NCBI GenBank assembly: GCA_024742285.1
Contig: JANSYR010000012.1
Span: 36,260 to 100,259, forward strand
Direction: 5' to 3'
Origin: a bacterium
Lineage (GTDB): Bacteria > Myxococcota_A > UBA9160 > UBA4427
DNA length: 64,000 nt
Shown here: in pieces, positions 1-64,000 of the stretch
Layout: each line of letters begins with the position of its first letter
Position numbering within the stretch: the first letter of the stretch is position 1
Notes under the pieces: generated by a model
What the model was told of the DNA's origin: nothing
Seen by the model: only the letters and a program-made list of their open reading frames with translations
The model's database searches: none
Program-made: the position numbers and the translations under genes

Positions 1-268
1 ACACGGGGTTGCCCTCGCCACCGTCGTCGAGACCTGGGGCTCGTCGCCCTGTCCGGCGGGCAGCCAGCTCGCCGTCGACGACCGCGGCCACTTCGAGGGA
101 TCCGTCTCCGGGGGTTGCGTCGAAGGAGCGGTGATCGAAGCCGCCGGCGGTGTGATCGAGAGTGGAGCCGCGACGATTCTCGAGTTCGGCGTCGCCGACG
201 AGGACGCCTGGGCGGTCGGCCTCGCCTGTGGCGGTCGGATCCGCGTGTTCGTGGAGCGGATCGGTTGA
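1..268 (+). CDS. XdhC/CoxI-family molybdenum hydroxylase accessory protein, N-terminal domain only (5' partial, frame 2)
   Basis: Frame-2 translation HGVALATVVETWGSSPCPAGSQLAVDDRGHFEGSVSGGCVEGAVIEAAGG...GLACGGRIRVFVERIG matches the XdhC_CoxI N-domain pattern; stop TGA at 266-268. This frame is not in the supplied ORF track because it starts at the window edge. Confidence 0.6.
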   Translation, partial: HGVALATVVETWGSSPCPAGSQLAVDDRGHFEGSVSGGCVEGAVIEAAGGVIESGAATILEFGVADEDAWAVGLACGGRIRVFVERIG

Positions 269-957
269 AGCGTGAGACCCTCGACGCGCTGCTCGACGCG
301 AGAGCGGAGCGGCGACCGGTCGCGCGGCTGACCTGGCTGGACGGAGACCGGGAGGCGTTGGCCTCGCCGGGTGCGCCGGGACTCGAGGCGGCACTCGAGG
401 ACGCGGTGGTCCAGGCGCTCCATTCGGACGCGGCGGTCGTCGCGGAGACCGACGAAGGAAGGGTCTTCGTCCACCCCTTCAACCCGCCCCTGCGCCTCGC
501 GATCGTGGGCGCGGTCCACATCGCGCAGCACCTCGCCGAGCTGGCCGGACGACTCGGCTACGACGTGACCGTCGTCGATCCGCGGCGCGGCTTCCTGACC
601 GAGGCGCGTTTCCCGGGCGTCACCCTCGACGCCCGATGGCCGGACGCGGCGCTCGAGGCCTTCGGTCTCGACGCGCGGAGCGCGGTGGTCACCTTGAGCC
701 ACGATTCGAAGATCGACGAGCCGGCGCTCTCGGTCGCGCTCCGGTCGTCCGCCTTCTATGTCGGCGCGCTCGGGAGTCGCCGGACCCAGGCGAAGCGGCG
801 TGAGCGGCTCCTCGAAGCGGGGCTCGGGGCCGTCGACCTCGAGCGGATCCACGGTCCCGTCGGTCTGGACCTCGGCGCGAAGAGCCCGGCGGAGATCGCG
901 CTCTCGGTCGCCGCCGAGCTGACGGCGACGCTCCGCGATCGGAGCGCCGCTTCGTGA
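265..957 (+). CDS. XdhC-family C-terminal (Rossmann-like) domain protein; either a separate ORF or the frameshifted continuation of the N-domain
   Basis: Frame-1 translation VFVHPFNPPLRLAIVGAVHIAQHLAELAGRLGYDVTVVDPRRGF...GSRRTQAKRRERL is typical of the XdhC C-domain. A candidate TTG start at 265 overlaps the upstream TGA as TTGA. The N-terminal part of the listed 115..957 ORF is Arg-rich junk. Confidence 0.55.
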   Translation: MKRETLDALLDARAERRPVARLTWLDGDREALASPGAPGLEAALEDAVVQALHSDAAVVAETDEGRVFVHPFNPPLRLAIVGAVHIAQHLAELAGRLGYDVTVVDPRRGFLTEARFPGVTLDARWPDAALEAFGLDARSAVVTLSHDSKIDEPALSVALRSSAFYVGALGSRRTQAKRRERLLEAGLGAVDLERIHGPVGLDLGAKSPAEIALSVAAELTATLRDRSAAS

Positions 958-1580
958 GCGAGGACGCGGGCTACGTCGCGATCGTGCTCGCGGCGGGGGC
1001 TTCGCGTCGAATGGGCGAGGGGCGGAACAAGCTCCTCGAAGCGGTCGACGGTCGCGCGCTCGTCGCGCACGCGGTCGATGCGTTCGTCGCCGCCGGTCTC
1101 CAGCGGATCGTCGTGGTGATCGGGCACGAGGCGGATCGCGTTCGCGCGAGCCTCGCCGGTCGGCCGGGTGTCGAGTTCGTCGTGAACGTCGACTGGGCCG
1201 ACGGAATGGGGTGCTCCCTCGCCGCCGGCGCACGTCATCTGATCGAAACGGAGAGCACGCCGGTCGCAGGGGTCTTCGTCACGGTCGGCGATCTCCCGGG
1301 GCTGCCCCCCGCGGCGATCGAGGCGGCTCGCGCCGCGCATGCCGCGGCCCCCGCGGCAGAGGCCATCTGCCTTCCGAGCCATGCCGGTCGCGATGGCCAT
1401 CCGGTGCTCTTCGGACGGGACCACCTCGAAGGACTCGCGGAGCTCGCAGGCGATCGCGGCGCGCGGGCGATCGTGCAGGCGAACGAAGCGAACGTCCGTC
1501 GCGTGGCCGTGGAGAGCGACGGGATCTTCTGCGACGTCGACACGCCCGACGATCTGGCCCGCGCGCGCGGGGCCTCCTAG
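954..1580 (+). CDS. MobA-like nucleotidyltransferase (molybdenum cofactor cytidylyltransferase MocA-like)
   Basis: N-terminus IVLAAGASRRMG...NKLL resembles the MobA/MocA GTP/CTP-binding motif; GTG start overlaps the upstream stop as GTGA; context is next to XdhC. Confidence 0.7.
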   Translation: MSEDAGYVAIVLAAGASRRMGEGRNKLLEAVDGRALVAHAVDAFVAAGLQRIVVVIGHEADRVRASLAGRPGVEFVVNVDWADGMGCSLAAGARHLIETESTPVAGVFVTVGDLPGLPPAAIEAARAAHAAAPAAEAICLPSHAGRDGHPVLFGRDHLEGLAELAGDRGARAIVQANEANVRRVAVESDGIFCDVDTPDDLARARGAS

Positions 1581-1737
1581 GTCACGGGTGCGTTCCGCGC
1601 GCCGACCCGGCGTCGATCGCGCCCCCGGTTTCCCTGTGATAGCAATGGTGGCCCGCCGGACCCGGCGGGATCCCGCCTAGCCCGGGCGCGTCGAGCCACG
1701 AGACGTCGCGCCCGTCCCACCCGAGGAGAAGACCCCC

Positions 1738-2211
1738 ATGGAAGAGATTCGGTTCGACGACATCGAGGCCCTGCAGAAGCACGTAAGCGAGGAGTACGGC
1801 GAGTTCGGCGAGCCGATCGAGGTCACCCAGGACATGGTGAACCAGTTCGCGGACGTGACCGGGGACCACCAGTGGATCCACATCGACGTCGAGCGCTGCA
1901 AGAAGGAGAGCCCCTTCGGCGGGCCGATCGTCCACGGCTTCTTCACGCTCTCGCTCATGCCGAAGCTCTCCCAGACCCTCCCGCAGAGCTACAAGACGAC
2001 CGGCGTGAAGAATGCGGTCAACTACGGCTCGGACAAGCTCCGCTTCCTCTCGCCGGTCCCCGTCGGCTCGAAGCTCCACGCGCGAAGCCGGCTCGTCTCC
2101 GTCGAAGCCGGCAAGAAGGGCGTGCGCATCGAACAGGAGGCGGCGATCCACGTCGTCGGCTCCGAGCGCCCGGCGGTCCTCTACAACATGATCACGATGC
2201 TCCAGGGATAG
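1738..2211 (+). CDS. MaoC-like (R)-specific enoyl-CoA hydratase / hotdog-fold dehydratase
   Basis: 157 aa hotdog-fold-like sequence with a MaoC-type HGFFTLSL segment; clean ATG start with AGGAG-like upstream purine tract. Confidence 0.7.
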   Translation: MEEIRFDDIEALQKHVSEEYGEFGEPIEVTQDMVNQFADVTGDHQWIHIDVERCKKESPFGGPIVHGFFTLSLMPKLSQTLPQSYKTTGVKNAVNYGSDKLRFLSPVPVGSKLHARSRLVSVEAGKKGVRIEQEAAIHVVGSERPAVLYNMITMLQG

Positions 2212-2227
2212 GGTCGGGTCGGGCGTC

Positions 2228-3493
2228 TTGCCGTCGCCTCCCCATCCGCACTTCTCCGGCTGGCGGGTCTGCGCGTATTCGGCGCTGACCCAGGCGCTCG
2301 CGATCGGCTTCACCCTGGGTGCGGTCGGTCTCTTCGCGGCGCCGGTCGGCGAGGAGTTCGGGATCTCGGCCACGCTCTTCAATGTCGGCGTCGGAGGGTT
2401 CACCCTCGTGATGAACCTGTCGATGCCGCTGATCGGGCGTGCCCTCGACCGCGGCTCGATTCGCAACGTGATGGCGGTCGGCGCCGTCGTGCTCGCGGCG
2501 AGCCTCGTCGGGATCGCGGTCGCGACCGAGGTCTGGCAGGTCGCGGTCTGCTGGATCGTCGGGTGCGCGCTCGGGATGGCGATGCTCGGACCGGTGGCCT
2601 CGTCGACGGCGATGGCGAACTGGTTCGATCGTCTGCGCGGACGCGCGATCGGGATCGCCAACGTCGGCGCGCCGGCGGGGCCGCTGGTGATCGTGCCGAT
2701 CGCCGCACTCGCCTTCGAACCCTTCGGCTGGCGGCCGGTCCTGCTCGCCTTCGCAGCGGCGAGCTTGTTGGTCGCCCTGCCGGCGGCGCGCTTCGGCATG
2801 ATCGATCGTCCCGGCGAGGTCGGGCAACGACCGGACGGCGAGGATCCGCCCGAGGCCGCCGGATTCGCGGGTTCCCTCGCGGACGAGGGCGCGTGGGACG
2901 CGCCCTCGATCCTGCGTTCGCGGGCGTTCTGGATGCTCGCGCTCGGGGCGGCGCTCTTCGGCGGCCAGGGGATCGTCGTCGGCGCGAACTCGATCCCCTT
3001 CCTCCAGCACCGCGGCGCGAGCGTGGCGCTCTCGGGCGCCGTGCCGATCGCGATGGGCGTCGGTGCGATCACCGGTCCGCTCGTCTTCGGGTCCCTGGCC
3101 GATCGGATCCATCCGCGGAGCCTCTTCATCGGACTCTGCGGCCTGGTCGTGGTCGCCTTCGGGGCGCTGCTGCTGCCCTTGCCGCTCCCGGCACTGCTCG
3201 GACTGCTCGTGGTGTGCGGGCTCGTCGGTGGCTCGATGATGCCGGTCTATGGCGCCGCGATCGGGCGTCTCTTCGGCGTGGCCTCGTTCGGGCAGGCGAT
3301 GGGGCTCGGCGCGCTCGTTGCCGTCCCCATCGGCGCCGGCGCGCCGATTGCGTTCGGCTACGCCTTCGACGCCACGGGAAGCTACGCGGCGGGCCTCGCC
3401 GGGTTGATGGTGGCGATGACGATCGCGGCCGGCTTCTTCTTCGGCGTGCCGACCGGGCGGGCGCCGCGTCCCGAAGCGCGCGGATCGAGCTGA
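2228..3493 (+). CDS. MFS transporter
   Basis: Hydrophobic Gly/Ala-rich protein of about 420 aa with about 12 predicted TM segments and an MFS-like central loop; start codon uncertain. Confidence 0.65.
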   Translation: MPSPPHPHFSGWRVCAYSALTQALAIGFTLGAVGLFAAPVGEEFGISATLFNVGVGGFTLVMNLSMPLIGRALDRGSIRNVMAVGAVVLAASLVGIAVATEVWQVAVCWIVGCALGMAMLGPVASSTAMANWFDRLRGRAIGIANVGAPAGPLVIVPIAALAFEPFGWRPVLLAFAAASLLVALPAARFGMIDRPGEVGQRPDGEDPPEAAGFAGSLADEGAWDAPSILRSRAFWMLALGAALFGGQGIVVGANSIPFLQHRGASVALSGAVPIAMGVGAITGPLVFGSLADRIHPRSLFIGLCGLVVVAFGALLLPLPLPALLGLLVVCGLVGGSMMPVYGAAIGRLFGVASFGQAMGLGALVAVPIGAGAPIAFGYAFDATGSYAAGLAGLMVAMTIAAGFFFGVPTGRAPRPEARGSS

Positions 3494-3496
3494 TCG

Positions 3497-4726
3497 CTAG
3501 GCGAAGCGGGCGCGCAGCGCTTCGAGGTCGAGCTTCGTCGCCGCCGCGATCGACTCGGCGCCGGGGCCGTCTTCGAGGTCGCCGGCCGCGAGTCGCGTCT
3601 GCAGCTTCATCGCCGTCGCGAATCCCTCGGTGGTCGTGTCGAGCATCCGGACCGGCGTCTTGCCCGTCTTCGGATCGATCAGCTCGTCGAAGGGGATCGG
3701 CACGATCCGCCCGTTCTGGCGAGTGATCATGACGTGGCCGGTTCCCGCGAGCAGGGTCGCGACCGCGCCGGCGCCGAGCTCCCGGGTGTACTCCTGGTCG
3801 TACGCGCACGGGGCGACGCAGCGACACTCGTAGCCCACGTCCTTGAGGACGATGGTCGCCTTGATGCCATGCTCGCCGAGGGCGTCCTGGACGCGCTCGC
3901 GGACGAGGCGGCCGAGGGGGAACTCGGCGAGGCGCAGGTGGCCGTGCTCGTCTCGGGGCAGATCGGGCAGGTGGGCGAGGTCGTCCGGATCGATCGATTC
4001 GCCGAGACCCTCGGCGAGCACGATCACGCCGTGGGGGCGGCCCTCGGCGGTGCTCTTCAGGATCGTGCCCTCGACGCGACGGGCGAGCTCTTCGAGGCGG
4101 AGCTTGCGGTCGCCGTATTCCTCGGCGACCACCGCGAGGGTCGCGTTCGCGGCATGGGCGGCACCGAGGGCGAGGTGTCCGGCGTTGCGGCCCATCATCG
4201 TGATGATGAACCAGCGACCCGACGTGCGCGCGTCTTCGCGGAGCGTCGAGAGCACGCTGCTCGCCGTGGCGCGGGCGCTCTCGAAGCCGAAGGTCGGGAC
4301 GCCGGGCGGGAGCGGGAGGTCGTTGTCGATCGTCTTCGGGACGTGGACGACCTTCAGTCTTTCCCCCGCCGCCTCGGCGACGGTTCGCGCCGAGAAGCAG
4401 GTGTCGTCGCCGCCGATCGAGATCAGGTGGTCGACGCCGAGCCGGTCGAGGGAGTCGATCACCCGGTCGAGGTTCGCGGGATCCTTCGTCGGGTTGGCGC
4501 GGGACGTGCGAAGCACGGAGCCGCCGAGCTCGTGGATCCGGTTCACGGCTTCTTCGTCGAGGTCGATCACGTGCTCGATGTCGCCCTGCATGAGCCACTC
4601 GAAGCCCTGGATGCAGCCGACGACACGAGACCCGTTCGCGCGAGCGGCGAGCGTCGCTGCGCTGATCACGCCGTTGATTCCCGGCGCCGGTCCTCCACCG
4701 ACCACGATTCCGAACGTCGCCATCAC
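3497..4726 (-). CDS. 6-phosphofructokinase, probably pyrophosphate-dependent (PfkA family)
   Basis: PFK motifs: GGPAPGINGVI, GGDDT (Asp in place of the ATP-PFK GGDGS Gly), PKTIDNDL (Lys in place of E. coli Gly124), MGRNAGHLAL. The Asp/Lys pair is the recognised signature of PPi-PFK. Confidence 0.7.
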   Translation of the reverse strand: MMATFGIVVGGGPAPGINGVISAATLAARANGSRVVGCIQGFEWLMQGDIEHVIDLDEEAVNRIHELGGSVLRTSRANPTKDPANLDRVIDSLDRLGVDHLISIGGDDTCFSARTVAEAAGERLKVVHVPKTIDNDLPLPPGVPTFGFESARATASSVLSTLREDARTSGRWFIITMMGRNAGHLALGAAHAANATLAVVAEEYGDRKLRLEELARRVEGTILKSTAEGRPHGVIVLAEGLGESIDPDDLAHLPDLPRDEHGHLRLAEFPLGRLVRERVQDALGEHGIKATIVLKDVGYECRCVAPCAYDQEYTRELGAGAVATLLAGTGHVMITRQNGRIVPIPFDELIDPKTGKTPVRMLDTTTEGFATAMKLQTRLAAGDLEDGPGAESIAAATKLDLEALRARFA

Positions 4727-4793
4727 ACCCTCCTCGAACGAGTCGCGCGGGAACGTAGCCGGATCGCTCCGGGAATTCAGCGTTTACGCGGGC

Positions 4794-5285
4794 CTATTCC
4801 CGCTTGGCGCCGATCATCGTCGCGCCCAGCACGAGCGGCTCGTCTCCGAGGACCCGCCAGGCGTGCTTCGTGCCGCGCTGGACGACGCAGTCGCCCTGCT
4901 GGACGAGCTCCTTCCGCCCGTCGTCGAGCTCGAGCTCCGCGGCGCCGCTCACGATGATCACGTAGTCGATCGTGTCGGTCGTGTGCATCTCCGGATCGTC
5001 GGGGTCGAAGTAGCGGGCGATCTCCGGCGGTAGCTCGAAGTCACCGTGGCCCTCGGGACGATCCTTCGTCGGCGGGACGGTCACGATCTTGAAGCTCGTC
5101 TCGCCCTCCACGGCGAAGTAGCCGATCTGTGCGGGCGATTCGGCGGGGGTCGCGTCCGGGACGCTCGGCGGGCCCTTCGTCGACCAGAGCTCGAAGCTTC
5201 CGGGCGAGGTCGTCCTCGGCGGTTCGCCGGCATGCTGAAAGATGGATCGGCCTTCGGCATCGTGGCCGGTCACGACGAGCTTCAT
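4794..5285 (-). CDS. cupin domain protein
   Basis: 163 aa small beta-barrel-like protein with a cupin-like C-terminal half (GDCVVQRGTKHAW). Confidence 0.5.
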   Translation of the reverse strand: MKLVVTGHDAEGRSIFQHAGEPPRTTSPGSFELWSTKGPPSVPDATPAESPAQIGYFAVEGETSFKIVTVPPTKDRPEGHGDFELPPEIARYFDPDDPEMHTTDTIDYVIIVSGAAELELDDGRKELVQQGDCVVQRGTKHAWRVLGDEPLVLGATMIGAKRE

Positions 5286-5383
5286 CGAACTCCCTCCTGG
5301 CCGGGGCCTGGCAGCGCGGTCATCGGTCGGGCTCTACGATGGTGGCAGATCGATTCGGCGGGACAATCCGGGGAGGAGCGGGA

Positions 5384-6289
5384 ATGGCGGAGGCGGGACG
5401 CCGCGCGTTCGTGACGGGCGGGACGCGGGGGATCGGCAAGAGCATCTGCCGCGAGTTCGCGCGCGCGGGCTTCGACGTCGCGTTCACGGGCCGGACCCTG
5501 CACGAGGGGGAAGGGCGGGAAGAGGACGAGCAGGGCAATGCGACGCCCCTCGAAGGCAGCCTCGAATCGACGCGCGCCGAGGTCGAGGCCTTCGGCCGCG
5601 AGGCGCTTCCGATCCAGCTCGATCTGCTCGATCCGGAATCCGTCGACGCCGGCGCACGGACGGCCCTCGACGCCTGGCGCGGGGTCGACGTCCTCGTCAA
5701 CAACGCGATGTACGAGATGGGTCGCTACACGAACGCCTGGATCAAGGACACGCCGATGGAAGAGTTCGCGGCGAAGATCCAGGCCAACTTCCTGGCGCCG
5801 ATCGCCCTGGTGAAGCGTTTCCTGCCCGGGATGATCGAGCGCGGCGGCGGGCGGGTCATCAACCTCTCCACCCGGCACAACTACCAGAAGCAGGGGGGGC
5901 CGCCGGGGCAGGGTGGGGCGGGCGTGTCCTACAACTGCTCGAAGGCGGCCTGCGGGAAGATCGCCGACGGGCTCGCGGCGGAGCACGACCGCGACGGGAT
6001 CGTCGCCTTCGACCTGGATCCCGGCCCCGTCATGACCGAGCGCTTCCACACCCAGGGCCACCGGCTCGGCTACCCGAAGACGCTCTTCTGCCCGGTCGAA
6101 GTTCCCGCGGTGGCCGCGCTCTGGCTGGCGACCGAGGACGAGGCGGCCGAGTACAACGGCCAGCACTTCATGGCGCAGGAGTTCGTCCGGCAGCGCGGGC
6201 TCTGGGAAGACTGGGAGAGCGTGCTGCCGATGAACCGCGGCTGGACGCCGACGGCGATCCTCGACTGGCGCGAGCCGCGGGGGCGCTGA
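5384..6289 (+). CDS. SDR-family oxidoreductase
   Basis: ATG at 5384 preceded by GGAGGAG; TGGTRGIGKSI Rossmann motif, NNAM, YNCSKAA catalytic YxxxK. The listed ORF start at 5129 is an upstream extension. Confidence 0.7.
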   Translation: MAEAGRRAFVTGGTRGIGKSICREFARAGFDVAFTGRTLHEGEGREEDEQGNATPLEGSLESTRAEVEAFGREALPIQLDLLDPESVDAGARTALDAWRGVDVLVNNAMYEMGRYTNAWIKDTPMEEFAAKIQANFLAPIALVKRFLPGMIERGGGRVINLSTRHNYQKQGGPPGQGGAGVSYNCSKAACGKIADGLAAEHDRDGIVAFDLDPGPVMTERFHTQGHRLGYPKTLFCPVEVPAVAALWLATEDEAAEYNGQHFMAQEFVRQRGLWEDWESVLPMNRGWTPTAILDWREPRGR

Positions 6290-6421
6290 CCGACGACGAG
6301 GGGCCGCCAGGGGCCCCGAGGACGCTCCGATTGCGGGTGTGTTGCCACCTCGCGGGCCCGATCCGGCAGCTACAATGACCGGCATTCACTCGGCCGCCTT
6401 CCCCACCCGGCCGGACCAGGA

Positions 6422-8176
<1,755 letters not shown>

Positions 8177-8202
8177 GAATCCACACCGGGAGGGCGACGT
8201 CG

Positions 8203-9474
8203 ATGGCGGCATCCGAAGAGATCGGACGGGATACGCAGTTCGGGACCTATCGCGGGGCGGGGCTTCCCTGGGTCGACTTCGATGCGTTCCATCAGGAAGA
8301 GCTCCCCAGGCGCCTCGAAGAGGGTGTGAACGAGCAGGTCGCCTGGGACGTGGCCGGTCGCGATCCGATCTCGATCGGATTGCCGGACGGTCGCTTCTAC
8401 ACCTACCGATGTCGTGAGGGGCGCATCCTCGTGGAGCCCGGGCAGGCGAAGGATGCCCGGACCATCCTCGAGATCGTCGATCACGAGTCCTGGCTCGACT
8501 ATCTCTACGAGTTCCGAACCCGCTACGGCCTCCTCTTCAGCAACGCCGTGCGCTTCGTTCGCGGGGATTTCGAGACCTGGGACGAATGGGAGCCGGCGAT
8601 CCGCTGCATGTACTCGGGTCGGCCGATCTACGATCCGGAGCGTATCGAGTTCCGTGATCTCGCGGGCGAGCCGCTCGATCTCCATCGGAGCTTCGAGACC
8701 GGCGACGACCCCGAAGAGATGTCGAACTTTCTTCGGCAGACCGGGTTCCTCGTCGTGCGGCGCGCCTACGACCCGGAGCTGATCGCGACGCTCGGGAGCG
8801 AGCTCGATCGGGTGATCGCCGAGTCGACCGAGGGAAACCTCTACTCCTGGTGGGCGACGGACGCCGAGGGTGACCGCTTCCCCTATCGACTGACGTATCT
8901 CTCCGAGCAGTCCGAGATGATCGCGGGCCTCTACGACCATCCCCGGACGCGTCAGCTCGTCGCCCTCTCGAAGGAGGACGTCGTGCCGGTCCCCGATCGG
9001 ATCGAAGGGATCCTCGCGGTCGTGAAGAAGGAGGGCCTCGAGGCGGACGCCTCGGGTTACGCGAACCTCGAGTACCACTCGGACTGCGGCTTCGGCGCCT
9101 GCCACACGACGTGTCCCTGCGTCCTGGTCGGGATCCAGGTCGACGCCGCCGGCCCGGCGAGCTCCCAGCTCCACATGATGGCCGGGAGCTGGGGCAAGGC
9201 GTATCACAACGTCCCGTCGCAGATCACGCCCGACCGCTATCCCCTCGTCCCGATCGTGGCGGAGCCCGGAGACGCGACGGTCCACTTCGGCTGCGGGCTG
9301 CACGCCGGACCGCCGCCGACCGGTTCCGATCGTCGACGCACGCTCTACGTCCAGCACTACAGCCCGGGTGCGAGTCGGCTGATCGGTCGACACCAGGGCT
9401 ACAACCAGATCATGCCGGGCTACGGCGTCGGCGACATTCCGAACATCGACGAGATGCGCGAGCGCGTCGAGTAG
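8203..9474 (+). CDS. Putative Fe(II)/2-oxoglutarate-dependent dioxygenase (PhyH-like) with an extra N-terminal domain of about 170 aa
   Basis: C-terminal half has a PhyH-like start (GFLVVRRAYDPELIATL), HSD...H (LEYHSDCGF ... VHFGCGLHAG) and a candidate Arg. GGGAGGG RBS 8 nt upstream. Assignment is tentative. Confidence 0.4.
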   Translation: MAASEEIGRDTQFGTYRGAGLPWVDFDAFHQEELPRRLEEGVNEQVAWDVAGRDPISIGLPDGRFYTYRCREGRILVEPGQAKDARTILEIVDHESWLDYLYEFRTRYGLLFSNAVRFVRGDFETWDEWEPAIRCMYSGRPIYDPERIEFRDLAGEPLDLHRSFETGDDPEEMSNFLRQTGFLVVRRAYDPELIATLGSELDRVIAESTEGNLYSWWATDAEGDRFPYRLTYLSEQSEMIAGLYDHPRTRQLVALSKEDVVPVPDRIEGILAVVKKEGLEADASGYANLEYHSDCGFGACHTTCPCVLVGIQVDAAGPASSQLHMMAGSWGKAYHNVPSQITPDRYPLVPIVAEPGDATVHFGCGLHAGPPPTGSDRRRTLYVQHYSPGASRLIGRHQGYNQIMPGYGVGDIPNIDEMRERVE

Positions 9475-9517
9475 TCGTCCGGACGATCCGATTCCCGCCC
9501 GATCCCCAGGAGTCCCC

Positions 9518-10717
9518 ATGAAGCGCTACCTCGCGATCTCCTCCGACGGTCACGCCGGGCCGCAGCCCCAGCACTACCGCCCCTACGTCGACGCGAAGTA
9601 CCGCGACCTCTTCGACGAGGCCCTGAAGGTCCAGATCAAGCAGACGCAGGAAGCCGAGAAGATGTTCCTGATCGCGGACATCAACGAGAAGTGGCGAGAG
9701 GGCCACGAGTACGAGCTGACCGGGGCCTGGGATCACGACGCGCGGATCAAGGTCTGCGACGACGACGGCGTCGCGGCCGAGGTGCTCTTCCCCGACGGCA
9801 TCACCGAGATGAACTCGCCGCCCTTCGGCGCCGGCCTCGGACTGCCCACCAAGGACGTCGACCCGGAGCTCCAGTGGGCCGGCGCGCGGGCGCACAACCG
9901 ATGGACCGCGGAGTTCTGTCAGATGGCGCCGGAGCGGCGCTGCGGCGTCGCGGTCGTCCCGCTCATGTGGGACGTCGACGAGGCGATCAAGGAAGCGAAG
10001 TGGGCGCGGGAGCAGGACATGCGCTCGGTGATGATCCCCGTCATGTGGAACGATCATCCGCCCTACAACGATCCCTGCTACGACCCGTTCTGGGCCGTCT
10101 GCGAGGATCTCGGGCTGGTCGTGAACTACCACTCCGGGCCCGCGCCGCAGGAAGAGTATTTCGGGATCTGGCCCCCGAAGCCCGGCGACGAGATGCGTCG
10201 CGGCGGCATGGGCTGTTATCTCTCCGAGGTGCTCTGGTTCGTCGCGCGCCCACTCACGTTCCTGATCTGGGGCGGCGTCTTCGAGAAGTTCCCCAAGCTC
10301 AAGGTCTCGACGACCGAAGGGATGGCCGACTGGGTTCCGCATCAGCTCGGGATCTGGGACTGGCACTACGAGCACTCCGCCCAGGAGCAGAAGCTCGGGG
10401 ATTACGTGAGCCACCTCTCGATGAAGCCGTCGGAGTATTTCCGCCGGAACGTGCGCGTGGGCTCGATGGTCACGCGCAAGGAAGCGCTCGATCGAGAGAA
10501 CATCGGGATCAAGAGCTTCATGTGGGGTACCGACTATCCCCACCCGGAAGGAACCTGGCCCTCGACCGAGGAGAAGATCGATACCGCCTTCGAGGGGCTG
10601 CCCGAGGACGACATCGCGAACATTCTCGGGATCAACGCCGCCGAGTGGTACGACTTCGACGTAGAGAAGCTGGCGCCGATCGTGGACCGGATCGGACCGA
10701 CGGCGGATCGGTTCTAG
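9518..10717 (+). CDS. Amidohydrolase-2 family metal-dependent hydrolase (ACMSD-like)
   Basis: ISSDGHAGP N-terminus, HSGP, WGTDYPHPEG C-terminal motif typical of PF04909. Confidence 0.65.
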   Translation: MKRYLAISSDGHAGPQPQHYRPYVDAKYRDLFDEALKVQIKQTQEAEKMFLIADINEKWREGHEYELTGAWDHDARIKVCDDDGVAAEVLFPDGITEMNSPPFGAGLGLPTKDVDPELQWAGARAHNRWTAEFCQMAPERRCGVAVVPLMWDVDEAIKEAKWAREQDMRSVMIPVMWNDHPPYNDPCYDPFWAVCEDLGLVVNYHSGPAPQEEYFGIWPPKPGDEMRRGGMGCYLSEVLWFVARPLTFLIWGGVFEKFPKLKVSTTEGMADWVPHQLGIWDWHYEHSAQEQKLGDYVSHLSMKPSEYFRRNVRVGSMVTRKEALDRENIGIKSFMWGTDYPHPEGTWPSTEEKIDTAFEGLPEDDIANILGINAAEWYDFDVEKLAPIVDRIGPTADRF

Positions 10718-11157
10718 TCCCGCATCCCCGTCTCGTGGAGATGGCGCCAGCGCCATCCGGATCCGCGCGCGTCCCGCAGGAGCCAGACCGAGGAGCGCCG
10801 CGCGTTCTCCGGTGGCGTCGACTGCCGGGCGCCGCGCTGACGTTCGACGTAGGTCGCGACCACGCGTACGCCGTCCTCGCTTCGGTCGACGTCGACGACG
10901 CGCACGTCTTCGATCGTGATCCGGAAGTCGGGATTCGAGCCGTACTCGGCACGGATCTTCTCGAGGATCGTTCGGCCGGGGTGTGCGATCCCCGACGGCT
11001 GGATGTTGATCATCGCCGTCGGCCACCTCGCCGAGAGGTTGCGATCGAAGACGGCGTCGTCTCTCGGGACGTCCCCCCGGAACCACGCCGAGAGATAGTC
11101 GTGAAAGGCCTCGACTTCCGCCGCGACCTCGCGAGCGAGCGCGTCGCCCTCGCTCAT
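10714..11157 (-). CDS. SnoaL-like / NTF2-fold protein (DUF4440-like)
   Basis: 147 aa; small fold pattern EVEAFHDYLSAWFRGD; overlaps neighbours by 4 nt on both sides. Confidence 0.45.
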   Translation of the reverse strand: MSEGDALAREVAAEVEAFHDYLSAWFRGDVPRDDAVFDRNLSARWPTAMINIQPSGIAHPGRTILEKIRAEYGSNPDFRITIEDVRVVDVDRSEDGVRVVATYVERQRGARQSTPPENARRSSVWLLRDARGSGWRWRHLHETGMRD

Positions 11158-12899
11158 CCGCGATAGAGCCCGCCGGGCCGGGCCCCGGTGTCGACGCCGT
11201 CGCGCGACGTGACCTGCCCGCCGCAGATCGTCGCGACGTAGCCGCTCGCGGCCTGGAGGAGGCGCGGCGAGCCACTCGGCAGGTCGTGCTCGACGCGCGG
11301 CGTGGCCAGGGCGATCCGGTCGAGGTCGATCACGTTGAGATCGGCGCGCAGGCCGCGGGCGACCCGGCCGCGGTCCGCCATGCCGAAGAGATCGGCGGGA
11401 TCGCTGGTCAGCATCCGGACGGCCTGCTCGAGGGCGAGCTTCTCGCCTCGCTTCCGGTCGCGGACCCAGTGCTCGAGCATGTAGGTCGGATAGCTCGCGT
11501 CGCAGATGACGGTCACGTGGGCACCGCCGTCGCCTCCGCCGACCAGGGTCCCCGGCCGGTTCAGCATCTCGTGGACCGCGCCGAGGTGGCCGTCGGCGTA
11601 GTTGCCCATGAAGACGCTCAGGAAGCCGGGACCGCCGGGTTGTTCCGCCGCGTCACACAGGGCGTCGTAGATCCCTTCGAGGGGCGTGACGCCGCGCGCC
11701 TCGATCGCGCGACCGAGGGAGAGCGCGGGGTCCGGCTCGAGGAGCTCGTCGGTCGTCGGGAGGAAGGTGCTTCCGAGGCTGCTCAGGATGATCGTCGCGG
11801 CGTGCTCGAACATCGGCGTCTGTCGGGGCTCTTCGAGGATCCGCTTCCGGCGAGCGGGATCCCGAAGGGCCGCGACGCGCTCGGCCGGCGGCAGTCCGGC
11901 GATCTCGACGAAGCTCGCCTTGTCGAGGAAGGGATGGAACGTGTCCCAGGACAGCAGGAGCCCGCCGGGTCGGTTGATGGTCATGGGGACGAGCTTTGCG
12001 CCCTCGGCGTTGGCGGCGTCCGCCATTTCGAAGAGCTCGCGCCAGAGCTCGGGCTGGACGTTGTTCTGGGCGATCGTGAAGAGCACGGTAGAGCCGGTGT
12101 CGAGGCTCACCTGTCGGTAGAAGGCCAGCTCGCGACGGAAGCCGTCCGGGTCTTCGCCCATCAGGCCGGCGGGCACGACCTGGAAGAGGCCGCGGCCGTC
12201 CTTCCGGGCGGCCTGCAGGATCGCGTTGACCTCCCGCGACTCGGCGAAGGTCCCAGGGACCGCTTCGCCGCTCGTCGAGGTGTGGAGCGTGATGCGATTG
12301 CTCGAGAAGGCGATCGCACCGGCGTCGATGGCTTCGGCGGCGAGTCGCGCCATCTCGGCGATCTGCGCGTCGCTCGCGGGGCCGTTCACGTCGCCGTCGT
12401 CGCCGATCGCGTAGGTCCGGAGCGCGCCGTGCGGCAGCTGGGTCGCGACCTCGACCGCGCGGGGCTTCGAGGCCAGCGCGTCGAGATACTCCGGGAAGCT
12501 CTCCCAGGCCCACTGGATCCCGTCGTGGAGCGCGGCCCCGGGAATGTCCTCGACACCTTCCATCAGGTCGATCAACACGTCCTTGTGGTTCGGCCGGACC
12601 GGCGCGAAACCGACGCCGCAGTTGCCCATCACGACGGTCGTCACGCCATGGTCCGCGGAAGGCGCGAGGCGATCGTCCCAGGTCGCCTGGCCGTCGTAGT
12701 GGGTGTGGGGGTCGATGAAGCCCGGGGTGACGAGGAGGCCCTCGGCCTCGATCACCTCGGCGGCGTTCGTGGTCTCGATCGAGCCCGCTTCGGCGATGGT
12801 TTCGATCCGCCCGTCGCGGACGGCGACGTCGGCACGGCGGACAGGGTCGCCGGTGCCGTCGACGAGGTCGGCCTTTCGGAGGAGGAGGTCGAGGTTCAT
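11154..12899 (-). CDS. N-acyl-D-amino-acid deacylase family amidohydrolase (second paralog)
   Basis: MNLDLLLRKADLVDGTGD...GLLVTPGFIDPHTHYDGQ...VVMGNCGVGFAP. Start chosen at the ATG 12899 (MNLDLL), not the listed 13010 extension. Confidence 0.7.
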   Translation of the reverse strand: MNLDLLLRKADLVDGTGDPVRRADVAVRDGRIETIAEAGSIETTNAAEVIEAEGLLVTPGFIDPHTHYDGQATWDDRLAPSADHGVTTVVMGNCGVGFAPVRPNHKDVLIDLMEGVEDIPGAALHDGIQWAWESFPEYLDALASKPRAVEVATQLPHGALRTYAIGDDGDVNGPASDAQIAEMARLAAEAIDAGAIAFSSNRITLHTSTSGEAVPGTFAESREVNAILQAARKDGRGLFQVVPAGLMGEDPDGFRRELAFYRQVSLDTGSTVLFTIAQNNVQPELWRELFEMADAANAEGAKLVPMTINRPGGLLLSWDTFHPFLDKASFVEIAGLPPAERVAALRDPARRKRILEEPRQTPMFEHAATIILSSLGSTFLPTTDELLEPDPALSLGRAIEARGVTPLEGIYDALCDAAEQPGGPGFLSVFMGNYADGHLGAVHEMLNRPGTLVGGGDGGAHVTVICDASYPTYMLEHWVRDRKRGEKLALEQAVRMLTSDPADLFGMADRGRVARGLRADLNVIDLDRIALATPRVEHDLPSGSPRLLQAASGYVATICGGQVTSRDGVDTGARPGGLYRG

Positions 12900-13053
12900 G
12901 GGAGAGGGCTCCGGTGGAGAGTGGACCCGGGAACGGTAGCGGGGGCGAAGTGTCCGCACCTGCTTCCATTTCGATTCATCCGTCCGTTGAACGACGTGGT
13001 CCGCGTGCACCTGAGCGGCGTTCCGATCGGAGTCAAGGTGTTATGCTGGCTTC

Positions 13054-13716
13054 ATGGACGCCCTAGGGGATCGACCTACATGCCTCGTCCTTCGTTTCCT
13101 GGGAGCCTGCGCGTTGGCGATGCTCCTTCTCTCGGGATGTGTCTCGAGCGTTGGAGTCGTGCATCCCGTTTCGCCCATGGGCCGCGCACCGCTCGCTCCG
13201 GACAAGGGCTATGTGCTCTTACACGTCGTCACGGACATTCCGATCGAGTACGTGACGATCAGCGGAGGGCGGATCGCGGAAGCGTTGCCCCGCGGATCCG
13301 CAGCCTGGCTGATCGAGCTTCCGGCAGGTCGATACGCGTGGCGGCGGATCAAGCCCGCCGCTTCGACGGGGACCCAGCACCTGATCGATCTCAGCGACTA
13401 CCGGGCCCTCCGGCGCGTCGAGGACTGGGTCTGGGACGACGAATACGAGTTCGACGTGATCGCCGGTGCGGTGAACTACCCGGGTACGCTGATCGTGAAC
13501 AGCGACCCCGCCAGCCGGTCGTCGCGATACTGTTGCTTCGTCCGAGTTCGAAACCGGTCGGCGATCGACTTGCGCGCCGTCCTCGATGATTACGGCGCAA
13601 TCATCGATCGCTTTCCGATTCGTCATGGCGGGGCCGGCAAGGACCGATTCCTGTCCCACTACTCCGAAGTGCGTGACCGGCTGAAGCGTTCGGCGCAGGC
13701 GGAGGAGGGCGGATGA
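13054..13716 (+). CDS. Hypothetical lipoprotein
   Basis: Signal peptide with lipobox LLLSGC; stop overlaps the start of the downstream S9 peptidase as ATGA, so likely co-operonic. Confidence 0.45.
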   Translation: MDALGDRPTCLVLRFLGACALAMLLLSGCVSSVGVVHPVSPMGRAPLAPDKGYVLLHVVTDIPIEYVTISGGRIAEALPRGSAAWLIELPAGRYAWRRIKPAASTGTQHLIDLSDYRALRRVEDWVWDDEYEFDVIAGAVNYPGTLIVNSDPASRSSRYCCFVRVRNRSAIDLRAVLDDYGAIIDRFPIRHGGAGKDRFLSHYSEVRDRLKRSAQAEEGG

Positions 13717-15746
13717 ACGTGCTTCGCTTGCGTGGCCTGTCCGCAGCGTTCGTTGCCGTCGCATTGCTCGCCGCGTCGTTTTCGGAGGGGTCTGCCGAAG
13801 GCCTGTCGGCGGAGTCGGCGTTCTCCCGGAACGGTGTGTCGGCCGTGTCCCTCAGCCCGAAGGGAAGCTGGGCGGTGGCCCTCGCCGTGTTGGGGGACAA
13901 GTACGGACTGCTCGTTCAGAAGGCGGCGGGAGGACGCGTTCATCCGGTGATCGCGATCGAGAGGCCGTTCACCTACTACGCATGGGTCGATGACGACACG
14001 CTGATCGTGACCTTCGATCTAGGTTCGAGCGATTCGCGCATCCTGATCGATCTGAGTCTTCGAAACGGAGAGGTCGTCGCCTCGAAGAACCGGATCCAGG
14101 TCCATGGCCACGTGGTCGACCCCTTGCCGACGGACGACGACCACGTGCTCTGGTCTCATCGCTCTTCGGGCGACACCTACCTTCTGCGGCTGCCGACGGT
14201 CGATCTCCTCGGTCTCGGCAACGGCAATGCCTCGCGGACCCTTGACCGACAGCTCCGCGATCCCGTTCTCAAGCTCCAGGGCGCAGCCTACTCCTGGATC
14301 ACGGATCTCGAGGGCGAACCGCAGGTCGTTGTTCGACCGAGCCGCGAGGGCGACGAGATCCTGATCGGCCGTCGTCGGGAGCGCGGCGGGGCTTTCAGCA
14401 CGGTCTATCGCTACCTGGAGGACGACGACGAGGAGGCCCTCCGGCCCGTCGCGCTCGTACCCGGCACGCGTCATTTCTATGCCCTTGGTCTCGCCGGTAA
14501 GGACACGATCGGTCTCCACGAGTTCGACCCCGACGACCAGGAGATCGTACGCGAGGTCTACCGGCGCGACGACGTGGACGTGACGGGCGTGGTCGTGGAC
14601 CCACTGACCCGCGATCTGATCGCCGTAGAGTCCATGGTCGAGGGCGAGAGATCGTACTTCTACATGGATGGCTTCTTCGAGCGCTACACCGACGAGCTCC
14701 AGCAGCTATCGGAACGTCTGCCCATCGACTCGGTGCGCGTCCGGTCGGTGTCGGCCGATCGAAACGTGCTCCTTCTCCACCAGTGGGGCGCGACAGAGCC
14801 CGGCCGTTTCCTCAACTACTTCGTGGATAGCGACCAGCTCCTGACGACGGGGGAATGGCGTTCTGACATCGACCGGGAACGTCTTGCGAAGACCGAGAGC
14901 TTCCGGGTCGCGTCGAAGGACGGGCTCGAGATCGAGGCGTACATCACCCTTCCGAGCGGGAGCGACGGCCCGCATCCTCTCGTGGTGATGCCGCACGGTG
15001 GCCCGCACGGGGCCCGCGACGTTCGTCTCTACGATCCGCGCGTCCAGTACCTGGCGAGCTGGGGCTTCGCGGTGCTCCAGCCGAACTACCGCGGTTCTTC
15101 CGGGTACGGGCGGGAGTACTTCGAGTCGATCAAGAAGCAGTGGGCGAAAGCGATCGAGGACGACATCGACGCTGCCGTCGAGCATGCGATCGGTCGGCCG
15201 GAGATCGACGGCGATCGAATATGCATCGTCGGCGGGAGCTATGGCGGCTTCTCGGCACTCGCGAGCGTCGTCCGCCATCGGGACCGCTATCGGTGTGCCA
15301 TCAGCATGAACGGAGTCTCCGACATCCCGCTCCTCTACGATTCGAGCGACATGGCGGACTCGAAACGTGTGATGGACTTCTACGAGGAGTACGTCGGGGA
15401 TGTTGAGACGGAGCGTGAGCTTCTCGAAGCCGTCTCCCCGGCCTACAACGTCGAGTCGATCGACACGCCGATTCTCTTCATCTACGGGGATCGGGACCGT
15501 CGCGTGGATCCCGACCATTCCCATCGCATGATGCTGATGATGGATCTGCTCGGGAAGCCCTATGAGTCGATCGAGATCGAGACCATGCGCCACCGCCCCA
15601 CGTCGATCCAATGGGTGATCGTCATGCGATCGATGCGTCGGATGCTGACCCGGAATCTCTTCCCTGGACGTGTCATTCACCCGGATCCCGACATCGGCGG
15701 CGCAGGCGTCGGCCGGCTCAAGCACCGGCTCGATCTCGACCTGTGA
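13713..15746 (+). CDS. S9-family serine peptidase (prolyl oligopeptidase / acylaminoacyl peptidase-like) with N-terminal beta-propeller
   Basis: Signal peptide; nucleophile elbow GGSYGGF; C-terminal alpha/beta hydrolase domain (YGDRDRRVD, HSHRMM). Confidence 0.8.
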   Translation: MNVLRLRGLSAAFVAVALLAASFSEGSAEGLSAESAFSRNGVSAVSLSPKGSWAVALAVLGDKYGLLVQKAAGGRVHPVIAIERPFTYYAWVDDDTLIVTFDLGSSDSRILIDLSLRNGEVVASKNRIQVHGHVVDPLPTDDDHVLWSHRSSGDTYLLRLPTVDLLGLGNGNASRTLDRQLRDPVLKLQGAAYSWITDLEGEPQVVVRPSREGDEILIGRRRERGGAFSTVYRYLEDDDEEALRPVALVPGTRHFYALGLAGKDTIGLHEFDPDDQEIVREVYRRDDVDVTGVVVDPLTRDLIAVESMVEGERSYFYMDGFFERYTDELQQLSERLPIDSVRVRSVSADRNVLLLHQWGATEPGRFLNYFVDSDQLLTTGEWRSDIDRERLAKTESFRVASKDGLEIEAYITLPSGSDGPHPLVVMPHGGPHGARDVRLYDPRVQYLASWGFAVLQPNYRGSSGYGREYFESIKKQWAKAIEDDIDAAVEHAIGRPEIDGDRICIVGGSYGGFSALASVVRHRDRYRCAISMNGVSDIPLLYDSSDMADSKRVMDFYEEYVGDVETERELLEAVSPAYNVESIDTPILFIYGDRDRRVDPDHSHRMMLMMDLLGKPYESIEIETMRHRPTSIQWVIVMRSMRRMLTRNLFPGRVIHPDPDIGGAGVGRLKHRLDLDL

Positions 15747-15771
15747 TCGTCGGCCTCGCGCTGCCCGGCGG

Positions 15772-16524
15772 CTAGCAGTCGACGGTATTCCAATAGGGAT
15801 GGAACGAGATGCAGACGCCCTCTTCGAGGTTTTCGAGATCCTCGAACAGATCGTCACGGACCACGTACTGCGCGTTCTTGCGATCGATCTGGAAGACTGC
15901 GTCCAATCCGCCATAGCCACTGAAGACACGCTTGCCAGACGCATCGAAGATCATCGTCAACATCGAGCCCGCTCGGGTGGTGCCGGACATGGTGAGGCCG
16001 ATCGCGCGTTCGCGGCGTCGAACGCCATCCCATTTGAGGGTGCGCCCGCCGGTGTACTCGGCTCTACGCACGACGACGTTCGGTAGGACGTAGATCTCGG
16101 CCTCGGCGCCGATCTCTTCGAGGATCAGGGGCATGAGATCGTCGAGCTTCATGCTTCCGGAGACCCGGCTGGACTCTCCTGACATCATCTTCTTTCGCAG
16201 CTCTCGGACGGCTTCGCTGCTCGCCCGGCTGTACTCGCGCGGATGCAGCGTGGTCGATTCGACGCCGCGAGCGGAGAGGAAGCCCTCGATGATCCGAAGG
16301 AGGTCGTCGTTGGCGACATCCAGTCCCTGAATCGGCGTCACGGCCGCGTTCAACGGAAGGATCAGCGCGCGCTCGATCCCCGGATGATGGGCCTTGCCCG
16401 GGACGAGCTCGTACTCGTGGTCGATCTTGTACCGGCGCGGCTTCTTCTCGTCCGACGAACCGCCTCCCGCGCAGGCGAGGAGCATGGTGGATACGAGCAG
16501 CGCCGCGACGAGCGGGGCCATGAA
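15772..16524 (-). CDS. Hypothetical lipoprotein
   Basis: Start taken at MAPLVAALLVSTMLLACAGG (lipobox LLAC); convergent with the peptidase gene. Confidence 0.4.
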   Translation of the reverse strand, partial: FMAPLVAALLVSTMLLACAGGGSSDEKKPRRYKIDHEYELVPGKAHHPGIERALILPLNAAVTPIQGLDVANDDLLRIIEGFLSARGVESTTLHPREYSRASSEAVRELRKKMMSGESSRVSGSMKLDDLMPLILEEIGAEAEIYVLPNVVVRRAEYTGGRTLKWDGVRRRERAIGLTMSGTTRAGSMLTMIFDASGKRVFSGYGGLDAVFQIDRKNAQYVVRDDLFEDLENLEEGVCISFHPYWNTVDC

Positions 16525-16617
16525 CGGGAGCGAGCGACGAAAGGACAATCGGACATCTCCTGCCACGTGACCGGCATCCGACAACGTAACACCGTGCGGG
16601 TCGATTCTCCTCGTCGA

Positions 16618-17856
16618 TCAGCCCTCCCGCGCGATCCCGTAGTACTCGACGTAGTCGGCGTAGACCGCGTCGACCATCGCGGCGTCGAGACCGTACTCTT
16701 CGAGCGAGTACGCGTGGGCGCCGTGCTTGCCCTTCGGTTTGTCGTGGAGGTAGCCGGTGATGCGGTCGTCGTGGCCGGCCGGCCAGTCGAGACCCGCGGC
16801 GTCGTAGATCTTGCGGATCGCGGCAACGGGATCGCTCATCAGGTCGGAGAAGTGGCTGTCGATGATCTGGTCGTCCGGAATCTGGCCGGTCTTTCGCAGG
16901 TCCTTCACGCCGTTCAGCATCATGCCGAAGCCACCGAGGGCGAGCTGGCCGTAGAGTGCGGGATCGATGGCCTCCGAGCGCAGCCACTGGAGCATCGCCG
17001 TCGTGCTCGCGGCGGAGCCGACGAATCGCTGCGGATCGCGATGGGTGTGGACGACGACCGCATCGGGGTACTCGGCGAAGAGTCCCTCGATCGTCCGCAG
17101 GTGTCCCGGCGACTTGAGTAGCCAGGGCCTGCGCTCCTCGCCGTACTGCAGCGTCTGGAGGAATCGGCGATGGAGCCGGTAGGTCCGCGGGACGATCTCC
17201 GGCTGGGTCATCGACCACGCGGCGAAGTCCGGGGCCTGGTAGTTCATGGCCCAGTAGGGGCCGCCGAACTCGAGCGCCAGGAAGTGGACGCACTCGCAGG
17301 GGAGGTCGGTTCCCAGCTCGTGGAGCGTCGCGAACTCCGGCTGCATGTCCATCCACAGCTCCTGCTCGGACTCCGCGAGCGCGCGACGGGCGTCGCGCGT
17401 CTGGAACTCGCCGTGGGGGAGGGGGTGATGGGCTTCCCAGGAGAGCGGCGCACGGATCCCCGGATCGAGGGCGAGCAGCTCGAGCAGGATGGTCGTTCCC
17501 GTGCGGGGGGCGCCGAGTACGAAGATCGGTCGTTCGATCGGCTCCTCGAGGATCGCCGGCTCCTTCGCCCAGGCGTCGAAGAGGCGAAGGCGGGTCTGGA
17601 GGACGCGCAGGATCTCGGCGCGTGCGAGGAAGCGCCCGACCAGGGTCGCCTGCGACTCCCGGTCGATCGACCCGACCATCCTCCGGTAGGTCTCGAGCCA
17701 GTCGTCGTCGCCGATCTCTTCCAGGCCGGTCGTCGAACGCGCCAGGGCCAGCAGCTCTTCCGGGTCCAGAGGGACCAGCTGGTCGGCGGCGCCGGTGGCG
17801 GGTCCGAAGAGGTTGAGGCGGCGGAGCCAGTCGGGGCGATCGCGATAGGGGGCCAT
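16618..17856 (-). CDS. Sulfotransferase-family protein (Sulfotransfer_3-like)
   Basis: PAPS 5'-phosphosulfate-binding-like motif FVLGAPRTGTTIL. Start chosen at MAPYRDRPDWL. Confidence 0.6.
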   Translation of the reverse strand: MAPYRDRPDWLRRLNLFGPATGAADQLVPLDPEELLALARSTTGLEEIGDDDWLETYRRMVGSIDRESQATLVGRFLARAEILRVLQTRLRLFDAWAKEPAILEEPIERPIFVLGAPRTGTTILLELLALDPGIRAPLSWEAHHPLPHGEFQTRDARRALAESEQELWMDMQPEFATLHELGTDLPCECVHFLALEFGGPYWAMNYQAPDFAAWSMTQPEIVPRTYRLHRRFLQTLQYGEERRPWLLKSPGHLRTIEGLFAEYPDAVVVHTHRDPQRFVGSAASTTAMLQWLRSEAIDPALYGQLALGGFGMMLNGVKDLRKTGQIPDDQIIDSHFSDLMSDPVAAIRKIYDAAGLDWPAGHDDRITGYLHDKPKGKHGAHAYSLEEYGLDAAMVDAVYADYVEYYGIAREG

Positions 17857-17987
17857 GCGCTTCCTCTCGAGCGGAATAGGGCGACCCCGGATCATCGAGC
17901 CCGTGACGCGGGATCGCAAGCGCGGCGCACGTAGCTATCCTCGCGAGCCACGCGCGCCGCGAAGGCCGCGCCAGGAGGAGTGGTCCC

Positions 17988-19706
17988 ATGTCCCGCCCGA
18001 TCCCGACGCTCGCGATCCTCGCGTTCCTCGTCTCCGCGTGCGCCGTCGGCCCCTTCGCCCCCTCGCCGTACGCCGACGTCGTCTTCTTCGGCGAGCACAT
18101 CCATACCGTCGACGACGCGACCGCCGGCGCCCGGGCCGTCGCCATCAAGGGCGAGAACATCGCGGGCGTGGGCAGCCGCGAGGACGTCGCCCCGCTCGTC
18201 GGTCCGGACACGCGGATCGTCGAGCTCGGGGAGCGCGCCCTGGTCCCTGGCTTCATCGACGCTCACGGCCACTTCACGATGGCCGTCGGGTTCCTGAATA
18301 TGCTGAACGCTTCGTCCCCGCCCGTGGGTCCCATGGAGTCGATCGACGACATCGTCGAGGGCCTCGCCGCGCGGATCGAGGAGCTGGAGATCCCGGCGGG
18401 CGAGTTCGTCACGGGCTACGGCTACGACGACTCCCTGCTCGCCGAGAACCGTCATCCCGATCGGGACGACCTCGACCGCGCCTCGACCGAGCACCCGATC
18501 GTCCTGATCCACGTGTCGGGTCATCTGGCGACGGCCAACTCCCTCGCGCTCGAGCACTTCGGATTCGACGAGACGACCGAGGATCCCTTCGGCGGCGTGA
18601 TCCGGCGGCGCCCCGGCACGACGATTCCCAACGGCGTCCTCGAAGAGGTCGCGGCGCACATCGGACTCGAGCCGGTCATGCTCGCCGCCCAGAACGTCAG
18701 CCCGCGCGAGTTCGCCGCGCAGGTCGCACAGACCGTGGACTACCACGCTTCCTTCGGGATCACGACCGTCCAGGACGGCGCGTCGAGCCCCGAGGTGGTC
18801 AAGGGTCTCAAGACGCTCGCGAGGTTCCGCCCGCCGGCGATCGATATCGCGGTGTTCCCCGTCATCCGCAGCGACGCGGACAGCGAAGACCCGGACGCGA
18901 TCGGCTACACGCCGGACTACGAGAACGGGGTCCGGGTCGCGGGTGTGAAGTTCGTGCTCGACGGCTCGCCGCAGGGCCGGACCGCCTGGTTGACCGAGCC
19001 CTACGACGAGGGGCCTCCCGGGGCCGATCCCGACTACGTGGCCTACCCGATGGTCGAGCCCGCCTTCTACAAGAAACACGTGAAGCGGATGCTCGACGCG
19101 AGGATCCCCATCCTCGCCCACGCGAACGGCGACGCGGCGATCGACCTGATGATCGAAGGCATCGACGAGGCACTCGGTGGCGAGCCGAAGGACCATCGCT
19201 CCGTCACGATCCACGCCCAGCTCGCCCGGGAGGACCAGCTCGATCGCATGAAGGCGCTCGGGATCGTCCCCTCGTTCTTCGCTGCGCATCCCTTCTTCTG
19301 GGGCGATTGGCACCGCAAGAGCTTCGGCGACGACCGTGCCATGCGGATCAGCCCGCTGCGCTCGAGCCTCGATCGCGATCTGCCTTTCACGATCCACAAC
19401 GACGCGATGGTCGTTCCGCCGCACATGCTGCGGCTGATCGAGATCGCGATGGGGCGGAAGACCCGGGAAGGCGTCGTGCTGGGCGAGGACCAGCGGGTGA
19501 GCTTCGAGGAAGCGCTCCACGCGGTCACCCTCGGCTCCGCCTACCAGTACTTCGAGGAGGACCGGAAGGGCTCGATCACCCCCGGCAAGCGCGCGGACCT
19601 CGTCGTGCTCGCGGAGGATCCGGCGTGGGTCCGGCTCGACGACGTGAGCGAAGTCGCGGTCGTCGAGACCTTCGCCCGCGGCGTCTCGATCTACACGGCC
19701 GACTGA
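17988..19706 (+). CDS. Amidohydrolase-family protein (Amidohydro_3) with signal/lipoprotein-like N-terminus
   Basis: LAFLVSAC signal; PGFIDAHGHF metal-binding start; HANGDAAID; about 570 aa. Confidence 0.7.
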   Translation: MSRPIPTLAILAFLVSACAVGPFAPSPYADVVFFGEHIHTVDDATAGARAVAIKGENIAGVGSREDVAPLVGPDTRIVELGERALVPGFIDAHGHFTMAVGFLNMLNASSPPVGPMESIDDIVEGLAARIEELEIPAGEFVTGYGYDDSLLAENRHPDRDDLDRASTEHPIVLIHVSGHLATANSLALEHFGFDETTEDPFGGVIRRRPGTTIPNGVLEEVAAHIGLEPVMLAAQNVSPREFAAQVAQTVDYHASFGITTVQDGASSPEVVKGLKTLARFRPPAIDIAVFPVIRSDADSEDPDAIGYTPDYENGVRVAGVKFVLDGSPQGRTAWLTEPYDEGPPGADPDYVAYPMVEPAFYKKHVKRMLDARIPILAHANGDAAIDLMIEGIDEALGGEPKDHRSVTIHAQLAREDQLDRMKALGIVPSFFAAHPFFWGDWHRKSFGDDRAMRISPLRSSLDRDLPFTIHNDAMVVPPHMLRLIEIAMGRKTREGVVLGEDQRVSFEEALHAVTLGSAYQYFEEDRKGSITPGKRADLVVLAEDPAWVRLDDVSEVAVVETFARGVSIYTAD

Positions 19707-19768
19707 CCCGGGACGCGATGCGACCTCCCGCGACCGCGGGTTCGCGTCTCGCGGGGTCCGTTGGGTTT

Positions 19769-19796
19769 TCGCGATCCGAGGTGCTACGGATCGCGA
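19769..19796. promoter_or_regulatory. Perfect 10 bp inverted repeat TCGCGATCCG-N8-CGGATCGCGA about 30 bp upstream of the LLM oxidoreductase start
   Basis: Read directly from sequence; the position suits an operator, or a terminator hairpin of the upstream gene. Confidence 0.3.
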
Positions 19797-19827
19797 GGAC
19801 CCCGTCCCGTCCCACGCGAGGAATCTC

Positions 19828-21054
19828 ATGACCGACGTGCTGCCGCGCCCGCTTCGCTTCGGCGTTTTCCTGGCGCCCTTCCATCCCGCCGACGAGAACC
19901 CGACGGAGCAGCTCCACCGGGATCTCGCTCTCGTCCAGCACCTCGACGCGCTCGGCTACCACGAGGCGTGGATCGGTGAGCATCATTCCGGCGGCTACGA
20001 GATCATTCCCTCGCCGGAGGTCTTCCTCGCCCATGCGGCGGCGACGACCCGCCAGATCCGTCTCGGGACCGGCGTCGTCTCGCTGCCCTACCACAACCCG
20101 CTCATGCTGGCGGATCGGATCCTCCAGCTCGACCACCAGTCGCGCGGCCGTGTGATGCTCGGTTGTGGTCCCGGACAGCTGGTGACCGATGCGTTCATGC
20201 TCGGGATCGAGCCGAGTGAGCAGCGCCGGATGATGGGCGAGGCCCTCGAGGTCCTCGTGCCGCTGCTGCGCGGAGAGGTCGTGACCCGAAAGACCGACTG
20301 GTTCGATCTCAGGGAAGCGTCGAGCCAGCTCCCGCCGGTCCAGTGGCCGGGACCGGAGATTGCCGTCGCGAGCGCGATCTCGCCTTCGGGTGCGATGGCG
20401 GCGGGACGGCACGGCACGGGCCTGCTCTCCCTCGCGGCGAGCGGACCCGAAGGCTACGAGCAGCTTCCGAAGCACTGGGACGTCTGCGAGGAGACCGCGG
20501 CGAAGCACGGCCAACAGGTCGATCGCTCGAGCTGGCGTCTCGTCGTTCCGATGCACATCGCCGAATCCCGTGAGCAGGCGCGGCGGGACATGGCGCATGG
20601 GACGCTTCGACTCGCCGGCTACATGGAGGCCCTCGGAGGAGTGAAGCCGCCCTTCGCGGAGTCGACGGAGACGATGCTAGACGCGTGGACGGGCCCTGGG
20701 CTCCCGATCTTCGGGAAGCTGACCTGCGGCACGCCGGATGACGCGATCGACGTCATCGAATCGTTGCGGGAGCAGTCCGGGGGCTTCGGGACCGTCCTCC
20801 TGCTGGGGCACAACTGCGCGAACCCCGAGGCGACGCGGCGGAGCTACGAGCTGATCGGCCGCTATGTCGTGCCCGCGGTGAACGACGCCAACCGCTATCG
20901 CACGCGAAGCATGGAGTGGGCGACGAAGAACGCCGCGACGTTCATGCCGGCGATGCAGGTCGGGATCCAGAAGGCGATCGAAGAGTACGAAGCGAACCGC
21001 GCCGAGTCCGGCGAGGGGACCGCGTGGGTCGGTGACGCGAAGACGATCGAGTAG
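19828..21054 (+). CDS. LLM-class flavin-dependent oxidoreductase (luciferase-like monooxygenase)
   Basis: FGVFLAPFH...HLDALGYHEAWIGEHH...SLPYHNP is typical of the LLM family. Confidence 0.7.
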   Translation: MTDVLPRPLRFGVFLAPFHPADENPTEQLHRDLALVQHLDALGYHEAWIGEHHSGGYEIIPSPEVFLAHAAATTRQIRLGTGVVSLPYHNPLMLADRILQLDHQSRGRVMLGCGPGQLVTDAFMLGIEPSEQRRMMGEALEVLVPLLRGEVVTRKTDWFDLREASSQLPPVQWPGPEIAVASAISPSGAMAAGRHGTGLLSLAASGPEGYEQLPKHWDVCEETAAKHGQQVDRSSWRLVVPMHIAESREQARRDMAHGTLRLAGYMEALGGVKPPFAESTETMLDAWTGPGLPIFGKLTCGTPDDAIDVIESLREQSGGFGTVLLLGHNCANPEATRRSYELIGRYVVPAVNDANRYRTRSMEWATKNAATFMPAMQVGIQKAIEEYEANRAESGEGTAWVGDAKTIE

Positions 21055-21070
21055 CCGTGTCGGCGAAGGA

Positions 21071-21985
21071 ATGCGCATGACGAGTCCTGCAGCGAGCCTC
21101 ACGGGGCGAGGCGTCTGGTTCTATCCCGATGGACTGAGCGGGAACGAGACCATCGAGTTCGCCCAGCGCCTCGAAGCCCTCGGCTACTCGGCGCTCTGGA
21201 TGCCCGACGCGGGCGGTCGCGACGTGTTCGCCCTCGCGGCCCGTCTGCTCGACCACACCGAGCGCCTGGTCGTCGCGAGCGGAGTCGCCAACGTCTACGG
21301 GCGCGACGCGCTCGCGATGCGGTCGGCGCAGCTGACCCTCGCGGAGCAGTCCGGGGGAAGGTTCCTGCTCGGGATCGGCATCTCCCACCAGCCCCTCGTC
21401 GAGGACATGCGGGGCCACACGTACGGCAAGCCGGTCGCGACGATGCGCGCCTATCTCGAGGCGATGGCGACCGCGGACGCCGGCTACGTCGGTCCGCGGC
21501 CGGAGGAAGCGCCGCCGACGGTGCTCGCCGCCCTCGGCCCGAAGATGCTCGAGCTCGCCCGGGACGCCGCGGAGGGCGCTCATCCCTACATGGTCACGCC
21601 CGCGCACACGAAGCAGGCGCGGGCGCTGCTCGGGCCCGATCGTCTCCTGTGCACGGAGCAGAAGGTCGTCCTCGAATCCGATCCGGAGGCCGCCCTCGCG
21701 ATCGCGCGGGAGACCGCGGCGATCGCCATGGGGCTGCAGCTGCCGAACTACCAGAACAACCTGATCCGGCTCGGCTTCGAGGCCGCCGACTTCGAAGCGG
21801 GGCCGAGCGACCGGGTGATCGACGCCGTGGTCGCGATGGGCGACGCCGCCACGATCGAGGCCCGCTTGCAGGCGCACGTGGATGCGGGCGCGAACCACGT
21901 CTGCATCCATCCGATCCACCCGGAGGGCCTCTCGGTCCCCTGGTGGCCGGCCCTCGAGGCGCTCGCGCCGGCAGGGAGCGCGTAG
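21071..21985 (+). CDS. LLM-class oxidoreductase (possibly F420-dependent subgroup)
   Basis: GVWFYPDG...LGYSALWMPDAGGRD...FLLGIGISH. Start at 21071 or 21077. Confidence 0.6.
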   Translation: MRMTSPAASLTGRGVWFYPDGLSGNETIEFAQRLEALGYSALWMPDAGGRDVFALAARLLDHTERLVVASGVANVYGRDALAMRSAQLTLAEQSGGRFLLGIGISHQPLVEDMRGHTYGKPVATMRAYLEAMATADAGYVGPRPEEAPPTVLAALGPKMLELARDAAEGAHPYMVTPAHTKQARALLGPDRLLCTEQKVVLESDPEAALAIARETAAIAMGLQLPNYQNNLIRLGFEAADFEAGPSDRVIDAVVAMGDAATIEARLQAHVDAGANHVCIHPIHPEGLSVPWWPALEALAPAGSA

Positions 21986-22285
21986 CGCCGACGCGCCCTC
22001 GGGCGCGGGCCCCGCCGGGCCGGCGGCAAGTCAAGCGCAAACGCCGCTCGGACCTGCGTCCCCCTGAGGCCGCAGAACGGCCTCGAAACGCGCGTATTCG
22101 CGAGGGATCAGGGGGGCGGACCGGCCCACCTGCCTGTCGCCTGCCGTGGGAAGTGCTGCATCGCGCACGTCGCGATTTCGCCCGCCGCCTGCACTCACGA
22201 TCGCAGGCATCGCTCCACTCGAGGAGCGTCGTCGCGGGCGCAGGGGGCGGTCGGGGCGGCGGGACGCGGTGCTTCGGAGCCCACC

Positions 22286-24634
22286 ATGACCACCACGACC
22301 CGACGATTCCGCCATCGCGGACCTCTCCGCCGCAGTCCGCTCGCGACCTACGCGCTGATCGCCCTGTCGATCGTCGCGCTCGTCGGCGTGGGCTGCCGCG
22401 CGCAGAACTCGAACGACTCGCCGATGGGCGGGGCGAGCGCGGCCTTCTCCCAGTCCGCGTCCAGTGGCCAGCCCGGTCTGATGGTGAGCTTCACGAACGA
22501 TTCGACCGGCGACTTCGATTCGCTCGTCTGGGACTTCGGGAACGCCGAGACCAGCACGGACCCCAACCCGACGGTGCAGTACGACGACTCGGGGACCTAT
22601 ACGGTCTCGCTCACGCTCAGGACGTCCCAGGGCACGAGCTCCGCCACCAGCGAGGTCGTCGTCGCCGCGCTGCCGACCTCGGACTTCTCGTGCACGCCGG
22701 ACTTCGGCTTCGTGCCCGTGAACGTGTCCTGCTCGAGCTCCGCCACCGGCGCCGTCGACACGCGCTACGAGGTGAGCGGGATCGGGGCGGTCCTGAACGG
22801 TGCGAGCGTCGCTTTCGAGCTCCCGGTCGCGGGGGCGTACACCGTCACGCAGATCGTCGACAACGGAATCGGCGACGAGGACCAGACGTCGACGACGATC
22901 GACGCGTACGACCTCGCGATCTCGGCCTCGGTGCCGAGTGGCTCGCCCCCGTCGGTGGGCCCGATCCTGTTCAGTGCCGTCACGGGGGCACCCGCGCCGA
23001 CGCTCGATGCCTGGTTCGTGGACGGCGTGCTCGCCGACATCGGTTCCAGCCTGTTCCAGTCGCTGGGCGAGCCCGGGACCTACACGATCATGTACCAGTA
23101 CGGCAACGCGTCGCTCACCGAGACGGTCGAGATCCAGTACCTGGTCGCGTTCGGCGCCCCTTCGGCGGCCTTCACCGTCTCGACGGCCGAAGGCGCGGGC
23201 CCCCTCGACGTGACCTTCACCGACACGTCGACCGGCACGCTCAACGCCTGGCGCTGGGACTTCGGCGACGGCGAGTTCTGTGACTTCCCGGCGCCGGATG
23301 GAGTCGATCCCGACGATCCGACGGTCTGCGACAGCGCGAGCCCGACGCACACCTACGACGCGATCGGTCGCTACGACGTCACGCTCCGGGTGACCGGCGA
23401 GGACACGGATCCCAGCGATCCGGACCTGACCGACACCGTGACCCAGAACGACGCCGTGACCGTCACGATCATCGATCCGGGATTCGAGAACCAGACCGTC
23501 GCGTCGACGATCGACGTCGGCTGGACGGCGATCACCCCGGCGAGCGCGACCGCGTCCGCCGAGCACGTAGCACTCTCCCAGAACGTCGGGGGCGCCGACG
23601 CGGGCATGCCGACCGAAGGTCGCCAGTGGGCCGCCCTCGACGGCCTCGGAACCAACGGGAGCGACGCGGCCGTCGACGTCGAGAACGGCATCCGTCAGGA
23701 CTTCCTGCGCCCGGCCACGGCCAGCGTCCTCGAGTTCGACTACGTGCTGCTCTATTCGGAGCCGCCGGCGGGCGCGGTGCTCGACGCGATGACGGCGACG
23801 GTCGGCAACGGAACGGACACCGTCGAGATCACGAGTGCGCAGGCGGATGTTCGCTCGCCCTTCGCCGGCGGCTCGACGCGCTACCCGACCCTCGACGGCG
23901 CGACGACCCGCGCCACGCCGGTCCGGACGGCGAGTCTCGATCTCGCGGCGGTGCCCGAGTTCGCGGGGGACTCGCCGGACCAGGTCTACACGCTCACCAT
24001 CCGCCTGACGAACGACCTGAACGACTTCCGCAGCCCGCGGGCCTACGTCGACGACATCCGGTTCACGGATCCGGCGACGCCTTTCACGGCCTCGTTCTCG
24101 GCCCCGGCGACGATCGTGGCCGGGCAGGCCGTGGACTTCCTGGACGAGACCTGCCTGGGCGTCGGTGGCTGCGTCGATCCGACGAGCTTCCGCTGGGACT
24201 TCGGAACCCACCTCTCCCCGGCGATGCTCACGTCGAGCGGGTCGGCGGAACAGAACCCGTCCTACACCTTCGTCGAGGCGGGCGACTACGACGTGCGCCT
24301 GCTCGCCCGGAACGCCGATCAGGAGTCGCTCGCGACGATGAGTGTCACCGTCCTCGAGGCCGCAGTCGCGATCCCGGTGGTCGATTCGATCGGCTACACG
24401 GGCGCGGGCGGCGTGACGGCGCCGGCGATGGTCACCTTCGAGGACCAGTCGACCGCCGATCCGTCGGACACGATCATCGCCTGGAGCTGGGACTTCGCGG
24501 GCTGGGGCACGTCGACGCTCCAGAACCCGGCCCCGGTCGCGATCAACCAGGCGGGCATCTGGACCATCCGCCTCACGATCACGACGGCCTCGGGCCAGGT
24601 GGACACCACGAGCCTCGACGTCGTGATCGACTGA
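22286..24634 (+). CDS. Large secreted PKD-repeat protein
   Basis: Signal peptide; several PKD-like repeats (WDFGNAETSTDPNPTVQYDDSGTYTVSLT, WRWDFGDGEF...PTHTYDAIGRYDVTLRV, FRWDFGTH...NPSYTFVEAGDYDVRLLA, WSWDF...). Thr/Ser/Asp-rich. Confidence 0.7.
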   Translation: MTTTTRRFRHRGPLRRSPLATYALIALSIVALVGVGCRAQNSNDSPMGGASAAFSQSASSGQPGLMVSFTNDSTGDFDSLVWDFGNAETSTDPNPTVQYDDSGTYTVSLTLRTSQGTSSATSEVVVAALPTSDFSCTPDFGFVPVNVSCSSSATGAVDTRYEVSGIGAVLNGASVAFELPVAGAYTVTQIVDNGIGDEDQTSTTIDAYDLAISASVPSGSPPSVGPILFSAVTGAPAPTLDAWFVDGVLADIGSSLFQSLGEPGTYTIMYQYGNASLTETVEIQYLVAFGAPSAAFTVSTAEGAGPLDVTFTDTSTGTLNAWRWDFGDGEFCDFPAPDGVDPDDPTVCDSASPTHTYDAIGRYDVTLRVTGEDTDPSDPDLTDTVTQNDAVTVTIIDPGFENQTVASTIDVGWTAITPASATASAEHVALSQNVGGADAGMPTEGRQWAALDGLGTNGSDAAVDVENGIRQDFLRPATASVLEFDYVLLYSEPPAGAVLDAMTATVGNGTDTVEITSAQADVRSPFAGGSTRYPTLDGATTRATPVRTASLDLAAVPEFAGDSPDQVYTLTIRLTNDLNDFRSPRAYVDDIRFTDPATPFTASFSAPATIVAGQAVDFLDETCLGVGGCVDPTSFRWDFGTHLSPAMLTSSGSAEQNPSYTFVEAGDYDVRLLARNADQESLATMSVTVLEAAVAIPVVDSIGYTGAGGVTAPAMVTFEDQSTADPSDTIIAWSWDFAGWGTSTLQNPAPVAINQAGIWTIRLTITTASGQVDTTSLDVVID

Positions 24635-24710
24635 CCCGGCCGCGGAGCATCCGATCGATTGCGGGGGGTCCGCCCTTTACTCCGCGCCTCGATCGGTCGA
24701 TGTTTGGGAC

Positions 24711-25733
24711 ATGGACCGCCGTCCCGACCGCAGCTCCGCCCGAATCGAGGCTATATCCACCCGTCCTGGCGCGGGCTGGATCCTTTCGGCCGGATCGGCC
24801 TGTCTGCTCGTGCTCAGCCTCGTCCTCCCTGCGACTTCTTCGCTCGCGGGCAGCCACGATGACCGCGCCGATGGGCACGGGCACGGCCATCGGACCCATT
24901 CTCCGCGCAGCGGCCCCGCGCGGGGCGTGTCGGCGCCGAACGTGCGCTTCGAGATCTTCTACGACTACCTCGAGCAGGACTCGACGGACACGTACAACGG
25001 CGCCGGGCCGAGCACGCTCTCGATCGACGAGCACGACGGGCACGGCTCCCGTTCGGCGCTCACCGGCATCTTTCCGATCTGGGGACCGATCGGCGCGCGC
25101 GCCCAGCTGCGTGGCGCCTACGGTCACCGCCAGCGGAGCCTCGATGGCCTCGCTCGGGGCAACAACGAGATCTCCGCGAGCGGCGCCGGGCTCGAGCTCT
25201 TCGTCCGGGACCCGGAACGCGGCGCCCTATCCGCGGGCGGCGGCTGGGACAGGCTGGCGCGGGACGGACCGATCGACGCCGAGGAATACCGCGGTCACGT
25301 GACCGCGCAGGTCTTCTTCCCGGATCTCGGGACCGGACCGGTCGACTGGAATCTCCACTTCGGCTTCACCCATCGCGAGGTCGACGACGTGCCCGGGACC
25401 GCCGACGTCGACGCCGACCGCTATCTCGTTCGCGCGCAGAGCGGCTGGTACGCGAGCGAGAACGTCCAGATCCTCCTGGGCGTCCAGTGGGATCGCGCCG
25501 AGGAGGAGTTCTCGAGCGAAGAGGACACCGAGGCGATCTTCGAGGCGCGCTGGTTCGTGCCCGTGCCGGTGATCCCGGTCGAGCTCCGGGTCGGCGGTTC
25601 CGCCGGCGTCTCCGAGTACAAGCGCCCGCCCTTCCGCGCGGACCGGCGCCCGATCTACGGCGCGAGCGTCGGCCTCGTCTTCCGCTTCGGCGCGGGCGAG
25701 ACCCTGATCGACACCCAGCGCCGCTACGACTGA
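24711..25733 (+). CDS. Hypothetical secreted protein with His-rich N-terminus
   Basis: Signal peptide, then HDDRADGHGHGHRTH directly after the predicted cleavage site; Asp/Gly-rich. No family recognised. Confidence 0.4.
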   Translation: MDRRPDRSSARIEAISTRPGAGWILSAGSACLLVLSLVLPATSSLAGSHDDRADGHGHGHRTHSPRSGPARGVSAPNVRFEIFYDYLEQDSTDTYNGAGPSTLSIDEHDGHGSRSALTGIFPIWGPIGARAQLRGAYGHRQRSLDGLARGNNEISASGAGLELFVRDPERGALSAGGGWDRLARDGPIDAEEYRGHVTAQVFFPDLGTGPVDWNLHFGFTHREVDDVPGTADVDADRYLVRAQSGWYASENVQILLGVQWDRAEEEFSSEEDTEAIFEARWFVPVPVIPVELRVGGSAGVSEYKRPPFRADRRPIYGASVGLVFRFGAGETLIDTQRRYD

Positions 25734-25858
25734 TCGGGTCTCCGACGTCTCGCGTCCTTCTCGCGAGTGCGGCGCCTTCGACGACTCGCGCGCCTTGACC
25801 GCCACGCGGGACTCGTCCACGCTTCGCGACGGTCGGACGCGCCCGGCCTTTCCGTCCG

Positions 25859-27046
25859 ATGCCGGGGAACGCCTTGCTGCTCGAGCGCCGCTACCTGCCT
25901 CTCTTCCTCGTGACGTTCACGCTCGCCGTCGGCTATGCGTTCATCTATTCGCTGACCGCCGTGATCCGAAGCCGCTTCGGGATCAGCGAGACGGGGATCG
26001 GTTGGATCGGCGGGATCGGCTTCGCGGCAGGCTTCCTCTCGATGGTGAGCCTCTCGCGCTACGCCGACCGCGGGCACACCCGGGCCATGTTGCGCGCGGG
26101 CGTCGGCCTCGTCCTGCTCGGGAACGTGGGGATGATCTTCGCGTCGGACCTGGCGGGCTTCCTCGCTTCGCGGACGCTCCTCGGACTCGGGGGCGGGCTC
26201 TTCACACCGGCCGTCCGGCGGCTGGTGGTTCTCTCCGACCCGGAGCGCGCGGGCGAACGTCTCGGCGCCATGGCGGCCTTCGACATGGCGGGCTTTCTCG
26301 CCGGTCCGGTCCTCGCGACCTTCTTCTACGAGCTCGGGGGCCTGCGCGCGGCGTTCGCGTCGCTGGCCGGTCTCGCCTTCCTCGTCTCGATTCCGGTCCT
26401 GCGCTTCCGCTTCGAGGAGGCGCCGCAGGTGCTCGGAGACGCGTCCCGCGAGCGACCGATTCGTGACCTTCTCGCACTCGGGCCCGTGCGGGGCGTGGTG
26501 CTCTGCACGATCGCCTTCTACACCACCGTCGGTGTCTTCGAGGCGATCTGGTCGATCTTCCTCGACGATCTGGGCGCGAGCCAGCGATACATCGCGCTGA
26601 CGCTCACGCTCTTCGCGATCCCGATGCTCTTCGTGCCGATCTACGGCGGGCGCCTCGCGCAGCGGCAGGGGCCCCTCCGCGTCGCCGCCTGGAGCGTCGG
26701 CGCGGCGATCCCGTTCATGGCCCTCTACGGCGGGCTCACGGATCTGGCGGCGCTCGGCGTGCTCTGCGTCGTCCACGCGATCGCGGACTCGTTCACGATG
26801 CCGAGCCTCCAGCTCGGGATCGCGCAGGCCGCACCGCGTCGCCACCTCGCGTCCGGGCAGGGGCTCGTCGGCGCGACCGGGCAGGCGGTCGCGGCGGTCA
26901 CCGCGATCGGGTCCGGGACCGTCTACCAGTTCCAGGGTGCGACCGCGCTCTTCACCGGGAGCGCCGCGATCATGCTCGTGCTGCTCGTCGCCGGGCTCTG
27001 GCAGGGACGGACGTTGATGGCGCCGTCCTCGGCAGAGCCCGCGTGA
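25859..27046 (+). CDS. MFS transporter
   Basis: 395 aa, about 12 TM segments, MFS-like loop RTLLGLGGG. Confidence 0.7.
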   Translation: MPGNALLLERRYLPLFLVTFTLAVGYAFIYSLTAVIRSRFGISETGIGWIGGIGFAAGFLSMVSLSRYADRGHTRAMLRAGVGLVLLGNVGMIFASDLAGFLASRTLLGLGGGLFTPAVRRLVVLSDPERAGERLGAMAAFDMAGFLAGPVLATFFYELGGLRAAFASLAGLAFLVSIPVLRFRFEEAPQVLGDASRERPIRDLLALGPVRGVVLCTIAFYTTVGVFEAIWSIFLDDLGASQRYIALTLTLFAIPMLFVPIYGGRLAQRQGPLRVAAWSVGAAIPFMALYGGLTDLAALGVLCVVHAIADSFTMPSLQLGIAQAAPRRHLASGQGLVGATGQAVAAVTAIGSGTVYQFQGATALFTGSAAIMLVLLVAGLWQGRTLMAPSSAEPA

Positions 27047-27053
27047 ATCCGGT

Positions 27054-28508
27054 CTAGCCCTCGAACTGGATCGCGCCGTCCTCGAGCGGGGCGTTCCGGA
27101 TCATCTTCTTGTCGAGGGTGTAGTTCTGGGTGTTCCGCCAGGGACCGCGATCACTCTGCTTCGGGAACAGGTGCATCATGCGCTTCATGTAGCCCGGGTT
27201 GAAGTCGTCGATCCAGTCGAGAGCGGGCATGCCCTCGTCTTCGGGGCGGAGCCGCGGGACGGCGATGGACTTGCCGGTCGCGGCCATGTGGTTGAGCACG
27301 CGGCAGGCGTACTCGCTCGTGATGTCCGCGCGAAGCGTCCAGGAGGCGTTGATGTAGCCGAAGGTCTGGATCAGGTTCGGCACGTCGGAGTACATCATGC
27401 CCTTGTAGCTGAACGTGTCCGGGAACGAGATCGGCGCGCCGTCCTTCGAGAACTCGACGCCGCCGAGGACCTTGAGCTCGAGACCGGTCGCGGTGACGAT
27501 GATGTCGGCCTCGACCTTCTCGCCGGATTCCATCTCGATCCCGTTCTCGGTGAAGCGACTGATGTGGTCGGTCACGACCGAGACCCGACCCTCGCGGATG
27601 CCTTCGTAGAGGTCTCCGTTCGGGATCAGGCAGAGGCGCTGGTCCCACGGGTTGTAGTCGGGGGTGAAGTGCTTCTCGACGTCGTAGTCCGGCCCGAGCT
27701 CTTCGCGGACCATGCCGAGGAGGCGCTCCTTGACCCTCTCGGGCTTCGTGCGCGTCCGGTTGTAGAGGAAGCGCTGGAGCTGGACGTTCTTGAAGCGGGT
27801 GATCGCGTAGGCCCACTTGTTCGGCAGGAACTTCCGGAGCCAGTTCGCGATCGCGTCGCGGTCCGGGCGGGACACGACGTAGGTCGGCGAACGCTGGACC
27901 ATCGTCACATGGGCCGCGTCGTCCGCCATGTTCGGGACGATCGTCATGGCGGTTGCCCCGCTGCCGATCACGGCGACGCGCTTGTCCGTGTAGTCGAGAT
28001 CCTCCGGCCAGAACTGCGGATCGACGATCTGGCCCGCGAACGTGTCCTGACCCTCGAAGTCGGGTCGGTAGCCGCGCTCGTAGTCGTAGTAGCCGGCGCA
28101 CATGAAGAGGAAGTTGCAGGAGAGCTGGACCGTCTCGTCGCCGCCCACCAGGACGTCGAGGGTCCACTTCTTCTCCGCGGTCGACCACGCGGCGGCCTGC
28201 AGGCTGTGGCGGAAGCGGATGTGCTGGCGGACGTCGAACTCGTCGGCGGCCTCGTTCACGTACTCGCGAATCGCGGGGCCGTCGGCGATCGACTTCTCGG
28301 CGACCCAGGGCTTGAAGCTGAAGCCGAGGGTGTGCATGTCGCTGTCCGAGCGGATGCCGGGGTAGCGGAACAGGTCCCAGGTACCGCCGATGGCGTCGCG
28401 GCCTTCGAGGAGGGTGAACGTGCGCTCGGGGCACTTCTCCTGGAGGTGGCAGGCGGCGTCGATACCGGACAGGCCGGCGCCGACGATGACGACGTCGAAA
28501 TGATCCAT
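27054..28508 (-). CDS. Flavin-containing monooxygenase (class B, Baeyer-Villiger-like)
   Basis: VVIVGAGLSGI FAD motif, FxGxxxDxxxWP-like (FAGQIVDPQFWP), second Rossmann motif VAVIGSGATA. Confidence 0.75.
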   Translation of the reverse strand: MDHFDVVIVGAGLSGIDAACHLQEKCPERTFTLLEGRDAIGGTWDLFRYPGIRSDSDMHTLGFSFKPWVAEKSIADGPAIREYVNEAADEFDVRQHIRFRHSLQAAAWSTAEKKWTLDVLVGGDETVQLSCNFLFMCAGYYDYERGYRPDFEGQDTFAGQIVDPQFWPEDLDYTDKRVAVIGSGATAMTIVPNMADDAAHVTMVQRSPTYVVSRPDRDAIANWLRKFLPNKWAYAITRFKNVQLQRFLYNRTRTKPERVKERLLGMVREELGPDYDVEKHFTPDYNPWDQRLCLIPNGDLYEGIREGRVSVVTDHISRFTENGIEMESGEKVEADIIVTATGLELKVLGGVEFSKDGAPISFPDTFSYKGMMYSDVPNLIQTFGYINASWTLRADITSEYACRVLNHMAATGKSIAVPRLRPEDEGMPALDWIDDFNPGYMKRMMHLFPKQSDRGPWRNTQNYTLDKKMIRNAPLEDGAIQFEG

Positions 28509-28681
28509 GGGGTGGGGTCTCCGGCGCGGGCCGCGGGCGGGGCCTCGACGCGGGCGAGAGGGTACCGAAAGGCCAGGCCTACGGTCGGACGCCGGGTTCC
28601 GTTCGCCGGGGGCATCGCTGCGCTGTAAGCTCGCGCCGCGCTCGTCCTTCCGACGCGCGGGAACGAGCCGGAAAGGCCCGC

Positions 28682-29464
28682 ATGTCCTCGCCCCTCGACA
28701 AGTTTCGCCTCGACGGAAAGACGATCGCCGTGACCGGCGCCTCGTCCGGCTTCGGCTCCCACTTCGCCGGCGTGCTCGCGGAGGCGGGTGCCCGGGTCGT
28801 GCTGGGCGCCCGGCGCCTCGAGAAGATCGAGGCCCGCGTGGAGGAGATCCGCGAGGGCGGCGGGGAGGCCCACGGTCTGACGCTCGACGTGAACGACCGC
28901 GCGAGTCTCGAAGGCTTCCTCGACGCGGCCTGGGACCTGGGCGGCCGCCTCGACGTGCTGATCCAGAACGCCGGCGTCGAGGCCGGGGCGAAGACCTTCG
29001 AGACGATCGACGACGACGACTGGGATCGCGTCCTCGACACGAACCTGAAGAGCGCCTGGCGCGGGGCGCAGCGCTACGTCGAGCGCGTCCGGACCCGCGA
29101 GCAGGGGGGAGGCAACATCGTCAACGTCGGCTCGATCACCGCCTTCCGCACGATCAAGGGACAGTTTCCGTATGCCGTCTCGAAGGCGGGTCTCCACAAG
29201 GCGACCGAGGTGCTCGCCCTCGAAGCCGCGCGCTACGGCGTACGCGTGAACACGCTCGCGCCAGGCTACGTCCTGACCGACGTGAGTCGGCTCCTCCTCG
29301 AGGGGCCGACGGCCGACGACTTCGTCAAGGGGATCCCGCAGCGTCGCTACGGCGAGTTCGAGGACCTCGACGGGCCGCTGCTGCTGCTCGCGTCCGACGC
29401 GTCCGCCTACATGACGGGGTCGACCGTCGTCGTCGACGGCGGGCACGTCGTGTCTTCGCTCTAG
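28682..29464 (+). CDS. SDR-family oxidoreductase
   Basis: TGASSGFG, NAG, YAVSKAG catalytic motif. Confidence 0.75.
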   Translation: MSSPLDKFRLDGKTIAVTGASSGFGSHFAGVLAEAGARVVLGARRLEKIEARVEEIREGGGEAHGLTLDVNDRASLEGFLDAAWDLGGRLDVLIQNAGVEAGAKTFETIDDDDWDRVLDTNLKSAWRGAQRYVERVRTREQGGGNIVNVGSITAFRTIKGQFPYAVSKAGLHKATEVLALEAARYGVRVNTLAPGYVLTDVSRLLLEGPTADDFVKGIPQRRYGEFEDLDGPLLLLASDASAYMTGSTVVVDGGHVVSSL

Positions 29465-29476
29465 GCGGAGCCCCGT

Positions 29477-30118
29477 CTAGCGATTCACTTCGACGATCGC
29501 CTTCATCATGTCGGCGAGGTCGTTCGCGACCGAGGGCTTGGCGTCCATCCGCGCGATCCACTCGCCGAGGTTCGTGAGGTCGGGCGAGGGCGCCGCGCCG
29601 AGGGTCGAAGCGAAGAGCGTCGCCAGCCGATAGGTCACGTCCGCCGGATTGAATCGGTCCGCCGCGATCCACTCGCGTCCCTTCAGCTGCGCGTCGAGCG
29701 CGGTGTACTGCTCGGCGAGCGCGCGCTTCGCTTCCTCGATCTCGTCGGCCTCCCCTGCGCCATAGAAGACGTTCGCGATCAGCGTCCATACGTGCGGAAA
29801 GAACACCTCGTCCGCATGCAGCTCCGCCATCCGCACTAGAGCCCGCTCTCCGGGATCCTCCGGAAAGAGCCGCGGCTCGGGCCACTTCTCGTCCAGGTAC
29901 TCGACGATCACCGTCGAGTCCCAGAGCGCGACGTCGCCGTCGACGAAGACGGGGACCTGCGCCTTCGGGTTCAGCTCGAGCACCCTCGGATGCTTCGGCT
30001 CGTAGCCCTGCTTTCCGAACGGGACTTCGACGCGTTCGTAGTCGATGGCCTTCTCTGCGAGGGCGATGCGGACCTTGGCCGTGAAGAGCGAGAGGGGACC
30101 GGAATAGAGGGTGGGCAT
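29477..30118 (-). CDS. Glutathione S-transferase
   Basis: Start at MPTLYSGPLSLFTAKVR with GGAGG RBS; GST N- and C-domain patterns (QVPVFVDGDVALWDSTVIVEYL). Confidence 0.7.
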   Translation of the reverse strand: MPTLYSGPLSLFTAKVRIALAEKAIDYERVEVPFGKQGYEPKHPRVLELNPKAQVPVFVDGDVALWDSTVIVEYLDEKWPEPRLFPEDPGERALVRMAELHADEVFFPHVWTLIANVFYGAGEADEIEEAKRALAEQYTALDAQLKGREWIAADRFNPADVTYRLATLFASTLGAAPSPDLTNLGEWIARMDAKPSVANDLADMMKAIVEVNR

Positions 30119-30315
30119 GGCGACCTCCGGGGTTTGGGCGCAATCGGGAGCATCGAGCAGGCGTCGGGCGCCCGGAAGGGCCAATTGCCGGACGATGTCG
30201 GGCACCAATCTCGTGGAAGGCGGGAGGACGGGCGCGCGATGCCGGCGCGATGCCGATCCGTGTTCGTATCACGGTCGAACTAACAGACTTTATCGGGGAG
30301 AGCGTCGATTTTTCG

Positions 30316-30343
30316 TTGACAGGATCGGGATCGACGATAAATT
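30316..30343 (+). promoter_or_regulatory. Sigma70-like promoter (TTGACA-N16-TAAATT) in an AT-rich patch, bracketed by the inverted repeat CGTCGAT/ATCGACG
   Basis: Read from sequence; an AT-rich patch in a 70% GC genome; it sits 30 nt upstream of a small ORF with a GAGGT RBS. Confidence 0.3.
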
Positions 30344-30372
30344 GCGCCGCCACTCCAGACGAGGTACGAGCC

Positions 30373-30543
30373 ATGTTGGTCTCGCGAACAGGATGGAATC
30401 AGATGCGACGGCAGATGCAGACGGTGTGTCGAGCGGCGTTGGCTTCGAACGGCGGCGAATTCGCCGGGTTCGAGAGCCATATCGGCTCACTCCGCTTCGG
30501 CCTGGCTGATTCGGAATCCGACCTCGTCTCGCTCGCGCCCTAG
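30373..30543 (+). CDS. Hypothetical small protein (56 aa)
   Basis: ATG with a GAGGT RBS 8 nt upstream, downstream of the promoter-like element. No similarity recognised; this could also be part of a non-coding leader. Confidence 0.2.
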   Translation: MLVSRTGWNQMRRQMQTVCRAALASNGGEFAGFESHIGSLRFGLADSESDLVSLAP

Positions 30544-30744
30544 CAAGAGCGCTTCGAGCGAGATCGGCTAGGACGGACTTCGTCTGACGAGGTTCGCCGC
30601 GGGGATTCCCTTCCTCGCCCGAGCGCCTGGCTCTGAGGCGTCGCGACGTCGCGTCGCGCCCATGGACGACCGCGTCAGCGAATCGACCCGCGGACGCCGT
30701 GCGGGATCGTTGCGCCCGGGAAGGGATTCCTGCGCGCACGGACC

Positions 30745-30832
30745 GCGAACGACGATGGCGGATCTGGTTCAACGGGAGAACGCCGGAATGTGACTCCGGA
30801 GATGTCGGGTTCGATTCCCACGGTTCGCACCA
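30745..30832 (+). tRNA. tRNA-like element, degenerate (His-like anticodon arm CCGGA-AUGUGAC-UCCGG, T-loop GGGTTCGATTCCC, ends ACCA)
   Basis: Folded by eye: the 3' half resembles tRNA-His (anticodon GTG, T-arm, acceptor, ACCA), but the 5' half is 12 nt too long and the T-stem has mismatches. Possible pseudo-tRNA. Confidence 0.25.
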
Positions 30833-30985
30833 CTTTCACGGATGAACTCGCAGATAGAGGAGAGATCCGAAAACGAGCATCGCGAATGCGATCGGTCACC
30901 AGCGGAGTCGGTTCTGTATGCCGACCCGGGGCGAGGGAGTTCGTTCTCCCCGCGTCTACCGGGGCCCCTCGCGCGCGACGCACCA

Positions 30986-31059
30986 GCGTGGATAGCTCAG
31001 CAGGTGAGAGCAACGGACGCAGAATCCGTAGGCCGCAGGTTCGATTCCTGCTCCATTCG
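30986..31059 (+). tRNA. tRNA-like element / probable pseudo-tRNA (D-arm TAGCTCAGCAGGTGAGAGC, anticodon stem ACGGA/TCCGT, T-arm GCAGGTTCGATTCCTGC)
   Basis: Full cloverleaf geometry of 73 nt, but G at position 33 of the anticodon loop (loop cgCAGaa) and two non-Watson-Crick acceptor pairs. No CCA. Confidence 0.3.
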
Positions 31060-31079
31060 CTTCTTTACCCGAAGCACCC

Positions 31080-31123
31080 CTGGTTGGTCCGAGAGGATCG
31101 GGGTTCGACTCCCCACAGCCGGC
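31080..31123 (+). tRNA. Partial tRNA 3' fragment (T-arm CGGGGTTCGACTCCCC plus acceptor 3' strand); possible att-site remnant
   Basis: T-loop consensus GGTTCGACTCC followed by a 7 nt acceptor-like strand; no D or anticodon arm; the preceding 18 nt weakly resemble the antisense of the tRNA-Pro 3' end. Confidence 0.25.
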
Positions 31124-31484
31124 CGGGCATCCGGCCCCAACAGAAGCGCGAGGCCCTCTCGCCCTTCGAGACGTCGACGACGCGCCCCGGCACGTCCGAG
31201 ACGAATCGATCGGCAGCGCGGAGGACGCCCTGAGCGCTGGCCCCTGTGGCGCGCCCGGAGTGTGGACGAAGGGCCGCCGCGATCGACTTCGCCCTTGCGG
31301 CGACGTGTCTCCCGACCCGTCGCCGCGAGAACGCGCGGGTCGACTCGCCGCGACTGCGGGAGAGATGTTCCCGGTGCGCGCAAGCCAGCGACCGCCCCTC
31401 CACGTGGAGGGCCTCGCCGAGGGTTCCCGGGACGCGAACTTCGCGCCCGGAACGAACGAGAGAGAAGGAACGGAGGTAGACGAC

Positions 31485-32636
31485 ATGTGGATGATCAAGA
31501 CCGTCGCCGTCGCCGAGCACGAGCGAGCGCTCCTGTTCCGCGATGGTCGCTTCGAACGGGTCCTGGGCCCGGGCCGACACCGCGTCGTGTCGATCCGCCC
31601 GAGCGCGCGGATTCGCGTCGACGAGTTCGACCTGACCGATCTGGTCTTCGTGCACCCGCTCGCGGACTTCCTCGTGAACACGTACCCGAAGCTTCGGGAG
31701 GACGTGTTCGAGGTCGTCGAGACCGGGGACGCCGAAGTCGCGGTCGTGCGAGCCGATGGCCAGGTCCACGAAGTCGTGGCGCCGGCCTCTCGCCGGATCT
31801 TCTGGCGCGGTGCGTACCGGGTCGACGTCGAGCGCTTCGACATCGCCGAGACCTTCGAGGTCGTGGGCGACGTGGCGAGCCTGATCCGTCAGCTCGCGCT
31901 CGTCGACCGTACGGCCCTCGCCGCAGCGATCAGCTTCGACGAGGTCCCGGAAGGCGAGGTCGGCCTGCTCTTCGTCGACGGTCAGCTCGACCGGGTCCTG
32001 GATCCGGGTCCGCACGCGTTCTGGAAGTTCAACCGGACGCTGCGGGTCTTCCGGGTTCCGACGCGGCTCCAGACCGTCGAGGTCACTGGTCAGGAGATCC
32101 TGTCGAAGGACAAGGTCTCCCTGCGGCTGAACCTGACCGCGAGCTACCGGGTTCGCGATCCGGTCGAGGCCTACCGGGCGACCACGAACTACGGCGACTT
32201 TCTCTACAAGGAGCTGCAGTTCGGTCTGCGCGAGGTGGTCGGAGGGCGAACGCTCGACGAGATCCTCGCCGAAAAGGAAGTGCTCAACGAGGCCATCGAG
32301 GCGCGCGTCCGCGACCGCGTCGTGGACTACGGACTCGATCTCGTGAGCATCGGTGTGAAGGACATCGTCCTCCCCGGTGAGATGAAGGCCATCCTGAATC
32401 AGGTGGTCGAAGCGGAGAAGGTCGCCCAGGCGAACCTGATCCGACGCCGGGAGGAGACCGCGGCGACGCGGTCGCTCCACAACACCGCCCGGATGCTGGA
32501 ACAGAGCCCGCTCCTGGTTCGGCTCAAGGAGCTCGAGGCGCTCGAGAAGGTCACCGAGCGGGTGGGTTCGCTCACCGTTCTGGGTGGTCTCGAGGGCGTG
32601 CTCGACGGACTCGTGAAGATCCGGAAGGACGAGTGA
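31485..32636 (+). CDS. SPFH/band-7 (stomatin/prohibitin/HflC-like) domain protein with an N-terminal partial internal duplication
   Basis: ATG 31485 with GGAGG RBS. C-terminal two-thirds is canonical SPFH (SKDKVSLRLNLTASYRVRDPVEAY...LDEILAEKEVLNEAIEARV...VSIGVKDIVLPGEMKAILNQVVEAEK). The N-terminal ERALLFRDGRFERVLGPGRHRV repeats EVGLLFVDGQLDRVLDPGPHAF. Confidence 0.75.
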   Translation: MWMIKTVAVAEHERALLFRDGRFERVLGPGRHRVVSIRPSARIRVDEFDLTDLVFVHPLADFLVNTYPKLREDVFEVVETGDAEVAVVRADGQVHEVVAPASRRIFWRGAYRVDVERFDIAETFEVVGDVASLIRQLALVDRTALAAAISFDEVPEGEVGLLFVDGQLDRVLDPGPHAFWKFNRTLRVFRVPTRLQTVEVTGQEILSKDKVSLRLNLTASYRVRDPVEAYRATTNYGDFLYKELQFGLREVVGGRTLDEILAEKEVLNEAIEARVRDRVVDYGLDLVSIGVKDIVLPGEMKAILNQVVEAEKVAQANLIRRREETAATRSLHNTARMLEQSPLLVRLKELEALEKVTERVGSLTVLGGLEGVLDGLVKIRKDE

Positions 32637-32688
32637 CGCAGGTCGTTCTCCTTCCTCGGAATCGGGATCGATCGCGGGTCCACCGGAC

Positions 32689-32719
32689 GGCCCGGTCCTG
32701 CTTCGTGCAGGGCCGGGCC
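32689..32719 (+). terminator. Strong hairpin (13 bp stem, UUCGU loop) between the SPFH and PcfJ-like genes; terminator or attenuator-like, no U-tract
   Basis: GGCCCGGTCCTGC-TTCGT-GCAGGGCCGGGCC read from sequence (one G-U pair). Confidence 0.3.
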
Positions 32720-32800
32720 CATTCGGGGCGCAGTCCACGCGCCCCGGAACGAACGATCGATTCGCGCGGAACGTGATCCCGCGCTGGAACGGATGAACAC

Positions 32801-34270
32801 GTGGCCACTCGAGCCCGGGTCGCGGCGCCGCGACCTCCGCAGGAGGTCCCGCTCCGCGTACAGAAGCATTTGCGTCGTCTCGGCCTGTACACCGGTGAGG
32901 ACTACCTCCGCTGGTGCATGCGCCGGGGGTTCGCGGCGTCCTATCGAAAGACCTGGGATGCGCTCGAAGAGGAGTGGTCCGCGCACGGTCGCGAGATCGC
33001 GCAGGCACAGTCTCGTCTCAAGGTCGATCGGGATCCGGCGAAGCTGATCGCACGTGTGTGCGAAGGAAAGCTCCGGCCGCGGGACATCGCGCGGCCCCGC
33101 TGGCGCGCGCTCGCGGAGCGGATCGATGCCCAGCCGATGACCGCGCGGCAGACCCGCGCCCTCCGTCGGCTCGTGGAAGTCGTTCTGAAGCGCGGTCGAC
33201 TCCTCCTCGCGGAGGGGGAGGTCGGTGGCGATCGACTTCCGTATCTCGACGCGCTGATCGTGCTGGCGCAGAACCACCGGCACTGGGTTCGGAAGCCCGT
33301 CGACTGGCACCCGCGCACGCACAACGCCGAACGTCAGCTCGCTTCGCTGATCCGCCATCTGATTGCGAGGTATCCGGTGCCCGCGTTCATGGACGCCGCC
33401 TGGCTTCGGTCCGGCGAAACGGCGCTTGCGTATCGACGGTGGTACCGCGCGATCGGTCGCGGAGAGAATCTGCGTCACCAGGAAGGGCCGATCCCCTGGA
33501 CGAACCGGATCGTGCACTGGTTCCTGAAGGCGCCGGCGCATCTCTCCATCGAGGCGGCCATTCGCTGGGGACAGGTCCGCGCCGAAGGCGGGAACGAAGC
33601 GCTGGCCCGCGCGATCGTCGCGTCCAGGATCGGCCGGAACTTCGAACACGACGCCTTCTGGGTCACGGTGATCCGATTCCTCGTCCTTCACGACTGGATC
33701 CTCCCTCGCGCCGTCGGTCCCATCATCGACTATCTGCACCACCAGAGGTTCGTCGTCGTCGAGGCCTTCGAGGCGCCCGGCGTGCGAGCCCCCGCGCGCC
33801 CCGCGCAGCCCAACCTGACGATGCGAGGCCGGTCTCCCTTCGCACTCCTGCGGGAGGTCGAGCGGTGGCACCGCGACCTGGCCAGGACGCCGACGCGTGG
33901 ACCGATCTCCTGGCCCGGTTCGGGCATCCGCGAGTTCTCCCAGGAAACGGGCATCAAGGGACGCACGCTCCAGGTCTGGCTCATCCGCGAGCTCCGCTCC
34001 GCCGCGGCGCTCCACGCCGAGGGCGCACGCATGCGCCACTGCGTCGCGACCTACGTTCCTGAGTGCCGCGACGGCGACTGCTCCATCTGGACGATGGAGC
34101 GCCACTCCTTCGAAGGCATCGACGCCCGGGTGACGATCGAAGTCAACCGTGAGGGCGAGATCGTCGAAGTGCGCGGCAAGGCGAACCGTGAGCCGTCCGA
34201 GCGGGAGCTCGAGGTGATCCGCTCGTGGGCCGCGCGCGAGCGGCTTCAGCTCGCGCCCATCATCGGCTGA
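32801..34270 (+). CDS. PcfJ-like protein (plasmid/mobile-element-associated family of unknown function)
   Basis: C-terminal LHAEGARMRHCVATYVPECRDGDCSIWTMER matches the EGxxMxHCVxxY signature I recall for the PcfJ-like family (PF14284). GTG start at 32801; start uncertain. Confidence 0.5.
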   Translation: MATRARVAAPRPPQEVPLRVQKHLRRLGLYTGEDYLRWCMRRGFAASYRKTWDALEEEWSAHGREIAQAQSRLKVDRDPAKLIARVCEGKLRPRDIARPRWRALAERIDAQPMTARQTRALRRLVEVVLKRGRLLLAEGEVGGDRLPYLDALIVLAQNHRHWVRKPVDWHPRTHNAERQLASLIRHLIARYPVPAFMDAAWLRSGETALAYRRWYRAIGRGENLRHQEGPIPWTNRIVHWFLKAPAHLSIEAAIRWGQVRAEGGNEALARAIVASRIGRNFEHDAFWVTVIRFLVLHDWILPRAVGPIIDYLHHQRFVVVEAFEAPGVRAPARPAQPNLTMRGRSPFALLREVERWHRDLARTPTRGPISWPGSGIREFSQETGIKGRTLQVWLIRELRSAAALHAEGARMRHCVATYVPECRDGDCSIWTMERHSFEGIDARVTIEVNREGEIVEVRGKANREPSERELEVIRSWAARERLQLAPIIG

Positions 34271-34365
34271 GCCGCTTCGCCGATCGATCGCGACCCCAGG
34301 CGGTGAGCCCGGCTCCGCGTCGGAACCGGGAGGCAGAGCGTCGGGTACCGGACGACCACCCGAGT

Positions 34366-34454
34366 CGCCTGGTCGGGACTTCCGCAGCGAACCCAGCTCG
34401 GTCGCCATGCCGCAATAGAAGCCGCCTGGTCGCGACGTCTGCGACGAACCCAGC
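34366..34454. repeat. Two degenerate direct copies (32 bp each, 57 bp apart) of the 3' terminal region of the adjacent tRNA-Pro
   Basis: R1 CGCCTGGTCGGGACTTCCGCAGCGAACCCAGC (34366-34397) and R2 CGCCTGGTCGCGACGTCTGCGACGAACCCAGC (34423-34454) against the tRNA-Pro 3' end in the same orientation, TGGTCGGGGCGACTGGATTTGAACCAGC. Confidence 0.5.
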
Positions 34455-34475
34455 AGAATGCGGATATCGCAAAAA

Positions 34476-34552
<77 letters not shown>

Positions 34553-34592
34553 ACCGAGCGCCGGAGTATACGGGCTCCGACGCGGCCCTCAA

Positions 34593-34630
34593 GCGCAAAA
34601 GAGCGGCTTTTCGGGCCTGAAACGGCGCTC
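34593..34630 (-). terminator. Rho-independent terminator downstream of rpe (minus strand)
   Basis: Minus-strand GAGCGCC-GUUUCAGGCCCGAAAA-GCCGCUC followed by UUUUGCGCUU. Confidence 0.5.
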
Positions 34631-34682
34631 AGGGGCGTTTCACCGGTGGGCCGCCGGGCCCGTCCGCGCGCCCGCTCGGACG

Positions 34683-35393
34683 CTACTGGACGGCGGCCTG
34701 GGCCTTCTTCCGGAGGTCGTCGATCGCCTTCTTGCGGTCGTCCTCGATGAAGACCGAGGTCCCGGCGACGAAGCTGTTGGCGCCGGCGGCGGCGGCGCTC
34801 GCGATGTTGCTGGCCTTCACGCCGCCGTCGACCTGGAGGTCGATCTCGAGCCCACGCGATTCGATCCAGCCGCGGATCTTCTCGATCTTTGGCAGCATCG
34901 CTTCGATGAACGACTGACCGCCGAAGCCCGGGTTCACGGTCATCACCAGGATCTGGTCCGCCTCGTCGAGGCAGTACTCGACGGCTTCGGCCGGGGTCGA
35001 CGGGTTGAGCACGGCGCAGGATCGGACGGGCGAGGTCCGCTCGCCGTCCTTCATGCGCGCTTCGCCGATCCGGCGGATCTGGCCGAGGGTGCCGTGGAGG
35101 TGGGGGCAGGCTTCGGCGTGGACGCCCAGGATGTCGGCGCCTGCGTCGATGTAGTGCTCGAGATAGGTCTCGGGGGACTCGATCATCAGGTGGACGTCGA
35201 GGGGCGACTTCGCAGCGCCCTTGATCGCCTCGACGACCGGCGGGCCGATCGTCAGGTTCGGCACGAAGTGGCCGTCCATCACGTCGACGTGGACGAGCTC
35301 GGCGCTCTCGATCGTGGCGAGCTCCTTGGCCATGTTGACGAAGTCGGCGGCCAGGATGGACGGCGAGATCTTGATGTCTTTGCGGGTGCTCAA
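34683..35393 (-). CDS. rpe: Ribulose-phosphate 3-epimerase
   Basis: ISPSILAADF...HVDVMDGHFVPNLT...HLM...MTVNPGFGGQ are canonical Rpe motifs. Confidence 0.85.
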   Translation of the reverse strand: MSTRKDIKISPSILAADFVNMAKELATIESAELVHVDVMDGHFVPNLTIGPPVVEAIKGAAKSPLDVHLMIESPETYLEHYIDAGADILGVHAEACPHLHGTLGQIRRIGEARMKDGERTSPVRSCAVLNPSTPAEAVEYCLDEADQILVMTVNPGFGGQSFIEAMLPKIEKIRGWIESRGLEIDLQVDGGVKASNIASAAAAGANSFVAGTSVFIEDDRKKAIDDLRKKAQAAVQ

Positions 35394-35404
35394 GGGCGTC
35401 TCCG

Positions 35405-36877
35405 TCAGTCTTCCTTGCGCGGGTTTCGGATCAGTCGGACGGCGAAGAAGCCGTCCATGTCCCGGGTTCCGTCGAGGTCGGGGCGATTCGGCATGTGGGG
35501 GAGGACGCGGAAGAAGCCGTCCTCGTCGATCAGCTCACGGAGGGCTTCGGGCGCCTCGTCGCGGCCCGCGATCCGCCAGTTCGCGCGGGTCGCCATGAAG
35601 CCCCGGATCACCGCCTCGTTCTCTTCCGGGGTGACCGTGCACGTAGAGTAGACGAGGCTCCCGCCCGGCCTCAATACGGCCGCCGCCGCTTCGAGGATCT
35701 CGCGCTGGACCCGGGCCAGGTCTTCGAGGTCCTCGGGGCGCAGACGCCAACGGGCGTCCGGGTTGCGGCGCATCGAGCCGAGCCCCGAGCAGGGCGCGTC
35801 GATCAGGATCTTGTCGAAGGGCCCACCCTCGGAAGCGAGCTCCTCCATCGGCTTCGTCGCGTCGCGCTCGAGGGTCGCCACGCCGCCCACGCCGAGCCGG
35901 CGGATCCCGCGACCGACCAGGCGCAGCCTGCGCGCGTGGCGATCGAGGGCGAGGACGTGGCCGTCGCCGTCCAGGCGCTCGGCGATCGCCGCGCTCTTGG
36001 TTCCGGGCGCCGCGCACGTGTCGAGGACGCGATCGCCGGGCTGCGGATCGAGCAGCTCGACGACGAGCTGGGAGGCCTCGTCCTGGGGGCTCACCCGCCC
36101 CGCGACGAAGGCGGGGTCCTGGCCGACGTCGCCGCGACGACCCAGGACGATCGCGTCCGGCGAGTATCGTCCTGGGCGCGCGTCGGGGTGGCGTTCGCGC
36201 AGGTCGGCGAGGGCTTCCGCGCGGGGGGTCTTCGTGCGGTTCACGCGAACCGTGACCGGCGCCGGCTCGTTCATCGCGACCGCGAGCTTCGCCGCGTCCT
36301 CCGCGCCGTATTGCTCGAGCCAACGTTCCGCGAGCCACTCGGGCAGGGAGCAGGCGTGGACGAGATGGCCCATCGGGTCGGCCTCGAGGTCCGGGAACGC
36401 GTAGCCCTCGCCCTCGCGCGCCAGGCGTCGTAGCACCGCGTTCACGAAGCCCGTCGCGCGCTCGAGGCCCATCGCGCGCACGCAGCGCACGGCTTCGTCG
36501 ACGGCGGCGTTCGCCGGAATCCGATCCGAGAAGAAGAGTTGGTAGGCGCCGACGCGCAGCGCGCTGATCACGAGGGGCTCGAGCTTCGCGAGGTCCCGGT
36601 CGAGGGCCTGCTGGATCAGGTAGTCGAGACGCCCGCGCCAGCGGAGGGTGCCGTAGACGAGCTCGGTGGCGAGGCCGCGATCCGCCGCGGGCATGCGGCT
36701 CTGGACGAGGGCGTGATGGAGCGCGAGGTCCGCGTAGGCCCCTGCGCGCTGGACGCGTTCGACGACGCGGATCGCGATGAGTCGCGGCGCGGTCGGGCCC
36801 GCGGTCTTCTTCGGCGCGTCCTTCTTGCGTCCGGGCCAGCGCTTTCCGCGACCGCCCTTCTTGCGATCGTCGCTCAC
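35405..36877 (-). CDS. rsmB: 16S rRNA (cytosine967-C5)-methyltransferase RsmB/Sun
   Basis: N-terminal NusB-like region, SAM motif VLDTCAAPGTKS, catalytic DAPCSG...YSTCT; conserved def-fmt-rsmB neighbourhood. Confidence 0.8.
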   Translation of the reverse strand: MSDDRKKGGRGKRWPGRKKDAPKKTAGPTAPRLIAIRVVERVQRAGAYADLALHHALVQSRMPAADRGLATELVYGTLRWRGRLDYLIQQALDRDLAKLEPLVISALRVGAYQLFFSDRIPANAAVDEAVRCVRAMGLERATGFVNAVLRRLAREGEGYAFPDLEADPMGHLVHACSLPEWLAERWLEQYGAEDAAKLAVAMNEPAPVTVRVNRTKTPRAEALADLRERHPDARPGRYSPDAIVLGRRGDVGQDPAFVAGRVSPQDEASQLVVELLDPQPGDRVLDTCAAPGTKSAAIAERLDGDGHVLALDRHARRLRLVGRGIRRLGVGGVATLERDATKPMEELASEGGPFDKILIDAPCSGLGSMRRNPDARWRLRPEDLEDLARVQREILEAAAAVLRPGGSLVYSTCTVTPEENEAVIRGFMATRANWRIAGRDEAPEALRELIDEDGFFRVLPHMPNRPDLDGTRDMDGFFAVRLIRNPRKED

Positions 36878-37875
36878 GAGGCGTCTCCTTCGTCTTCGGT
36901 GGGATGTGGCACGATCGCCAGACGCGCCCCGTCCGGGATCTCGAATCCGCGCAGGAAGTCGGCGACCTCGAGCGGCTTGCCGCCGGGACGCTGCATCACG
37001 CGGGGGACGAGCCAGCCGTCGCCCGTCGCGATCCGGAGCGGCGCAGTCCCATCGCTCGTGTCGAGGGTCCCGGGGATCGCGCCCTCGCCGGTCGCCGGCT
37101 GCGACGACGCGCGCGAGATCTTGAGGAGGACAGGCTCGGCGCCCTCGGCCTCGAGGGTGACGGCGCCCCCCGGCTTCGGGGAGACGGCGTGGATCCGCGC
37201 GACGAGGGCGCGGGCCGGATCGCGGAGGTCGAGGACCGAGTCATGCTTCTCGATCTTCGCCGCCAGGGTCGCCTTCGACGCGTCCTGCTCGGTCCAGGCG
37301 ACGGTCCCCTCGGCGATCTGGTCGAGGGCTTCGCCGATCGCGCTCGCGGCGAGCTCCGCGAGTCGCGTGGTCAGCTCCGCCGCGTTCTCGTCCTCGGCGA
37401 CCGGCGTCTTCGCGACCAGCGCGACGGCTCCGGCGTCCATCTCCTTCTCGACGCGCATGACCGAGATCCCGGTCTCGTCTTCGCCGTCGAGGATCGCCCG
37501 AGCGATGGGCGCCGCGCCGCGGTACTTCGGGAGCAGGCTCGCGTGCGCGTTGATCAGGTAGCCCTCGGTCGGGAGCTCCCGGACCCTCTTGGGGATGAAC
37601 TGGCCGAAGGCCACGACGACGCCCACGTCGGGTCGCAGGGCGTCGAGGGCCGCGACCGTTTCCGCGTCTCCGACCTTCTCGGGGCGCAGCAGGGGCAGGG
37701 CCTCGCGGAGGGCGACCTCGGAGACCGGCGAGGGCGAGCGCTTGCGGCCGCGACCGCGACCGCGGTCCGGCTGGGAGACGATGCCGACGACCTCGTGCGG
37801 CCCGGCGAGCAACGCCTCGAGCGTCGCCACCGCGATGTCCGGGGTGCCGAAGAAGACGACGCGGAGGCGGCGCAT
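36874..37875 (-). CDS. fmt: Methionyl-tRNA formyltransferase
   Basis: RVVFFGTPD...NAHASLLPKYRGAAPI; synteny with def. Confidence 0.85.
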   Translation of the reverse strand: MRRLRVVFFGTPDIAVATLEALLAGPHEVVGIVSQPDRGRGRGRKRSPSPVSEVALREALPLLRPEKVGDAETVAALDALRPDVGVVVAFGQFIPKRVRELPTEGYLINAHASLLPKYRGAAPIARAILDGEDETGISVMRVEKEMDAGAVALVAKTPVAEDENAAELTTRLAELAASAIGEALDQIAEGTVAWTEQDASKATLAAKIEKHDSVLDLRDPARALVARIHAVSPKPGGAVTLEAEGAEPVLLKISRASSQPATGEGAIPGTLDTSDGTAPLRIATGDGWLVPRVMQRPGGKPLEVADFLRGFEIPDGARLAIVPHPTEDEGDAS

Positions 37876-37914
37876 GGCTTCAGGACCGATCTGCCGGGAG
37901 GCGGCGGCGCAAAC

Positions 37915-38433
37915 CTAGGCCTGCTCTTCGGCGAGCTGCTTCTTGCGCTTCTTGACGTAGAGGCTTCGCTTCAATCGGCTGATGCGGTCGATGAAGAGGA
38001 TCCCGTCGAGGTGGTCGTACTCGTGCTGGATGCAGACGGCGCGGAGTCCCTCGGCGTGCTCCTCGATCGGGTTGCCGTCGAGGTCGGTTCCGCGGAGCGT
38101 GATCGTCGCGTCGCGCTCGACCGTCGCCTGGTAGTCCGGGACCGAGAGGCAGCCCTCTTCCCAGGTAATCTTGCCGGCGCGGTCGCTGATCACCGGGTTG
38201 ATCACGACGGTCGGGCTCCGGTCGTTGCCGTCGTCGGTCCAGTCGGTATCGATCACGAACATGCGGACCGAGGCGCCGACCTGGGGGGCGGCGAGACCGA
38301 TCCCGGGCTCGTCGTACATCACGTCGATCATGTCGCGGGCCAGCTCGCGGATCTCGTCGGTCACTTCGGTGATCGGCTCGGAGACCTTCTTGAGGCGCGG
38401 GTCGGGAAACTGGACGACTTCTCGGAGGGCCAT
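37915..38433 (-). CDS. def: Peptide deformylase
   Basis: GIGLAAPQVG, EGCLS, HEYDHLDG metal-binding motifs. Start at MALREVVQFPDPRL, not the upstream extension. Confidence 0.85.
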   Translation of the reverse strand: MALREVVQFPDPRLKKVSEPITEVTDEIRELARDMIDVMYDEPGIGLAAPQVGASVRMFVIDTDWTDDGNDRSPTVVINPVISDRAGKITWEEGCLSVPDYQATVERDATITLRGTDLDGNPIEEHAEGLRAVCIQHEYDHLDGILFIDRISRLKRSLYVKKRKKQLAEEQA

Positions 38434-38598
38434 GGGTCGCTCGTGTGGGTCCTGTGGAAAGAGGGGGACGGGCGGCGCGGCGGGTCGCCCGTAGCCTATC
38501 GGCCGTTCCGGGAAAGGCGCGGAAACGGGCGCGGAGAGGGCGCTCGCGGATCGGCTGCCTGGCCGCAACTCCGCGGTTCCGCTGCGAAAACGGCGGCT

Positions 38599-41130
38599 TT
38601 ATAGCATGTTGACGGGACGCGCGTCGAGGGCCATCTGGACCTCCCGCGGCAGTCCGCGCCCGGCCGCGAGGGCGGCCTTCGAGGCGAGCCGGAGAGCCTC
38701 CTCGTCGTCGCCCTTCAGCAGGCACATGAAGCGGTACCGGCCCCGTAGTCGCGCGATCGGCGCGGGGGAGGGGCCGAGCACTTCGAGGCGGATGCCGTCG
38801 CGGAGGACCGCCCGCGCCGCGTTCGCGACGGCTTCGATTCCCTGCCGTGCGTGCTCCTCCTCCTCGGCGTGCACGAGGATCCGTGACAGGCGACCGAAGG
38901 GCGGGTAGCCGAGGGCTTCGCGGTGGCTGATCTCCTCGCGATAGAAGCCTTCGAAGTCGTGACTGCCGACCGGGGCGAGGGCGTAGTGGTCCGGCACGAA
39001 GGTCTGGACCACGACGCGGCCGGGCCGGTTCGCGCGGCCGGCGCGGCCGGCGACCTGGGTCAAGAGCTGGAACGTGCGTTCGGCGGCCCGGAAATCCGGC
39101 AGATGGAGCCCGATGTCGGCGGCGACCACCCCGACGAGCTGGACGCCGGGGAAGTCGTGTCCCTTGGCGACCATCTGGGTCCCGATCACGATGTCGACCG
39201 CTTCGTCCTTGAGGGCCCCGAGCACGGACTCGGTATGCCCGCGCTTCTGCGCGACGTCGCGATCGAGGCGCATCGTGCGCGCACTCGGAAAGACCGTCTG
39301 GACGTCCTCCTCGAGCCGCTCGGTGCCGACGCCGAGCAGCGCCGTCTCCGGGTCGCCGCATCCGTTGCAGTTGTCGGGGACTTCGCGTTCGAGGTCGCAG
39401 TAGTGACACTTGAGCTTGTAGTCCGCGGCGTGGAACACGAGGGCGACGTCGCAGTCGTCGCAGCGCTCCGCGTGGCCGCACTGGAAGCAGAAGATCCGCG
39501 TCGAGAAGCCGCGCCGGTTCAGGAAGAGGATCGTCTGGCCTCCGTCGGCCATCGTCTGCTCGATCGCCGCGCGCATCGGCCGCGACAGGATCAGCTTCCT
39601 TCCGCGCGGGTTCTTGTCCTTCTCCTTGCCGAGGTCGACGATCTCGACCGCCGGGAGCGGGCGTCCGCCGACGCGGCGGGGAAGCGAGAGGCGCTTGATG
39701 CGTCCGGTCTCGGCCTGATGGCGCGTCTCGAGGGCGGGGGTCGCGGAGCCCAGGATCAGCGGACAGCCCGCCTGCGCCGCTCGCCGCGCCGCGACGTCCG
39801 CGGCGTGGTATCGGAAGCCCTCTTCGTTCTTGTACGCGCCGTCGTGCTCCTCGTCGATCACGATCAGGCCGAGGTCCTCGAGCGGGGCGAAGAGGGCGCT
39901 GCGGGCGCCGACGGCGATCCGCGTGTCTCCGGTTCGCAGGCGCTCCCATTGGGCGAGCCGATCCCCGGGCTTGAGGCCGCTGTGGAGGACCGCGACCTCG
40001 TCTCCGAATCGCGCGCGGACCCGCGCCACGAGCTGATGGGTCAGCGTGATCTCCGGAACGAGGACCAGCGCCTGGCGCCCCGCCTCGAGGGCTTCGGCGA
40101 TCGCGCGCAGGTAGACCTCGGTCTTGCCGCTGCCGGTCACGCCGTGGAGCAGGAAGGTCTCGGCGACCTGGCGCTTGATCGCGTCGCGGAGGGGGACGAG
40201 GGCGTCTCGCTGGTCCTCCGTGAGCGTGACCGGACCGTCGCCGTCGAGGATCGACTCCGCCGCGATCAGCCGGGGTCGTTCGGAGAACGCGACGAGCCCG
40301 CGCTTCTCGAGGTTCCGGAGCAGCGCGCCGACGTTGGGATCCTCCGCCGTGAGCCGCCGGGTCGGGACACCCTCCTTTTCCTCCGCGATCCGCCGAAGCA
40401 GGGCCGCCTGCTTCTTCGCCCGGCCCAGGACCTGCATCGCGGCGTGCTCGACGTCGACGTCGAGGGCGATCCGCGCGATCCGTTCGGTGGGGACCCGGGC
40501 CTTCGCGCGGCGGACTTCGACCCGTCGCTCGACGAGGCCGTCCCGGGCGAGCGCGGCGAGGCGGGTCTCGACGTCGATCCGGGGGAGCGCCTTTCCGAGG
40601 GCCTTTTCGAGCGAATGGGCCGTCTGCGTCCGCATCGCGAGCTGTTCGAGGAGCGGCCGCGCCTCGTCTGCCAGGGCGCCCTGGGCGAGGGCGCGCTCGC
40701 CACGCGGGGTCAGCGCCCAGGGGCGCGAGAGGCGGGGCGTCGATCCGGGCGGCAGCGCGTGCGCGAGGGCGAGGCCGATCGGGCAGAAGATGTCCCGCGC
40801 CGCCTCGGCCAGGAGCTTCATCATGGGCAGGCCGACGACCGGCTCCTCGTCGACGACGCCCGCGATCTCGGCGAGCTCCCGCGGTCCGCCCGCGGAGGCC
40901 TCGTCCTCTTCGGTCGACCAGTCGCCGGGAACGACCAGGCCGACCAGCGGCGTGCCCCCGAACTGGACGCGTACGCGCGTACCCGGCTCGACGGGGCGGG
41001 CATGGGCCCGCGGTACCCGGTAGTCGAAGAGGCGGTCGAGGGGGACGGGCAGCGCCACGCGCACGATGCCCTCGTTCGTGGCATCGTCCGAGCCCGCAGG
41101 CGGGAGGCCGTCGAAGAGGGGGGCGGACAT
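38599..41130 (-). CDS. priA: Primosomal protein N' (replication restart helicase PriA)
   Basis: Walker A GVTGSGKTEVY, DEEHD, CxxC zinc-finger cluster CFQCGH...CDDC...CHYCD...CNGCG. Start at MSAPLFDG; exact start uncertain. Confidence 0.8.
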   Translation of the reverse strand: MSAPLFDGLPPAGSDDATNEGIVRVALPVPLDRLFDYRVPRAHARPVEPGTRVRVQFGGTPLVGLVVPGDWSTEEDEASAGGPRELAEIAGVVDEEPVVGLPMMKLLAEAARDIFCPIGLALAHALPPGSTPRLSRPWALTPRGERALAQGALADEARPLLEQLAMRTQTAHSLEKALGKALPRIDVETRLAALARDGLVERRVEVRRAKARVPTERIARIALDVDVEHAAMQVLGRAKKQAALLRRIAEEKEGVPTRRLTAEDPNVGALLRNLEKRGLVAFSERPRLIAAESILDGDGPVTLTEDQRDALVPLRDAIKRQVAETFLLHGVTGSGKTEVYLRAIAEALEAGRQALVLVPEITLTHQLVARVRARFGDEVAVLHSGLKPGDRLAQWERLRTGDTRIAVGARSALFAPLEDLGLIVIDEEHDGAYKNEEGFRYHAADVAARRAAQAGCPLILGSATPALETRHQAETGRIKRLSLPRRVGGRPLPAVEIVDLGKEKDKNPRGRKLILSRPMRAAIEQTMADGGQTILFLNRRGFSTRIFCFQCGHAERCDDCDVALVFHAADYKLKCHYCDLEREVPDNCNGCGDPETALLGVGTERLEEDVQTVFPSARTMRLDRDVAQKRGHTESVLGALKDEAVDIVIGTQMVAKGHDFPGVQLVGVVAADIGLHLPDFRAAERTFQLLTQVAGRAGRANRPGRVVVQTFVPDHYALAPVGSHDFEGFYREEISHREALGYPPFGRLSRILVHAEEEEHARQGIEAVANAARAVLRDGIRLEVLGPSPAPIARLRGRYRFMCLLKGDDEEALRLASKAALAAGRGLPREVQMALDARPVNML

Positions 41131-41902
41131 GGCGCAATCGTATGGTGGGCGCAGTCCCGAGGAAAGCCCGCGGACCGATCGTCGGCGCGGACGCAGGGAA
41201 AGGCCGCGGATCCGCGTGGACGACGAGGGCGACACCCGGAGCCTCGTCGTCGACGAGACCTTCGCCTCGTTCTATCGCCCGGGCGAGATCGTGACCCACT
41301 GCGTCTGGGACGCGATCGCGGCCCCGATCCTCTGGCTCCCGCCGAAGCGCCGACGGCGGATCCTGGTCCTCGGCCTCGGCGGTGGCTCGGTCGCGCGGAT
41401 CGCACGCGCGCTCGCACCCGAGGCGGAGATCGTCGGCGTCGAGTTCGAGCCCGAGGTCGTCCGGCTGGCGCGGCGCCATCTCGACCTCGACGAGATCGGC
41501 CTCCGGGTCGAGGTCGCCGATGCGCGCACCTGGGTCGAGGCCGAGTCCGAGCGCGCCCCCCGCTACGACGCGATTCTCGAAGACGTCTTCGTCGGGTCCG
41601 GGGACGACGTCCACAAGCCCGACTGGATCCCGGAGCCGATGCACGCCCAGGCCTTCGGAATGCTCGCGCCGGGGGGCGTCTTCGTCAGCAATACGCTCGA
41701 CGAGCACGCGCGGGTCGCGAAGTCGATGCGCGCGCACTTCGAGGGGCTCGTCGCGATCGAAACCGAGGACTACGACAACCGGGTGCTGGCGGCGGGTGGA
41801 CCGGGACTGTCGGGGGCCGCGCTCCGGGAGCGCGTCGCGGCGTCCGACGTGCTCGCCCCGAGCCTCGAGGTGCTGTCGTTCAGGACCCGGCGGGCGTCCT
41901 GA
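41129..41902 (+). CDS. Spermidine synthase-like / class I SAM-dependent methyltransferase-fold protein
   Basis: ILVLGLGGGSVARIA Rossmann motif, EIVGVEFEPEVV. The ATG at 41129 overlaps the priA start divergently; alternative GTG at 41216. Confidence 0.45.
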   Translation: MAQSYGGRSPEESPRTDRRRGRRERPRIRVDDEGDTRSLVVDETFASFYRPGEIVTHCVWDAIAAPILWLPPKRRRRILVLGLGGGSVARIARALAPEAEIVGVEFEPEVVRLARRHLDLDEIGLRVEVADARTWVEAESERAPRYDAILEDVFVGSGDDVHKPDWIPEPMHAQAFGMLAPGGVFVSNTLDEHARVAKSMRAHFEGLVAIETEDYDNRVLAAGGPGLSGAALRERVAASDVLAPSLEVLSFRTRRAS

Positions 41903-41923
41903 GGTGGCGCGGTCGAGCGGCGA

Positions 41924-42640
41924 CTAGGCCTCGCGTCGGCGACGCACCGCGTTGCCACACACGACGGCCCCCAGCCCGAAGAGCAGCGCCGCGGAAGGCT
42001 CCGGAACCGGCTCGGCCGCGTCGACGGTGAAGAGCCAGTCACTCGCGTAGAGGTGCTGGTTCAGGCCGCCGGGCGCGTTCGAGTGGTTCACCCAGCCGTA
42101 GCAGGAGCGATCGGCACCGCGGTGCTCGTCGACGCAACGGAACGTGTATCCGTGGCGGCCCGCGAAATCGACCAGGTCGTAGGTCCGCCCGGTCAGGCCG
42201 TCGGTGATCGTGCCGCTCGAGAGGCCGTACGTGTAGAGCGCCGCGTGATCCGAATCGCTCGGGGCGGGATTCACCTGGAGGCGGTTCTGCGCCTCCTGAT
42301 CCACGACGTTGCGGTAGGTGAAGTCGATCGTGAAGACTCGCGCGTGCTCGTAGACCGATCCAGCGTCGAGACCGCCCCAGCTCTGGCCGGAGATCTGGAT
42401 CGTGTTCGCGTCTTCGTCCCAGAAGAGGTTCATGTCGCTCCGGGCGTGATCGAAGTCGAAGGTGTAGACGTCGCTCGAGTCGCCCGTCAGCAGGCCATCG
42501 AGGCGCAGGCCGTAGGCCGGAGGAGCCTGGTTCCCGCCCGGGTGGCTGCTGAGGCCGAGCCAGACCCCCGACTCGATCGGCCCCGCGAGGGCGGCGGAGG
42601 GAAATAGCAGAACGAAGAGGAGGGGGATGAGGCGCTTCAC
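41924..42640 (-). CDS. PEP-CTERM sorting-domain secreted protein
   Basis: N-terminal signal peptide; C-terminal VPEPSAALLFGLGAVVCGNAVRRRREA (VPEP, TM helix, Arg cluster). GTG start with GGAGA RBS. Confidence 0.65.
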   Translation of the reverse strand: MKRLIPLLFVLLFPSAALAGPIESGVWLGLSSHPGGNQAPPAYGLRLDGLLTGDSSDVYTFDFDHARSDMNLFWDEDANTIQISGQSWGGLDAGSVYEHARVFTIDFTYRNVVDQEAQNRLQVNPAPSDSDHAALYTYGLSSGTITDGLTGRTYDLVDFAGRHGYTFRCVDEHRGADRSCYGWVNHSNAPGGLNQHLYASDWLFTVDAAEPVPEPSAALLFGLGAVVCGNAVRRRREA

Positions 42641-42872
42641 GACGGTCTCCGCGGTGGGGATGGGGTATGCGCCCTTTGTACATGGAATGTGGGGTTTGGG
42701 ACGCATCAAACCGTAGCGTCGAATAGTGTTTGCCGATGATCTGCCGCCGGGTGGAGTGATCCGTGTCGGGCCGTGCCCAGGCGACGTGGGCGCGGCGTGT
42801 GAAGATCTGTATCTCTTCGAATTCGCATGGGAATCCTGGGCTAAAGTCGAGTGTGCGCACGCCCGATACTTG

Positions 42873-42896
42873 AATTAATCGAACGTTCGATTAATT
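42873..42896. promoter_or_regulatory. Perfect 24 bp AT-rich palindrome AATTAATCGAACGTTCGATTAATT, 10 bp upstream of the TetR start; probable TetR operator
   Basis: Reverse complement equals the sequence itself; its position is typical of an autoregulated TetR/efflux locus. Confidence 0.5.
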
Positions 42897-42906
42897 TGGG
42901 TCCGCC

Positions 42907-43638
42907 ATGTCCTCTTCGTCGCAGGCTGAAGGCTCCTCGCAAGCTGAAGGCTCCTCCCCTCACCCTGAAGGCTCGCCTCTGCGACGCCCCGGACGCCCCC
43001 GCCAGGAATCCGGCGACGGCGGTGACGTTCGCGATCGGCTGCTCGACGCGGCGGTGGAGATCGCGGTCGAGCAGGGCTTCGAGACCGCGGGCCTGCGCGA
43101 GATCGCACGGCGTGCCCAAGTCAGTCCGGGGATGATCTCGTACTACTTCGGTGATCGGCAGGGCCTCTACAGGGCGATGTTCGAACGTGTCTTCGCGCGG
43201 GTCCGGGAGAAAGTCGACGCCGTCCTCGACGCGCCGGATCGGACGAGCGAAGACCGCGTGGCAGACCTCGTGCGGATCCAGATCACTTCGATCGCGGCCG
43301 ACCCGTGGCTGCCCATCGTGGTGATGCGCGAGATGCTCTCGCGGCAGGACTCCCCGATCCGCGACTTCATCGGCGAGTTCATCGCGAAGGGCCCGATCGC
43401 GATGATGATCGAGCGGCTCGAGCAGGCCCAGCGCGATGGCGCGATCTCGAAGGACTACGACCCGAGGATGCTGGCGATGACGATCGGCAGTCTGTCCGGC
43501 TTTCCCTTTCTCATGCTCCCGATCGTGGGACCGCATCTCGGTCTCGAGCTCGACGGCGACTTTCCCGAACGTCTGATCGAGCACAACCAGAAGATTCTTT
43601 CCGAAGCACTCCGCGCCCGAACGGAGAACGCCTCATGA
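42907..43638 (+). CDS. TetR/AcrR-family transcriptional regulator
   Basis: HTH region LLDAAVEIAVEQGFETAGLREIARRAQVSPGMISYYF. Confidence 0.75.
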   Translation: MSSSSQAEGSSQAEGSSPHPEGSPLRRPGRPRQESGDGGDVRDRLLDAAVEIAVEQGFETAGLREIARRAQVSPGMISYYFGDRQGLYRAMFERVFARVREKVDAVLDAPDRTSEDRVADLVRIQITSIAADPWLPIVVMREMLSRQDSPIRDFIGEFIAKGPIAMMIERLEQAQRDGAISKDYDPRMLAMTIGSLSGFPFLMLPIVGPHLGLELDGDFPERLIEHNQKILSEALRARTENAS

Positions 43639-44792
43639 ACCCGATCTCGACTGCGAACGACGTCCGCCGTCGTCTCGAGAGATCCGTCGTCCTCGCACTC
43701 GCGGCGGGGTGTCTCGCCGTCTTCGCGCTGGCGTGCAACGACGGCGCCGCGACGACGCGCGGGGAGCCGGAATCCGTCGCTCCGCTCCCCGAGGCGCGGC
43801 TCCGCGTCCGGATTGATCCCGTCCGTCTCGACGCGCTCCCGACCGAAGACCGGATCACCGCGACCGTCCGCGCCTTCCACCGCGCGACGATCACGGCCGA
43901 GACCCAGGGCCGCGTCCTCGAGCGCGTCGTGGAGCCCGGGACCGAGGTCGAGGCCGATGGCGCGATCCTTCGGCTCGAGGACTCGCGAATGGTGCTCGAG
44001 CTTCGTCGGGCCGAAGCGCAGCTCTCGGCGGCGCGGACCGTCCTCGCCCACGCGAAGCGCGAGTTCGCCCGCGGCGACCGTCTCCGGAAGCAGAACGCGA
44101 TCAGCACCCAGCAGCACGACGACCTCGAGCACGCAGTCGATCGCGCCCGAGACGAACGCGCCCTCGCCGAGGTCGCTCGCGACACGGCGAAGCGGAATCT
44201 CGCGGACACGCGGATCACGGCGCCCTTCGCGGGCACCGTCGATTCGATCGCCGTCGACGTCGGGGACTTCGTCTCCGCCGGAACCCCGGTCGCGGTCCTC
44301 GTCGATCTCGCCCGCGTCCGGATCATGGGCAGCGTGACCGCCGGCGAGGCCGCGCGCCTCGTGCCGGGCACGACGGCGCGGGTGACCTTCCGCGATCTCG
44401 GCGGCGAGATCTTCGAGGCGAAGCTCGAGAGCGTCGCCCGCGTGGCCTCGTCGAAGGACGGGACCTACGCGATCGAGCTCCACATGGACGACCCGAGCGG
44501 TCGCCTCCGGGACGGCCTCGTCGCTACGGTCGAGCTTCCGGACGCCGATGCCTCGCCGCGTCTGCTCACCAAGCGTGCCTCGCTCCTCCGGCGGAGCGGC
44601 CATCCCGAGGTCTTCGTGATCGAAGGGGAGGGCGACGCCGCCGTGGCCCGGAGCCGTCGAGTGCGAACGGGACGCAGTGCGGGGGAGTGGATCGAGGTCC
44701 TCGACGGATTGAACGAGGGCGAACGCGTGGTCTGGGACGGCCACTTCGCGCTCGGCGACGGGATCGCCGTCGTGATCGACGGGGAGGGCTAG
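43635..44792 (+). CDS. Efflux RND transporter periplasmic adaptor subunit (MFP/HlyD family)
   Basis: Start overlaps the TetR stop as ATGA; lipoprotein-like N-terminus (LAAGC), coiled-coil and beta-barrel pattern (RITAPFAGTVDSIAV). Confidence 0.75.
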   Translation: MNPISTANDVRRRLERSVVLALAAGCLAVFALACNDGAATTRGEPESVAPLPEARLRVRIDPVRLDALPTEDRITATVRAFHRATITAETQGRVLERVVEPGTEVEADGAILRLEDSRMVLELRRAEAQLSAARTVLAHAKREFARGDRLRKQNAISTQQHDDLEHAVDRARDERALAEVARDTAKRNLADTRITAPFAGTVDSIAVDVGDFVSAGTPVAVLVDLARVRIMGSVTAGEAARLVPGTTARVTFRDLGGEIFEAKLESVARVASSKDGTYAIELHMDDPSGRLRDGLVATVELPDADASPRLLTKRASLLRRSGHPEVFVIEGEGDAAVARSRRVRTGRSAGEWIEVLDGLNEGERVVWDGHFALGDGIAVVIDGEG

Positions 44793-44795
44793 ACG

Positions 44796-47700
44796 ATGGA
44801 ACGTCTGATCCGCTTCTTCGTCGAGCGCCATCTCCTCGTCAACACGATCACGCTCGCCGTCGTCCTGCTCGGTCTGCTCGCGATGCTGCGAACGAACGTC
44901 GAGGGCTTCCCGGAAGCCACGATGCCGATGTTCATGGTGACGGGGACCCTGCCCGGCGCCGCGGCCCAGGACGTCGAGACCAAGGTCACGATTCCGATCG
45001 AGGACGAGCTCCGGGAGGTCGACGGCCTCGAGAGCTTCACCACGATCATCACCGACAACCGCTCGGTCACGACGGTCAAGCTCGACGACGACACCCCGGA
45101 CGAAGACATCTTCAAGAAGGAGCGGGAGATCCGGAACGCCATCGAGGCGATCAACGACTTCCCGCCGGACATGCGCGACGACCCGTCGGTCTTCGTGATG
45201 GACCCGTCGAAGATGCCGGTCCTCGAGGTCGCCGTCGCCGGCGAGCAGGGCGTCCTGCCGGAAGCGGCGCGACACCTGAAGCGGACGCTGATGCGCCTCG
45301 AAGGCGTGGGCGAGGTCATCGAGGTCGGTCTGCCGGATCCGGAGATCCGGGTGCTCGTCGATCCCTCCGCTGCGCGCGCCCATGGCGTGACCATCCTCGA
45401 CGTCACCCGCGCGGTCGAGCGGCGCAACGTGTCGGATACCGGCGGCGTCCTCGAGAGCGCCGGCGACCGGCGCCAGGTCGTGATGTGGGGACGCTACGAG
45501 GACGCGTCCGAGGTCGGCGAGACGATCCTCCGCTTCGACGAGGGAGGCCCGCTCCGCGTGCGCGACGTGGCGCGAATCGAGGTCGGACGAGAGGACGTGG
45601 GCCTGATCGCGGGCACGAACGGGCGACCGGGTCTCTCGCTCGTCGCGGTCAAGAAGTCCGATGCGGACATGATCGACACGCGAAACGCGATCGCCGCGGC
45701 CCTCGAGACGATCGAGCTTCCGCCCGGCGTCACGACGACGATCGTGAACGACGCCTCCTACGAGATGTCCAACCGGCTCCGGGTCATCGCGAGCAACGGC
45801 ATCATGGGCATCGCGCTCGTCGCCGGAATCGTCTTCCTCTTCCTGGCGCCGTCGGCCGCGGTCTGGGTCTGCGTGGGCGTTCCGCTCGTGATCCTCGGCG
45901 TGATCGCACTGATCCCGGAGGTGGGGCTCACCATCAACTTCGTGTCGACGATGGCCTTCGTGATCGTGCTGGGGATGCTCGTCGACGACGCCGTCGTCGT
46001 CGCGGAGAAGATCCTGCTGCGCCGACAGGAGGGCCTGAAGCCCACGGAAGCCGCGATCTCCGGCACGATGGCCGTGGCGCGTCCCGTGATCGCGTCGGCC
46101 GCGACGACGCTCCTCGCGTTCCTGCCGATGCTCGCGATCGGCGGCATGCCGTCGAAGCTGATCTGGCAGGTCCCGGTCGTCGTCAGCCTGGCGCTCGCAC
46201 TCTCGCTCCTCGAGAGCTTCCTGATCCTGCCGCCCCACATGTCGATGGTCCGTTCGGACGCAATGCCGCGACCGAAGCGGAAGTTCATGCTCGATCTCGA
46301 AGAGCGGTACCGCCGCGCGCTCCACGACGTCCTCCCCAGGCGCGGGCGCGTGGTCGCGGTCTTCAGCGCGATCTTCCTCTTCATCGCCCTGGTCATCGCC
46401 CCGCGAATGCAGTTCGAGTTCTTCCCCCAGGAGTCGGCGCCGGGCTTTTCGCTCAAGGTGCGGATGCCGGCGGGTACGCCGATCGAGCAGACCGAGGCCG
46501 TGTCGGACATGATCCTCGCGCAGATCCCGCCGCTCATGGGCGAGGACCTGATCGCGATCACGTCGCGGGTCGGTCACATGGAATCGGAAGGCTTCGACCG
46601 GGAGTACGGATCCTCGGAGAACGAGGCGGTGCTCTCGATGCATCTCGACCTCGACAAGAAGCGGATGACCGCGGCCCAGTGGATGGCGGAGCTCGAGCCG
46701 CACGTGCGGGCGCCCATCGAAGCCGAGCTCATCTACGAGGCGAAGGTGGATGGCCCGCCCGGACTCGAGCCGGTGAGCGTCTTCGTCAAGGCGAACGACG
46801 ACGCCGTCCGCCGGCAGACGGCGCTCGCCCTCGTCGAGTTCCTGGAAGGGCTCGGCGGCGTCACGAACCTCTCGGTCGACGAGAAGCTCGGCATGCGCCA
46901 GATCGATCTGAACCCCGATCCCGAGCGTCTCGCGCGCAACGGACTCGACGCCCACGACCTGGGGCTCACGCTCAAGGCCGCCTACTACGGACTGATCGCT
47001 TCCGAGATTCGTGATCTCGAGGAGTCGACGGACATCCGTGTCGCCTTCGAGCCGTCGTCGCGCCGCTCGATCGACGCGCTGCTCGACACCCAGGTGCGCA
47101 ACTCCCGGGGCGAGCTCGTGCTGCTGCGTGACGTCGTCGACCCGATCGAGATCCCCGCGGTCGCGCGGATCCAGCACCGCGACGGCCTGCGCGCCGTCTC
47201 GGTCACCGGCGGGATCGACCCGAACGCGGGCGTCACGGCGACGACGATCGCCGAAGCGATCGAGACGGAGTTCCTGCCCCGCTACGCCGGGCGCAGCGAC
47301 ATCGAGCTCGAGATTTCCGGCGAAGTCGTCCAGTCGCGCCGCGCGGTGGGCGACCTGGGCTTCGTCGCGATCGCGGTCTTCCTCGGGATCGGCGCGGTCA
47401 TCGCGATCATGCTCGGCTCGTTCCTCGAAGCCTTCTTCGTGATCGCGGTGGTTCCCTTCGCGGCGATGTCCGTGATCCTGACGTTCTGGGCCCACGGCAT
47501 GCACTTCTCGCTGCTGCCGCTGATCGGTACGATCGGTCTCTCCGGTGTCGTCGTGAACGCATCGATCGTGATGGTCGACTCCGTCCACCAGGCGCAACAC
47601 AGGCTCGACCGGAGCGCCTCCGAGGAGGAGCGCTTCGACGTGGTGGTCGAGGCGTTCGTGACGCGACTGCGGCCGGTGCTCGTGACGAGCCTGTCGACCT

Positions 47701-47951
47701 TCGGCGGCGTCCTGCCCACGGCCTACGGGTTCGGCGGCTACGACGCGGTCATGTCGCCTATGTCGCTCGCTCTCGGGTGGGGACTCGCATTGACCTCCGG
47801 CGTCACGCTCTTCCTCGTGCCTGCGCTCTACGTCTCTGCGAACGACATCAACCGCCAGATCGACGTCTGGCGCCGCGGGCGAAGGCCCGAGCTCGGGGTG
47901 GCCGAGGCGGCGGAGCTCGGGGGCGACGGTCCGGAGGAGGCGGCCGCATGA
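44796..47951 (+). CDS. Efflux RND transporter permease (AcrB/CzcA family)
   Basis: 1051 aa; FFVERHLLVNTITLAVVLLG N-terminus; 12 TM segments and two large periplasmic loops. Confidence 0.85.
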   Translation: MERLIRFFVERHLLVNTITLAVVLLGLLAMLRTNVEGFPEATMPMFMVTGTLPGAAAQDVETKVTIPIEDELREVDGLESFTTIITDNRSVTTVKLDDDTPDEDIFKKEREIRNAIEAINDFPPDMRDDPSVFVMDPSKMPVLEVAVAGEQGVLPEAARHLKRTLMRLEGVGEVIEVGLPDPEIRVLVDPSAARAHGVTILDVTRAVERRNVSDTGGVLESAGDRRQVVMWGRYEDASEVGETILRFDEGGPLRVRDVARIEVGREDVGLIAGTNGRPGLSLVAVKKSDADMIDTRNAIAAALETIELPPGVTTTIVNDASYEMSNRLRVIASNGIMGIALVAGIVFLFLAPSAAVWVCVGVPLVILGVIALIPEVGLTINFVSTMAFVIVLGMLVDDAVVVAEKILLRRQEGLKPTEAAISGTMAVARPVIASAATTLLAFLPMLAIGGMPSKLIWQVPVVVSLALALSLLESFLILPPHMSMVRSDAMPRPKRKFMLDLEERYRRALHDVLPRRGRVVAVFSAIFLFIALVIAPRMQFEFFPQESAPGFSLKVRMPAGTPIEQTEAVSDMILAQIPPLMGEDLIAITSRVGHMESEGFDREYGSSENEAVLSMHLDLDKKRMTAAQWMAELEPHVRAPIEAELIYEAKVDGPPGLEPVSVFVKANDDAVRRQTALALVEFLEGLGGVTNLSVDEKLGMRQIDLNPDPERLARNGLDAHDLGLTLKAAYYGLIASEIRDLEESTDIRVAFEPSSRRSIDALLDTQVRNSRGELVLLRDVVDPIEIPAVARIQHRDGLRAVSVTGGIDPNAGVTATTIAEAIETEFLPRYAGRSDIELEISGEVVQSRRAVGDLGFVAIAVFLGIGAVIAIMLGSFLEAFFVIAVVPFAAMSVILTFWAHGMHFSLLPLIGTIGLSGVVVNASIVMVDSVHQAQHRLDRSASEEERFDVVVEAFVTRLRPVLVTSLSTFGGVLPTAYGFGGYDAVMSPMSLALGWGLALTSGVTLFLVPALYVSANDINRQIDVWRRGRRPELGVAEAAELGGDGPEEAAA

Positions 47952-48478
47952 GTTCGTCGAGGGACGAGTCGATCGGGCGGCCGCCGAGGATCGAGCCGGA
48001 CCCGATGCCCGAGGGCGCGCCGCGCATCCTCGGCACCGTGAAACGTCACCCGCACCTGCTCGAGCCGATGCTCGGCTTCTCGTCGGCCCTCGCGGCCGGG
48101 GCGCTCCCGCGGCGCGCGTCCGAGATCCTCGCGCTGCGGGCCGCCTGGAACTGCCGTTCGGCCTTCGAGTGGGCGCATCACACGCGGTACGGACTCGATG
48201 CGGGGCTGTCCCAGGAAGAGATCGATCGCCTGGCCGGCGGCGATCCGGACGTGGGCTGGGACGAAGGCGACGCTGCGCTCGTGCGCGCCGCGGACGAGCT
48301 CCATGCGGGGCAGGACGTGGCCGACGCGACCTGGGCGCGGCTGGCGCAGGACTGGGACGAGGGGCAGCTCGTCGAGATCCCCTTCGTGGTCGGCCAGTAC
48401 ACGATGCTCTCGATGGTGGCGAAGGCGACGGGCGTCCCGGTCGATCCCGTCCAGCCCCGGTTTCCCGGCGAAGACTGA
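47947..48478 (+). CDS. Carboxymuconolactone decarboxylase-family (AhpD-like) protein
   Basis: Start ATG overlaps the RND stop as ATGA; CMD-like ALRAAWNCRSAFEWAHH motif. Confidence 0.6.
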
Positions 48479-48610
48479 GCGCGAACCTTCCTGCGCCCGG
48501 CCTGCCGCTCGCGTGCTCGATGGAACGCGGCGGACCTGCTCGATCGGACGCCCCATTTCCGGGGCCGCGCGTCAAGCACGGCTCGAGGGGGGCGATGAGC
48601 AGGAGAGCGT

Positions 48611-49387
48611 GTGCGACGGGCGCGCACGGAGAAGCGTTCGACCGGGGAGGGCGCGGTGGACATCGGATTCGTCGCGAGCGTGCTCGGGGCCGTGGAGCCG
48701 GTCGGCGCTCCGGGGACGCCGCCGTCGGTCCGAGAGCGCGGTTCCGCCCGTCCCGGGGCCGTGGGCGAAGCGGAGGCCACCTCTTCGGCATTCGGTCCGG
48801 GCGTCGCGGTCTCGCTCTCCGCGGAGGCGCAGTCCCTCGTCGGCCCGGGCGCTCCGGCGAAGTCGTCCTCCGGTGACGGGTCCCGAGCGGACGCCGAGGC
48901 GCGGAAGGAGCTCGCAGCGGAAGCCGGGCCCCGGGGCGGATCCGGCCGTCCCGGCGAGCTGACCGACGACGAGCAGGAAGAGGTCACGCGGCTCGAGCAG
49001 CGCGACGCCGAGGTCCGCGCCCACGAGAACGCCCACAAGGCCGCGGCGGGACAGCACGCGCGGGGCGGTCCGACCTATGAGTTCGAGCGCGGGCCGGACG
49101 GCCGGCGCTATGCGGTCGGTGGTGAGGTCCAGATCGACACGTCGCCGGTCCCGAACGATCCGGACGCGACGATCCTCAAGATGCGCCAGGTGCGCCGGGC
49201 CGCCCTCGCGCCGGCGGAGCCGTCGCCGCAGGATCGCCGGGTCGCCTCCGAAGCCTCCCAGCAGGAGTCGGCGGCGAGGCGCGAGAAGCTCGCGCAGCAG
49301 CAGGCAGAGGGCGGCGCCCGCAAGTCGGACGCCTACTCGCGCGCTTCGGAGCGCCCGCTGGGCGGCGTGCTCGACCTGACCGCCTAG
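48611..49387 (+). CDS. SprA-related / putative metalloprotease-family protein (HExxH-like HENAH)
   Basis: EQEEVTRLEQRDAEVRAHENAHKAAAG...YEFERGPDGRRYAVGGEVQIDTSPV...ATILKMRQVRRAALAPA matches my recollection of the SprA-related family (PF12118); start uncertain. Confidence 0.45.
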   Translation: MRRARTEKRSTGEGAVDIGFVASVLGAVEPVGAPGTPPSVRERGSARPGAVGEAEATSSAFGPGVAVSLSAEAQSLVGPGAPAKSSSGDGSRADAEARKELAAEAGPRGGSGRPGELTDDEQEEVTRLEQRDAEVRAHENAHKAAAGQHARGGPTYEFERGPDGRRYAVGGEVQIDTSPVPNDPDATILKMRQVRRAALAPAEPSPQDRRVASEASQQESAARREKLAQQQAEGGARKSDAYSRASERPLGGVLDLTA

Positions 49388-49415
49388 CGCGCCCGCAGGA
49401 TCGACCGAGGGCCGA

Positions 49416-50006
<591 letters not shown>

Positions 50007-50079
50007 GGGGTGGTGTCCGTGTTAGGCGGTCGAGAGTTCAGTCGCTATCGCGCCGGCGGCGCACGACTGAGCCTTCGGC

Positions 50080-50568
50080 TCAGTCGTTGAACAAGTTGTC
50101 GATGTCGTCGTCCGTGATCTCGGCGAACGGCGACGAGGCGCTGTGCGCCTCGGTCTCGGCCTTCTTCTTCACTTCCTCGAAGAGCTTCGCGAGCTCGGCG
50201 CCGGCCTTCTTGACGCGAAGGCGGACGAGGCCGAGGGAGCTGCGCTCGTCGAAGACGACGACCAGGATCATGCGGTCGCCGACCAGGGTCATGTGCAGGT
50301 TGTCCCGCTGGCCCTGGTGGAAATGGATCGGGAACTCTTCCTCGCCCACGATCTTGGCGAGGCCACCCGTCGCGGCGACGCAGCCGGCGGTCAGGCTGGC
50401 GAGGCTGGTGCTGTCGATGCCCTGCATCTCGCCGGCTTCGCCCACGAGCTGACCGGCCTTGTCGACCACGAAGACGCCCTTCGCGTTGGCGTCTCGGACC
50501 AGCTTTTGGATGATCGCGAGGACTCGGTCGAAGTCCTCCTGCTGCATCACGAGCTGGGATTCCATCAT
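50080..50568 (-). CDS. mglB: Roadblock/LC7-domain protein MglB (MglA GAP)
   Basis: 162 aa roadblock-fold sequence immediately upstream of mglA with a C-terminal acidic tail. Confidence 0.8.
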   Translation of the reverse strand: MMESQLVMQQEDFDRVLAIIQKLVRDANAKGVFVVDKAGQLVGEAGEMQGIDSTSLASLTAGCVAATGGLAKIVGEEEFPIHFHQGQRDNLHMTLVGDRMILVVVFDERSSLGLVRLRVKKAGAELAKLFEEVKKKAETEAHSASSPFAEITDDDIDNLFND

Positions 50569-50847
50569 CGGCAGTTGCCTCTGTAAACGTCCGGGAAATG
50601 GACCCTTTTTGGCAGCTTACCCCGCGTGGGGAGGGGCCGCCAAATGCGAGCCGGCACACACCGATCCCGCGTCTGTTCCTGATTCGGCCGGCGTTTCCGG
50701 TGGCTTTAGGGCACGGGCGTGGTTTTGCGGCCGCAGCGGGCGATTTCGTTCTGCAAGCGGCGTCGCGCGCCCGGCGTCGCCGGGCCGGATTGCTCGCCCG
50801 TTGCCGATCGGGTGAGTCGCCGCGGGGCGCTCCGGGGTCGGGCGGTG

Positions 50848-51450
50848 CTAGTCCCCGATCGAGCGCCGGTTCTCGATCGCGCGACTGACCGTCACGTGGT
50901 CGGCGTACTCGATGTCGCCGCCGAGGGGCATGCCGTAGGCGATGCGCGAGACCTGGACATGGGCGCCGCGCAGGCGGTCGGCCAGGAAGTGGGCGGTCGC
51001 ATCGCCCTCCGCCGTCGGGTTCGTCGCGAGCACCACTTCCTTCACGCCGTCCTGGGCGACCCGGCGCTCCAGCTCACCGACGCGGAGCGTCTCGGGTCCC
51101 ATCCCGTCGATCGGAGACAGCGCCCCGCCCAGCACGTGATAGAGGCCGCGGAAGCCGCCGCTGCGCTCGATGGCGGCCATGTCCGCGGGCTCCTCGACGA
51201 CGCAGACGACGGTCCGGTCGCGGTCCGGGTGGGCGCAGACGGGACACGGCGTCCGGTCCGAGAGGGTGAAGCAGGTCTCGCAGACGACGGTGTCGCGCTG
51301 GAGCCGCGCGATCGACTCGGCGAGCTCGCGGGACAGATCCTCCGGCGCGCTGAGCAGGAAGTAGGCGAGGCGGGTCGCGGATTTCTCGCCGATCCCGGGG
51401 AGTCGCTTCAGGCTCTCGACCAGGCGGTCCATGGCGGGCGACGACGACAT
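50848..51450 (-). CDS. recR: Recombination protein RecR
   Basis: LKRLPGIGEKSATRLAYFLL HhH, C4 zinc finger CETCFTLSDRTPCPVC, Toprim. Confidence 0.9.
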   Translation of the reverse strand: MSSSPAMDRLVESLKRLPGIGEKSATRLAYFLLSAPEDLSRELAESIARLQRDTVVCETCFTLSDRTPCPVCAHPDRDRTVVCVVEEPADMAAIERSGGFRGLYHVLGGALSPIDGMGPETLRVGELERRVAQDGVKEVVLATNPTAEGDATAHFLADRLRGAHVQVSRIAYGMPLGGDIEYADHVTVSRAIENRRSIGD

Positions 51451-51821
51451 CAGGCACCCCCTCCAGAGGTGAAGCCTCCTCCCGGCGTGCCGGGCATCCC
51501 GGGCAGGTTCGGGAGCCCCGCGAGCATCCCGCTCTGGAAGCGGGTCATCTCCTGGGCGACGGCTTCCTGGGCCTTCGTGAGGGCGGCGTTCACCGCGGCC
51601 GCCGTGAGGTCCTGGATCATGTCGCGATCCTTGTGCTCGATCAGGACGGGTTCGATCTCGACCGAGAGGACGCGGAACGCCCCCGAGACCGTCGCCGTGA
51701 CCATGCCGCCGCCGGCGCTCGCTTCGTAGCGGCGTCGCGCGAGCTCGGCCTGGAGCTCTCCGAGCTTCGACTGCATCTCCTGCGCGCGCTCGAGCGCCTG
51801 CTTCATCTCGTTGGGATCCAC
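51450..51821 (-). CDS. ybaB: YbaB/EbfC-family nucleoid-associated protein
   Basis: MKQALERAQEMQSKLGELQAEL...GGGMVTATVSG; stop overlaps the recR start. Confidence 0.85.
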   Translation of the reverse strand: MDPNEMKQALERAQEMQSKLGELQAELARRRYEASAGGGMVTATVSGAFRVLSVEIEPVLIEHKDRDMIQDLTAAAVNAALTKAQEAVAQEMTRFQSGMLAGLPNLPGMPGTPGGGFTSGGGA

Positions 51822-51863
51822 TTCGTCTCCTGGGGCCGGGCGTTCTCCGGGTCTGGCCCGAGT

Positions 51864-53852
<1,989 letters not shown>

Positions 53853-54009
53853 GGGGCGATCCGTCGTCGTGAGGGCTGGGAGGTCCAACGACGCTGAGGG
53901 ATTTCGATCGGGATTGGCGCCCGATCGGGACGCGACGTCGTCACTTCCCGATCGGCGTCGCCTGAGCGGCACGTCGCCTCGCAGGCGGCCAAGCCGCACC
54001 CCTTACGCA

Positions 54010-54128
54010 CAGAGCATTGACCGCAGGGCGGTCCACTCGCAGCCAGGCCCTGCTACGGCTGCTTCCTTCCGGACCTGACCGGGTTCACAGGATCCCGAAC
54101 TCGAACGGGACCCTGCGGTCAACGCTCG
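54010..54128 (-). ncRNA. ffs: Signal recognition particle RNA (4.5S / SRP RNA)
   Basis: Minus strand has the invariant domain IV motif GGUCAGGUCCGGAAGGAAGCAGCC closed by a 12 bp terminal helix UUGACCGCAGGG/CCCUGCGGUCAA; sits directly upstream of dnaX-ybaB-recR, the conserved ffs location. Confidence 0.65.
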
Positions 54129-54140
54129 GTGCGAACCGGG

Positions 54141-54169
54141 AAAGTACCGGTGGCGGAGAGCGGATTCAA
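54141..54169 (-). promoter_or_regulatory. Sigma70-like promoter for ffs (-35 TTGAAT, 17 bp spacer, -10 TACTTT)
   Basis: Read on the minus strand about 10 nt upstream of the predicted ffs 5' end. Confidence 0.35.
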
Positions 54170-54245
54170 TCGTGTCGGAATCGGGCCCGAGACGCCCGGA
54201 CCCGGCTAGTATCGCGGGATCCGATCGGATCAGGAGGAAGTGCGA

Positions 54246-54709
54246 TGGCGGCGAGCGAAACCCCGGACCGGCGCGAGGACGAGGCGCGGCTGCGCGACAC
54301 GGCCTTCCGCTACGCGCGCATGATGGACCGCATGTCCTTCGACGACCTGCCCACGGTCTTCGCGGAGGACGGGGTGCTCTCGGGTCCCGGTTACGAGATG
54401 ACGGGACACGACGAGCTCCGCACCGGGCTCCAGAGCCTCGACCAGTTCGAGGCGACCCTGCACGGCGTCCTCAACACCTACTTCGAGATCGACGGCGATC
54501 GGGCGAAGGGCGAGGTCTACTGCGTCGCGAACCACGTGCACCAGATCGACGGGATCCCCTTCAAGCTCGACATGGGCATCCGCTACGAGGACGACTACAC
54601 GCGCAAGGGCGACCTCTGGGTGATCCAGCGGCGCTTCTTCAACATGGTCTGGGAGACCGACACGCCCATGCGGGTCTCGGCGGACGGGAAGCCCCTGGCC
54701 TCCGCCTAG
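54246..54709 (+). CDS. NTF2-like (SnoaL/DUF4440) family protein
   Basis: ATG 54246 with AGGAGGAAG RBS; 154 aa. The upstream part of the listed ORF overlaps ffs and is not coding. Confidence 0.55.
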
Positions 54710-55422
54710 TCTGCGCGCCCGATCCCCGCGTCCTCGGACTCCGTCCGGAGTCGTGGCAGCGCCTCGGCGAAGGCGTCGAGGGAGTCCATTCGCCAGGTTG
54801 CCGCCTCGAAGCGCGGATCGCCCTGATGGGCCGCCTCCGGGATCGCGACGCAGCGCATCCCCGCGGCCATCGCACTCGCGACGCCGTTCGCCGAGTCCTC
54901 GATCGCGATCGCGCCCCGGGCATCCACGCCCATCTCGTGCAGGGTGGAGCGATAGACGTCCGGGTGGGGCTTGCCGAGCGTCTCGTGCTCGGCGGACCGG
55001 CAGACCTCGAAGCGCGAACCCAGTCCGAAGGTGTCGAGCGTCGCCTCGATCAGCCGCATCGGGGACGAAGAGGCGAGTCCCAGCCGCCACCCCTCCGCCT
55101 CTGCGGCGCCGAGGGCCGCTTCGACGCCGGCGATCGGTCGTGCCTCCGCTCGGATCACGGTCTCCATTTCGTCGATGATCGCGGTCGCGACCTCGTCCAC
55201 CGACGGCGGTGTCCAGGATCGATGGTCGATCCAGTACTCGACGGCCTCGTCGATCCGCAGGCCCATCGTCCGGACGCAGTCCGACTCCTCGAGCGCGAGC
55301 CCATAGCGGCCGAAGCAGGCCACCTCGGCCCTGCGCCAGAGCGGCTCCGAGTCGACGAGGACACCGTCCATGTCGAAGACCAGGGCGCGCCCGCGCGGGT
55401 CCGGTTCGGCGTCGCGCGTCAC
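54706..55422 (-). CDS. HAD-family hydrolase (beta-phosphoglucomutase-like subfamily IA)
   Basis: FDMDGVLVDSE motif I, GLASSS motif II, KP...IEDSANG motifs III/IV. GTG start overlaps the upstream stop as GTGA. Confidence 0.65.
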   Translation of the reverse strand: MTRDAEPDPRGRALVFDMDGVLVDSEPLWRRAEVACFGRYGLALEESDCVRTMGLRIDEAVEYWIDHRSWTPPSVDEVATAIIDEMETVIRAEARPIAGVEAALGAAEAEGWRLGLASSSPMRLIEATLDTFGLGSRFEVCRSAEHETLGKPHPDVYRSTLHEMGVDARGAIAIEDSANGVASAMAAGMRCVAIPEAAHQGDPRFEAATWRMDSLDAFAEALPRLRTESEDAGIGRAD

Positions 55423-56180
55423 GCCAGGGCGGCGCCGTCGATCCGGATTTCCTCGCCGCTGATGTGGAGGGCGTCCGGCGAGGCGAGGAAGAGGATCAGG
55501 TCGGCCACCCGTTCGGGTCCGGTCGGACCGTGGAGCGAGGCCAGGCGGTTCAGCAGTTCGAAGTCGGCGCCTTCGGGCATCCGGGTCGGTTTCGTCATGC
55601 CCGTATCGATGGACGCCGGGGCGATCGAGTTCGCTCGAAGTCCGCGATCGGCGTACTCGACCGCGATCGCACGGGTGAAGGCGTGGATGGCCCCCTTCGA
55701 GGCGCTGTAGGCGGCGCCGTAGGCGAGTCCCGCGAGGCCGGCGGTCGAGCCGATGTTCACGATCGACCCCTTCGTCTCGAGCAGGTGCGGAATCGCGGCC
55801 CGGGTCATCAGGAACGTACCGTCGAGGTTGACCGAGAGGATCTTTCGCCACGCGGCGAATTCCATCTCGTCGGTTCGGGAGTAGGCGATGACGCCGGCGT
55901 TGTTGCAGAGCGTGTCGAGCTTGCCGTAGGTCTCGACGCAGGCGGCGACGCTGTCGTTCGCCTGGGCCTCGTCGGCGATGTCGGCGACCCGTGATTCGAT
56001 GCGACCGCCGCTCGCGGCGGCGATCTCGCTCGCGGCCTTGACCGTCTCCTCGAGGCCCGTCGCGACCACGTCGGTCACGAATACGTTCGCGCCTTCGGCT
56101 GCGAGCTTCAGGGTCGCGGCGCGACCGATCCCGGAGGCGCCTCCCGTGATCAGCAGGACCTGGTCGGTGAATCGCGGCAT
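55419..56180 (-). CDS. SDR-family oxidoreductase
   Basis: ATG 56180 with GAGGAG RBS; ITGGASGIGRA, NNAG, YSASKGA. Confidence 0.75.
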   Translation of the reverse strand: MPRFTDQVLLITGGASGIGRAATLKLAAEGANVFVTDVVATGLEETVKAASEIAAASGGRIESRVADIADEAQANDSVAACVETYGKLDTLCNNAGVIAYSRTDEMEFAAWRKILSVNLDGTFLMTRAAIPHLLETKGSIVNIGSTAGLAGLAYGAAYSASKGAIHAFTRAIAVEYADRGLRANSIAPASIDTGMTKPTRMPEGADFELLNRLASLHGPTGPERVADLILFLASPDALHISGEEIRIDGAALA

Positions 56181-56244
56181 GTCGGCTCCTCGTGTGGGCG
56201 GCCGAACGTCGCACGGGCGCGAAAGGGCGGCAAGCGCCGCCGAT

Positions 56245-57738
56245 CTAGCGCCAACCGCGCGGGTTGCGCTCGTCTTCCTGGACACGCGCTTCGAAGGCGG
56301 CGGCCATCCGGGCCATCACTTCCGGATGGCGCGTGCTCACGTCCCAGCTCTCGCTCGGATCCTGGTCGAGGTCGAAGAGCCAGGGGCCCCAATCGGCGTT
56401 CGCAGAGAATCGTTCCGTTCCGCCCGCGCGGACGCCGCGCCGGCGGTGGTATTTGAAGCGCGCGTCGCGCACCGCGTCGAGTCCGCCGCCATTCCCGCCC
56501 TGGGTCATCCCGTAGTAGTAGAGAAGGCGATCGCCGGCAGGCGCCGCGTCGAAGAGGTGAGCGCCGACGTCCTCGCCGTCGAGCAGGCGGTCCGGCGGCG
56601 TCGGGAGGGCGAGGAGCGAGAGGAGCGTCGGAACCAGGTCGACCCCCCCGATCGGGGCGTCGCTCTCGCGACCCGGGGCGATCCGTGACGGCCAGTGGAC
56701 GACGAAGGGGACGCGCTGGCCGCCTTCCCAGGTCTGGTTCTTGCGACCCCGGTTCATCCCGGGACTGCCCTCGTACCAGGGGCCATTGTCCGAGGTCGCG
56801 ATCACGATCGTGTCCTCGAGCAGCCCGCGGCGTTCGAGGACGTCGACGATCCGGCCGACGGAGTCGTCGAGGCCTTCGACGACGTCGCCGTAGAGCCCGG
56901 CGTCCGAACGTCCGCGATCCTCTTCCGGTCGGAAGAGAGGGATGTGTGGGAAGTTGTGGGCGAAGTAGAGGAAGAAGGGGCGGTCGTGGTCCCGATCGAG
57001 GAACTCGACGGCCGCGTCTTCGTAGACCCGCTTCATCCGCGTCTGGTCGAAGGGCGCTTCGTGCAAGAGCGCTTCGCCGCGGTAGATGGCGAAGGGGGTC
57101 ATGTCGTTGCTGTAGAGCGCACCCAGATAGGTGTCGAACCCGCGGTCGAGGGGAAGCGAGGGCGAGCGATCTCCGAGATGCCACTTGCCGACCATCCCGG
57201 TCTCGTAGCCCGCTGCGGAGAGGATCTCGGGCAGCAGGATCTCCTCCTCGGCGACGCGCGTGGCGGGGGCGCCCTGGGCCCGGAGCGCCCATTCCATGGG
57301 GTGGCCGGTCGGAAAGGCGACCACGTTCAGGAGCGCTCGCTCGGGATACCGACCCGTCAACAGGCCGACGCGCGAGGAGGTGCAGACCGGGGAAGGGGCG
57401 TAGTAGTTCTCGAGTCGGAGGCCGCCCGCCGCGAGGCGATCGAGATGGGGGGTCGCGATCGACTCGGCCCCGTAGGCGCCGAGATCGCCGTAGCCGAGGT
57501 CGTCGAACAGGATCAGCACGAGGTTGGGTCGGTCGCCGGCGGCGCTCGGCGCATCGGCGGAATCGGTCGCGATCGCTTCCAGGTAGCGCGCCTTCGCCAG
57601 GGCGTGCTCGGCATCATCGGCACTCGCGTACGCGGCGATCCGAACGACGAGGAGCCCGAGCCAGAGGAGCCCGGCGACGATTCCGAGGAGCGCCAGGCCG
57701 CCGAGGCCACGAACGAGCAGCGACAGGAGACGGCGCAT
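56245..57738 (-). CDS. Sulfatase (arylsulfatase family) with a non-canonical maturation motif
   Basis: LVLILFDDLGYGDLGAYG...SPVCTSSRVGLLTGRYP: a sulfatase signature with Ser in place of the conserved Pro of C-x-P-x-R. Signal peptide MRRLLSLLVRGLGGLALLG. Confidence 0.7.
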   Translation of the reverse strand: MRRLLSLLVRGLGGLALLGIVAGLLWLGLLVVRIAAYASADDAEHALAKARYLEAIATDSADAPSAAGDRPNLVLILFDDLGYGDLGAYGAESIATPHLDRLAAGGLRLENYYAPSPVCTSSRVGLLTGRYPERALLNVVAFPTGHPMEWALRAQGAPATRVAEEEILLPEILSAAGYETGMVGKWHLGDRSPSLPLDRGFDTYLGALYSNDMTPFAIYRGEALLHEAPFDQTRMKRVYEDAAVEFLDRDHDRPFFLYFAHNFPHIPLFRPEEDRGRSDAGLYGDVVEGLDDSVGRIVDVLERRGLLEDTIVIATSDNGPWYEGSPGMNRGRKNQTWEGGQRVPFVVHWPSRIAPGRESDAPIGGVDLVPTLLSLLALPTPPDRLLDGEDVGAHLFDAAPAGDRLLYYYGMTQGGNGGGLDAVRDARFKYHRRRGVRAGGTERFSANADWGPWLFDLDQDPSESWDVSTRHPEVMARMAAAFEARVQEDERNPRGWR

Positions 57739-57743
57739 CGGGC

Positions 57744-58655
57744 CTAGCGACTCGCCGTTCGGGGCGTGCCTTCGCACTCGGTCTTCCGCGGGTCCCCCGC
57801 CCAGGCGACGGCGTTGCGCAGCAACGTCTTCGTATAGTCCCGGGCGTAGGCCTCGGCCCAGTGGCCCATCGCGGTGTAGACCGCGCGACCTCGATCGACG
57901 CAGCGCGACCAGACGATCGGGTGGTCGCCCATCGAGATGTCGACCTCCTGGCCCATGCCGCGGATCCAGGGCGAATAGGTCGACTCGTCGACGGTCAGGA
58001 GCACGTGGTAGCCGGCTTCCCGGGCGCCCCGATCCCAGGAGTACCACTCCTCGGCGTGTACGAAGTCCGCGGGCAACCCCGTGGTGACTGGATGCTGCGG
58101 GTCCTCGACGACCACTCGCGCCTCCTGGGTCTGGGGGCCGAGGATGTGACCGAGGTAGGTCCCTGTCTTGAGCGTTTCCTCGTACCAGGTCCACTCGGCG
58201 TGGGAACCGTCCCCGGCCGCGTGGATGCCGAGCCAGCCGCCGCCTTCCTCGAGCCACCGCCGGAACGCCGCGTCCTGCGCGTCGCTCGCGTGGTCGCCGC
58301 TGGCGCTCGCGAAGACGACGACGTCGAAGCGGTCGAGGATCGTGGAATCGAAGACGGCGCTGTTCTCGGTGTGGAAGACGGCCCAGTCCGCGTCAGTCGC
58401 GAGCTCGTCGAAGAGGTCGTGCGAGGCCGCGATCCCCTCCGTATGGCGGAACTGGTTCGTCTTCGAGTAGACGAGGACGCGGAGGTTCGCGTTCGCGCCG
58501 AAGTCGGCCGCGAGCACCGGCGGCGTCGTCTCGTGGGCGTGGCTCGGGAAGAGGATGCCCCAGGCGCCGATCCACCAGACGAAGAGCAATGCGCCCACGA
58601 CGGCGAGAGCGACGAGGCTGGCGAGTCCGAGACCGATCTTCTTCACGAGGCTCAT
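57744..58655 (-). CDS. ThuA-family (trehalose utilisation / GATase1-like) protein
   Basis: TM/signal N-terminus, then a ThuA-like LVYSKTNQFRHTEGI...GGGWLGIHAA pattern. Confidence 0.6.
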   Translation of the reverse strand: MSLVKKIGLGLASLVALAVVGALLFVWWIGAWGILFPSHAHETTPPVLAADFGANANLRVLVYSKTNQFRHTEGIAASHDLFDELATDADWAVFHTENSAVFDSTILDRFDVVVFASASGDHASDAQDAAFRRWLEEGGGWLGIHAAGDGSHAEWTWYEETLKTGTYLGHILGPQTQEARVVVEDPQHPVTTGLPADFVHAEEWYSWDRGAREAGYHVLLTVDESTYSPWIRGMGQEVDISMGDHPIVWSRCVDRGRAVYTAMGHWAEAYARDYTKTLLRNAVAWAGDPRKTECEGTPRTASR

Positions 58656-58770
58656 GGGGGCTCCTCCGCGACCGCGAATCGGGGAGACGATAAGGCAGAT
58701 CGGTCGGCTTCGTGTGCTCGCCTCGTGGGTCTCGCCAGCTACCGTTGCCTCGTTCGGTCGAGGAGATGGG

Positions 58771-60954
58771 GTGAGCGATCACGACGCGGAAAGTGGAGCA
58801 CGAGCGAGGCGATGGGCCGGCCTCCTCGCGTCTCTGGCCACGGGCGTCGGGTGCGTTTCCTGCGGTGGCGACGCTCCGGACGCGGCGGCATTCGAGCGGG
58901 CGCGGGAGCGGGCCGCGCCCGCCGAGCGGGAGTGGCGCAGCTATCTGGGTGGGCTCGAGTCGAGACAGTGGTCGCCCCTCGACGAGATCGACCGCTCGAA
59001 CGTCCACCTCCTCGAGCGCGCCTGGATCCATCGGTCGGGGGAGCCCGCCTCGAGCGGCCTGCAGATGCAGGTGAACCCGATCGTCGTCGGCGGCGTGCTC
59101 TACGGGGTCTCGCCGAACCTCGTGCTCTTCGCGATCGACGCCTCGACCGGGGAGACACTCTGGCGTTTCGATCCGGGGACGGGATCGTGGCTCGCGAGCT
59201 CGAGTCGCGGAGTCGCGAGCTGGCGGAGCGGGGACGACGAGCGGATCGTGTTCGGGGCGAAGAGCTTCCTCTACTCGATCGATGCGAAGACCGGTCGGCC
59301 GGTGGAGTCGTTCGGCGAGGGCGGTCGGATCGATCTCCGCGAAGGCCTCGGGCGCGACGTCTCCGCGGACATGATGGGCGTGACCGTGACGACGCCGGCG
59401 ACGATCTTCGAGGACCTGATCCTGGTCGGCGGGCGGGTGAACGAGATGGAGGGGGCGCCGCCGGGCACGGTGCGCGCGTTCGATGCGAGAACGGGCGCGC
59501 TTCGCTGGGCCTTTCATACGATTCCCCGGCCCGGGGAATTCGGGTACGAGACCTGGCCCGCCGACGCCTGGAAGACCGCGGGCGGTGCGAACGCCTGGGC
59601 CGGGATCACCGTCGATGCTTCACGGGGCCTCGCCTTCGTCCCGACCGGGTCGGCCACGCCCGACTTCGACGGCAGCGACCGCCTGGGCGACAACCTCTTC
59701 GCGAACACGTTGCTCGCGCTCGATGCGCGGACCGGAGAGCGCGTCTGGCACCAGCAGCTGGTGCGCCACGATCTGTGGGATCGCGACCTTCCGTCTCCGC
59801 CCAACCTGGTCGAGCTCGAACGGGACGGCGTCGTCGTGCCCGCGGTCGCGCAGACCACGAAGCAGGGGCACACCTATGTGTTCCATCGCGAGACGGGAGA
59901 GCCGCTCTTCCCGATCCGCGAGGAGCCGGTCCAGCCGACCCCGATCGAGGGCGAGGTGACGGCCCGGTCCCAGCCGATTCCCATCGCTCCGCCGCCCTTC
60001 GCACGCCAGTCGCTCACGGCGGAGACCGTGAGCGACCGCACGCCCGAGATCGCTTCGGCCCTCCGAGAGCGCCTGGCCTCGATGCGATCCGGTGGACTCT
60101 ACGTTCCGCCCAGCACCGAAGGCTCGATCCTCGTCCCCGGGATCGACGGCGGGGCCGAGTGGGGGGGCGCCGCCTGGGACGCGTCGACCGGGACGCTCTA
60201 CGTCAATGCGAATCAGGTCGCGTCGATCCTGCAGCTGGTGGAGACCGCCGGCGAGACCGAGCTGACGGATACCGCCTATCTGGGACTCTGCGCCGGCTGT
60301 CATGGGCTCGACCTGAAGGGGGACGGCGCCTCGATTCCCTCGTTGATCGGGGTTCGCGACCGGATGGGCTTCCTCGAGTTCCACCGGATCCTGCGCGACG
60401 GGCGAGGGCGCATGCCGCCGGTCGCAGGGTTCATGCCCTGGTGGCAGCGCTACCCCGCGGCCTGGCTGCTCTACCGACTCGACGAGGAGGACGCACCGAT
60501 CCATTGGGCGGAGCGCGAGGGCGAACGGCACGTGACGAGCGCGGGCTACCAGGACTTCACCGATCCCGACGGACTCCCCGGCTCCAAGCCGCCCTGGGGC
60601 ACGCTGACTGCGATCGATCTCGCTGGTGGGAAGCTCCGCTGGCAGATCCCGCTCGGGGACTACCCCGAGATCCTCGCCGAAGGCAAGAGCGGGCTCGGGG
60701 CGGCGAACTACGGTGGGCCGGTCGTGACCGCGGGCGGTCTGCTCTTCATCGCCGCGACACCGGACCGGAAGCTCCGCGCCTACGACAAGGAGGACGGGAC
60801 GCTCCTCTGGGAGGACACGCTTCCCTTCGGTGGGTACGCCACGCCTGCGGTCTACGAAGCGGACGGTCGACAGTTCGTGGTGGTCGCGGCAGGTGGCGGG
60901 AAGTTTCGCCAGGCCTCGGGCGACGCCTACGTGGCCTACGCGCTGCCGCGCTAG
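58771..60954 (+). CDS. PQQ-dependent dehydrogenase (glucose/quinate dehydrogenase-like beta-propeller) with an embedded c-type haem motif
   Basis: GTG 58771 with AGGAG RBS; lipoprotein-like signal; PQQ propeller repeats (GETLWRF, GALRWAF, GERVWHQQL, GKLRWQIPLG, GTLLWEDTLP); CAGCHG plus downstream Met (GRMPP) indicates a cytochrome c module. Confidence 0.7.
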   Translation: MSDHDAESGARARRWAGLLASLATGVGCVSCGGDAPDAAAFERARERAAPAEREWRSYLGGLESRQWSPLDEIDRSNVHLLERAWIHRSGEPASSGLQMQVNPIVVGGVLYGVSPNLVLFAIDASTGETLWRFDPGTGSWLASSSRGVASWRSGDDERIVFGAKSFLYSIDAKTGRPVESFGEGGRIDLREGLGRDVSADMMGVTVTTPATIFEDLILVGGRVNEMEGAPPGTVRAFDARTGALRWAFHTIPRPGEFGYETWPADAWKTAGGANAWAGITVDASRGLAFVPTGSATPDFDGSDRLGDNLFANTLLALDARTGERVWHQQLVRHDLWDRDLPSPPNLVELERDGVVVPAVAQTTKQGHTYVFHRETGEPLFPIREEPVQPTPIEGEVTARSQPIPIAPPPFARQSLTAETVSDRTPEIASALRERLASMRSGGLYVPPSTEGSILVPGIDGGAEWGGAAWDASTGTLYVNANQVASILQLVETAGETELTDTAYLGLCAGCHGLDLKGDGASIPSLIGVRDRMGFLEFHRILRDGRGRMPPVAGFMPWWQRYPAAWLLYRLDEEDAPIHWAEREGERHVTSAGYQDFTDPDGLPGSKPPWGTLTAIDLAGGKLRWQIPLGDYPEILAEGKSGLGAANYGGPVVTAGGLLFIAATPDRKLRAYDKEDGTLLWEDTLPFGGYATPAVYEADGRQFVVVAAGGGKFRQASGDAYVAYALPR

Positions 60955-60986
60955 GCGCGCTCTTCATGTTAGGCGTGAAGGAATCG

Positions 60987-61424
60987 TTAGGCGCGGGCCT
61001 GCTCGGCGTCGGGTCCGGCCGGCCGCCAGCAGGGCAGGTGGAACCCGTCCTTGCCGGGGACGATTTCGAGGGCGACCGCCTCTCCCGAGACGGGTTCGCG
61101 AGCGCCGAGCCAGCCGCCGATCAGGAGCAGGTCGTCCTGTGCGTCGAGGCGGACCTGGACGACGGTGTAGGGCACGGCCTCGCGAAGGGCGGGAGCGAAG
61201 GCCTGGTGGGTCCGGACCCAGCTGGCGACGGTGCCGGCCCCGTCGAGGGTCTCCCAGCGCGCGTCGAAGGACCGGCATCGGTTGCAGATTTCGCGCGCCG
61301 GCCAACGCAGGGCGCCACAGGCGGAGCAACGCTGGAGCCGGAACTCGCCGGCCGCGAGCGCGTCCCACCAGGGGCGCGAGTCGCGATCCGGCGTGGGCGG
61401 GAAGGGGAGGAACGCGTCGCTCAT
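60987..61424 (-). CDS. Zn-ribbon / OB-fold protein (DUF35 family), partner of SCP-x-type thiolases
   Basis: CxxC...CxxC ribbon (RCSACGALRWPAREICNRC) followed by an OB-fold; start overlaps the thiolase stop as ATGA. Confidence 0.65.
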   Translation of the reverse strand: MSDAFLPFPPTPDRDSRPWWDALAAGEFRLQRCSACGALRWPAREICNRCRSFDARWETLDGAGTVASWVRTHQAFAPALREAVPYTVVQVRLDAQDDLLLIGGWLGAREPVSGEAVALEIVPGKDGFHLPCWRPAGPDAEQARA

Positions 61425-62578
61425 GCGTCCCTCCGCAGGATCAGCGCCGAGGCGTTTCCGGCGACGTAGCCCGGCTGGGCCGTGGAGAGTCCGATCTCGG
61501 CGCCTTCGACCTGGCGCGCGCCGGCCTCGCCGCGGAGCTGGGACACGCACTCGTAGACGTGATTCAGCCCGTGGACGTAGCCCTCCGAGAGGAAGCCGCC
61601 GTGGGTGTTCACCGGGAGCGCGCCGTCCGATCGCGTCGCGCCGCTCTCGACGAAGGGGCCGCCCTCTCCCTTGGGACAGAAGCCGTAGTCCTCGAGCTGC
61701 ACGATCACCGAGTAGGTGAAGCAGTCGTAGAGCTGGGCGACGTCGATGTCCTGCTGTCCGACGCCCGCCATCTCGAAGAGCCGAGGGGCCAGGTCGGCCG
61801 CCGACGTCGTCGTCGTGTCCGGCTGTTGGTTCGAGTACAGCGTCTGGCCGCCGCCCCAGGCGGCTCCGCTGATCGAGACGGGGTGCTTCTTCAGGTCCCG
61901 CGCGCGCTCGGGGGTCGTCAGCAGGATCGCGACCGCCCCGTCGGTCTCGAGGCAGCAATCGAGCAGGCGGAAAGGCTCGACGACGGGTCGCGACGCGAGA
62001 TGGTCGGCGAGCTCGATCGGCGCGCGCATCATCGCGCGCTCGTTCTTCGCCGCGTTCGCCCGCTGCTGGACGGCGACGTGGCCGAGCTGTTCCTCGGTCG
62101 TGCCGTAGCGCTCCATGTGGGCGCGCGCCGCCATCGCGAACTGCTGGGGGGGCACGAAGTAGCCGTAAGGCGCCTGGTACTGGGTCTCGACGGCGTCGAC
62201 GAGCGGGCGTCCCGTTCCGCCCATGCGGAACTCGGAGCGGGCGTTGAGCGCGCGGTAGCAGACGACGGTTTCCGCGACGCCGGCGGCGATGGCGAGGGCC
62301 GCCTGTCCTACGACCGCGTGGGAGACGCTGCCGCCGCCGAACTGGTCGACGAAGTAGCGGGGGTCGCGGAGGCCGAGGGACTGGGCGACCACCGCCGGGA
62401 GCACCGAATCGCCGACCCGGTAGGTCGCGATCCCGTCGAGGGCGTCCGGCGGGAGCCCCGCGTCGTCGAGCGCGGCCATGATCGCGCGCGTCGCGAGGGT
62501 GAGGGTGCTGACGCCCGAGTCCTTCGAGTAGGGCGTGCAACCGATCCCGGCGATCGCGACCCGGTCGCGCAACGTCAA
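61421..62578 (-). CDS. Thiolase-like lipid-transfer protein (SCP-x-type thiolase)
   Basis: VAIAGIGCTPYSKDSG N-terminus, thiolase fold, C-terminal catalytic region GGFLSEGYVHGLNHVYE. Confidence 0.75.
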   Translation of the reverse strand: MTLRDRVAIAGIGCTPYSKDSGVSTLTLATRAIMAALDDAGLPPDALDGIATYRVGDSVLPAVVAQSLGLRDPRYFVDQFGGGSVSHAVVGQAALAIAAGVAETVVCYRALNARSEFRMGGTGRPLVDAVETQYQAPYGYFVPPQQFAMAARAHMERYGTTEEQLGHVAVQQRANAAKNERAMMRAPIELADHLASRPVVEPFRLLDCCLETDGAVAILLTTPERARDLKKHPVSISGAAWGGGQTLYSNQQPDTTTTSAADLAPRLFEMAGVGQQDIDVAQLYDCFTYSVIVQLEDYGFCPKGEGGPFVESGATRSDGALPVNTHGGFLSEGYVHGLNHVYECVSQLRGEAGARQVEGAEIGLSTAQPGYVAGNASALILRRDA

Positions 62579-62581
62579 GGA

Positions 62582-63967
62582 CTAGCCCCGCTCGTCGCGG
62601 AAGCGCTTCGGCTTCGGGCTCGACTTGATCTGCGTGAGATCGTCGAGGGCGCCCGGCGCGTGGACCTCGACGCCGAACTTCACGCCGATCTTCTCTTTCA
62701 GGAGCTGTTCGAGTTGTTCACGGATCCCGTCGTGCTCGCTCGTGGGACGTTCCGTCGTGGCCATCACGACCATCTCGTCGCGGTTGTTCTCGCGCACGGC
62801 CCGCACGAAGTAGTCCTCGGTCACGGCCTCGTGGGTCATCACGATCTCGCCGAGCGCCTCGGGCCAGACGTTGACCCCCCGCAGCTTGACCATGTTGTCT
62901 CCACGTCCGGAGAACGGCCCCATTCTGCGCTGCCAGCTCCCGCAAGCGCAGCGCTCCGGCGGATGAAGAAAGGACAGGTCCATGATGTTGTATCGGAACT
63001 GCGGGCTGCCGGTCTTGTAGAGCTCGGTCACGACGAGGGAGCCGAGCTCGCCGTCGGGGAGGGGCTCGCCCGTGTCGACGTCGACGACCTGGACGATGAA
63101 GGCGTCCTCCTGGATGTGGAGGCCCTGTCTCGCGGGGCACTCCGTCGCGATCCACTGGACTTCGTGGAAGCCGTAGGACTGGTAGTTGGGGACGCCGAAG
63201 GTGGCTTCGAGCAGCTCCCGGTCGCCGATGTTCGGGAGTGCGCAGAGCTTCAGGTCCTCTTTCGGGTCGAGGCCCATCTCCCGCGCCTTGTCCGCCAGGC
63301 GGAGGAGATAGTCACCGGTCGTGAGGATCGCCTTCGCGCCGTACTGGACGGCGAGCTCGATCTGGCGCTGGCTGCTCGTCACGGTTCCGGTCCCGGTCGT
63401 GAGGACGACGCAGTTCAGCCAGTTGTAGAGCGCCTCGTCCATCGAGAAGGCGCCGTTGTGGGTCGAGTAGGCCCAGGCGTTGACGACCGTGTCGCCGGGC
63501 CGGATGCCCTGCATGTAGAGGGCCCGTGCGGTCAGGATCGAGCCCGCCATGCGATCCCAGGTCGTGTAGAGGGTCGGTCGCGACGTGCCCGTCGTCCCAC
63601 CGGACATGAAGACCCGCATCGGCTCCCGGTAGGCATCCGTCGGGAGCACGCCCTGGTAGTCGCCGAGCGGCGGGTGGGCCTCGATGCTCTTGCGGATGTC
63701 GTCGACCGAATAGGTCGGGATCCGGTCGAGGTCGGCGAGGCTCTGGATCGAACGCGGGTCGAAGCCGGCGGCGTCCCAGCGACGCTGGAAGAAGGGCACG
63801 CGATAGGCGCGCAGGGCGCGGTCCTGGACGCGGGCGAGCTGTTTCGCCTCGATCCGCTCGCGGTCCTCGAGCCAGGTCGACTCGAAGTATTCCGGCGGCG
63901 GCGGGTACATCCGCGTCAATGCGTCGTAGTCGACGGCTTCGTGAGGTCGGCGGATTCCCTGCGGCAT
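62582..63967 (-). CDS. Phenylacetate-CoA ligase-family adenylate-forming enzyme (PaaK / F390 synthetase-like)
   Basis: SGGTTGTSRPTLYT P-loop-like AMP-binding motif, YGFHEVQ, PaaK-like C-terminal domain. Confidence 0.7.
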   Translation of the reverse strand: MPQGIRRPHEAVDYDALTRMYPPPPEYFESTWLEDRERIEAKQLARVQDRALRAYRVPFFQRRWDAAGFDPRSIQSLADLDRIPTYSVDDIRKSIEAHPPLGDYQGVLPTDAYREPMRVFMSGGTTGTSRPTLYTTWDRMAGSILTARALYMQGIRPGDTVVNAWAYSTHNGAFSMDEALYNWLNCVVLTTGTGTVTSSQRQIELAVQYGAKAILTTGDYLLRLADKAREMGLDPKEDLKLCALPNIGDRELLEATFGVPNYQSYGFHEVQWIATECPARQGLHIQEDAFIVQVVDVDTGEPLPDGELGSLVVTELYKTGSPQFRYNIMDLSFLHPPERCACGSWQRRMGPFSGRGDNMVKLRGVNVWPEALGEIVMTHEAVTEDYFVRAVRENNRDEMVVMATTERPTSEHDGIREQLEQLLKEKIGVKFGVEVHAPGALDDLTQIKSSPKPKRFRDERG

Positions 63968-64000
63968 TCGATGACTCCCTGACCGCGAGTGACTCGCGGG

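What the first reader, a model, noticed from the sequence alone, without database searches (positions are those of the whole stretch)
30745..31123. Cluster of three tRNA-like fragments in a long non-coding stretch
Within 380 bp there are three T-arm consensus motifs (GGGTTCGATTCCC, CAGGTTCGATTCCTG, GGGGTTCGACTCCCC), each embedded in a partial or imperfect cloverleaf. Element A has a His-like anticodon arm (GTG) and ends ACCA, but its 5' half is too long. Element B has a complete 73 nt cloverleaf but G33 and acceptor mismatches. Element C is only a T-arm plus a 3' acceptor strand. None folds as a clean canonical tRNA by eye. Pseudo-tRNAs and tRNA fragments mark integrative-element junctions and could also serve as decoys or processing signals.
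Basis: seen in the sequence. Interest (0 to 1): 0.6.

Follow-up and report, generated by a model that had tools for sequence, protein, structure and literature searches.

The report
tRNA mimics upstream of SPFH gene
The three "tRNA fragments" are not junk or junction scars: they are a leftover tRNA-His from a mobile tRNA array, a non-decoding tRNA mimic (the predicted "band-7-associated tRNA") and a conserved half-tRNA-like hairpin pair, all apparently in one operon with an SPFH/Band-7 gene that in other bacteria sits in RNA-repair loci.

Summary
The three T-arm motifs are real and non-random. Element A (30758-30832) is a normal-length tRNA-His(GUG) that passes ARAGORN and Rfam; its odd bulged T-stem and A73 are shared with orthologs, and its acceptor stem shows pairing-preserving changes. 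Element B (30986-31060) is the ortholog of a tRNA-like gene found 150-520 nt upstream of this SPFH/Band-7 gene family in 49 of 63 loci. Its cloverleaf covaries strongly, but its anticodon loop varies freely in sequence and length, its outer acceptor pairs are mostly unpaired, and CCA is usually absent. This matches the "b7a-tRNA" predicted by Burroughs and Aravind (2016). Element C (31086-31114) is a conserved, covarying short hairpin plus T-arm, not a T-arm plus acceptor strand. A 268-nt covarying leader follows it. A conserved sigma-70-like promoter (30316-30343) suggests one transcript running through SPFH and a PcfJ-like gene. The whole 4.2-kb segment is an insertion beside tRNA-Pro that is absent from the closest relative. 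Related loci carry 10-22-gene tRNA arrays, and 32 of 85 carry RtcB. The best reading is a reduced, ligase-less variant of the Band-7/tRNA-mimic RNA-repair module. The mechanism (RNA partner of SPFH) is inferred, not shown.

The parts
30142..34322 (.). Segment of about 4.2 kb inserted between the GST gene and tRNA-Pro, relative to relative L003. It holds all parts listed below except tRNA-Pro.
   Evidence: blastn synteny: w25878-30141 = L003 17102-12807 and w34474-38442 = L003 12440-8425. w34323-34378 still aligns with the L003 intergenic region. No relative has His or B-like tRNAs beyond tRNA-Pro.
30316..30343 (+). Sigma-70-like promoter TTGACA-16 nt-TAAATT, the likely start of the transcription unit.
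   Evidence: 10 of 12 consensus matches; 2 sites found in 4.5 kb against 0.3 expected. Both hexamers are conserved in L084, L085 and L156. No terminator-like site on the + strand before SPFH.
30758..30832 (+). Element A: tRNA-His(GUG) with encoded G-1 (30757), A73 and CCA. It is the last survivor of a long tRNA array.
   Evidence: ARAGORN and Rfam, 51.4 bits. The bulged T-stem GUCGGG/CCCAC is shared with L084, L156, L089, L100 and L083. Three acceptor-stem changes between W and L084 all keep pairing. The same position (-653 from the SPFH ATG) is held by the His gene of L084/L156 (-658).
30899..30929 (+). Conserved spacer hairpin (core GTCGG-loop-CCGAC, 30907-30925). This is what relaxed ARAGORN called 'tRNA-Thr(TGT)'.
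   Evidence: Conserved in W, L084, L156, L089, L083 and L100, with a compensatory change GTCGG/CCGAC to GCCGG/CCGGC. It scores only 3.4 bits against the tRNA-like model, so it is not a tRNA. Relaxed call.
30986..31060 (+). Element B: band-7-associated tRNA mimic (b7a-tRNA type). Anticodon loop CGCAGAA (G33), weak outer acceptor stem, no CCA.
   Evidence: Rfam tRNA 57.4 bits. Ortholog of the terminal tRNA-like gene in L078/L085, L080, L081, L083, L084 and others. Cloverleaf 92% paired against 33-45% in slid controls, 0/500 shuffles. Scores 75.2 bits on the family model.
31059..31075 (+). Anticodon-arm-like hairpin (GCTTC-TTTACCC-GAAGC): 5-bp stem with a 7-nt loop.
   Evidence: Helix 1 of alignment A4 is 97.8% paired, with compensatory changes in 5 of 5 pairs. 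In most loci the loop reads CUNNNAA.
31086..31114 (+). Element C: short hairpin (GGTCC-GAGA-GGATC) followed directly by a T-arm (GGGG-TTCGACT-CCCC).
   Evidence: RNAalifold recovers both hairpins. The T-stem covaries (GGGG/CCCC, GTGG/CCAC, GCGG/CCGC). The whole module is 89% paired against 39-52% slid, 0/500 shuffles. Local T-arm hit of 10.3 bits. Present in 14 aligned loci, deleted in L083.
31121..31136 (+). GC hairpin GGCCGG-GCAT-CCGGCC.
   Evidence: Read directly from the sequence. Similar hairpins are seen in L084/L156 and L092.
31149..31416 (+). Structured leader domain of 268 nt, closed by an 11-bp long-range helix (31149-31159 with 31406-31416) around a rod of nested helices.
   Evidence: RNAalifold on 12 loci. 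94.2% paired against 34-48% slid; 18 pairs with compensatory changes; 0/500 shuffles on all five measures. Coordinates. No Rfam match.
31428..31450 (+). Covarying hairpin just upstream of the SPFH ribosome-binding site.
   Evidence: Helix 8 of A7: 6 of 8 pairs show compensatory changes.
31485..32636 (+). SPFH/Band-7 (slipin-like) protein, 383 aa.
   Evidence: Pfam Band_7, E = 7e-37. Homologs in 85 loci; 32 of these also have RtcB, 16 RtcA and 12 RtcR.
32801..34270 (+). PcfJ-like protein, 489 aa.
34476..34552 (-). Housekeeping tRNA-Pro(CGG). This is the conserved landmark beside which the segment is inserted; it is not part of the module.
   Evidence: ARAGORN and Rfam, 65.7 bits. Conserved after rsmB-rpe in 20 of the 24 related loci scanned.

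Best explanation
The 'long non-coding stretch' is the RNA half of a horizontally acquired module: promoter, leader, tRNA-His (A), spacer hairpin, tRNA mimic (B), anticodon-arm-like hairpin, short hairpin plus T-arm (C), a 268-nt structured leader, SPFH/Band-7, and a PcfJ-like gene.

- A is the last remaining gene of a long, mobile tRNA array (an 'L-array'). It is still under selection for tRNA structure.
- B is a member of the band-7-associated tRNA-like RNA class (b7a-tRNA). It keeps the tRNA body (D-arm, anticodon stem, T-arm, inner acceptor stem). It has a free-running anticodon loop and a weak acceptor end, so it is most likely not a decoder.
- C is a conserved partial tRNA-like element, not a fragment left by recombination.

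How it most likely works (inferred, not shown): the unit is transcribed as one RNA from the promoter at 30316-30343. The tRNA-shaped parts are recognised by tRNA-processing enzymes (RNase P and RNase Z), which release tRNA-His and the mimic. The mimic, possibly together with C and the rod-like leader, serves as the RNA partner of the SPFH protein. This would resemble the way Y RNA and YrlA partner Ro60/Rsr in rtc operons. It would act in a response to tRNA damage, which in many relatives also includes RtcB/RtcA ligation and a spare set of tRNAs. The window's copy is a reduced version: one array tRNA, no ligase, and PcfJ as the second protein.

My confidence is about 0.85 in the identity and homology claims and about 0.35 in the specific partner-RNA mechanism.
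For: Shown:
- A and B pass tRNA models.
- The segment is an insertion next to tRNA-Pro.
- PcfJ homologs always follow a Band_7 gene. Upstream of that gene are 1 to 18 same-strand tRNA genes ending with a His gene and a terminal odd tRNA.
- In 49 of 63 SPFH loci with at least 500 nt upstream, a tRNA-like gene ends 150-520 nt before the ATG. These 49 plus the window's B give 27 different 'anticodon' calls among 50 elements.
- 11 loci have at least 10 upstream tRNAs.
- B aligns base for base with these terminal elements.
- B's cloverleaf is 92% paired against 33-45% slid, 0/500 shuffles, with compensatory changes in all 5 anticodon-stem pairs.
- The outer acceptor pairs are paired in only 36-64% of sequences. 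8 of 44 loops are 4-6 nt long. U33 is present in 24 of 36 seven-nt loops. The anticodon triplet has 1.8 bits of entropy against 0.47 for the D- and T-arms.
- C and the hairpin before it covary, and so does the leader.
- A's unusual features are shared with orthologs, and its acceptor-stem changes preserve pairing.
- The promoter is conserved, and there is no + strand terminator before SPFH.
- RtcB, RtcA and RtcR co-occur with this SPFH family.

From the literature:
- A 'band 7-associated tRNA' next to Band-7 and RtcB was predicted by Burroughs and Aravind 2016, as summarised in 10.1101/312249.
- L-arrays are horizontally transferred, and their neighbourhoods are enriched in RNA-repair genes (PMC8421152).
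Against: - There is no expression or processing data for any element.
- There is no evidence that SPFH binds RNA.
- The window has no rtcB, rtcA or rtcR, so the link to repair is by homology of the SPFH family only.
- 14 of 63 loci lack an ARAGORN-detectable mimic at the expected distance.
- In several clades the mimic has a perfectly canonical anticodon loop, for example CUCAUAA or CUGAUAA. Those copies could be decoders or specific target mimics.
- My family model does not cleanly separate mimics (73-84 bits) from the best array tRNAs (up to 73 bits). Membership therefore rests largely on position and alignment.
- The leader structure was predicted from the same 12 sequences used to test it.
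- The original b7a-tRNA paper could not be read here.
Confidence: 0.7

Rival explanations
1. Anticodon-nuclease decoy or sentinel. B, and the extra tRNA-like copies in other loci, would be bait substrates that soak up or report tRNA-cleaving toxins such as colicins, PrrC or VapC-type enzymes. The variable anticodon loop would reflect an arms race with those nucleases. The cleaved bait would be held by SPFH and resealed by RtcB, or its fragments would signal to RtcR.
For: - The anticodon triplet is the most variable paired-or-loop part of an otherwise highly conserved RNA.
- Many copies keep a canonical 7-nt loop with U33 and A37 and anticodons of known nuclease targets (CAU, CUU/UUU, GAU).
- One clade has three tandem mimics between RtcR and SPFH-RtcB-RtcA.
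- RtcR is activated by damaged tRNA fragments, and a competitive-inhibitor role was proposed for the YrlA tRNA-like domain (PMC7790460).
- The L-array paper suggests array tRNAs may act as 'sponges' for toxin RNases.
Against: - In the window's own subclade the loop is non-canonical (G33 in W, L084, L085 and L092; 6-nt loops in L080 and L083). That would make a poor mimic of a real anticodon loop.
- The variability is equally explained by lack of constraint.
- No nuclease gene lies in the window's module.
- PADLOC finds no defence family for either protein.
Confidence: 0.2
2. Processing punctuation only. B and C would exist to recruit RNase P and RNase Z so that the array or leader RNA is cut away from the SPFH-PcfJ mRNA, as tRNA-like elements do for some long transcripts. 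The released RNAs would have no function of their own.
For: - B and C sit exactly between the tRNA genes and the mRNA, on one predicted transcript with no terminator.
- The acceptor and T-arm features that these enzymes read are the best conserved.
- C often ends in ACCA.
Against: - B is present where there is no upstream array to separate (L085, L102-L105, L145-L163).
- The D-stem is invariant and the anticodon stem covaries in all 5 pairs. That is more than a cleavage signal needs.
- The outer acceptor stem, which RNase P uses, is the least conserved helix.
Confidence: 0.15
3. Ordinary decoding tRNAs. A would be a working tRNA-His. B would be a working, if unusual, class-I tRNA reading CUG, perhaps charged with Ala through G3.U70.
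For: - Both pass Rfam and ARAGORN.
- 23 of 26 L-array tRNAs in Anabaena are aminoacylated (PMC8421152).
- A has G-1, GUG and CCA and is structurally maintained, so A itself may well be chargeable.
- B has G3.U70.
Against: For B:
- G33.
- A C2.U71 mismatch.
- No CCA, while every array tRNA encodes one.
- The ortholog in the closest relative (84% SPFH identity) reads UUG, not CAG. Orthologs show 27 different anticodon calls and 4-6-nt loops.

For A:
- A73 instead of the bacterial His determinant C73.
Confidence: 0.07
4. Recombination scars. The elements would be pseudo-tRNAs and tRNA fragments left at the junction of an integrative element.
For: - The segment is an insertion beside tRNA-Pro in a variable hotspot.
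- tRNA-Pro 3'-end-like repeats lie next to it.
Against: - There is no duplicate of A, B or C in the window.
- There is no direct repeat at the borders and no integrase in the insert.
- All three elements are conserved with covariation across distant loci.
Confidence: 0.03

Closest known systems
b7a-tRNA (band 7-associated tRNA-like RNA) predicted by Burroughs and Aravind, NAR 2016, as summarised in Wang et al. 2018 (10.1101/312249)
   Same: A tRNA-like gene immediately upstream of, and on the same strand as, a Band-7/SPFH gene. The same SPFH family sits next to RtcB, RtcA and RtcR in many loci.
   Different: - The window's copy has no RNA ligase nearby and is followed by a PcfJ-like gene.
- It is accompanied by a surviving array tRNA-His, a second partial tRNA-like element (C) and a 268-nt structured leader.
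- I could not read the original paper, so I cannot say which of these extras it already describes.
[quoted passage not shown]
   Same: Relatives of this module carry 10-22 closely spaced same-strand tRNA genes with encoded CCA. They are patchily distributed and lie next to RNA-repair genes. A is homologous to the His member of those arrays.
   Different: - In the window the array is reduced to one gene.
- The published description (cyanobacteria) does not mention SPFH, PcfJ or a terminal tRNA mimic.
Y RNAs and YrlA with Ro60/Rsr in rsr-yrlBA-rtcBA operons (Chen et al. 2014, PMC4201824; Wang et al. 2018)
   Same: An operon-encoded non-coding RNA with a tRNA-like domain next to a putative scaffold protein in RNA-repair neighbourhoods. 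The leader's long rod of nested helices is superficially like a Y RNA stem.
   Different: - There is no Rfam Y RNA or other hit.
- The protein partner is SPFH, not Ro60.
- B is a full cloverleaf rather than a tRNA-like module embedded in a stem.
tRNA-gene att sites and tRNA fragments at integrative-element junctions
   Same: The module lies in an insertion beside tRNA-Pro.
   Different: The tRNA-like elements are not duplicated tRNA ends, and they are conserved as structured RNAs elsewhere.

Membership tests
b7a-tRNA (band-7-associated tRNA-like RNA) | Sequence folds as a tRNA-like cloverleaf | tested here: met
   Rfam tRNA 57.4 bits; ARAGORN call. Family cloverleaf 92% paired with covariation.
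b7a-tRNA (band-7-associated tRNA-like RNA) | Encoded directly upstream of a Band-7/SPFH gene on the same strand | tested here: met
   B ends 425 nt before the ATG of a Pfam Band_7 protein. The same arrangement is found in 49 of 63 loci.
b7a-tRNA (band-7-associated tRNA-like RNA) | Homology to the tRNA-like genes at that position in other genomes | tested here: met
   Aligns throughout with the terminal elements of L078/L085, L080, L081, L083 and L084. Scores 75.2 bits on the family model, within the family range of 73-84. The model does not fully exclude ordinary tRNAs.
b7a-tRNA (band-7-associated tRNA-like RNA) | Neighbourhood contains the RtcB RNA ligase | tested here: not met
   No RtcB, RtcA or RtcR anywhere in the 64-kb window. 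The feature is met in 32 of 85 loci of the same SPFH family.
b7a-tRNA (band-7-associated tRNA-like RNA) | Exists as a stable RNA and acts with the Band-7 protein | not testable with these tools
   No expression data. The class had not been validated experimentally as of 2018.
Canonical elongator tRNA (for B) | U33 and a 7-nt anticodon loop with an anticodon conserved among orthologs | tested here: not met
   B has G33. The 50 terminal elements (49 loci plus the window's B) give 27 anticodon calls, and 8 of 44 aligned loops are 4-6 nt.
Canonical elongator tRNA (for B) | Seven paired acceptor positions and a CCA end (encoded in this module's true tRNAs) | tested here: not met
   C2.U71 mismatch and no CCA in B. 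The outer three pairs are paired in 36-64% of family members. Array tRNAs all encode CCA.
Bacterial tRNA-His (for A) | GUG anticodon, cloverleaf, encoded G-1 | tested here: met
   G precedes every array His gene.
Bacterial tRNA-His (for A) | C73 discriminator pairing with G-1 | tested here: not met
   A73 in W, L084 and L156 (also L090 and L097). Most array His genes have C73.
Bacterial tRNA-His (for A) | Charged by HisRS and used in translation | not testable with these tools
   Needs aminoacylation assays. The rest of the source genome's tRNA set is not available.
L-array (long horizontally transferred tRNA array) | Many (up to 43) closely spaced same-strand tRNA genes | tested here: not met
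   Only A and B in the window. The feature is met in 11 related loci with at least 10 genes. The window is a remnant.
L-array (long horizontally transferred tRNA array) | Patchy distribution, or acquisition, relative to close relatives | tested here: met
   Absent from L003 and the other relatives at this site.
Y RNA / YrlA | Match to the Rfam Y RNA-type models | tested here: not met
   No Rfam hit in the region other than tRNA.
Y RNA / YrlA | An adjacent Ro60/Rsr (TROVE) gene | not tested
   The genes flanking the region carry GST, Band_7 and PcfJ Pfam domains, but a TROVE/Ro60 gene was not searched for across the window.
Integrative-element att junction | Direct repeat of a tRNA 3' end at both borders, and an integrase | tested here: not met
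   No such repeat. The insert encodes only SPFH and PcfJ.
tmRNA (including two-piece forms) | ARAGORN or Rfam tmRNA model match | tested here: not met
   None at default settings. Only a spurious low-threshold call was returned.

The most novel reading that the evidence does not exclude
The module could be an undescribed ribonucleoprotein system for tRNA surveillance. In this reading a soluble SPFH assembly and a GNAT-like PcfJ protein work with three co-transcribed structured RNAs:
- a tRNA mimic whose anticodon loop is free to vary (or is driven to vary);
- a 'half tRNA' (anticodon-arm-like hairpin, short hairpin, T-arm, ACCA);
- a 268-nt rod-like RNA.

The attached long tRNA arrays would serve as a spare tRNA set. 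The mimic would work as bait for, or sensor of, anticodon-loop nucleases, not as a passive scaffold.
Probability: 0.2. Interest if true: 0.8.

Novelty: new variant of a known kind. Interest (0 to 1): 0.55.

Why it matters
- It resolves an apparent pile of broken tRNAs into a conserved, multi-part RNA module.
- It links two literatures that are treated separately: horizontally transferred long tRNA arrays, and Band-7/tRNA-mimic RNA-repair operons.
- It adds testable features to a class of tRNA mimic that has only been predicted: a free-running anticodon loop, a weak acceptor end, a second partial tRNA-like element and a large covarying leader.
- It points to tractable organisms for experiments. 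P. aeruginosa PA14 has an SPFH gene in its rtc locus. About 30% of complete E. coli genomes carry a homologous slipin island with an unannotated T-arm upstream.
- For annotation: automatic tools will label B as 'tRNA-Leu(CAG)' and its orthologs as a different tRNA in each genome. That inflates and distorts tRNA inventories.

Tried and rejected
- tmRNA or two-piece tmRNA for C: no ARAGORN or Rfam support.
- C as a copy of another tRNA's 3' end, or as an att repeat: it is unique in the window with up to 3 mismatches allowed, and no border direct repeats were found.
- A fourth tRNA, 'Thr(TGT)' at 30879-30957, from relaxed ARAGORN: rejected. It scores 3.4 bits on the tRNA-like model, and the conserved part is a simple hairpin.
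- Small ORFs called upstream of the arrays (and the window ORF at 30250-30543): their translations are not conserved. The conservation lies in the promoter DNA.
- A viral origin: a B-specific pattern finds nothing in IMG/VR, and the SPFH protein has no match in phage records.
- Defence-system assignment: no PADLOC hit.
- Reading the original b7a-tRNA paper: it is not held under the ids I tried, and later papers add nothing on this RNA.
- A closing 'TGG/CCA' stem around C: only 71% paired, so I left it as uncertain.
Full report
**Observation.** The core GGTTCRANTCC occurs four times in the window against 0.37 expected from shuffles. Three of those lie within 305 nt on the + strand, and the fourth is the tRNA-Pro at 34476-34552.

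ARAGORN and Rfam both call element A as a 75-nt tRNA-His(GUG) at 30758-30832 (51.4 bits). Both call element B as a class-I tRNA at 30986-31059/60 (57.4 bits; ARAGORN labels it 'Leu(CAG)'). The Rfam threshold is 29 bits. Element C gets no hit from Rfam even at E of 10 or less, and none from default ARAGORN. With my own model it matches only as an isolated T-arm (10.3 bits, E about 0.013).

**Setting.** The window is 69% G+C. Frame-specific GC3 and Pfam place the elements in a gene-free stretch of about 1.36 kb. The gene order is:
- a GST-like gene (29477-30118, minus strand);
- the non-coding stretch with A, B and C;
- an SPFH/Band-7 gene (31485-32636, plus strand);
- a PcfJ-like gene (32801-34270, plus strand);
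- tRNA-Pro(CGG) on the minus strand;
- the core genes rpe, rsmB and fmt.

A scan of species-representative genomes with RsmB shows that the source is an uncultured Myxococcota lineage (L001-L021, 73-93% RsmB identity).

**The segment is an insertion.** In L003, the closest relative with a long contig, window 25878-30141 and 34474-38442 align to adjacent DNA only about 366 bp apart. Only 34323-34378 of the intervening window sequence finds a counterpart there. No relative has a His or B-like tRNA within about 9 kb beyond tRNA-Pro. L004 holds 7.3 kb of unrelated DNA at this spot, and several contigs end at tRNA-Pro. So about 4.2 kb (30142-~34322) was gained next to tRNA-Pro.

It carries no integrase. 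No direct repeats mark its ends. The GC3 of its two genes (0.82-0.83) is slightly below that of its neighbours (0.86-0.92).

**The module is conserved elsewhere.** Homologs of the PcfJ-like protein reach at best 60-63% identity. In every contig I fetched they follow a Band_7 gene, which is itself preceded by a gene-free gap of 1-2.5 kb. Those gaps hold same-strand tRNA genes: 18 in L080, 16 in L081, 6 in L083 and 1 in L078. In L083 the module sits between RtcR-RtcB-RtcA and RlaP-RlaP-Pnkp/Hen1.

A metagenome scan with an SPFH alignment returned 80 more loci.
- Of 63 loci with at least 500 nt upstream, 49 have a plus-strand tRNA-like gene ending 150-520 nt before the SPFH start.
- 11 loci have at least 10 upstream tRNA genes, and 10 more have 4-9.
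- tblastn finds RtcB in 32 of 85 SPFH loci, RtcA in 16 and RtcR in 12. PcfJ lies directly downstream only in the window's subclade.
- The window itself has no rtc gene.

**Element A.** The array His genes all have G at -1, and most have C73. W, L084 and L156 have A73. The T-stem GUCGGG...CCCAC, with one bulged base, is shared by W, L084, L156, L089, L100 and (as GUUGGG) L083. It is therefore a lineage feature, not decay.

Between W and L084 (84% SPFH identity) the 5' acceptor strand differs at three positions: G4 to A, A5 to G and U6 to C. The 3' strand is unchanged, and all seven pairs remain standard or G.U. The D-stem GUUC/GAAC differs from the usual GCUC/GAGC on both sides. A occupies the same position as in L084/L156: -653 against -658 from the ATG. 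A is therefore a structurally maintained tRNA-His, the last member of an array that has 16-22 genes in related loci. Whether it is charged is unknown.

**Spacer.** Relaxed ARAGORN proposed a 'tRNA-Thr(TGT)' at 30879-30957. It scores only 3.4 bits on the tRNA-like model. What is conserved there is a hairpin (core 30907-30925) with a compensatory change, GTCGG/CCGAC to GCCGG/CCGGC.

**Element B.** B aligns throughout with the terminal tRNA-like gene of the other loci. On 44 such elements:
- the cloverleaf is 92% paired against 33-45% when the 3' partners are slid, and no shuffle of 500 reached it;
- the D-stem is invariant;
- the anticodon stem is 98% paired, with compensatory changes in all five pairs;
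- the T-stem is 100% paired;
- the four inner acceptor pairs are 91-100% paired, but the outer three only 36%, 52% and 64%.

The anticodon triplet has 1.8 bits of entropy per column. That is as much as the unpaired outer acceptor positions, against 0.47 bits for the D- and T-arms. Eight of 44 loops are 4-6 nt long, and U33 is present in only 24 of 36 seven-nt loops. The 49 loci plus the window's B give 27 different anticodon calls among 50 elements. The closest relative reads UUG where the window reads CAG. Array tRNAs all encode CCA, but B and most orthologs do not.

B scores 75.2 bits on a model built from the family (family range 73-84), against 43.1 for A and 59.2 for tRNA-Pro. Some array tRNAs reach 73 bits, so the model alone is not diagnostic.

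**Element C and its neighbours.** Directly after B comes a hairpin with a 5-bp stem and a 7-nt loop (31059-31075). In most loci the loop reads CUNNNAA, like an anticodon loop. The stem is 97.8% paired, with compensatory changes in all five pairs.

C itself (31086-31114) is a short hairpin joined to a T-arm. RNAalifold recovers both. The T-stem covaries (GGGG/CCCC, GTGG/CCAC, GCGG/CCGC), and the T-loop GGTTCGAnTCC is invariant. The four helices together are 89% paired against 39-52% slid, with 0 of 500 shuffles reaching that. In most loci the T-arm is followed by ACCA; the window has ACAG. A possible TGG/CCA closing stem is only 71% paired. Other clades replace C with a different conserved motif, GGTCGAAAGACCACCGCCGAACG. 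L083 has lost C.

**Leader.** Between C and the SPFH ribosome-binding site, RNAalifold on 12 loci predicts a 268-nt domain (31149-31416). It is closed by an 11-bp helix, 31149-31159 with 31406-31416, around a rod of nested helices. A further hairpin lies at 31428-31450. The structure is 94.2% paired against 34-48% slid. Eighteen pairs show compensatory changes, and no shuffle reached the observed value on any of the five measures. The caveat is that the structure was derived from the same sequences. Rfam has no match.

**One transcription unit.** A TTGACA-16-TAAATT site (10 of 12 matches) lies at 30316-30343. Its hexamers are invariant or nearly so in L084, L085 and L156. No terminator-like site occurs on the plus strand before SPFH. 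The small ORFs that gene callers place here are not conserved as proteins.

**Proteins.**
- The SPFH protein has a Band_7 domain at residues 153-324 and matches HflK/HflC models only far below their cut-offs. By eye it has no N-terminal hydrophobic segment; I did not test this.
- PcfJ has no PADLOC, NCBIfam or PDB sequence match.

**Comparison with the literature.**
- Wang et al. (10.1101/312249) summarise the prediction of Burroughs and Aravind (2016). [quoted passage not shown] It had not been validated experimentally. B fits this by fold, position and homology. The window lacks the ligase. The original paper is not in the library. From memory, its abstract names SPFH/Band-7 modules with 'a novel tRNA-like molecule' as potential scaffolding cofactors, parallel to Ro/Y RNA.
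- Santamaria-Gomez et al. (PMC8421152) define horizontally transferred 'L-arrays' of up to 43 tRNA genes. Their neighbourhoods are enriched in RNA-processing genes, including rtcB and hen1-pnkP. The authors suggest that array tRNAs may act as sponges for toxin RNases. They do not mention SPFH or PcfJ.
- Hughes et al. (PMC7790460) show that RtcR responds to damaged tRNA fragments. They propose that a tRNA-like domain might inhibit an anticodon nuclease.
- P. aeruginosa PA14_60630 is an SPFH gene inside the rtc locus (PMC13086221).

**Interpretation.** What is shown:
- homology and covariation of A, B, C and the leader;
- the status of the segment as an insertion;
- the association of this SPFH family with tRNA arrays and rtc genes.

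What is inferred:
- co-transcription;
- processing by tRNA enzymes;
- a partner-RNA role for B (with C and the leader) with SPFH.

I favour the partner-RNA reading because selection acts on the tRNA body while the anticodon loop is unconstrained, and in the window's subclade non-canonical. The decoy or sentinel reading is the main rival. It is favoured by the clades with canonical loops and by the tandem mimics next to RtcR. The readings as pure processing signals, as ordinary decoders, and as junction scars are less likely, for the reasons given under each rival.

**Novelty and limits.** The core (a tRNA mimic plus Band-7) is a known, purely computational prediction. Several features appear not to be described in the papers I could read:
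- the link to L-arrays;
- the PcfJ partner without a ligase;
- the quantified freedom of the anticodon loop;
- element C;
- the structured leader.

I could not check these against the original 2016 paper. All functional statements lack experimental support, and the source organism is an uncultured MAG.

Noticed in passing
L001 8230-8403; window 34332-34475: Directly beyond the 3' end of tRNA-Pro, relatives carry tandem 56-nt units (3.1 copies in L001). Each contains ...TTCCCGACCA, which resembles the tRNA-Pro 3' end GCCCCGACCA. The window keeps about 2.5 diverged units, and L003 keeps one. They may be reiterated attachment-site-like sequences at an integration hotspot.
   Followed up: partly
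L164 4687-4827 (E. coli CP061233); L165 (NZ_CP012380 4473553-4476968): About 1629 of 5426 complete E. coli genomes have an island between yjbD and lysC: slipin (43% identical to the window's SPFH), a nucleotidyltransferase and a zeta toxin. Upstream of slipin no RNA is annotated, but there is a sigma-54-like TGGCACgcttcTCGCA followed by a lone T-arm, UGGGUUCGAUUCCCA (12.1 bits). This may be a divergent counterpart of B or C in a tractable organism.
   Followed up: partly
L080 2623-2699; L081 2918-2994; L083 3836-3912: The arrays contain 77-nt, class-I-sized 'tRNA-Leu' genes (anticodons CAG or UAG, U33, A73, CCA) that lack the long variable arm of bacterial tRNA-Leu.
   Followed up: no
L145-L163 (for example L147 3595-3806): A low-GC clade has three tandem tRNA-like genes between a divergent RtcR and SPFH-RtcB-RtcA. 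Some have the anticodon UUA ('Stop') or shortened loops.
   Followed up: partly
L090 3463-3535 and 3536-3610: Two b7a-type mimics lie in direct tandem, with different anticodon loops (78.5 and 79.1 bits).
   Followed up: no
window 30114-30125 and 34400-34411: A 12-nt perfect inverted repeat (GGCATGGCGACC / GGTCGCCATGCC) brackets the inserted segment. The left copy overlaps the GST start codon, in DNA shared with L003. It may be chance.
   Followed up: no
window 30344-30757: About 400 nt between the promoter and tRNA-His are conserved with L084/L156 (77% identity over 30310-32722). A block at 30345-30401 is also conserved in L085. Its function is unknown. It is not a tRNA remnant according to the model.
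   Followed up: partly
[not shown]
   Followed up: partly
L005 12449-12577: A weak, over-long tRNA-model hit (29.9 bits over 129 nt) lies immediately after tRNA-Pro in one relative.
   Followed up: no
window 54019-54117 (-): An ordinary bacterial small SRP RNA (57.7 bits).
   Followed up: no
L108, L115, L118-L121, L127, L133, L141, L144, L148 (about 20-50 nt after the mimic): In these clades element C is replaced by a different conserved motif, GGTCGAAAGACCACC(C)GCCGAACG, after the anticodon-arm-like hairpin.
   Followed up: no

What the first reader, a model, noticed from the sequence alone, without database searches (positions are those of the whole stretch)
31485..34270. Two-gene cassette: duplicated-SPFH protein plus PcfJ-like protein, a candidate uncharacterised system
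The first gene encodes a band-7/SPFH domain protein whose N-terminal 150 aa is a degenerate repeat of the start of the canonical SPFH domain (ERALLFRDGRFERVLGPGRHRV against EVGLLFVDGQLDRVLDPGPHAF), a tandem-SPFH architecture. There is no NfeD partner. The second gene encodes a 489 aa protein whose C-terminus carries the EGxxMxHCVxxY-type signature I associate with PcfJ-like proteins, a family known only from conjugative plasmids and mobile elements with no assigned function. The pair is co-oriented, separated by a strong hairpin, and sits on a tRNA-linked island. SPFH scaffolds organise membrane microdomains and proteases; pairing one with a mobile-element protein of unknown function is not a described system as far as I know.
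Basis: partly seen in the sequence, partly recalled or inferred. Interest (0 to 1): 0.7.

Follow-up and report, generated by a model that had tools for sequence, protein, structure and literature searches.

The report
tRNA-like RNA, Band-7 and PcfJ cassette
The two genes are real and recur together elsewhere, but they are a stripped-down version of a predicted bacterial RNA-repair module (tRNA-like RNA plus a soluble Band-7 protein, usually beside the RtcB ligase), which gives the orphan PcfJ family its first functional context.

Summary
Gene A (31485-32636) is a Band_7/SPFH protein and gene B (32801-34270) carries a PcfJ domain. They are co-oriented, separated by a strong hairpin and flanked by tRNA genes.

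The interpretation needs revising.
- Gene A is a soluble ~380-aa Band-7 protein. In 40 of 47 informative relatives it follows one or more same-strand tRNA-like genes. In most it is followed by RtcB, RtcA, RlaP and a CCA-adding enzyme, next to RtcR.
- This is the "Band-7 plus b7a-tRNA" RNA-repair module predicted by Burroughs and Aravind (2016).
- The window's "tRNA-Leu(CAG)" is that tRNA-like RNA. It has G33, no long variable arm, and a different anticodon in each close relative.
- In relatives this slot grows into arrays of 16-21 tRNA genes.
- PcfJ follows Band-7 in six independent loci. One of these is a complete island: RtcR, RtcB, RtcA, tRNAs, Band-7, PcfJ, RlaP x2, Pnkp, Hen1.
- PcfJ also sits directly next to RtcB or Ro60 in four other phyla.
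- The window has no ligase within 64 kb.
- A roughly 270-nt structured leader RNA supported by covariation precedes Band-7.

Verdict: a new variant of a known, untested kind. The PcfJ link to RNA repair and tRNA arrays appears unreported in the literature I could search. PcfJ's biochemistry remains unknown.

The parts
30758..30832 (+). tRNA-His(GTG)-like gene, probably degenerate; positional homologue of the last ordinary member (His) of the tRNA arrays in relatives
   Evidence: ARAGORN and Rfam tRNA, 51.4 bits. The drawn structure has only 3 T-stem pairs, two G-U pairs in the acceptor stem and discriminator A. The same His, conserved block, b7a order is found in L087, L111 and L152.
30900..30932 (+). 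Conserved non-coding block between the His-like tRNA and the b7a-tRNA (CAGCGGAGTCGGTTCTGTATGCCGACCCGGGGC); possibly a decayed tRNA or a processing signal
   Evidence: Nearly invariant in window, L087, L111 and L088 and recognisable in L152. Coordinates. Function not tested.
30986..31060 (+). Band-7-associated tRNA-like RNA gene (b7a-tRNA), called 'tRNA-Leu(CAG)' by ARAGORN
   Evidence: Rfam tRNA, 57.4 bits. It has G33 instead of U33, a C-T mismatch in the acceptor stem and no long variable arm. The positional homologue reads Gln-TTG in L087/L111 and His-GTG in L088, while the D and T arms stay identical. In 40 of 47 informative Band-7 loci a same-strand tRNA-like gene ends 170-670 nt upstream.
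31086..31116 (+). Mini-helix: a short covarying hairpin followed by a T-arm-like GGGGTTCGANTCCCC
   Evidence: Hairpin pairs covary (GGTCC/GGATC, CGGC/GCCG, GCCC/GGGC). The T-arm-like stem is invariant in 7 loci. Coordinates.
31148..31417 (+). Structured leader RNA domain closed by long-range helix P1 (31148-31159 with 31406-31417), with inner helix P3 (31244-31258 with 31371-31384)
   Evidence: RNAalifold on 7 and on 10 loci. P1 is 12 bp with three compensatory positions and almost no broken pairs; P3 also covaries. Both P1 strand motifs are present in all 12 loci with Band-7 of at least 58% identity and in none below. No Rfam family matches at E<=1.
31485..32636 (+). Soluble Band-7/SPFH protein (383 aa): beta-rich N-terminal domain, SPFH domain, C-terminal coiled-coil region
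   Evidence: Pfam Band_7 E=7e-37. No transmembrane-like segment. Orthologues at 36-84% identity lie in RtcR/RtcB/RtcA/RlaP/CCA operons. GGAGGT ribosome-binding site at 31472-31477.
32689..32719 (+). Intercistronic G+C-rich hairpin (13-bp stem, TTCG loop) with no U tract
   Evidence: Sequence. It folds as predicted, and hairpins of 13-15 bp at the equivalent place occur in L001, L003, L088 and L152 with different sequences. The intrinsic-terminator scan did not call it.
32801..34270 (+). PcfJ-domain protein (489 aa): long helical N-terminal region plus C-terminal alpha/beta PcfJ domain

Best explanation
The cassette is a reduced, ligase-less variant of the Band-7/b7a-tRNA RNA-repair module, with a PcfJ-domain protein as its second gene.

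Shown here:
- The Band-7 gene is an orthologue of the Band-7 genes that sit in RtcR-controlled rtcB-rtcA operons.
- It is preceded on the same strand by a tRNA-like gene with an unconstrained anticodon, a T-arm mini-helix and a conserved structured leader.
- PcfJ is a recurrent neighbour of Band-7, RtcB and Ro60 in several phyla.

Inferred mechanism:
1. The tRNA-like genes, the leader, Band-7 and PcfJ are transcribed as one precursor.
2. tRNA-processing enzymes release the tRNA-like RNA.
3. The soluble Band-7 protein oligomerises through its C-terminal helices, as SPFH proteins do, and binds the tRNA-like RNA. The resulting ribonucleoprotein scaffold would be analogous to Ro60 with Y RNA.
4. 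The scaffold either presents cleaved tRNAs to end-healing and sealing enzymes, or acts as a decoy for anticodon nucleases.
5. PcfJ is an accessory enzyme or cofactor acting on the RNA or on the scaffold.
6. In this genome the ligase must act in trans, or the module works without ligation.

In relatives the tRNA-like slot is expanded into arrays of 16-21 tRNA genes. This fits a role in keeping the tRNA pool functional under ribotoxin or translational stress.
For: Band-7 family context:
- 65 metagenome loci were fetched with the window protein at 36-84% identity.
- tblastn finds RtcB in 38 of them, RtcA in 24, RtcR in 23, RlaP in 19 and a CCA-adding enzyme in 14. By neighbour clustering RtcB lies immediately downstream of Band-7 in 32. 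Identities confirmed by Pfam: RtcB 8e-131, RTC 9e-77, RlaP 2e-89, RtcR 3e-80.

tRNA-like gene:
- 40 of 47 informative loci have a same-strand tRNA-like gene ending 170-670 nt upstream.
- 13 of 36 proximal tRNA-likes lack U33, against 13 of 168 other tRNAs. There are also 6- or 8-nt loops, 'stop' anticodons and A34 anticodons.
- In the window's close relatives the same gene reads Leu, Gln or His.

Literature:
- Band-7 plus 'b7a-tRNA' next to RtcB was predicted by Burroughs and Aravind 2016, as cited in bioRxiv 10.1101/312249.
- RtcR senses tRNA halves, and a decoy role has been proposed for the tRNA-like YrlA (PMC7790460).
- Long tRNA arrays in cyanobacteria neighbour rtcB and are co-regulated with it (PMC8421152).

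PcfJ context:
- L152/L153: RtcR | RtcB, RtcA, six tRNA genes (five ordinary plus the b7a-like one), Band_7, PcfJ, RlaP, RlaP | Pnkp, Hen1.
- L001 and L003: array of 16-18 tRNAs, Band_7, PcfJ.
- L088: b7a-tRNA, Band_7, PcfJ.
- L007: RtcR | RtcB, RtcA, PcfJ. RtcB followed by PcfJ also occurs in L008, L010, L016 and L018.
- L157: RtcB overlaps the PcfJ start by 4 nt, and a 47%-identical Band_7 lies upstream.
- L017: 40 tRNAs, Ro60/TROVE, PcfJ.
- L158: PcfJ followed by a flotillin-type Band_7.
- Overall, 9 of 10 independent close-clade PcfJ loci (47% identity or more) lie beside Band-7 and/or RtcB.
Against: - The window's 64 kb contains no RtcB, RtcA, RtcR, RlaP, Pnkp, Hen1, Ro60 or CCA-adding gene by tblastn. 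The defining enzyme of a repair system is therefore missing locally.
- The closest Band-7 relative (L087, 84% identity) has no PcfJ and no ligase nearby.
- Most of the 86 PcfJ loci at 42% identity or less show no RNA-repair neighbour. PcfJ is thus not an obligate repair component.
- No experiment has shown that the b7a-tRNA is expressed or that Band-7 binds RNA.
- No promoter or sigma-54 site could be located.
Confidence: 0.65

Rival explanations
1. tRNA-supply island. The unit is basically a stress-induced spare tRNA array, here decayed to two tRNA-like genes. Band-7 and PcfJ serve the array itself, for example in processing, stabilising or regulating the spare tRNAs or sequestering ribotoxins. 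They would not take part in RNA ligation and repair.
For: - Arrays of 16-21 co-oriented tRNA genes lie directly upstream of Band-7 in L001, L003, L089 and L090, with a shared gene order.
- The window's His-like tRNA aligns with the last ordinary (His) array gene in L152.
- PcfJ is also near a 40-tRNA array (L017) and a cyanobacterial long array (L010).
- Array tRNAs have been proposed to act as sponges for toxin RNases (PMC8421152).
- Several loci have an array or tRNA-like gene plus Band-7 and no ligase (L087, L089).
Against: - Most family members have only 1-3 tRNA-like genes with non-decoding anticodon loops, and are embedded in rtcBA operons.
- The arrays are confined to one clade.
- The window itself has no intact array.
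Confidence: 0.15
2. A membrane-associated SPFH scaffold paired with a mobile-element protein forms a new phage-defence or plasmid-exclusion system on a tRNA-targeted island.
For: - The pair is conserved with different outer flanks.
- The PcfJ C-terminal domain matches four phage protein families of unknown function.
- One distant PcfJ homologue lies beside SIR2/nSTAND and restriction-modification genes (L004).
Against: - Neither protein has a hydrophobic segment.
- There is no PADLOC hit.
- No integrase or repeat boundary was seen, and G+C is flat.
- The tRNAs are non-canonical system components, not attachment sites.
- No relative of this PcfJ subfamily was found in IMG/VR.
- The neighbours are RNA-repair enzymes, not defence effectors.
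Confidence: 0.07
3. Decaying remnant. The window carries the leftover of a once complete RtcR/RtcBA/Band-7/PcfJ/RlaP island, and the two genes no longer have a function here.
For: - The ligase, cyclase, regulator and nucleotidyltransferases found in L152/L153 are absent.
- The His-like tRNA has a 3-bp T stem.
- L155 shows that PcfJ can decay to a 151-aa fragment.
Against: - Both ORFs are full length and keep every invariant residue of their families.
- The leader, b7a-tRNA, ribosome-binding site and intercistronic hairpin are all intact and conserved.
- The same minimal b7a/Band-7/PcfJ layout exists in L088, and with arrays in L001 and L003.
Confidence: 0.08

Closest known systems
Band-7 / b7a-tRNA module of RtcB RNA-repair operons (predicted by Burroughs and Aravind, Nucleic Acids Res 2016; cited in bioRxiv 10.1101/312249)
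   Same: - An orthologous soluble Band-7 protein.
- A same-strand tRNA-like gene just upstream with a free-running anticodon.
- Relatives carry RtcR, RtcB, RtcA, RlaP and a CCA-adding enzyme.
   Different: - The window has no ligase, cyclase or regulator within 64 kb.
- The slot after Band-7 holds PcfJ.
- The clade adds a roughly 270-nt structured leader and a T-arm mini-helix.
- In relatives the tRNA-like slot is expanded to arrays of 16-21 tRNAs.
rsr-yrlBA-rtcBA operon of Salmonella (Ro60 plus the tRNA-like Y RNA YrlA, with RtcB and RtcA under RtcR)
   Same: - The same logic: a ring- or cage-forming scaffold protein, a tRNA-mimicking non-coding RNA and an RNA-repair context.
- PcfJ also occurs directly after a Ro60/TROVE gene (L017).
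   Different: - The scaffold is Band-7, not Ro60.
- The RNA is a free-standing tRNA-like gene, not a Y RNA; there is no Y RNA or YrlA hit in Rfam.
- The enzymes are absent here.
Long tRNA gene arrays (tRNA array units; L-arrays of cyanobacteria)
   Same: - Relatives have dense co-oriented arrays, for example 21 tRNAs in about 2.1 kb in L089.
- The link between arrays and rtcB is already noted for cyanobacteria.
   Different: - The window keeps only two tRNA-like genes, so it does not meet the array definition.
- Band-7 and PcfJ are not mentioned in the one array paper whose full text I searched (PMC8421152).
Membrane SPFH-NfeD operons (QmcA-YbbJ, HflK/C, stomatin)
   Same: - The SPFH domain and the C-terminal helical oligomerisation region.
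   Different: - No transmembrane segment, no NfeD partner and an extra beta-rich N-terminal domain.
- NCBIfam HflK and HflC scores are far below their cut-offs.
PcfJ of Enterococcus plasmid pCF10 (Pfam PF14284)
   Same: - The C-terminal domain matches the Pfam model above threshold, with the EG..M.HC..Y motif.
   Different: - Only about 80 residues match.
- The 390-aa helical N-terminal part is specific to this subfamily.
- The setting is chromosomal, beside RNA-repair genes rather than conjugation genes.

Membership tests
Band-7/b7a-tRNA RNA-repair module | Band-7/SPFH protein orthologous to those encoded in RtcB operons | tested here: met
   Pfam Band_7 E=7e-37. Full-length relatives at 36-84% identity lie beside RtcB in 38 of 65 loci.
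Band-7/b7a-tRNA RNA-repair module | tRNA-like non-coding RNA gene on the same strand just upstream of Band-7 | tested here: met
   30986-31060: tRNA fold with G33 and no long variable arm; the anticodon differs among close relatives. 40 of 47 family loci show such a gene.
Band-7/b7a-tRNA RNA-repair module | Adjacent RNA ligase (RtcB or another ligase) | tested here: not met
   No tblastn hit to RtcB (two types), Pnkp or other repair genes anywhere in the 64-kb window. The rest of the genome is unseen.
Band-7/b7a-tRNA RNA-repair module | RtcR (CARF plus sigma-54 activator) control | tested here: not met
   No RtcR hit in the window. A simple sigma-54 motif scan was uninformative even in loci that do have RtcR.
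Band-7/b7a-tRNA RNA-repair module | Expression of the tRNA-like RNA and its binding to Band-7 | not testable with these tools
   Not validated experimentally for any member, according to bioRxiv 10.1101/312249.
PcfJ-like (Pfam PF14284) | Match to the family model above the curated threshold | tested here: met
   50 bits against a cut-off of 25, aa 393-468 matching profile positions 66-142 of 147. All listed homologues carry PF14284.
Membrane SPFH-NfeD system | Membrane anchor on the SPFH protein and an adjacent NfeD gene | tested here: not met
   Maximum 19-residue hydropathy is 1.22. No NfeD ORF lies beside it. HflK and HflC models score 53, 36 and 23 bits against cut-offs of 159, 660 and 134.
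tRNA array unit (at least 20 tRNA genes at 2 or more per kb; Tran et al. 2016, PMC4758250) | At least 20 tRNA genes at the required density | tested here: not met
   The window has two tRNA-like genes upstream. The relative L089 has 21 in about 2.1 kb, and L001, L003 and L090 have 16-18. Definition taken from the abstract shown.
Known anti-phage defence systems (PADLOC-DB 2.0) | Match to any defence-protein model | tested here: not met
   No hit at E<=1 for either protein.
GNAT acyltransferases (considered for the PcfJ C-terminal domain) | GNAT fold with an acetyl-CoA-binding beta4-alpha3 motif | tested here: inconclusive
- Foldseek finds nothing at E<1e-3.
- No Pfam acetyltransferase hit.
- No Q/RxxGxG/A motif seen by eye in the alignment.

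The most novel reading that the evidence does not exclude
PcfJ is a previously unrecognised RNA-repair or RNA-end-processing factor that works on a Band-7/tRNA-like ribonucleoprotein. The tRNA arrays in relatives are expansions of the b7a-tRNA slot. Band-7, the tRNA-like RNA, the structured leader and PcfJ would then form a self-contained station. It would shield tRNAs cut by anticodon nucleases, acting as a decoy, or restore them. On this reading the PcfJ proteins of conjugative plasmids and phages would serve to protect translation during transfer or infection.
Probability: 0.25. Interest if true: 0.8.

Novelty: new variant of a known kind. Interest (0 to 1): 0.55.

Why it matters
- PcfJ (PF14284) is a widespread orphan family on conjugative plasmids, phages and chromosomes, with no assigned function. 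Repeated adjacency to RtcB, RtcA, RlaP, Ro60, Band-7 and tRNA arrays in at least five phyla gives it a concrete, testable context: tRNA damage and repair.
- The loci also connect two topics so far treated separately, namely the predicted Band-7/b7a-tRNA scaffold and long bacterial tRNA arrays.
- They reveal a covariation-supported leader RNA that is absent from Rfam.
- The Band-7/tRNA-like pair has never been tested experimentally. This compact two-gene version, which has no ligase, would be a convenient minimal system to ask what the scaffold and its RNA do on their own.

Tried and rejected
- PADLOC scan of both proteins: no hit.
- NCBIfam: only sub-threshold HflK/HflC hits for gene A and nothing for gene B.
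- Foldseek of the PcfJ model against the PDB: nothing below E=0.45. PDB sequence-profile search: nothing.
- IMG/VR scan with the PcfJ alignment: no relatives of this subfamily.
- Literature: a search for 'PcfJ' returned only C. elegans pCFJ plasmids. 'PcfJ-like', 'PF14284' and 'PcfJ domain' gave three papers, none functional by title or abstract. 'tRNA array' together with 'SPFH' gave none.
- The Burroughs and Aravind 2016 paper is not held in the library. Its content is therefore taken from a citing preprint and from memory. I could not check whether it already lists PcfJ.
- A sigma-54 promoter motif scan upstream of Band-7 found nothing convincing, even in loci with RtcR, so it says nothing about the window. 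The sigma-70 scan found no promoter on the + strand.
- Alignment A6 of the leaders was cut too short at the 5' side for three loci and was discarded. It was redone locally.
- Island hypothesis: the G+C profile is flat and no integrase is present.
- The idea that the SPFH tblastn search missed divergent SPFH genes next to other PcfJ genes was checked by clustering neighbours. The cluster that seemed to link them turned out to be tandem PcfJ paralogues.
- A vault-like reading (SPFH shoulder domain plus a small RNA) was considered. I found no evidence beyond the general analogy.


Full report
**1. What is in the window**

The ORF list shows two co-oriented genes at the stated coordinates.
- Gene A (31485-32636) matches Pfam Band_7 (E=7e-37).
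- Gene B (32801-34270) matches Pfam PcfJ (E=3.5e-13, above threshold).
- Neither matches a PADLOC defence model.
- Gene A reaches only sub-threshold scores for HflK and HflC.
- Three tRNA genes flank the pair: His(GTG) at 30758-30832 (+), "Leu(CAG)" at 30986-31060 (+) and Pro(CGG) at 34476-34552 (-).
- G+C is flat, and the downstream genes look like housekeeping genes by their sequences (my reading: rpe, rsmB, fmt, def, priA; not tested).
- A 13-bp hairpin lies between the genes at 32689-32719. It has no U tract and was not called as an intrinsic terminator.
- Neither protein has a hydrophobic segment.

**2. The N-terminal repeat**

The repeat is therefore real but partial. It is also a constant feature of a very large family of roughly 380-aa "slipin family" proteins.

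**3. Is the pair conserved?**

Gene B has 181 homologues, the best at 60-63% identity.
- In the two long contigs with 50-52% identical PcfJ (L001 from a Myxococcota MAG, and L003), a 382-384-aa Band_7 gene lies directly upstream while the outer flanks differ.
- More distant PcfJ genes (L004-L006) have no Band_7 neighbour.
- The gene-free gap upstream of Band_7 in L001 and L003 holds 16 and 18 co-oriented tRNA genes.

**4. The Band-7 side**

Sixty-five metagenome loci were fetched with gene A as query, at 36-84% identity.
- Forty of the 47 loci with an intact N-terminus and enough upstream DNA carry one or more same-strand tRNA or tRNA-like genes ending 170-670 nt before the start codon.
- A rough expectation for a random gene is well below 1%. 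This is my estimate from about 50 tRNA genes per genome.
- The proximal tRNA-likes share D and T arms but have free-running anticodon loops. The apparent identities include His, Gln, Ile, Leu, Arg, Ser, Thr, Lys and Met, along with 'stop' (TTA), A34 anticodons and 6- or 8-nt loops.
- Thirteen of 36 proximal tRNA-likes lack U33, against 13 of 168 other tRNAs in the same loci.

Clustering of neighbouring ORFs showed the usual context.
- The gene right after Band-7 is a roughly 408-aa protein in 32 loci.
- It is followed by a roughly 345-aa protein in 24 loci, and then by two nucleotidyltransferases.
- A divergent activator of about 530 aa lies upstream.
- Pfam identifies these as RtcB, RtcA, a CCA-adding-type enzyme, RlaP and RtcR.
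- tblastn counts: RtcB in 38 loci, RtcA in 24, RtcR in 23, RlaP in 19 and the CCA-adding enzyme in 14.

[quoted passage not shown] The preprint notes that it has not been validated experimentally. I could not obtain the 2016 paper itself.

**5. The window's upstream region re-read**

I aligned the window with its closest relatives: L087 and L111 (84% and 76% Band-7 identity) and L088 (74%).
- The "tRNA-Leu(CAG)" is the positional homologue of a "tRNA-Gln(TTG)" in L087/L111 and a "tRNA-His(GTG)" in L088. The arms are identical and all have G at position 33.
- ARAGORN's drawing shows a class-I cloverleaf with no long variable arm and a C-T mismatch in the acceptor stem. From general knowledge, a genuine bacterial tRNA-Leu has a long variable arm.
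- This gene is therefore the b7a-tRNA.
- The His-like gene has only three T-stem pairs. It corresponds to the last ordinary member of the arrays in relatives, where the order is His, a conserved block, then b7a.

Downstream of the b7a-tRNA come two further elements.
- A covarying hairpin fused to a T-arm-like GGGGTTCGANTCCCC lies at 31086-31116.
- A domain of about 270 nt is closed by a 12-bp long-range helix (31148-31159 with 31406-31417). That helix has three compensatory positions across ten loci. A second covarying long-range helix pairs 31244-31258 with 31371-31384.
- Both strand motifs of the closing helix occur in all 12 loci whose Band-7 is at least 58% identical, and in none of the more distant ones.
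- Rfam has no match.

**6. The PcfJ side**

Eighty genome loci with PcfJ homologues (29-52% identity) come from the following groups:
- Myxococcota
- Planctomycetota
- Alphaproteobacteria and Gammaproteobacteria
- Cyanobacteria
- Poribacteria
- Latescibacterota
- Gemmatimonadota

RNA-repair neighbours recur:
- L007: RtcR | RtcB, RtcA, PcfJ. RtcB followed by PcfJ is also found in L008, L010, L016 and L018.
- L017: 40 tRNA genes, a Ro60/TROVE-vWA gene, then PcfJ.
- L010: 11 tRNA genes about 5 kb from PcfJ, resembling the cyanobacterial long arrays described in PMC8421152.

Further look-ups in the close clade gave:
- L152/L153: RtcR | tRNA, RtcB, RtcA, six tRNA genes (five ordinary plus the b7a-like one), Band_7, PcfJ, RlaP, RlaP | Pnkp, Hen1.
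- L155: the same layout with a decayed PcfJ.
- L154: Band_7 without PcfJ.
- L157: RtcB overlapping the PcfJ start, with a 47%-identical Band_7 upstream.
- L158: PcfJ followed by a flotillin-type Band_7.
- L156: PcfJ alone.

Nine of ten independent close-clade loci therefore place PcfJ beside Band-7 and/or RtcB. In complete islands PcfJ is an addition to RtcB, not a replacement for it. The window holds none of the other repair genes.

**7. What PcfJ might be**

- The AlphaFold model is confident (pLDDT 85.7). It shows a long helical N-terminal part and a C-terminal beta-beta-alpha-alpha-beta-beta-beta-alpha domain that carries the invariant E407, G408, C414, Y418, C422, S428, W430 and E433; H413 is conserved in at least 90% of the sequences.
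- Foldseek finds nothing significant.
- There is no solved relative by sequence.
- Four phage protein families of unknown function match the C-terminal domain.
- No functional literature was found.
- The activity remains open. A metal- or thiol-dependent enzyme or a cofactor acting on RNA ends or tRNA is a guess.

**8. Mechanism**

Shown:
- Orthology of gene A to RtcB-operon Band-7 genes.
- Presence of the b7a-tRNA, the mini-helix and the structured leader.
- Recurrent adjacency of PcfJ to Band-7, RtcB and Ro60.
- A hairpin conserved in position after Band-7.

Inferred:
- Co-transcription of the whole unit.
- Release of the tRNA-like RNA by tRNA-processing enzymes.
- Formation of a soluble Band-7 and RNA scaffold, analogous to Ro60 with Y RNA.
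- A role in repairing tRNAs or shielding them from anticodon nucleases.

Published support for the inference:
- RtcR is activated by tRNA halves, and a decoy role has been suggested for tRNA-like YrlA (PMC7790460).
- A sponge role has been suggested for array tRNAs that are co-regulated with rtcB (PMC8421152).

**9. Verdict**

It is not an undescribed membrane or mobile-element system. It is a ligase-less, PcfJ-containing variant of the predicted Band-7/b7a-tRNA RNA-repair module.

Three things appear new with respect to the literature I could search:
- the PcfJ link;
- the tRNA-array expansion of the b7a slot;
- the structured leader.

I could not check the 2016 paper for PcfJ.

Noticed in passing
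window 31148-31417 (with 31086-31116): A conserved, covariation-supported structured RNA of about 270 nt in the Band-7 leader, plus a hairpin and T-arm mini-helix. There is no Rfam match. It is present in all 12 loci with Band-7 of at least 58% identity and absent by motif search from more distant ones.
   Followed up: partly
L017:51-9446 (Bythopirellula MAG OZ245849.1): An array of 40 co-oriented tRNA genes covering almost all amino acids. It is followed by a Ro60/TROVE-vWA gene (6085-7734) and then PcfJ (7947-9446). No Y RNA was looked for.
   Followed up: partly
L010:270-10830 (Cyanobacteria MAG JBCBKQ010000130.1): RtcB lies immediately before PcfJ. Eleven tRNA genes sit on the other strand, with a DUF6847 ORF (9021-9488) inside the array and an ORF with only weak, sub-threshold HNH/HTH hits (10075-10830) beyond it. 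This resembles the cyanobacterial long-array neighbourhood described in PMC8421152.
   Followed up: partly
L102-L119 (metagenome loci with Band-7 at 42-44% identity): Two or three tandem tRNA-like genes precede Band-7. The proximal one very often has a TTA ('ochre stop') anticodon in a conserved body. They could be decoys or suppressor-like RNAs.
   Followed up: no
L152:3280-3354 and L155:3330-3540: tRNA or tRNA-like genes (Arg-GCG; Pro-CGG plus Arg-GCG) also sit directly upstream of RtcB. tRNA-like leaders are therefore not restricted to the Band-7 gene in these islands.
   Followed up: no
L022, L024, L031, L033, L035, L058, L066 (about 5500-7750 in each): A second, divergent PcfJ paralogue lies immediately upstream of the PcfJ hit in several Planctomycetota loci and one Poribacteria locus, giving tandem PcfJ genes.
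   Followed up: no
L158:2083-5083: PcfJ is followed by a 494-aa flotillin-type Band_7 protein that is unrelated in sequence to gene A. This hints at a more general partnership between PcfJ and SPFH proteins.
   Followed up: no
L004:9039-13500 and L005: Distant PcfJ homologues lie near SIR2/nSTAND-NTPase and XhoI restriction-modification genes (L004). Another lies in a run of small phage-like ORFs with Prok-E2_D domains and a class-I tRNA synthetase (L005).
   Followed up: no
window 30250-30543 (+): A 97-aa ORF in a locally lower-G+C stretch between the GST-like gene and the His-like tRNA. It has no PHROG hit, and it was not scanned against Pfam. Whether it is a gene is unknown.
   Followed up: partly
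window 34476-34592 (-): The tRNA-Pro(CGG) gene scores as a normal tRNA (65.7 bits). It has the only sigma-70-like promoter match of the region just upstream (34592-34565). It looks like an ordinary housekeeping tRNA rather than part of the cassette.
   Followed up: no
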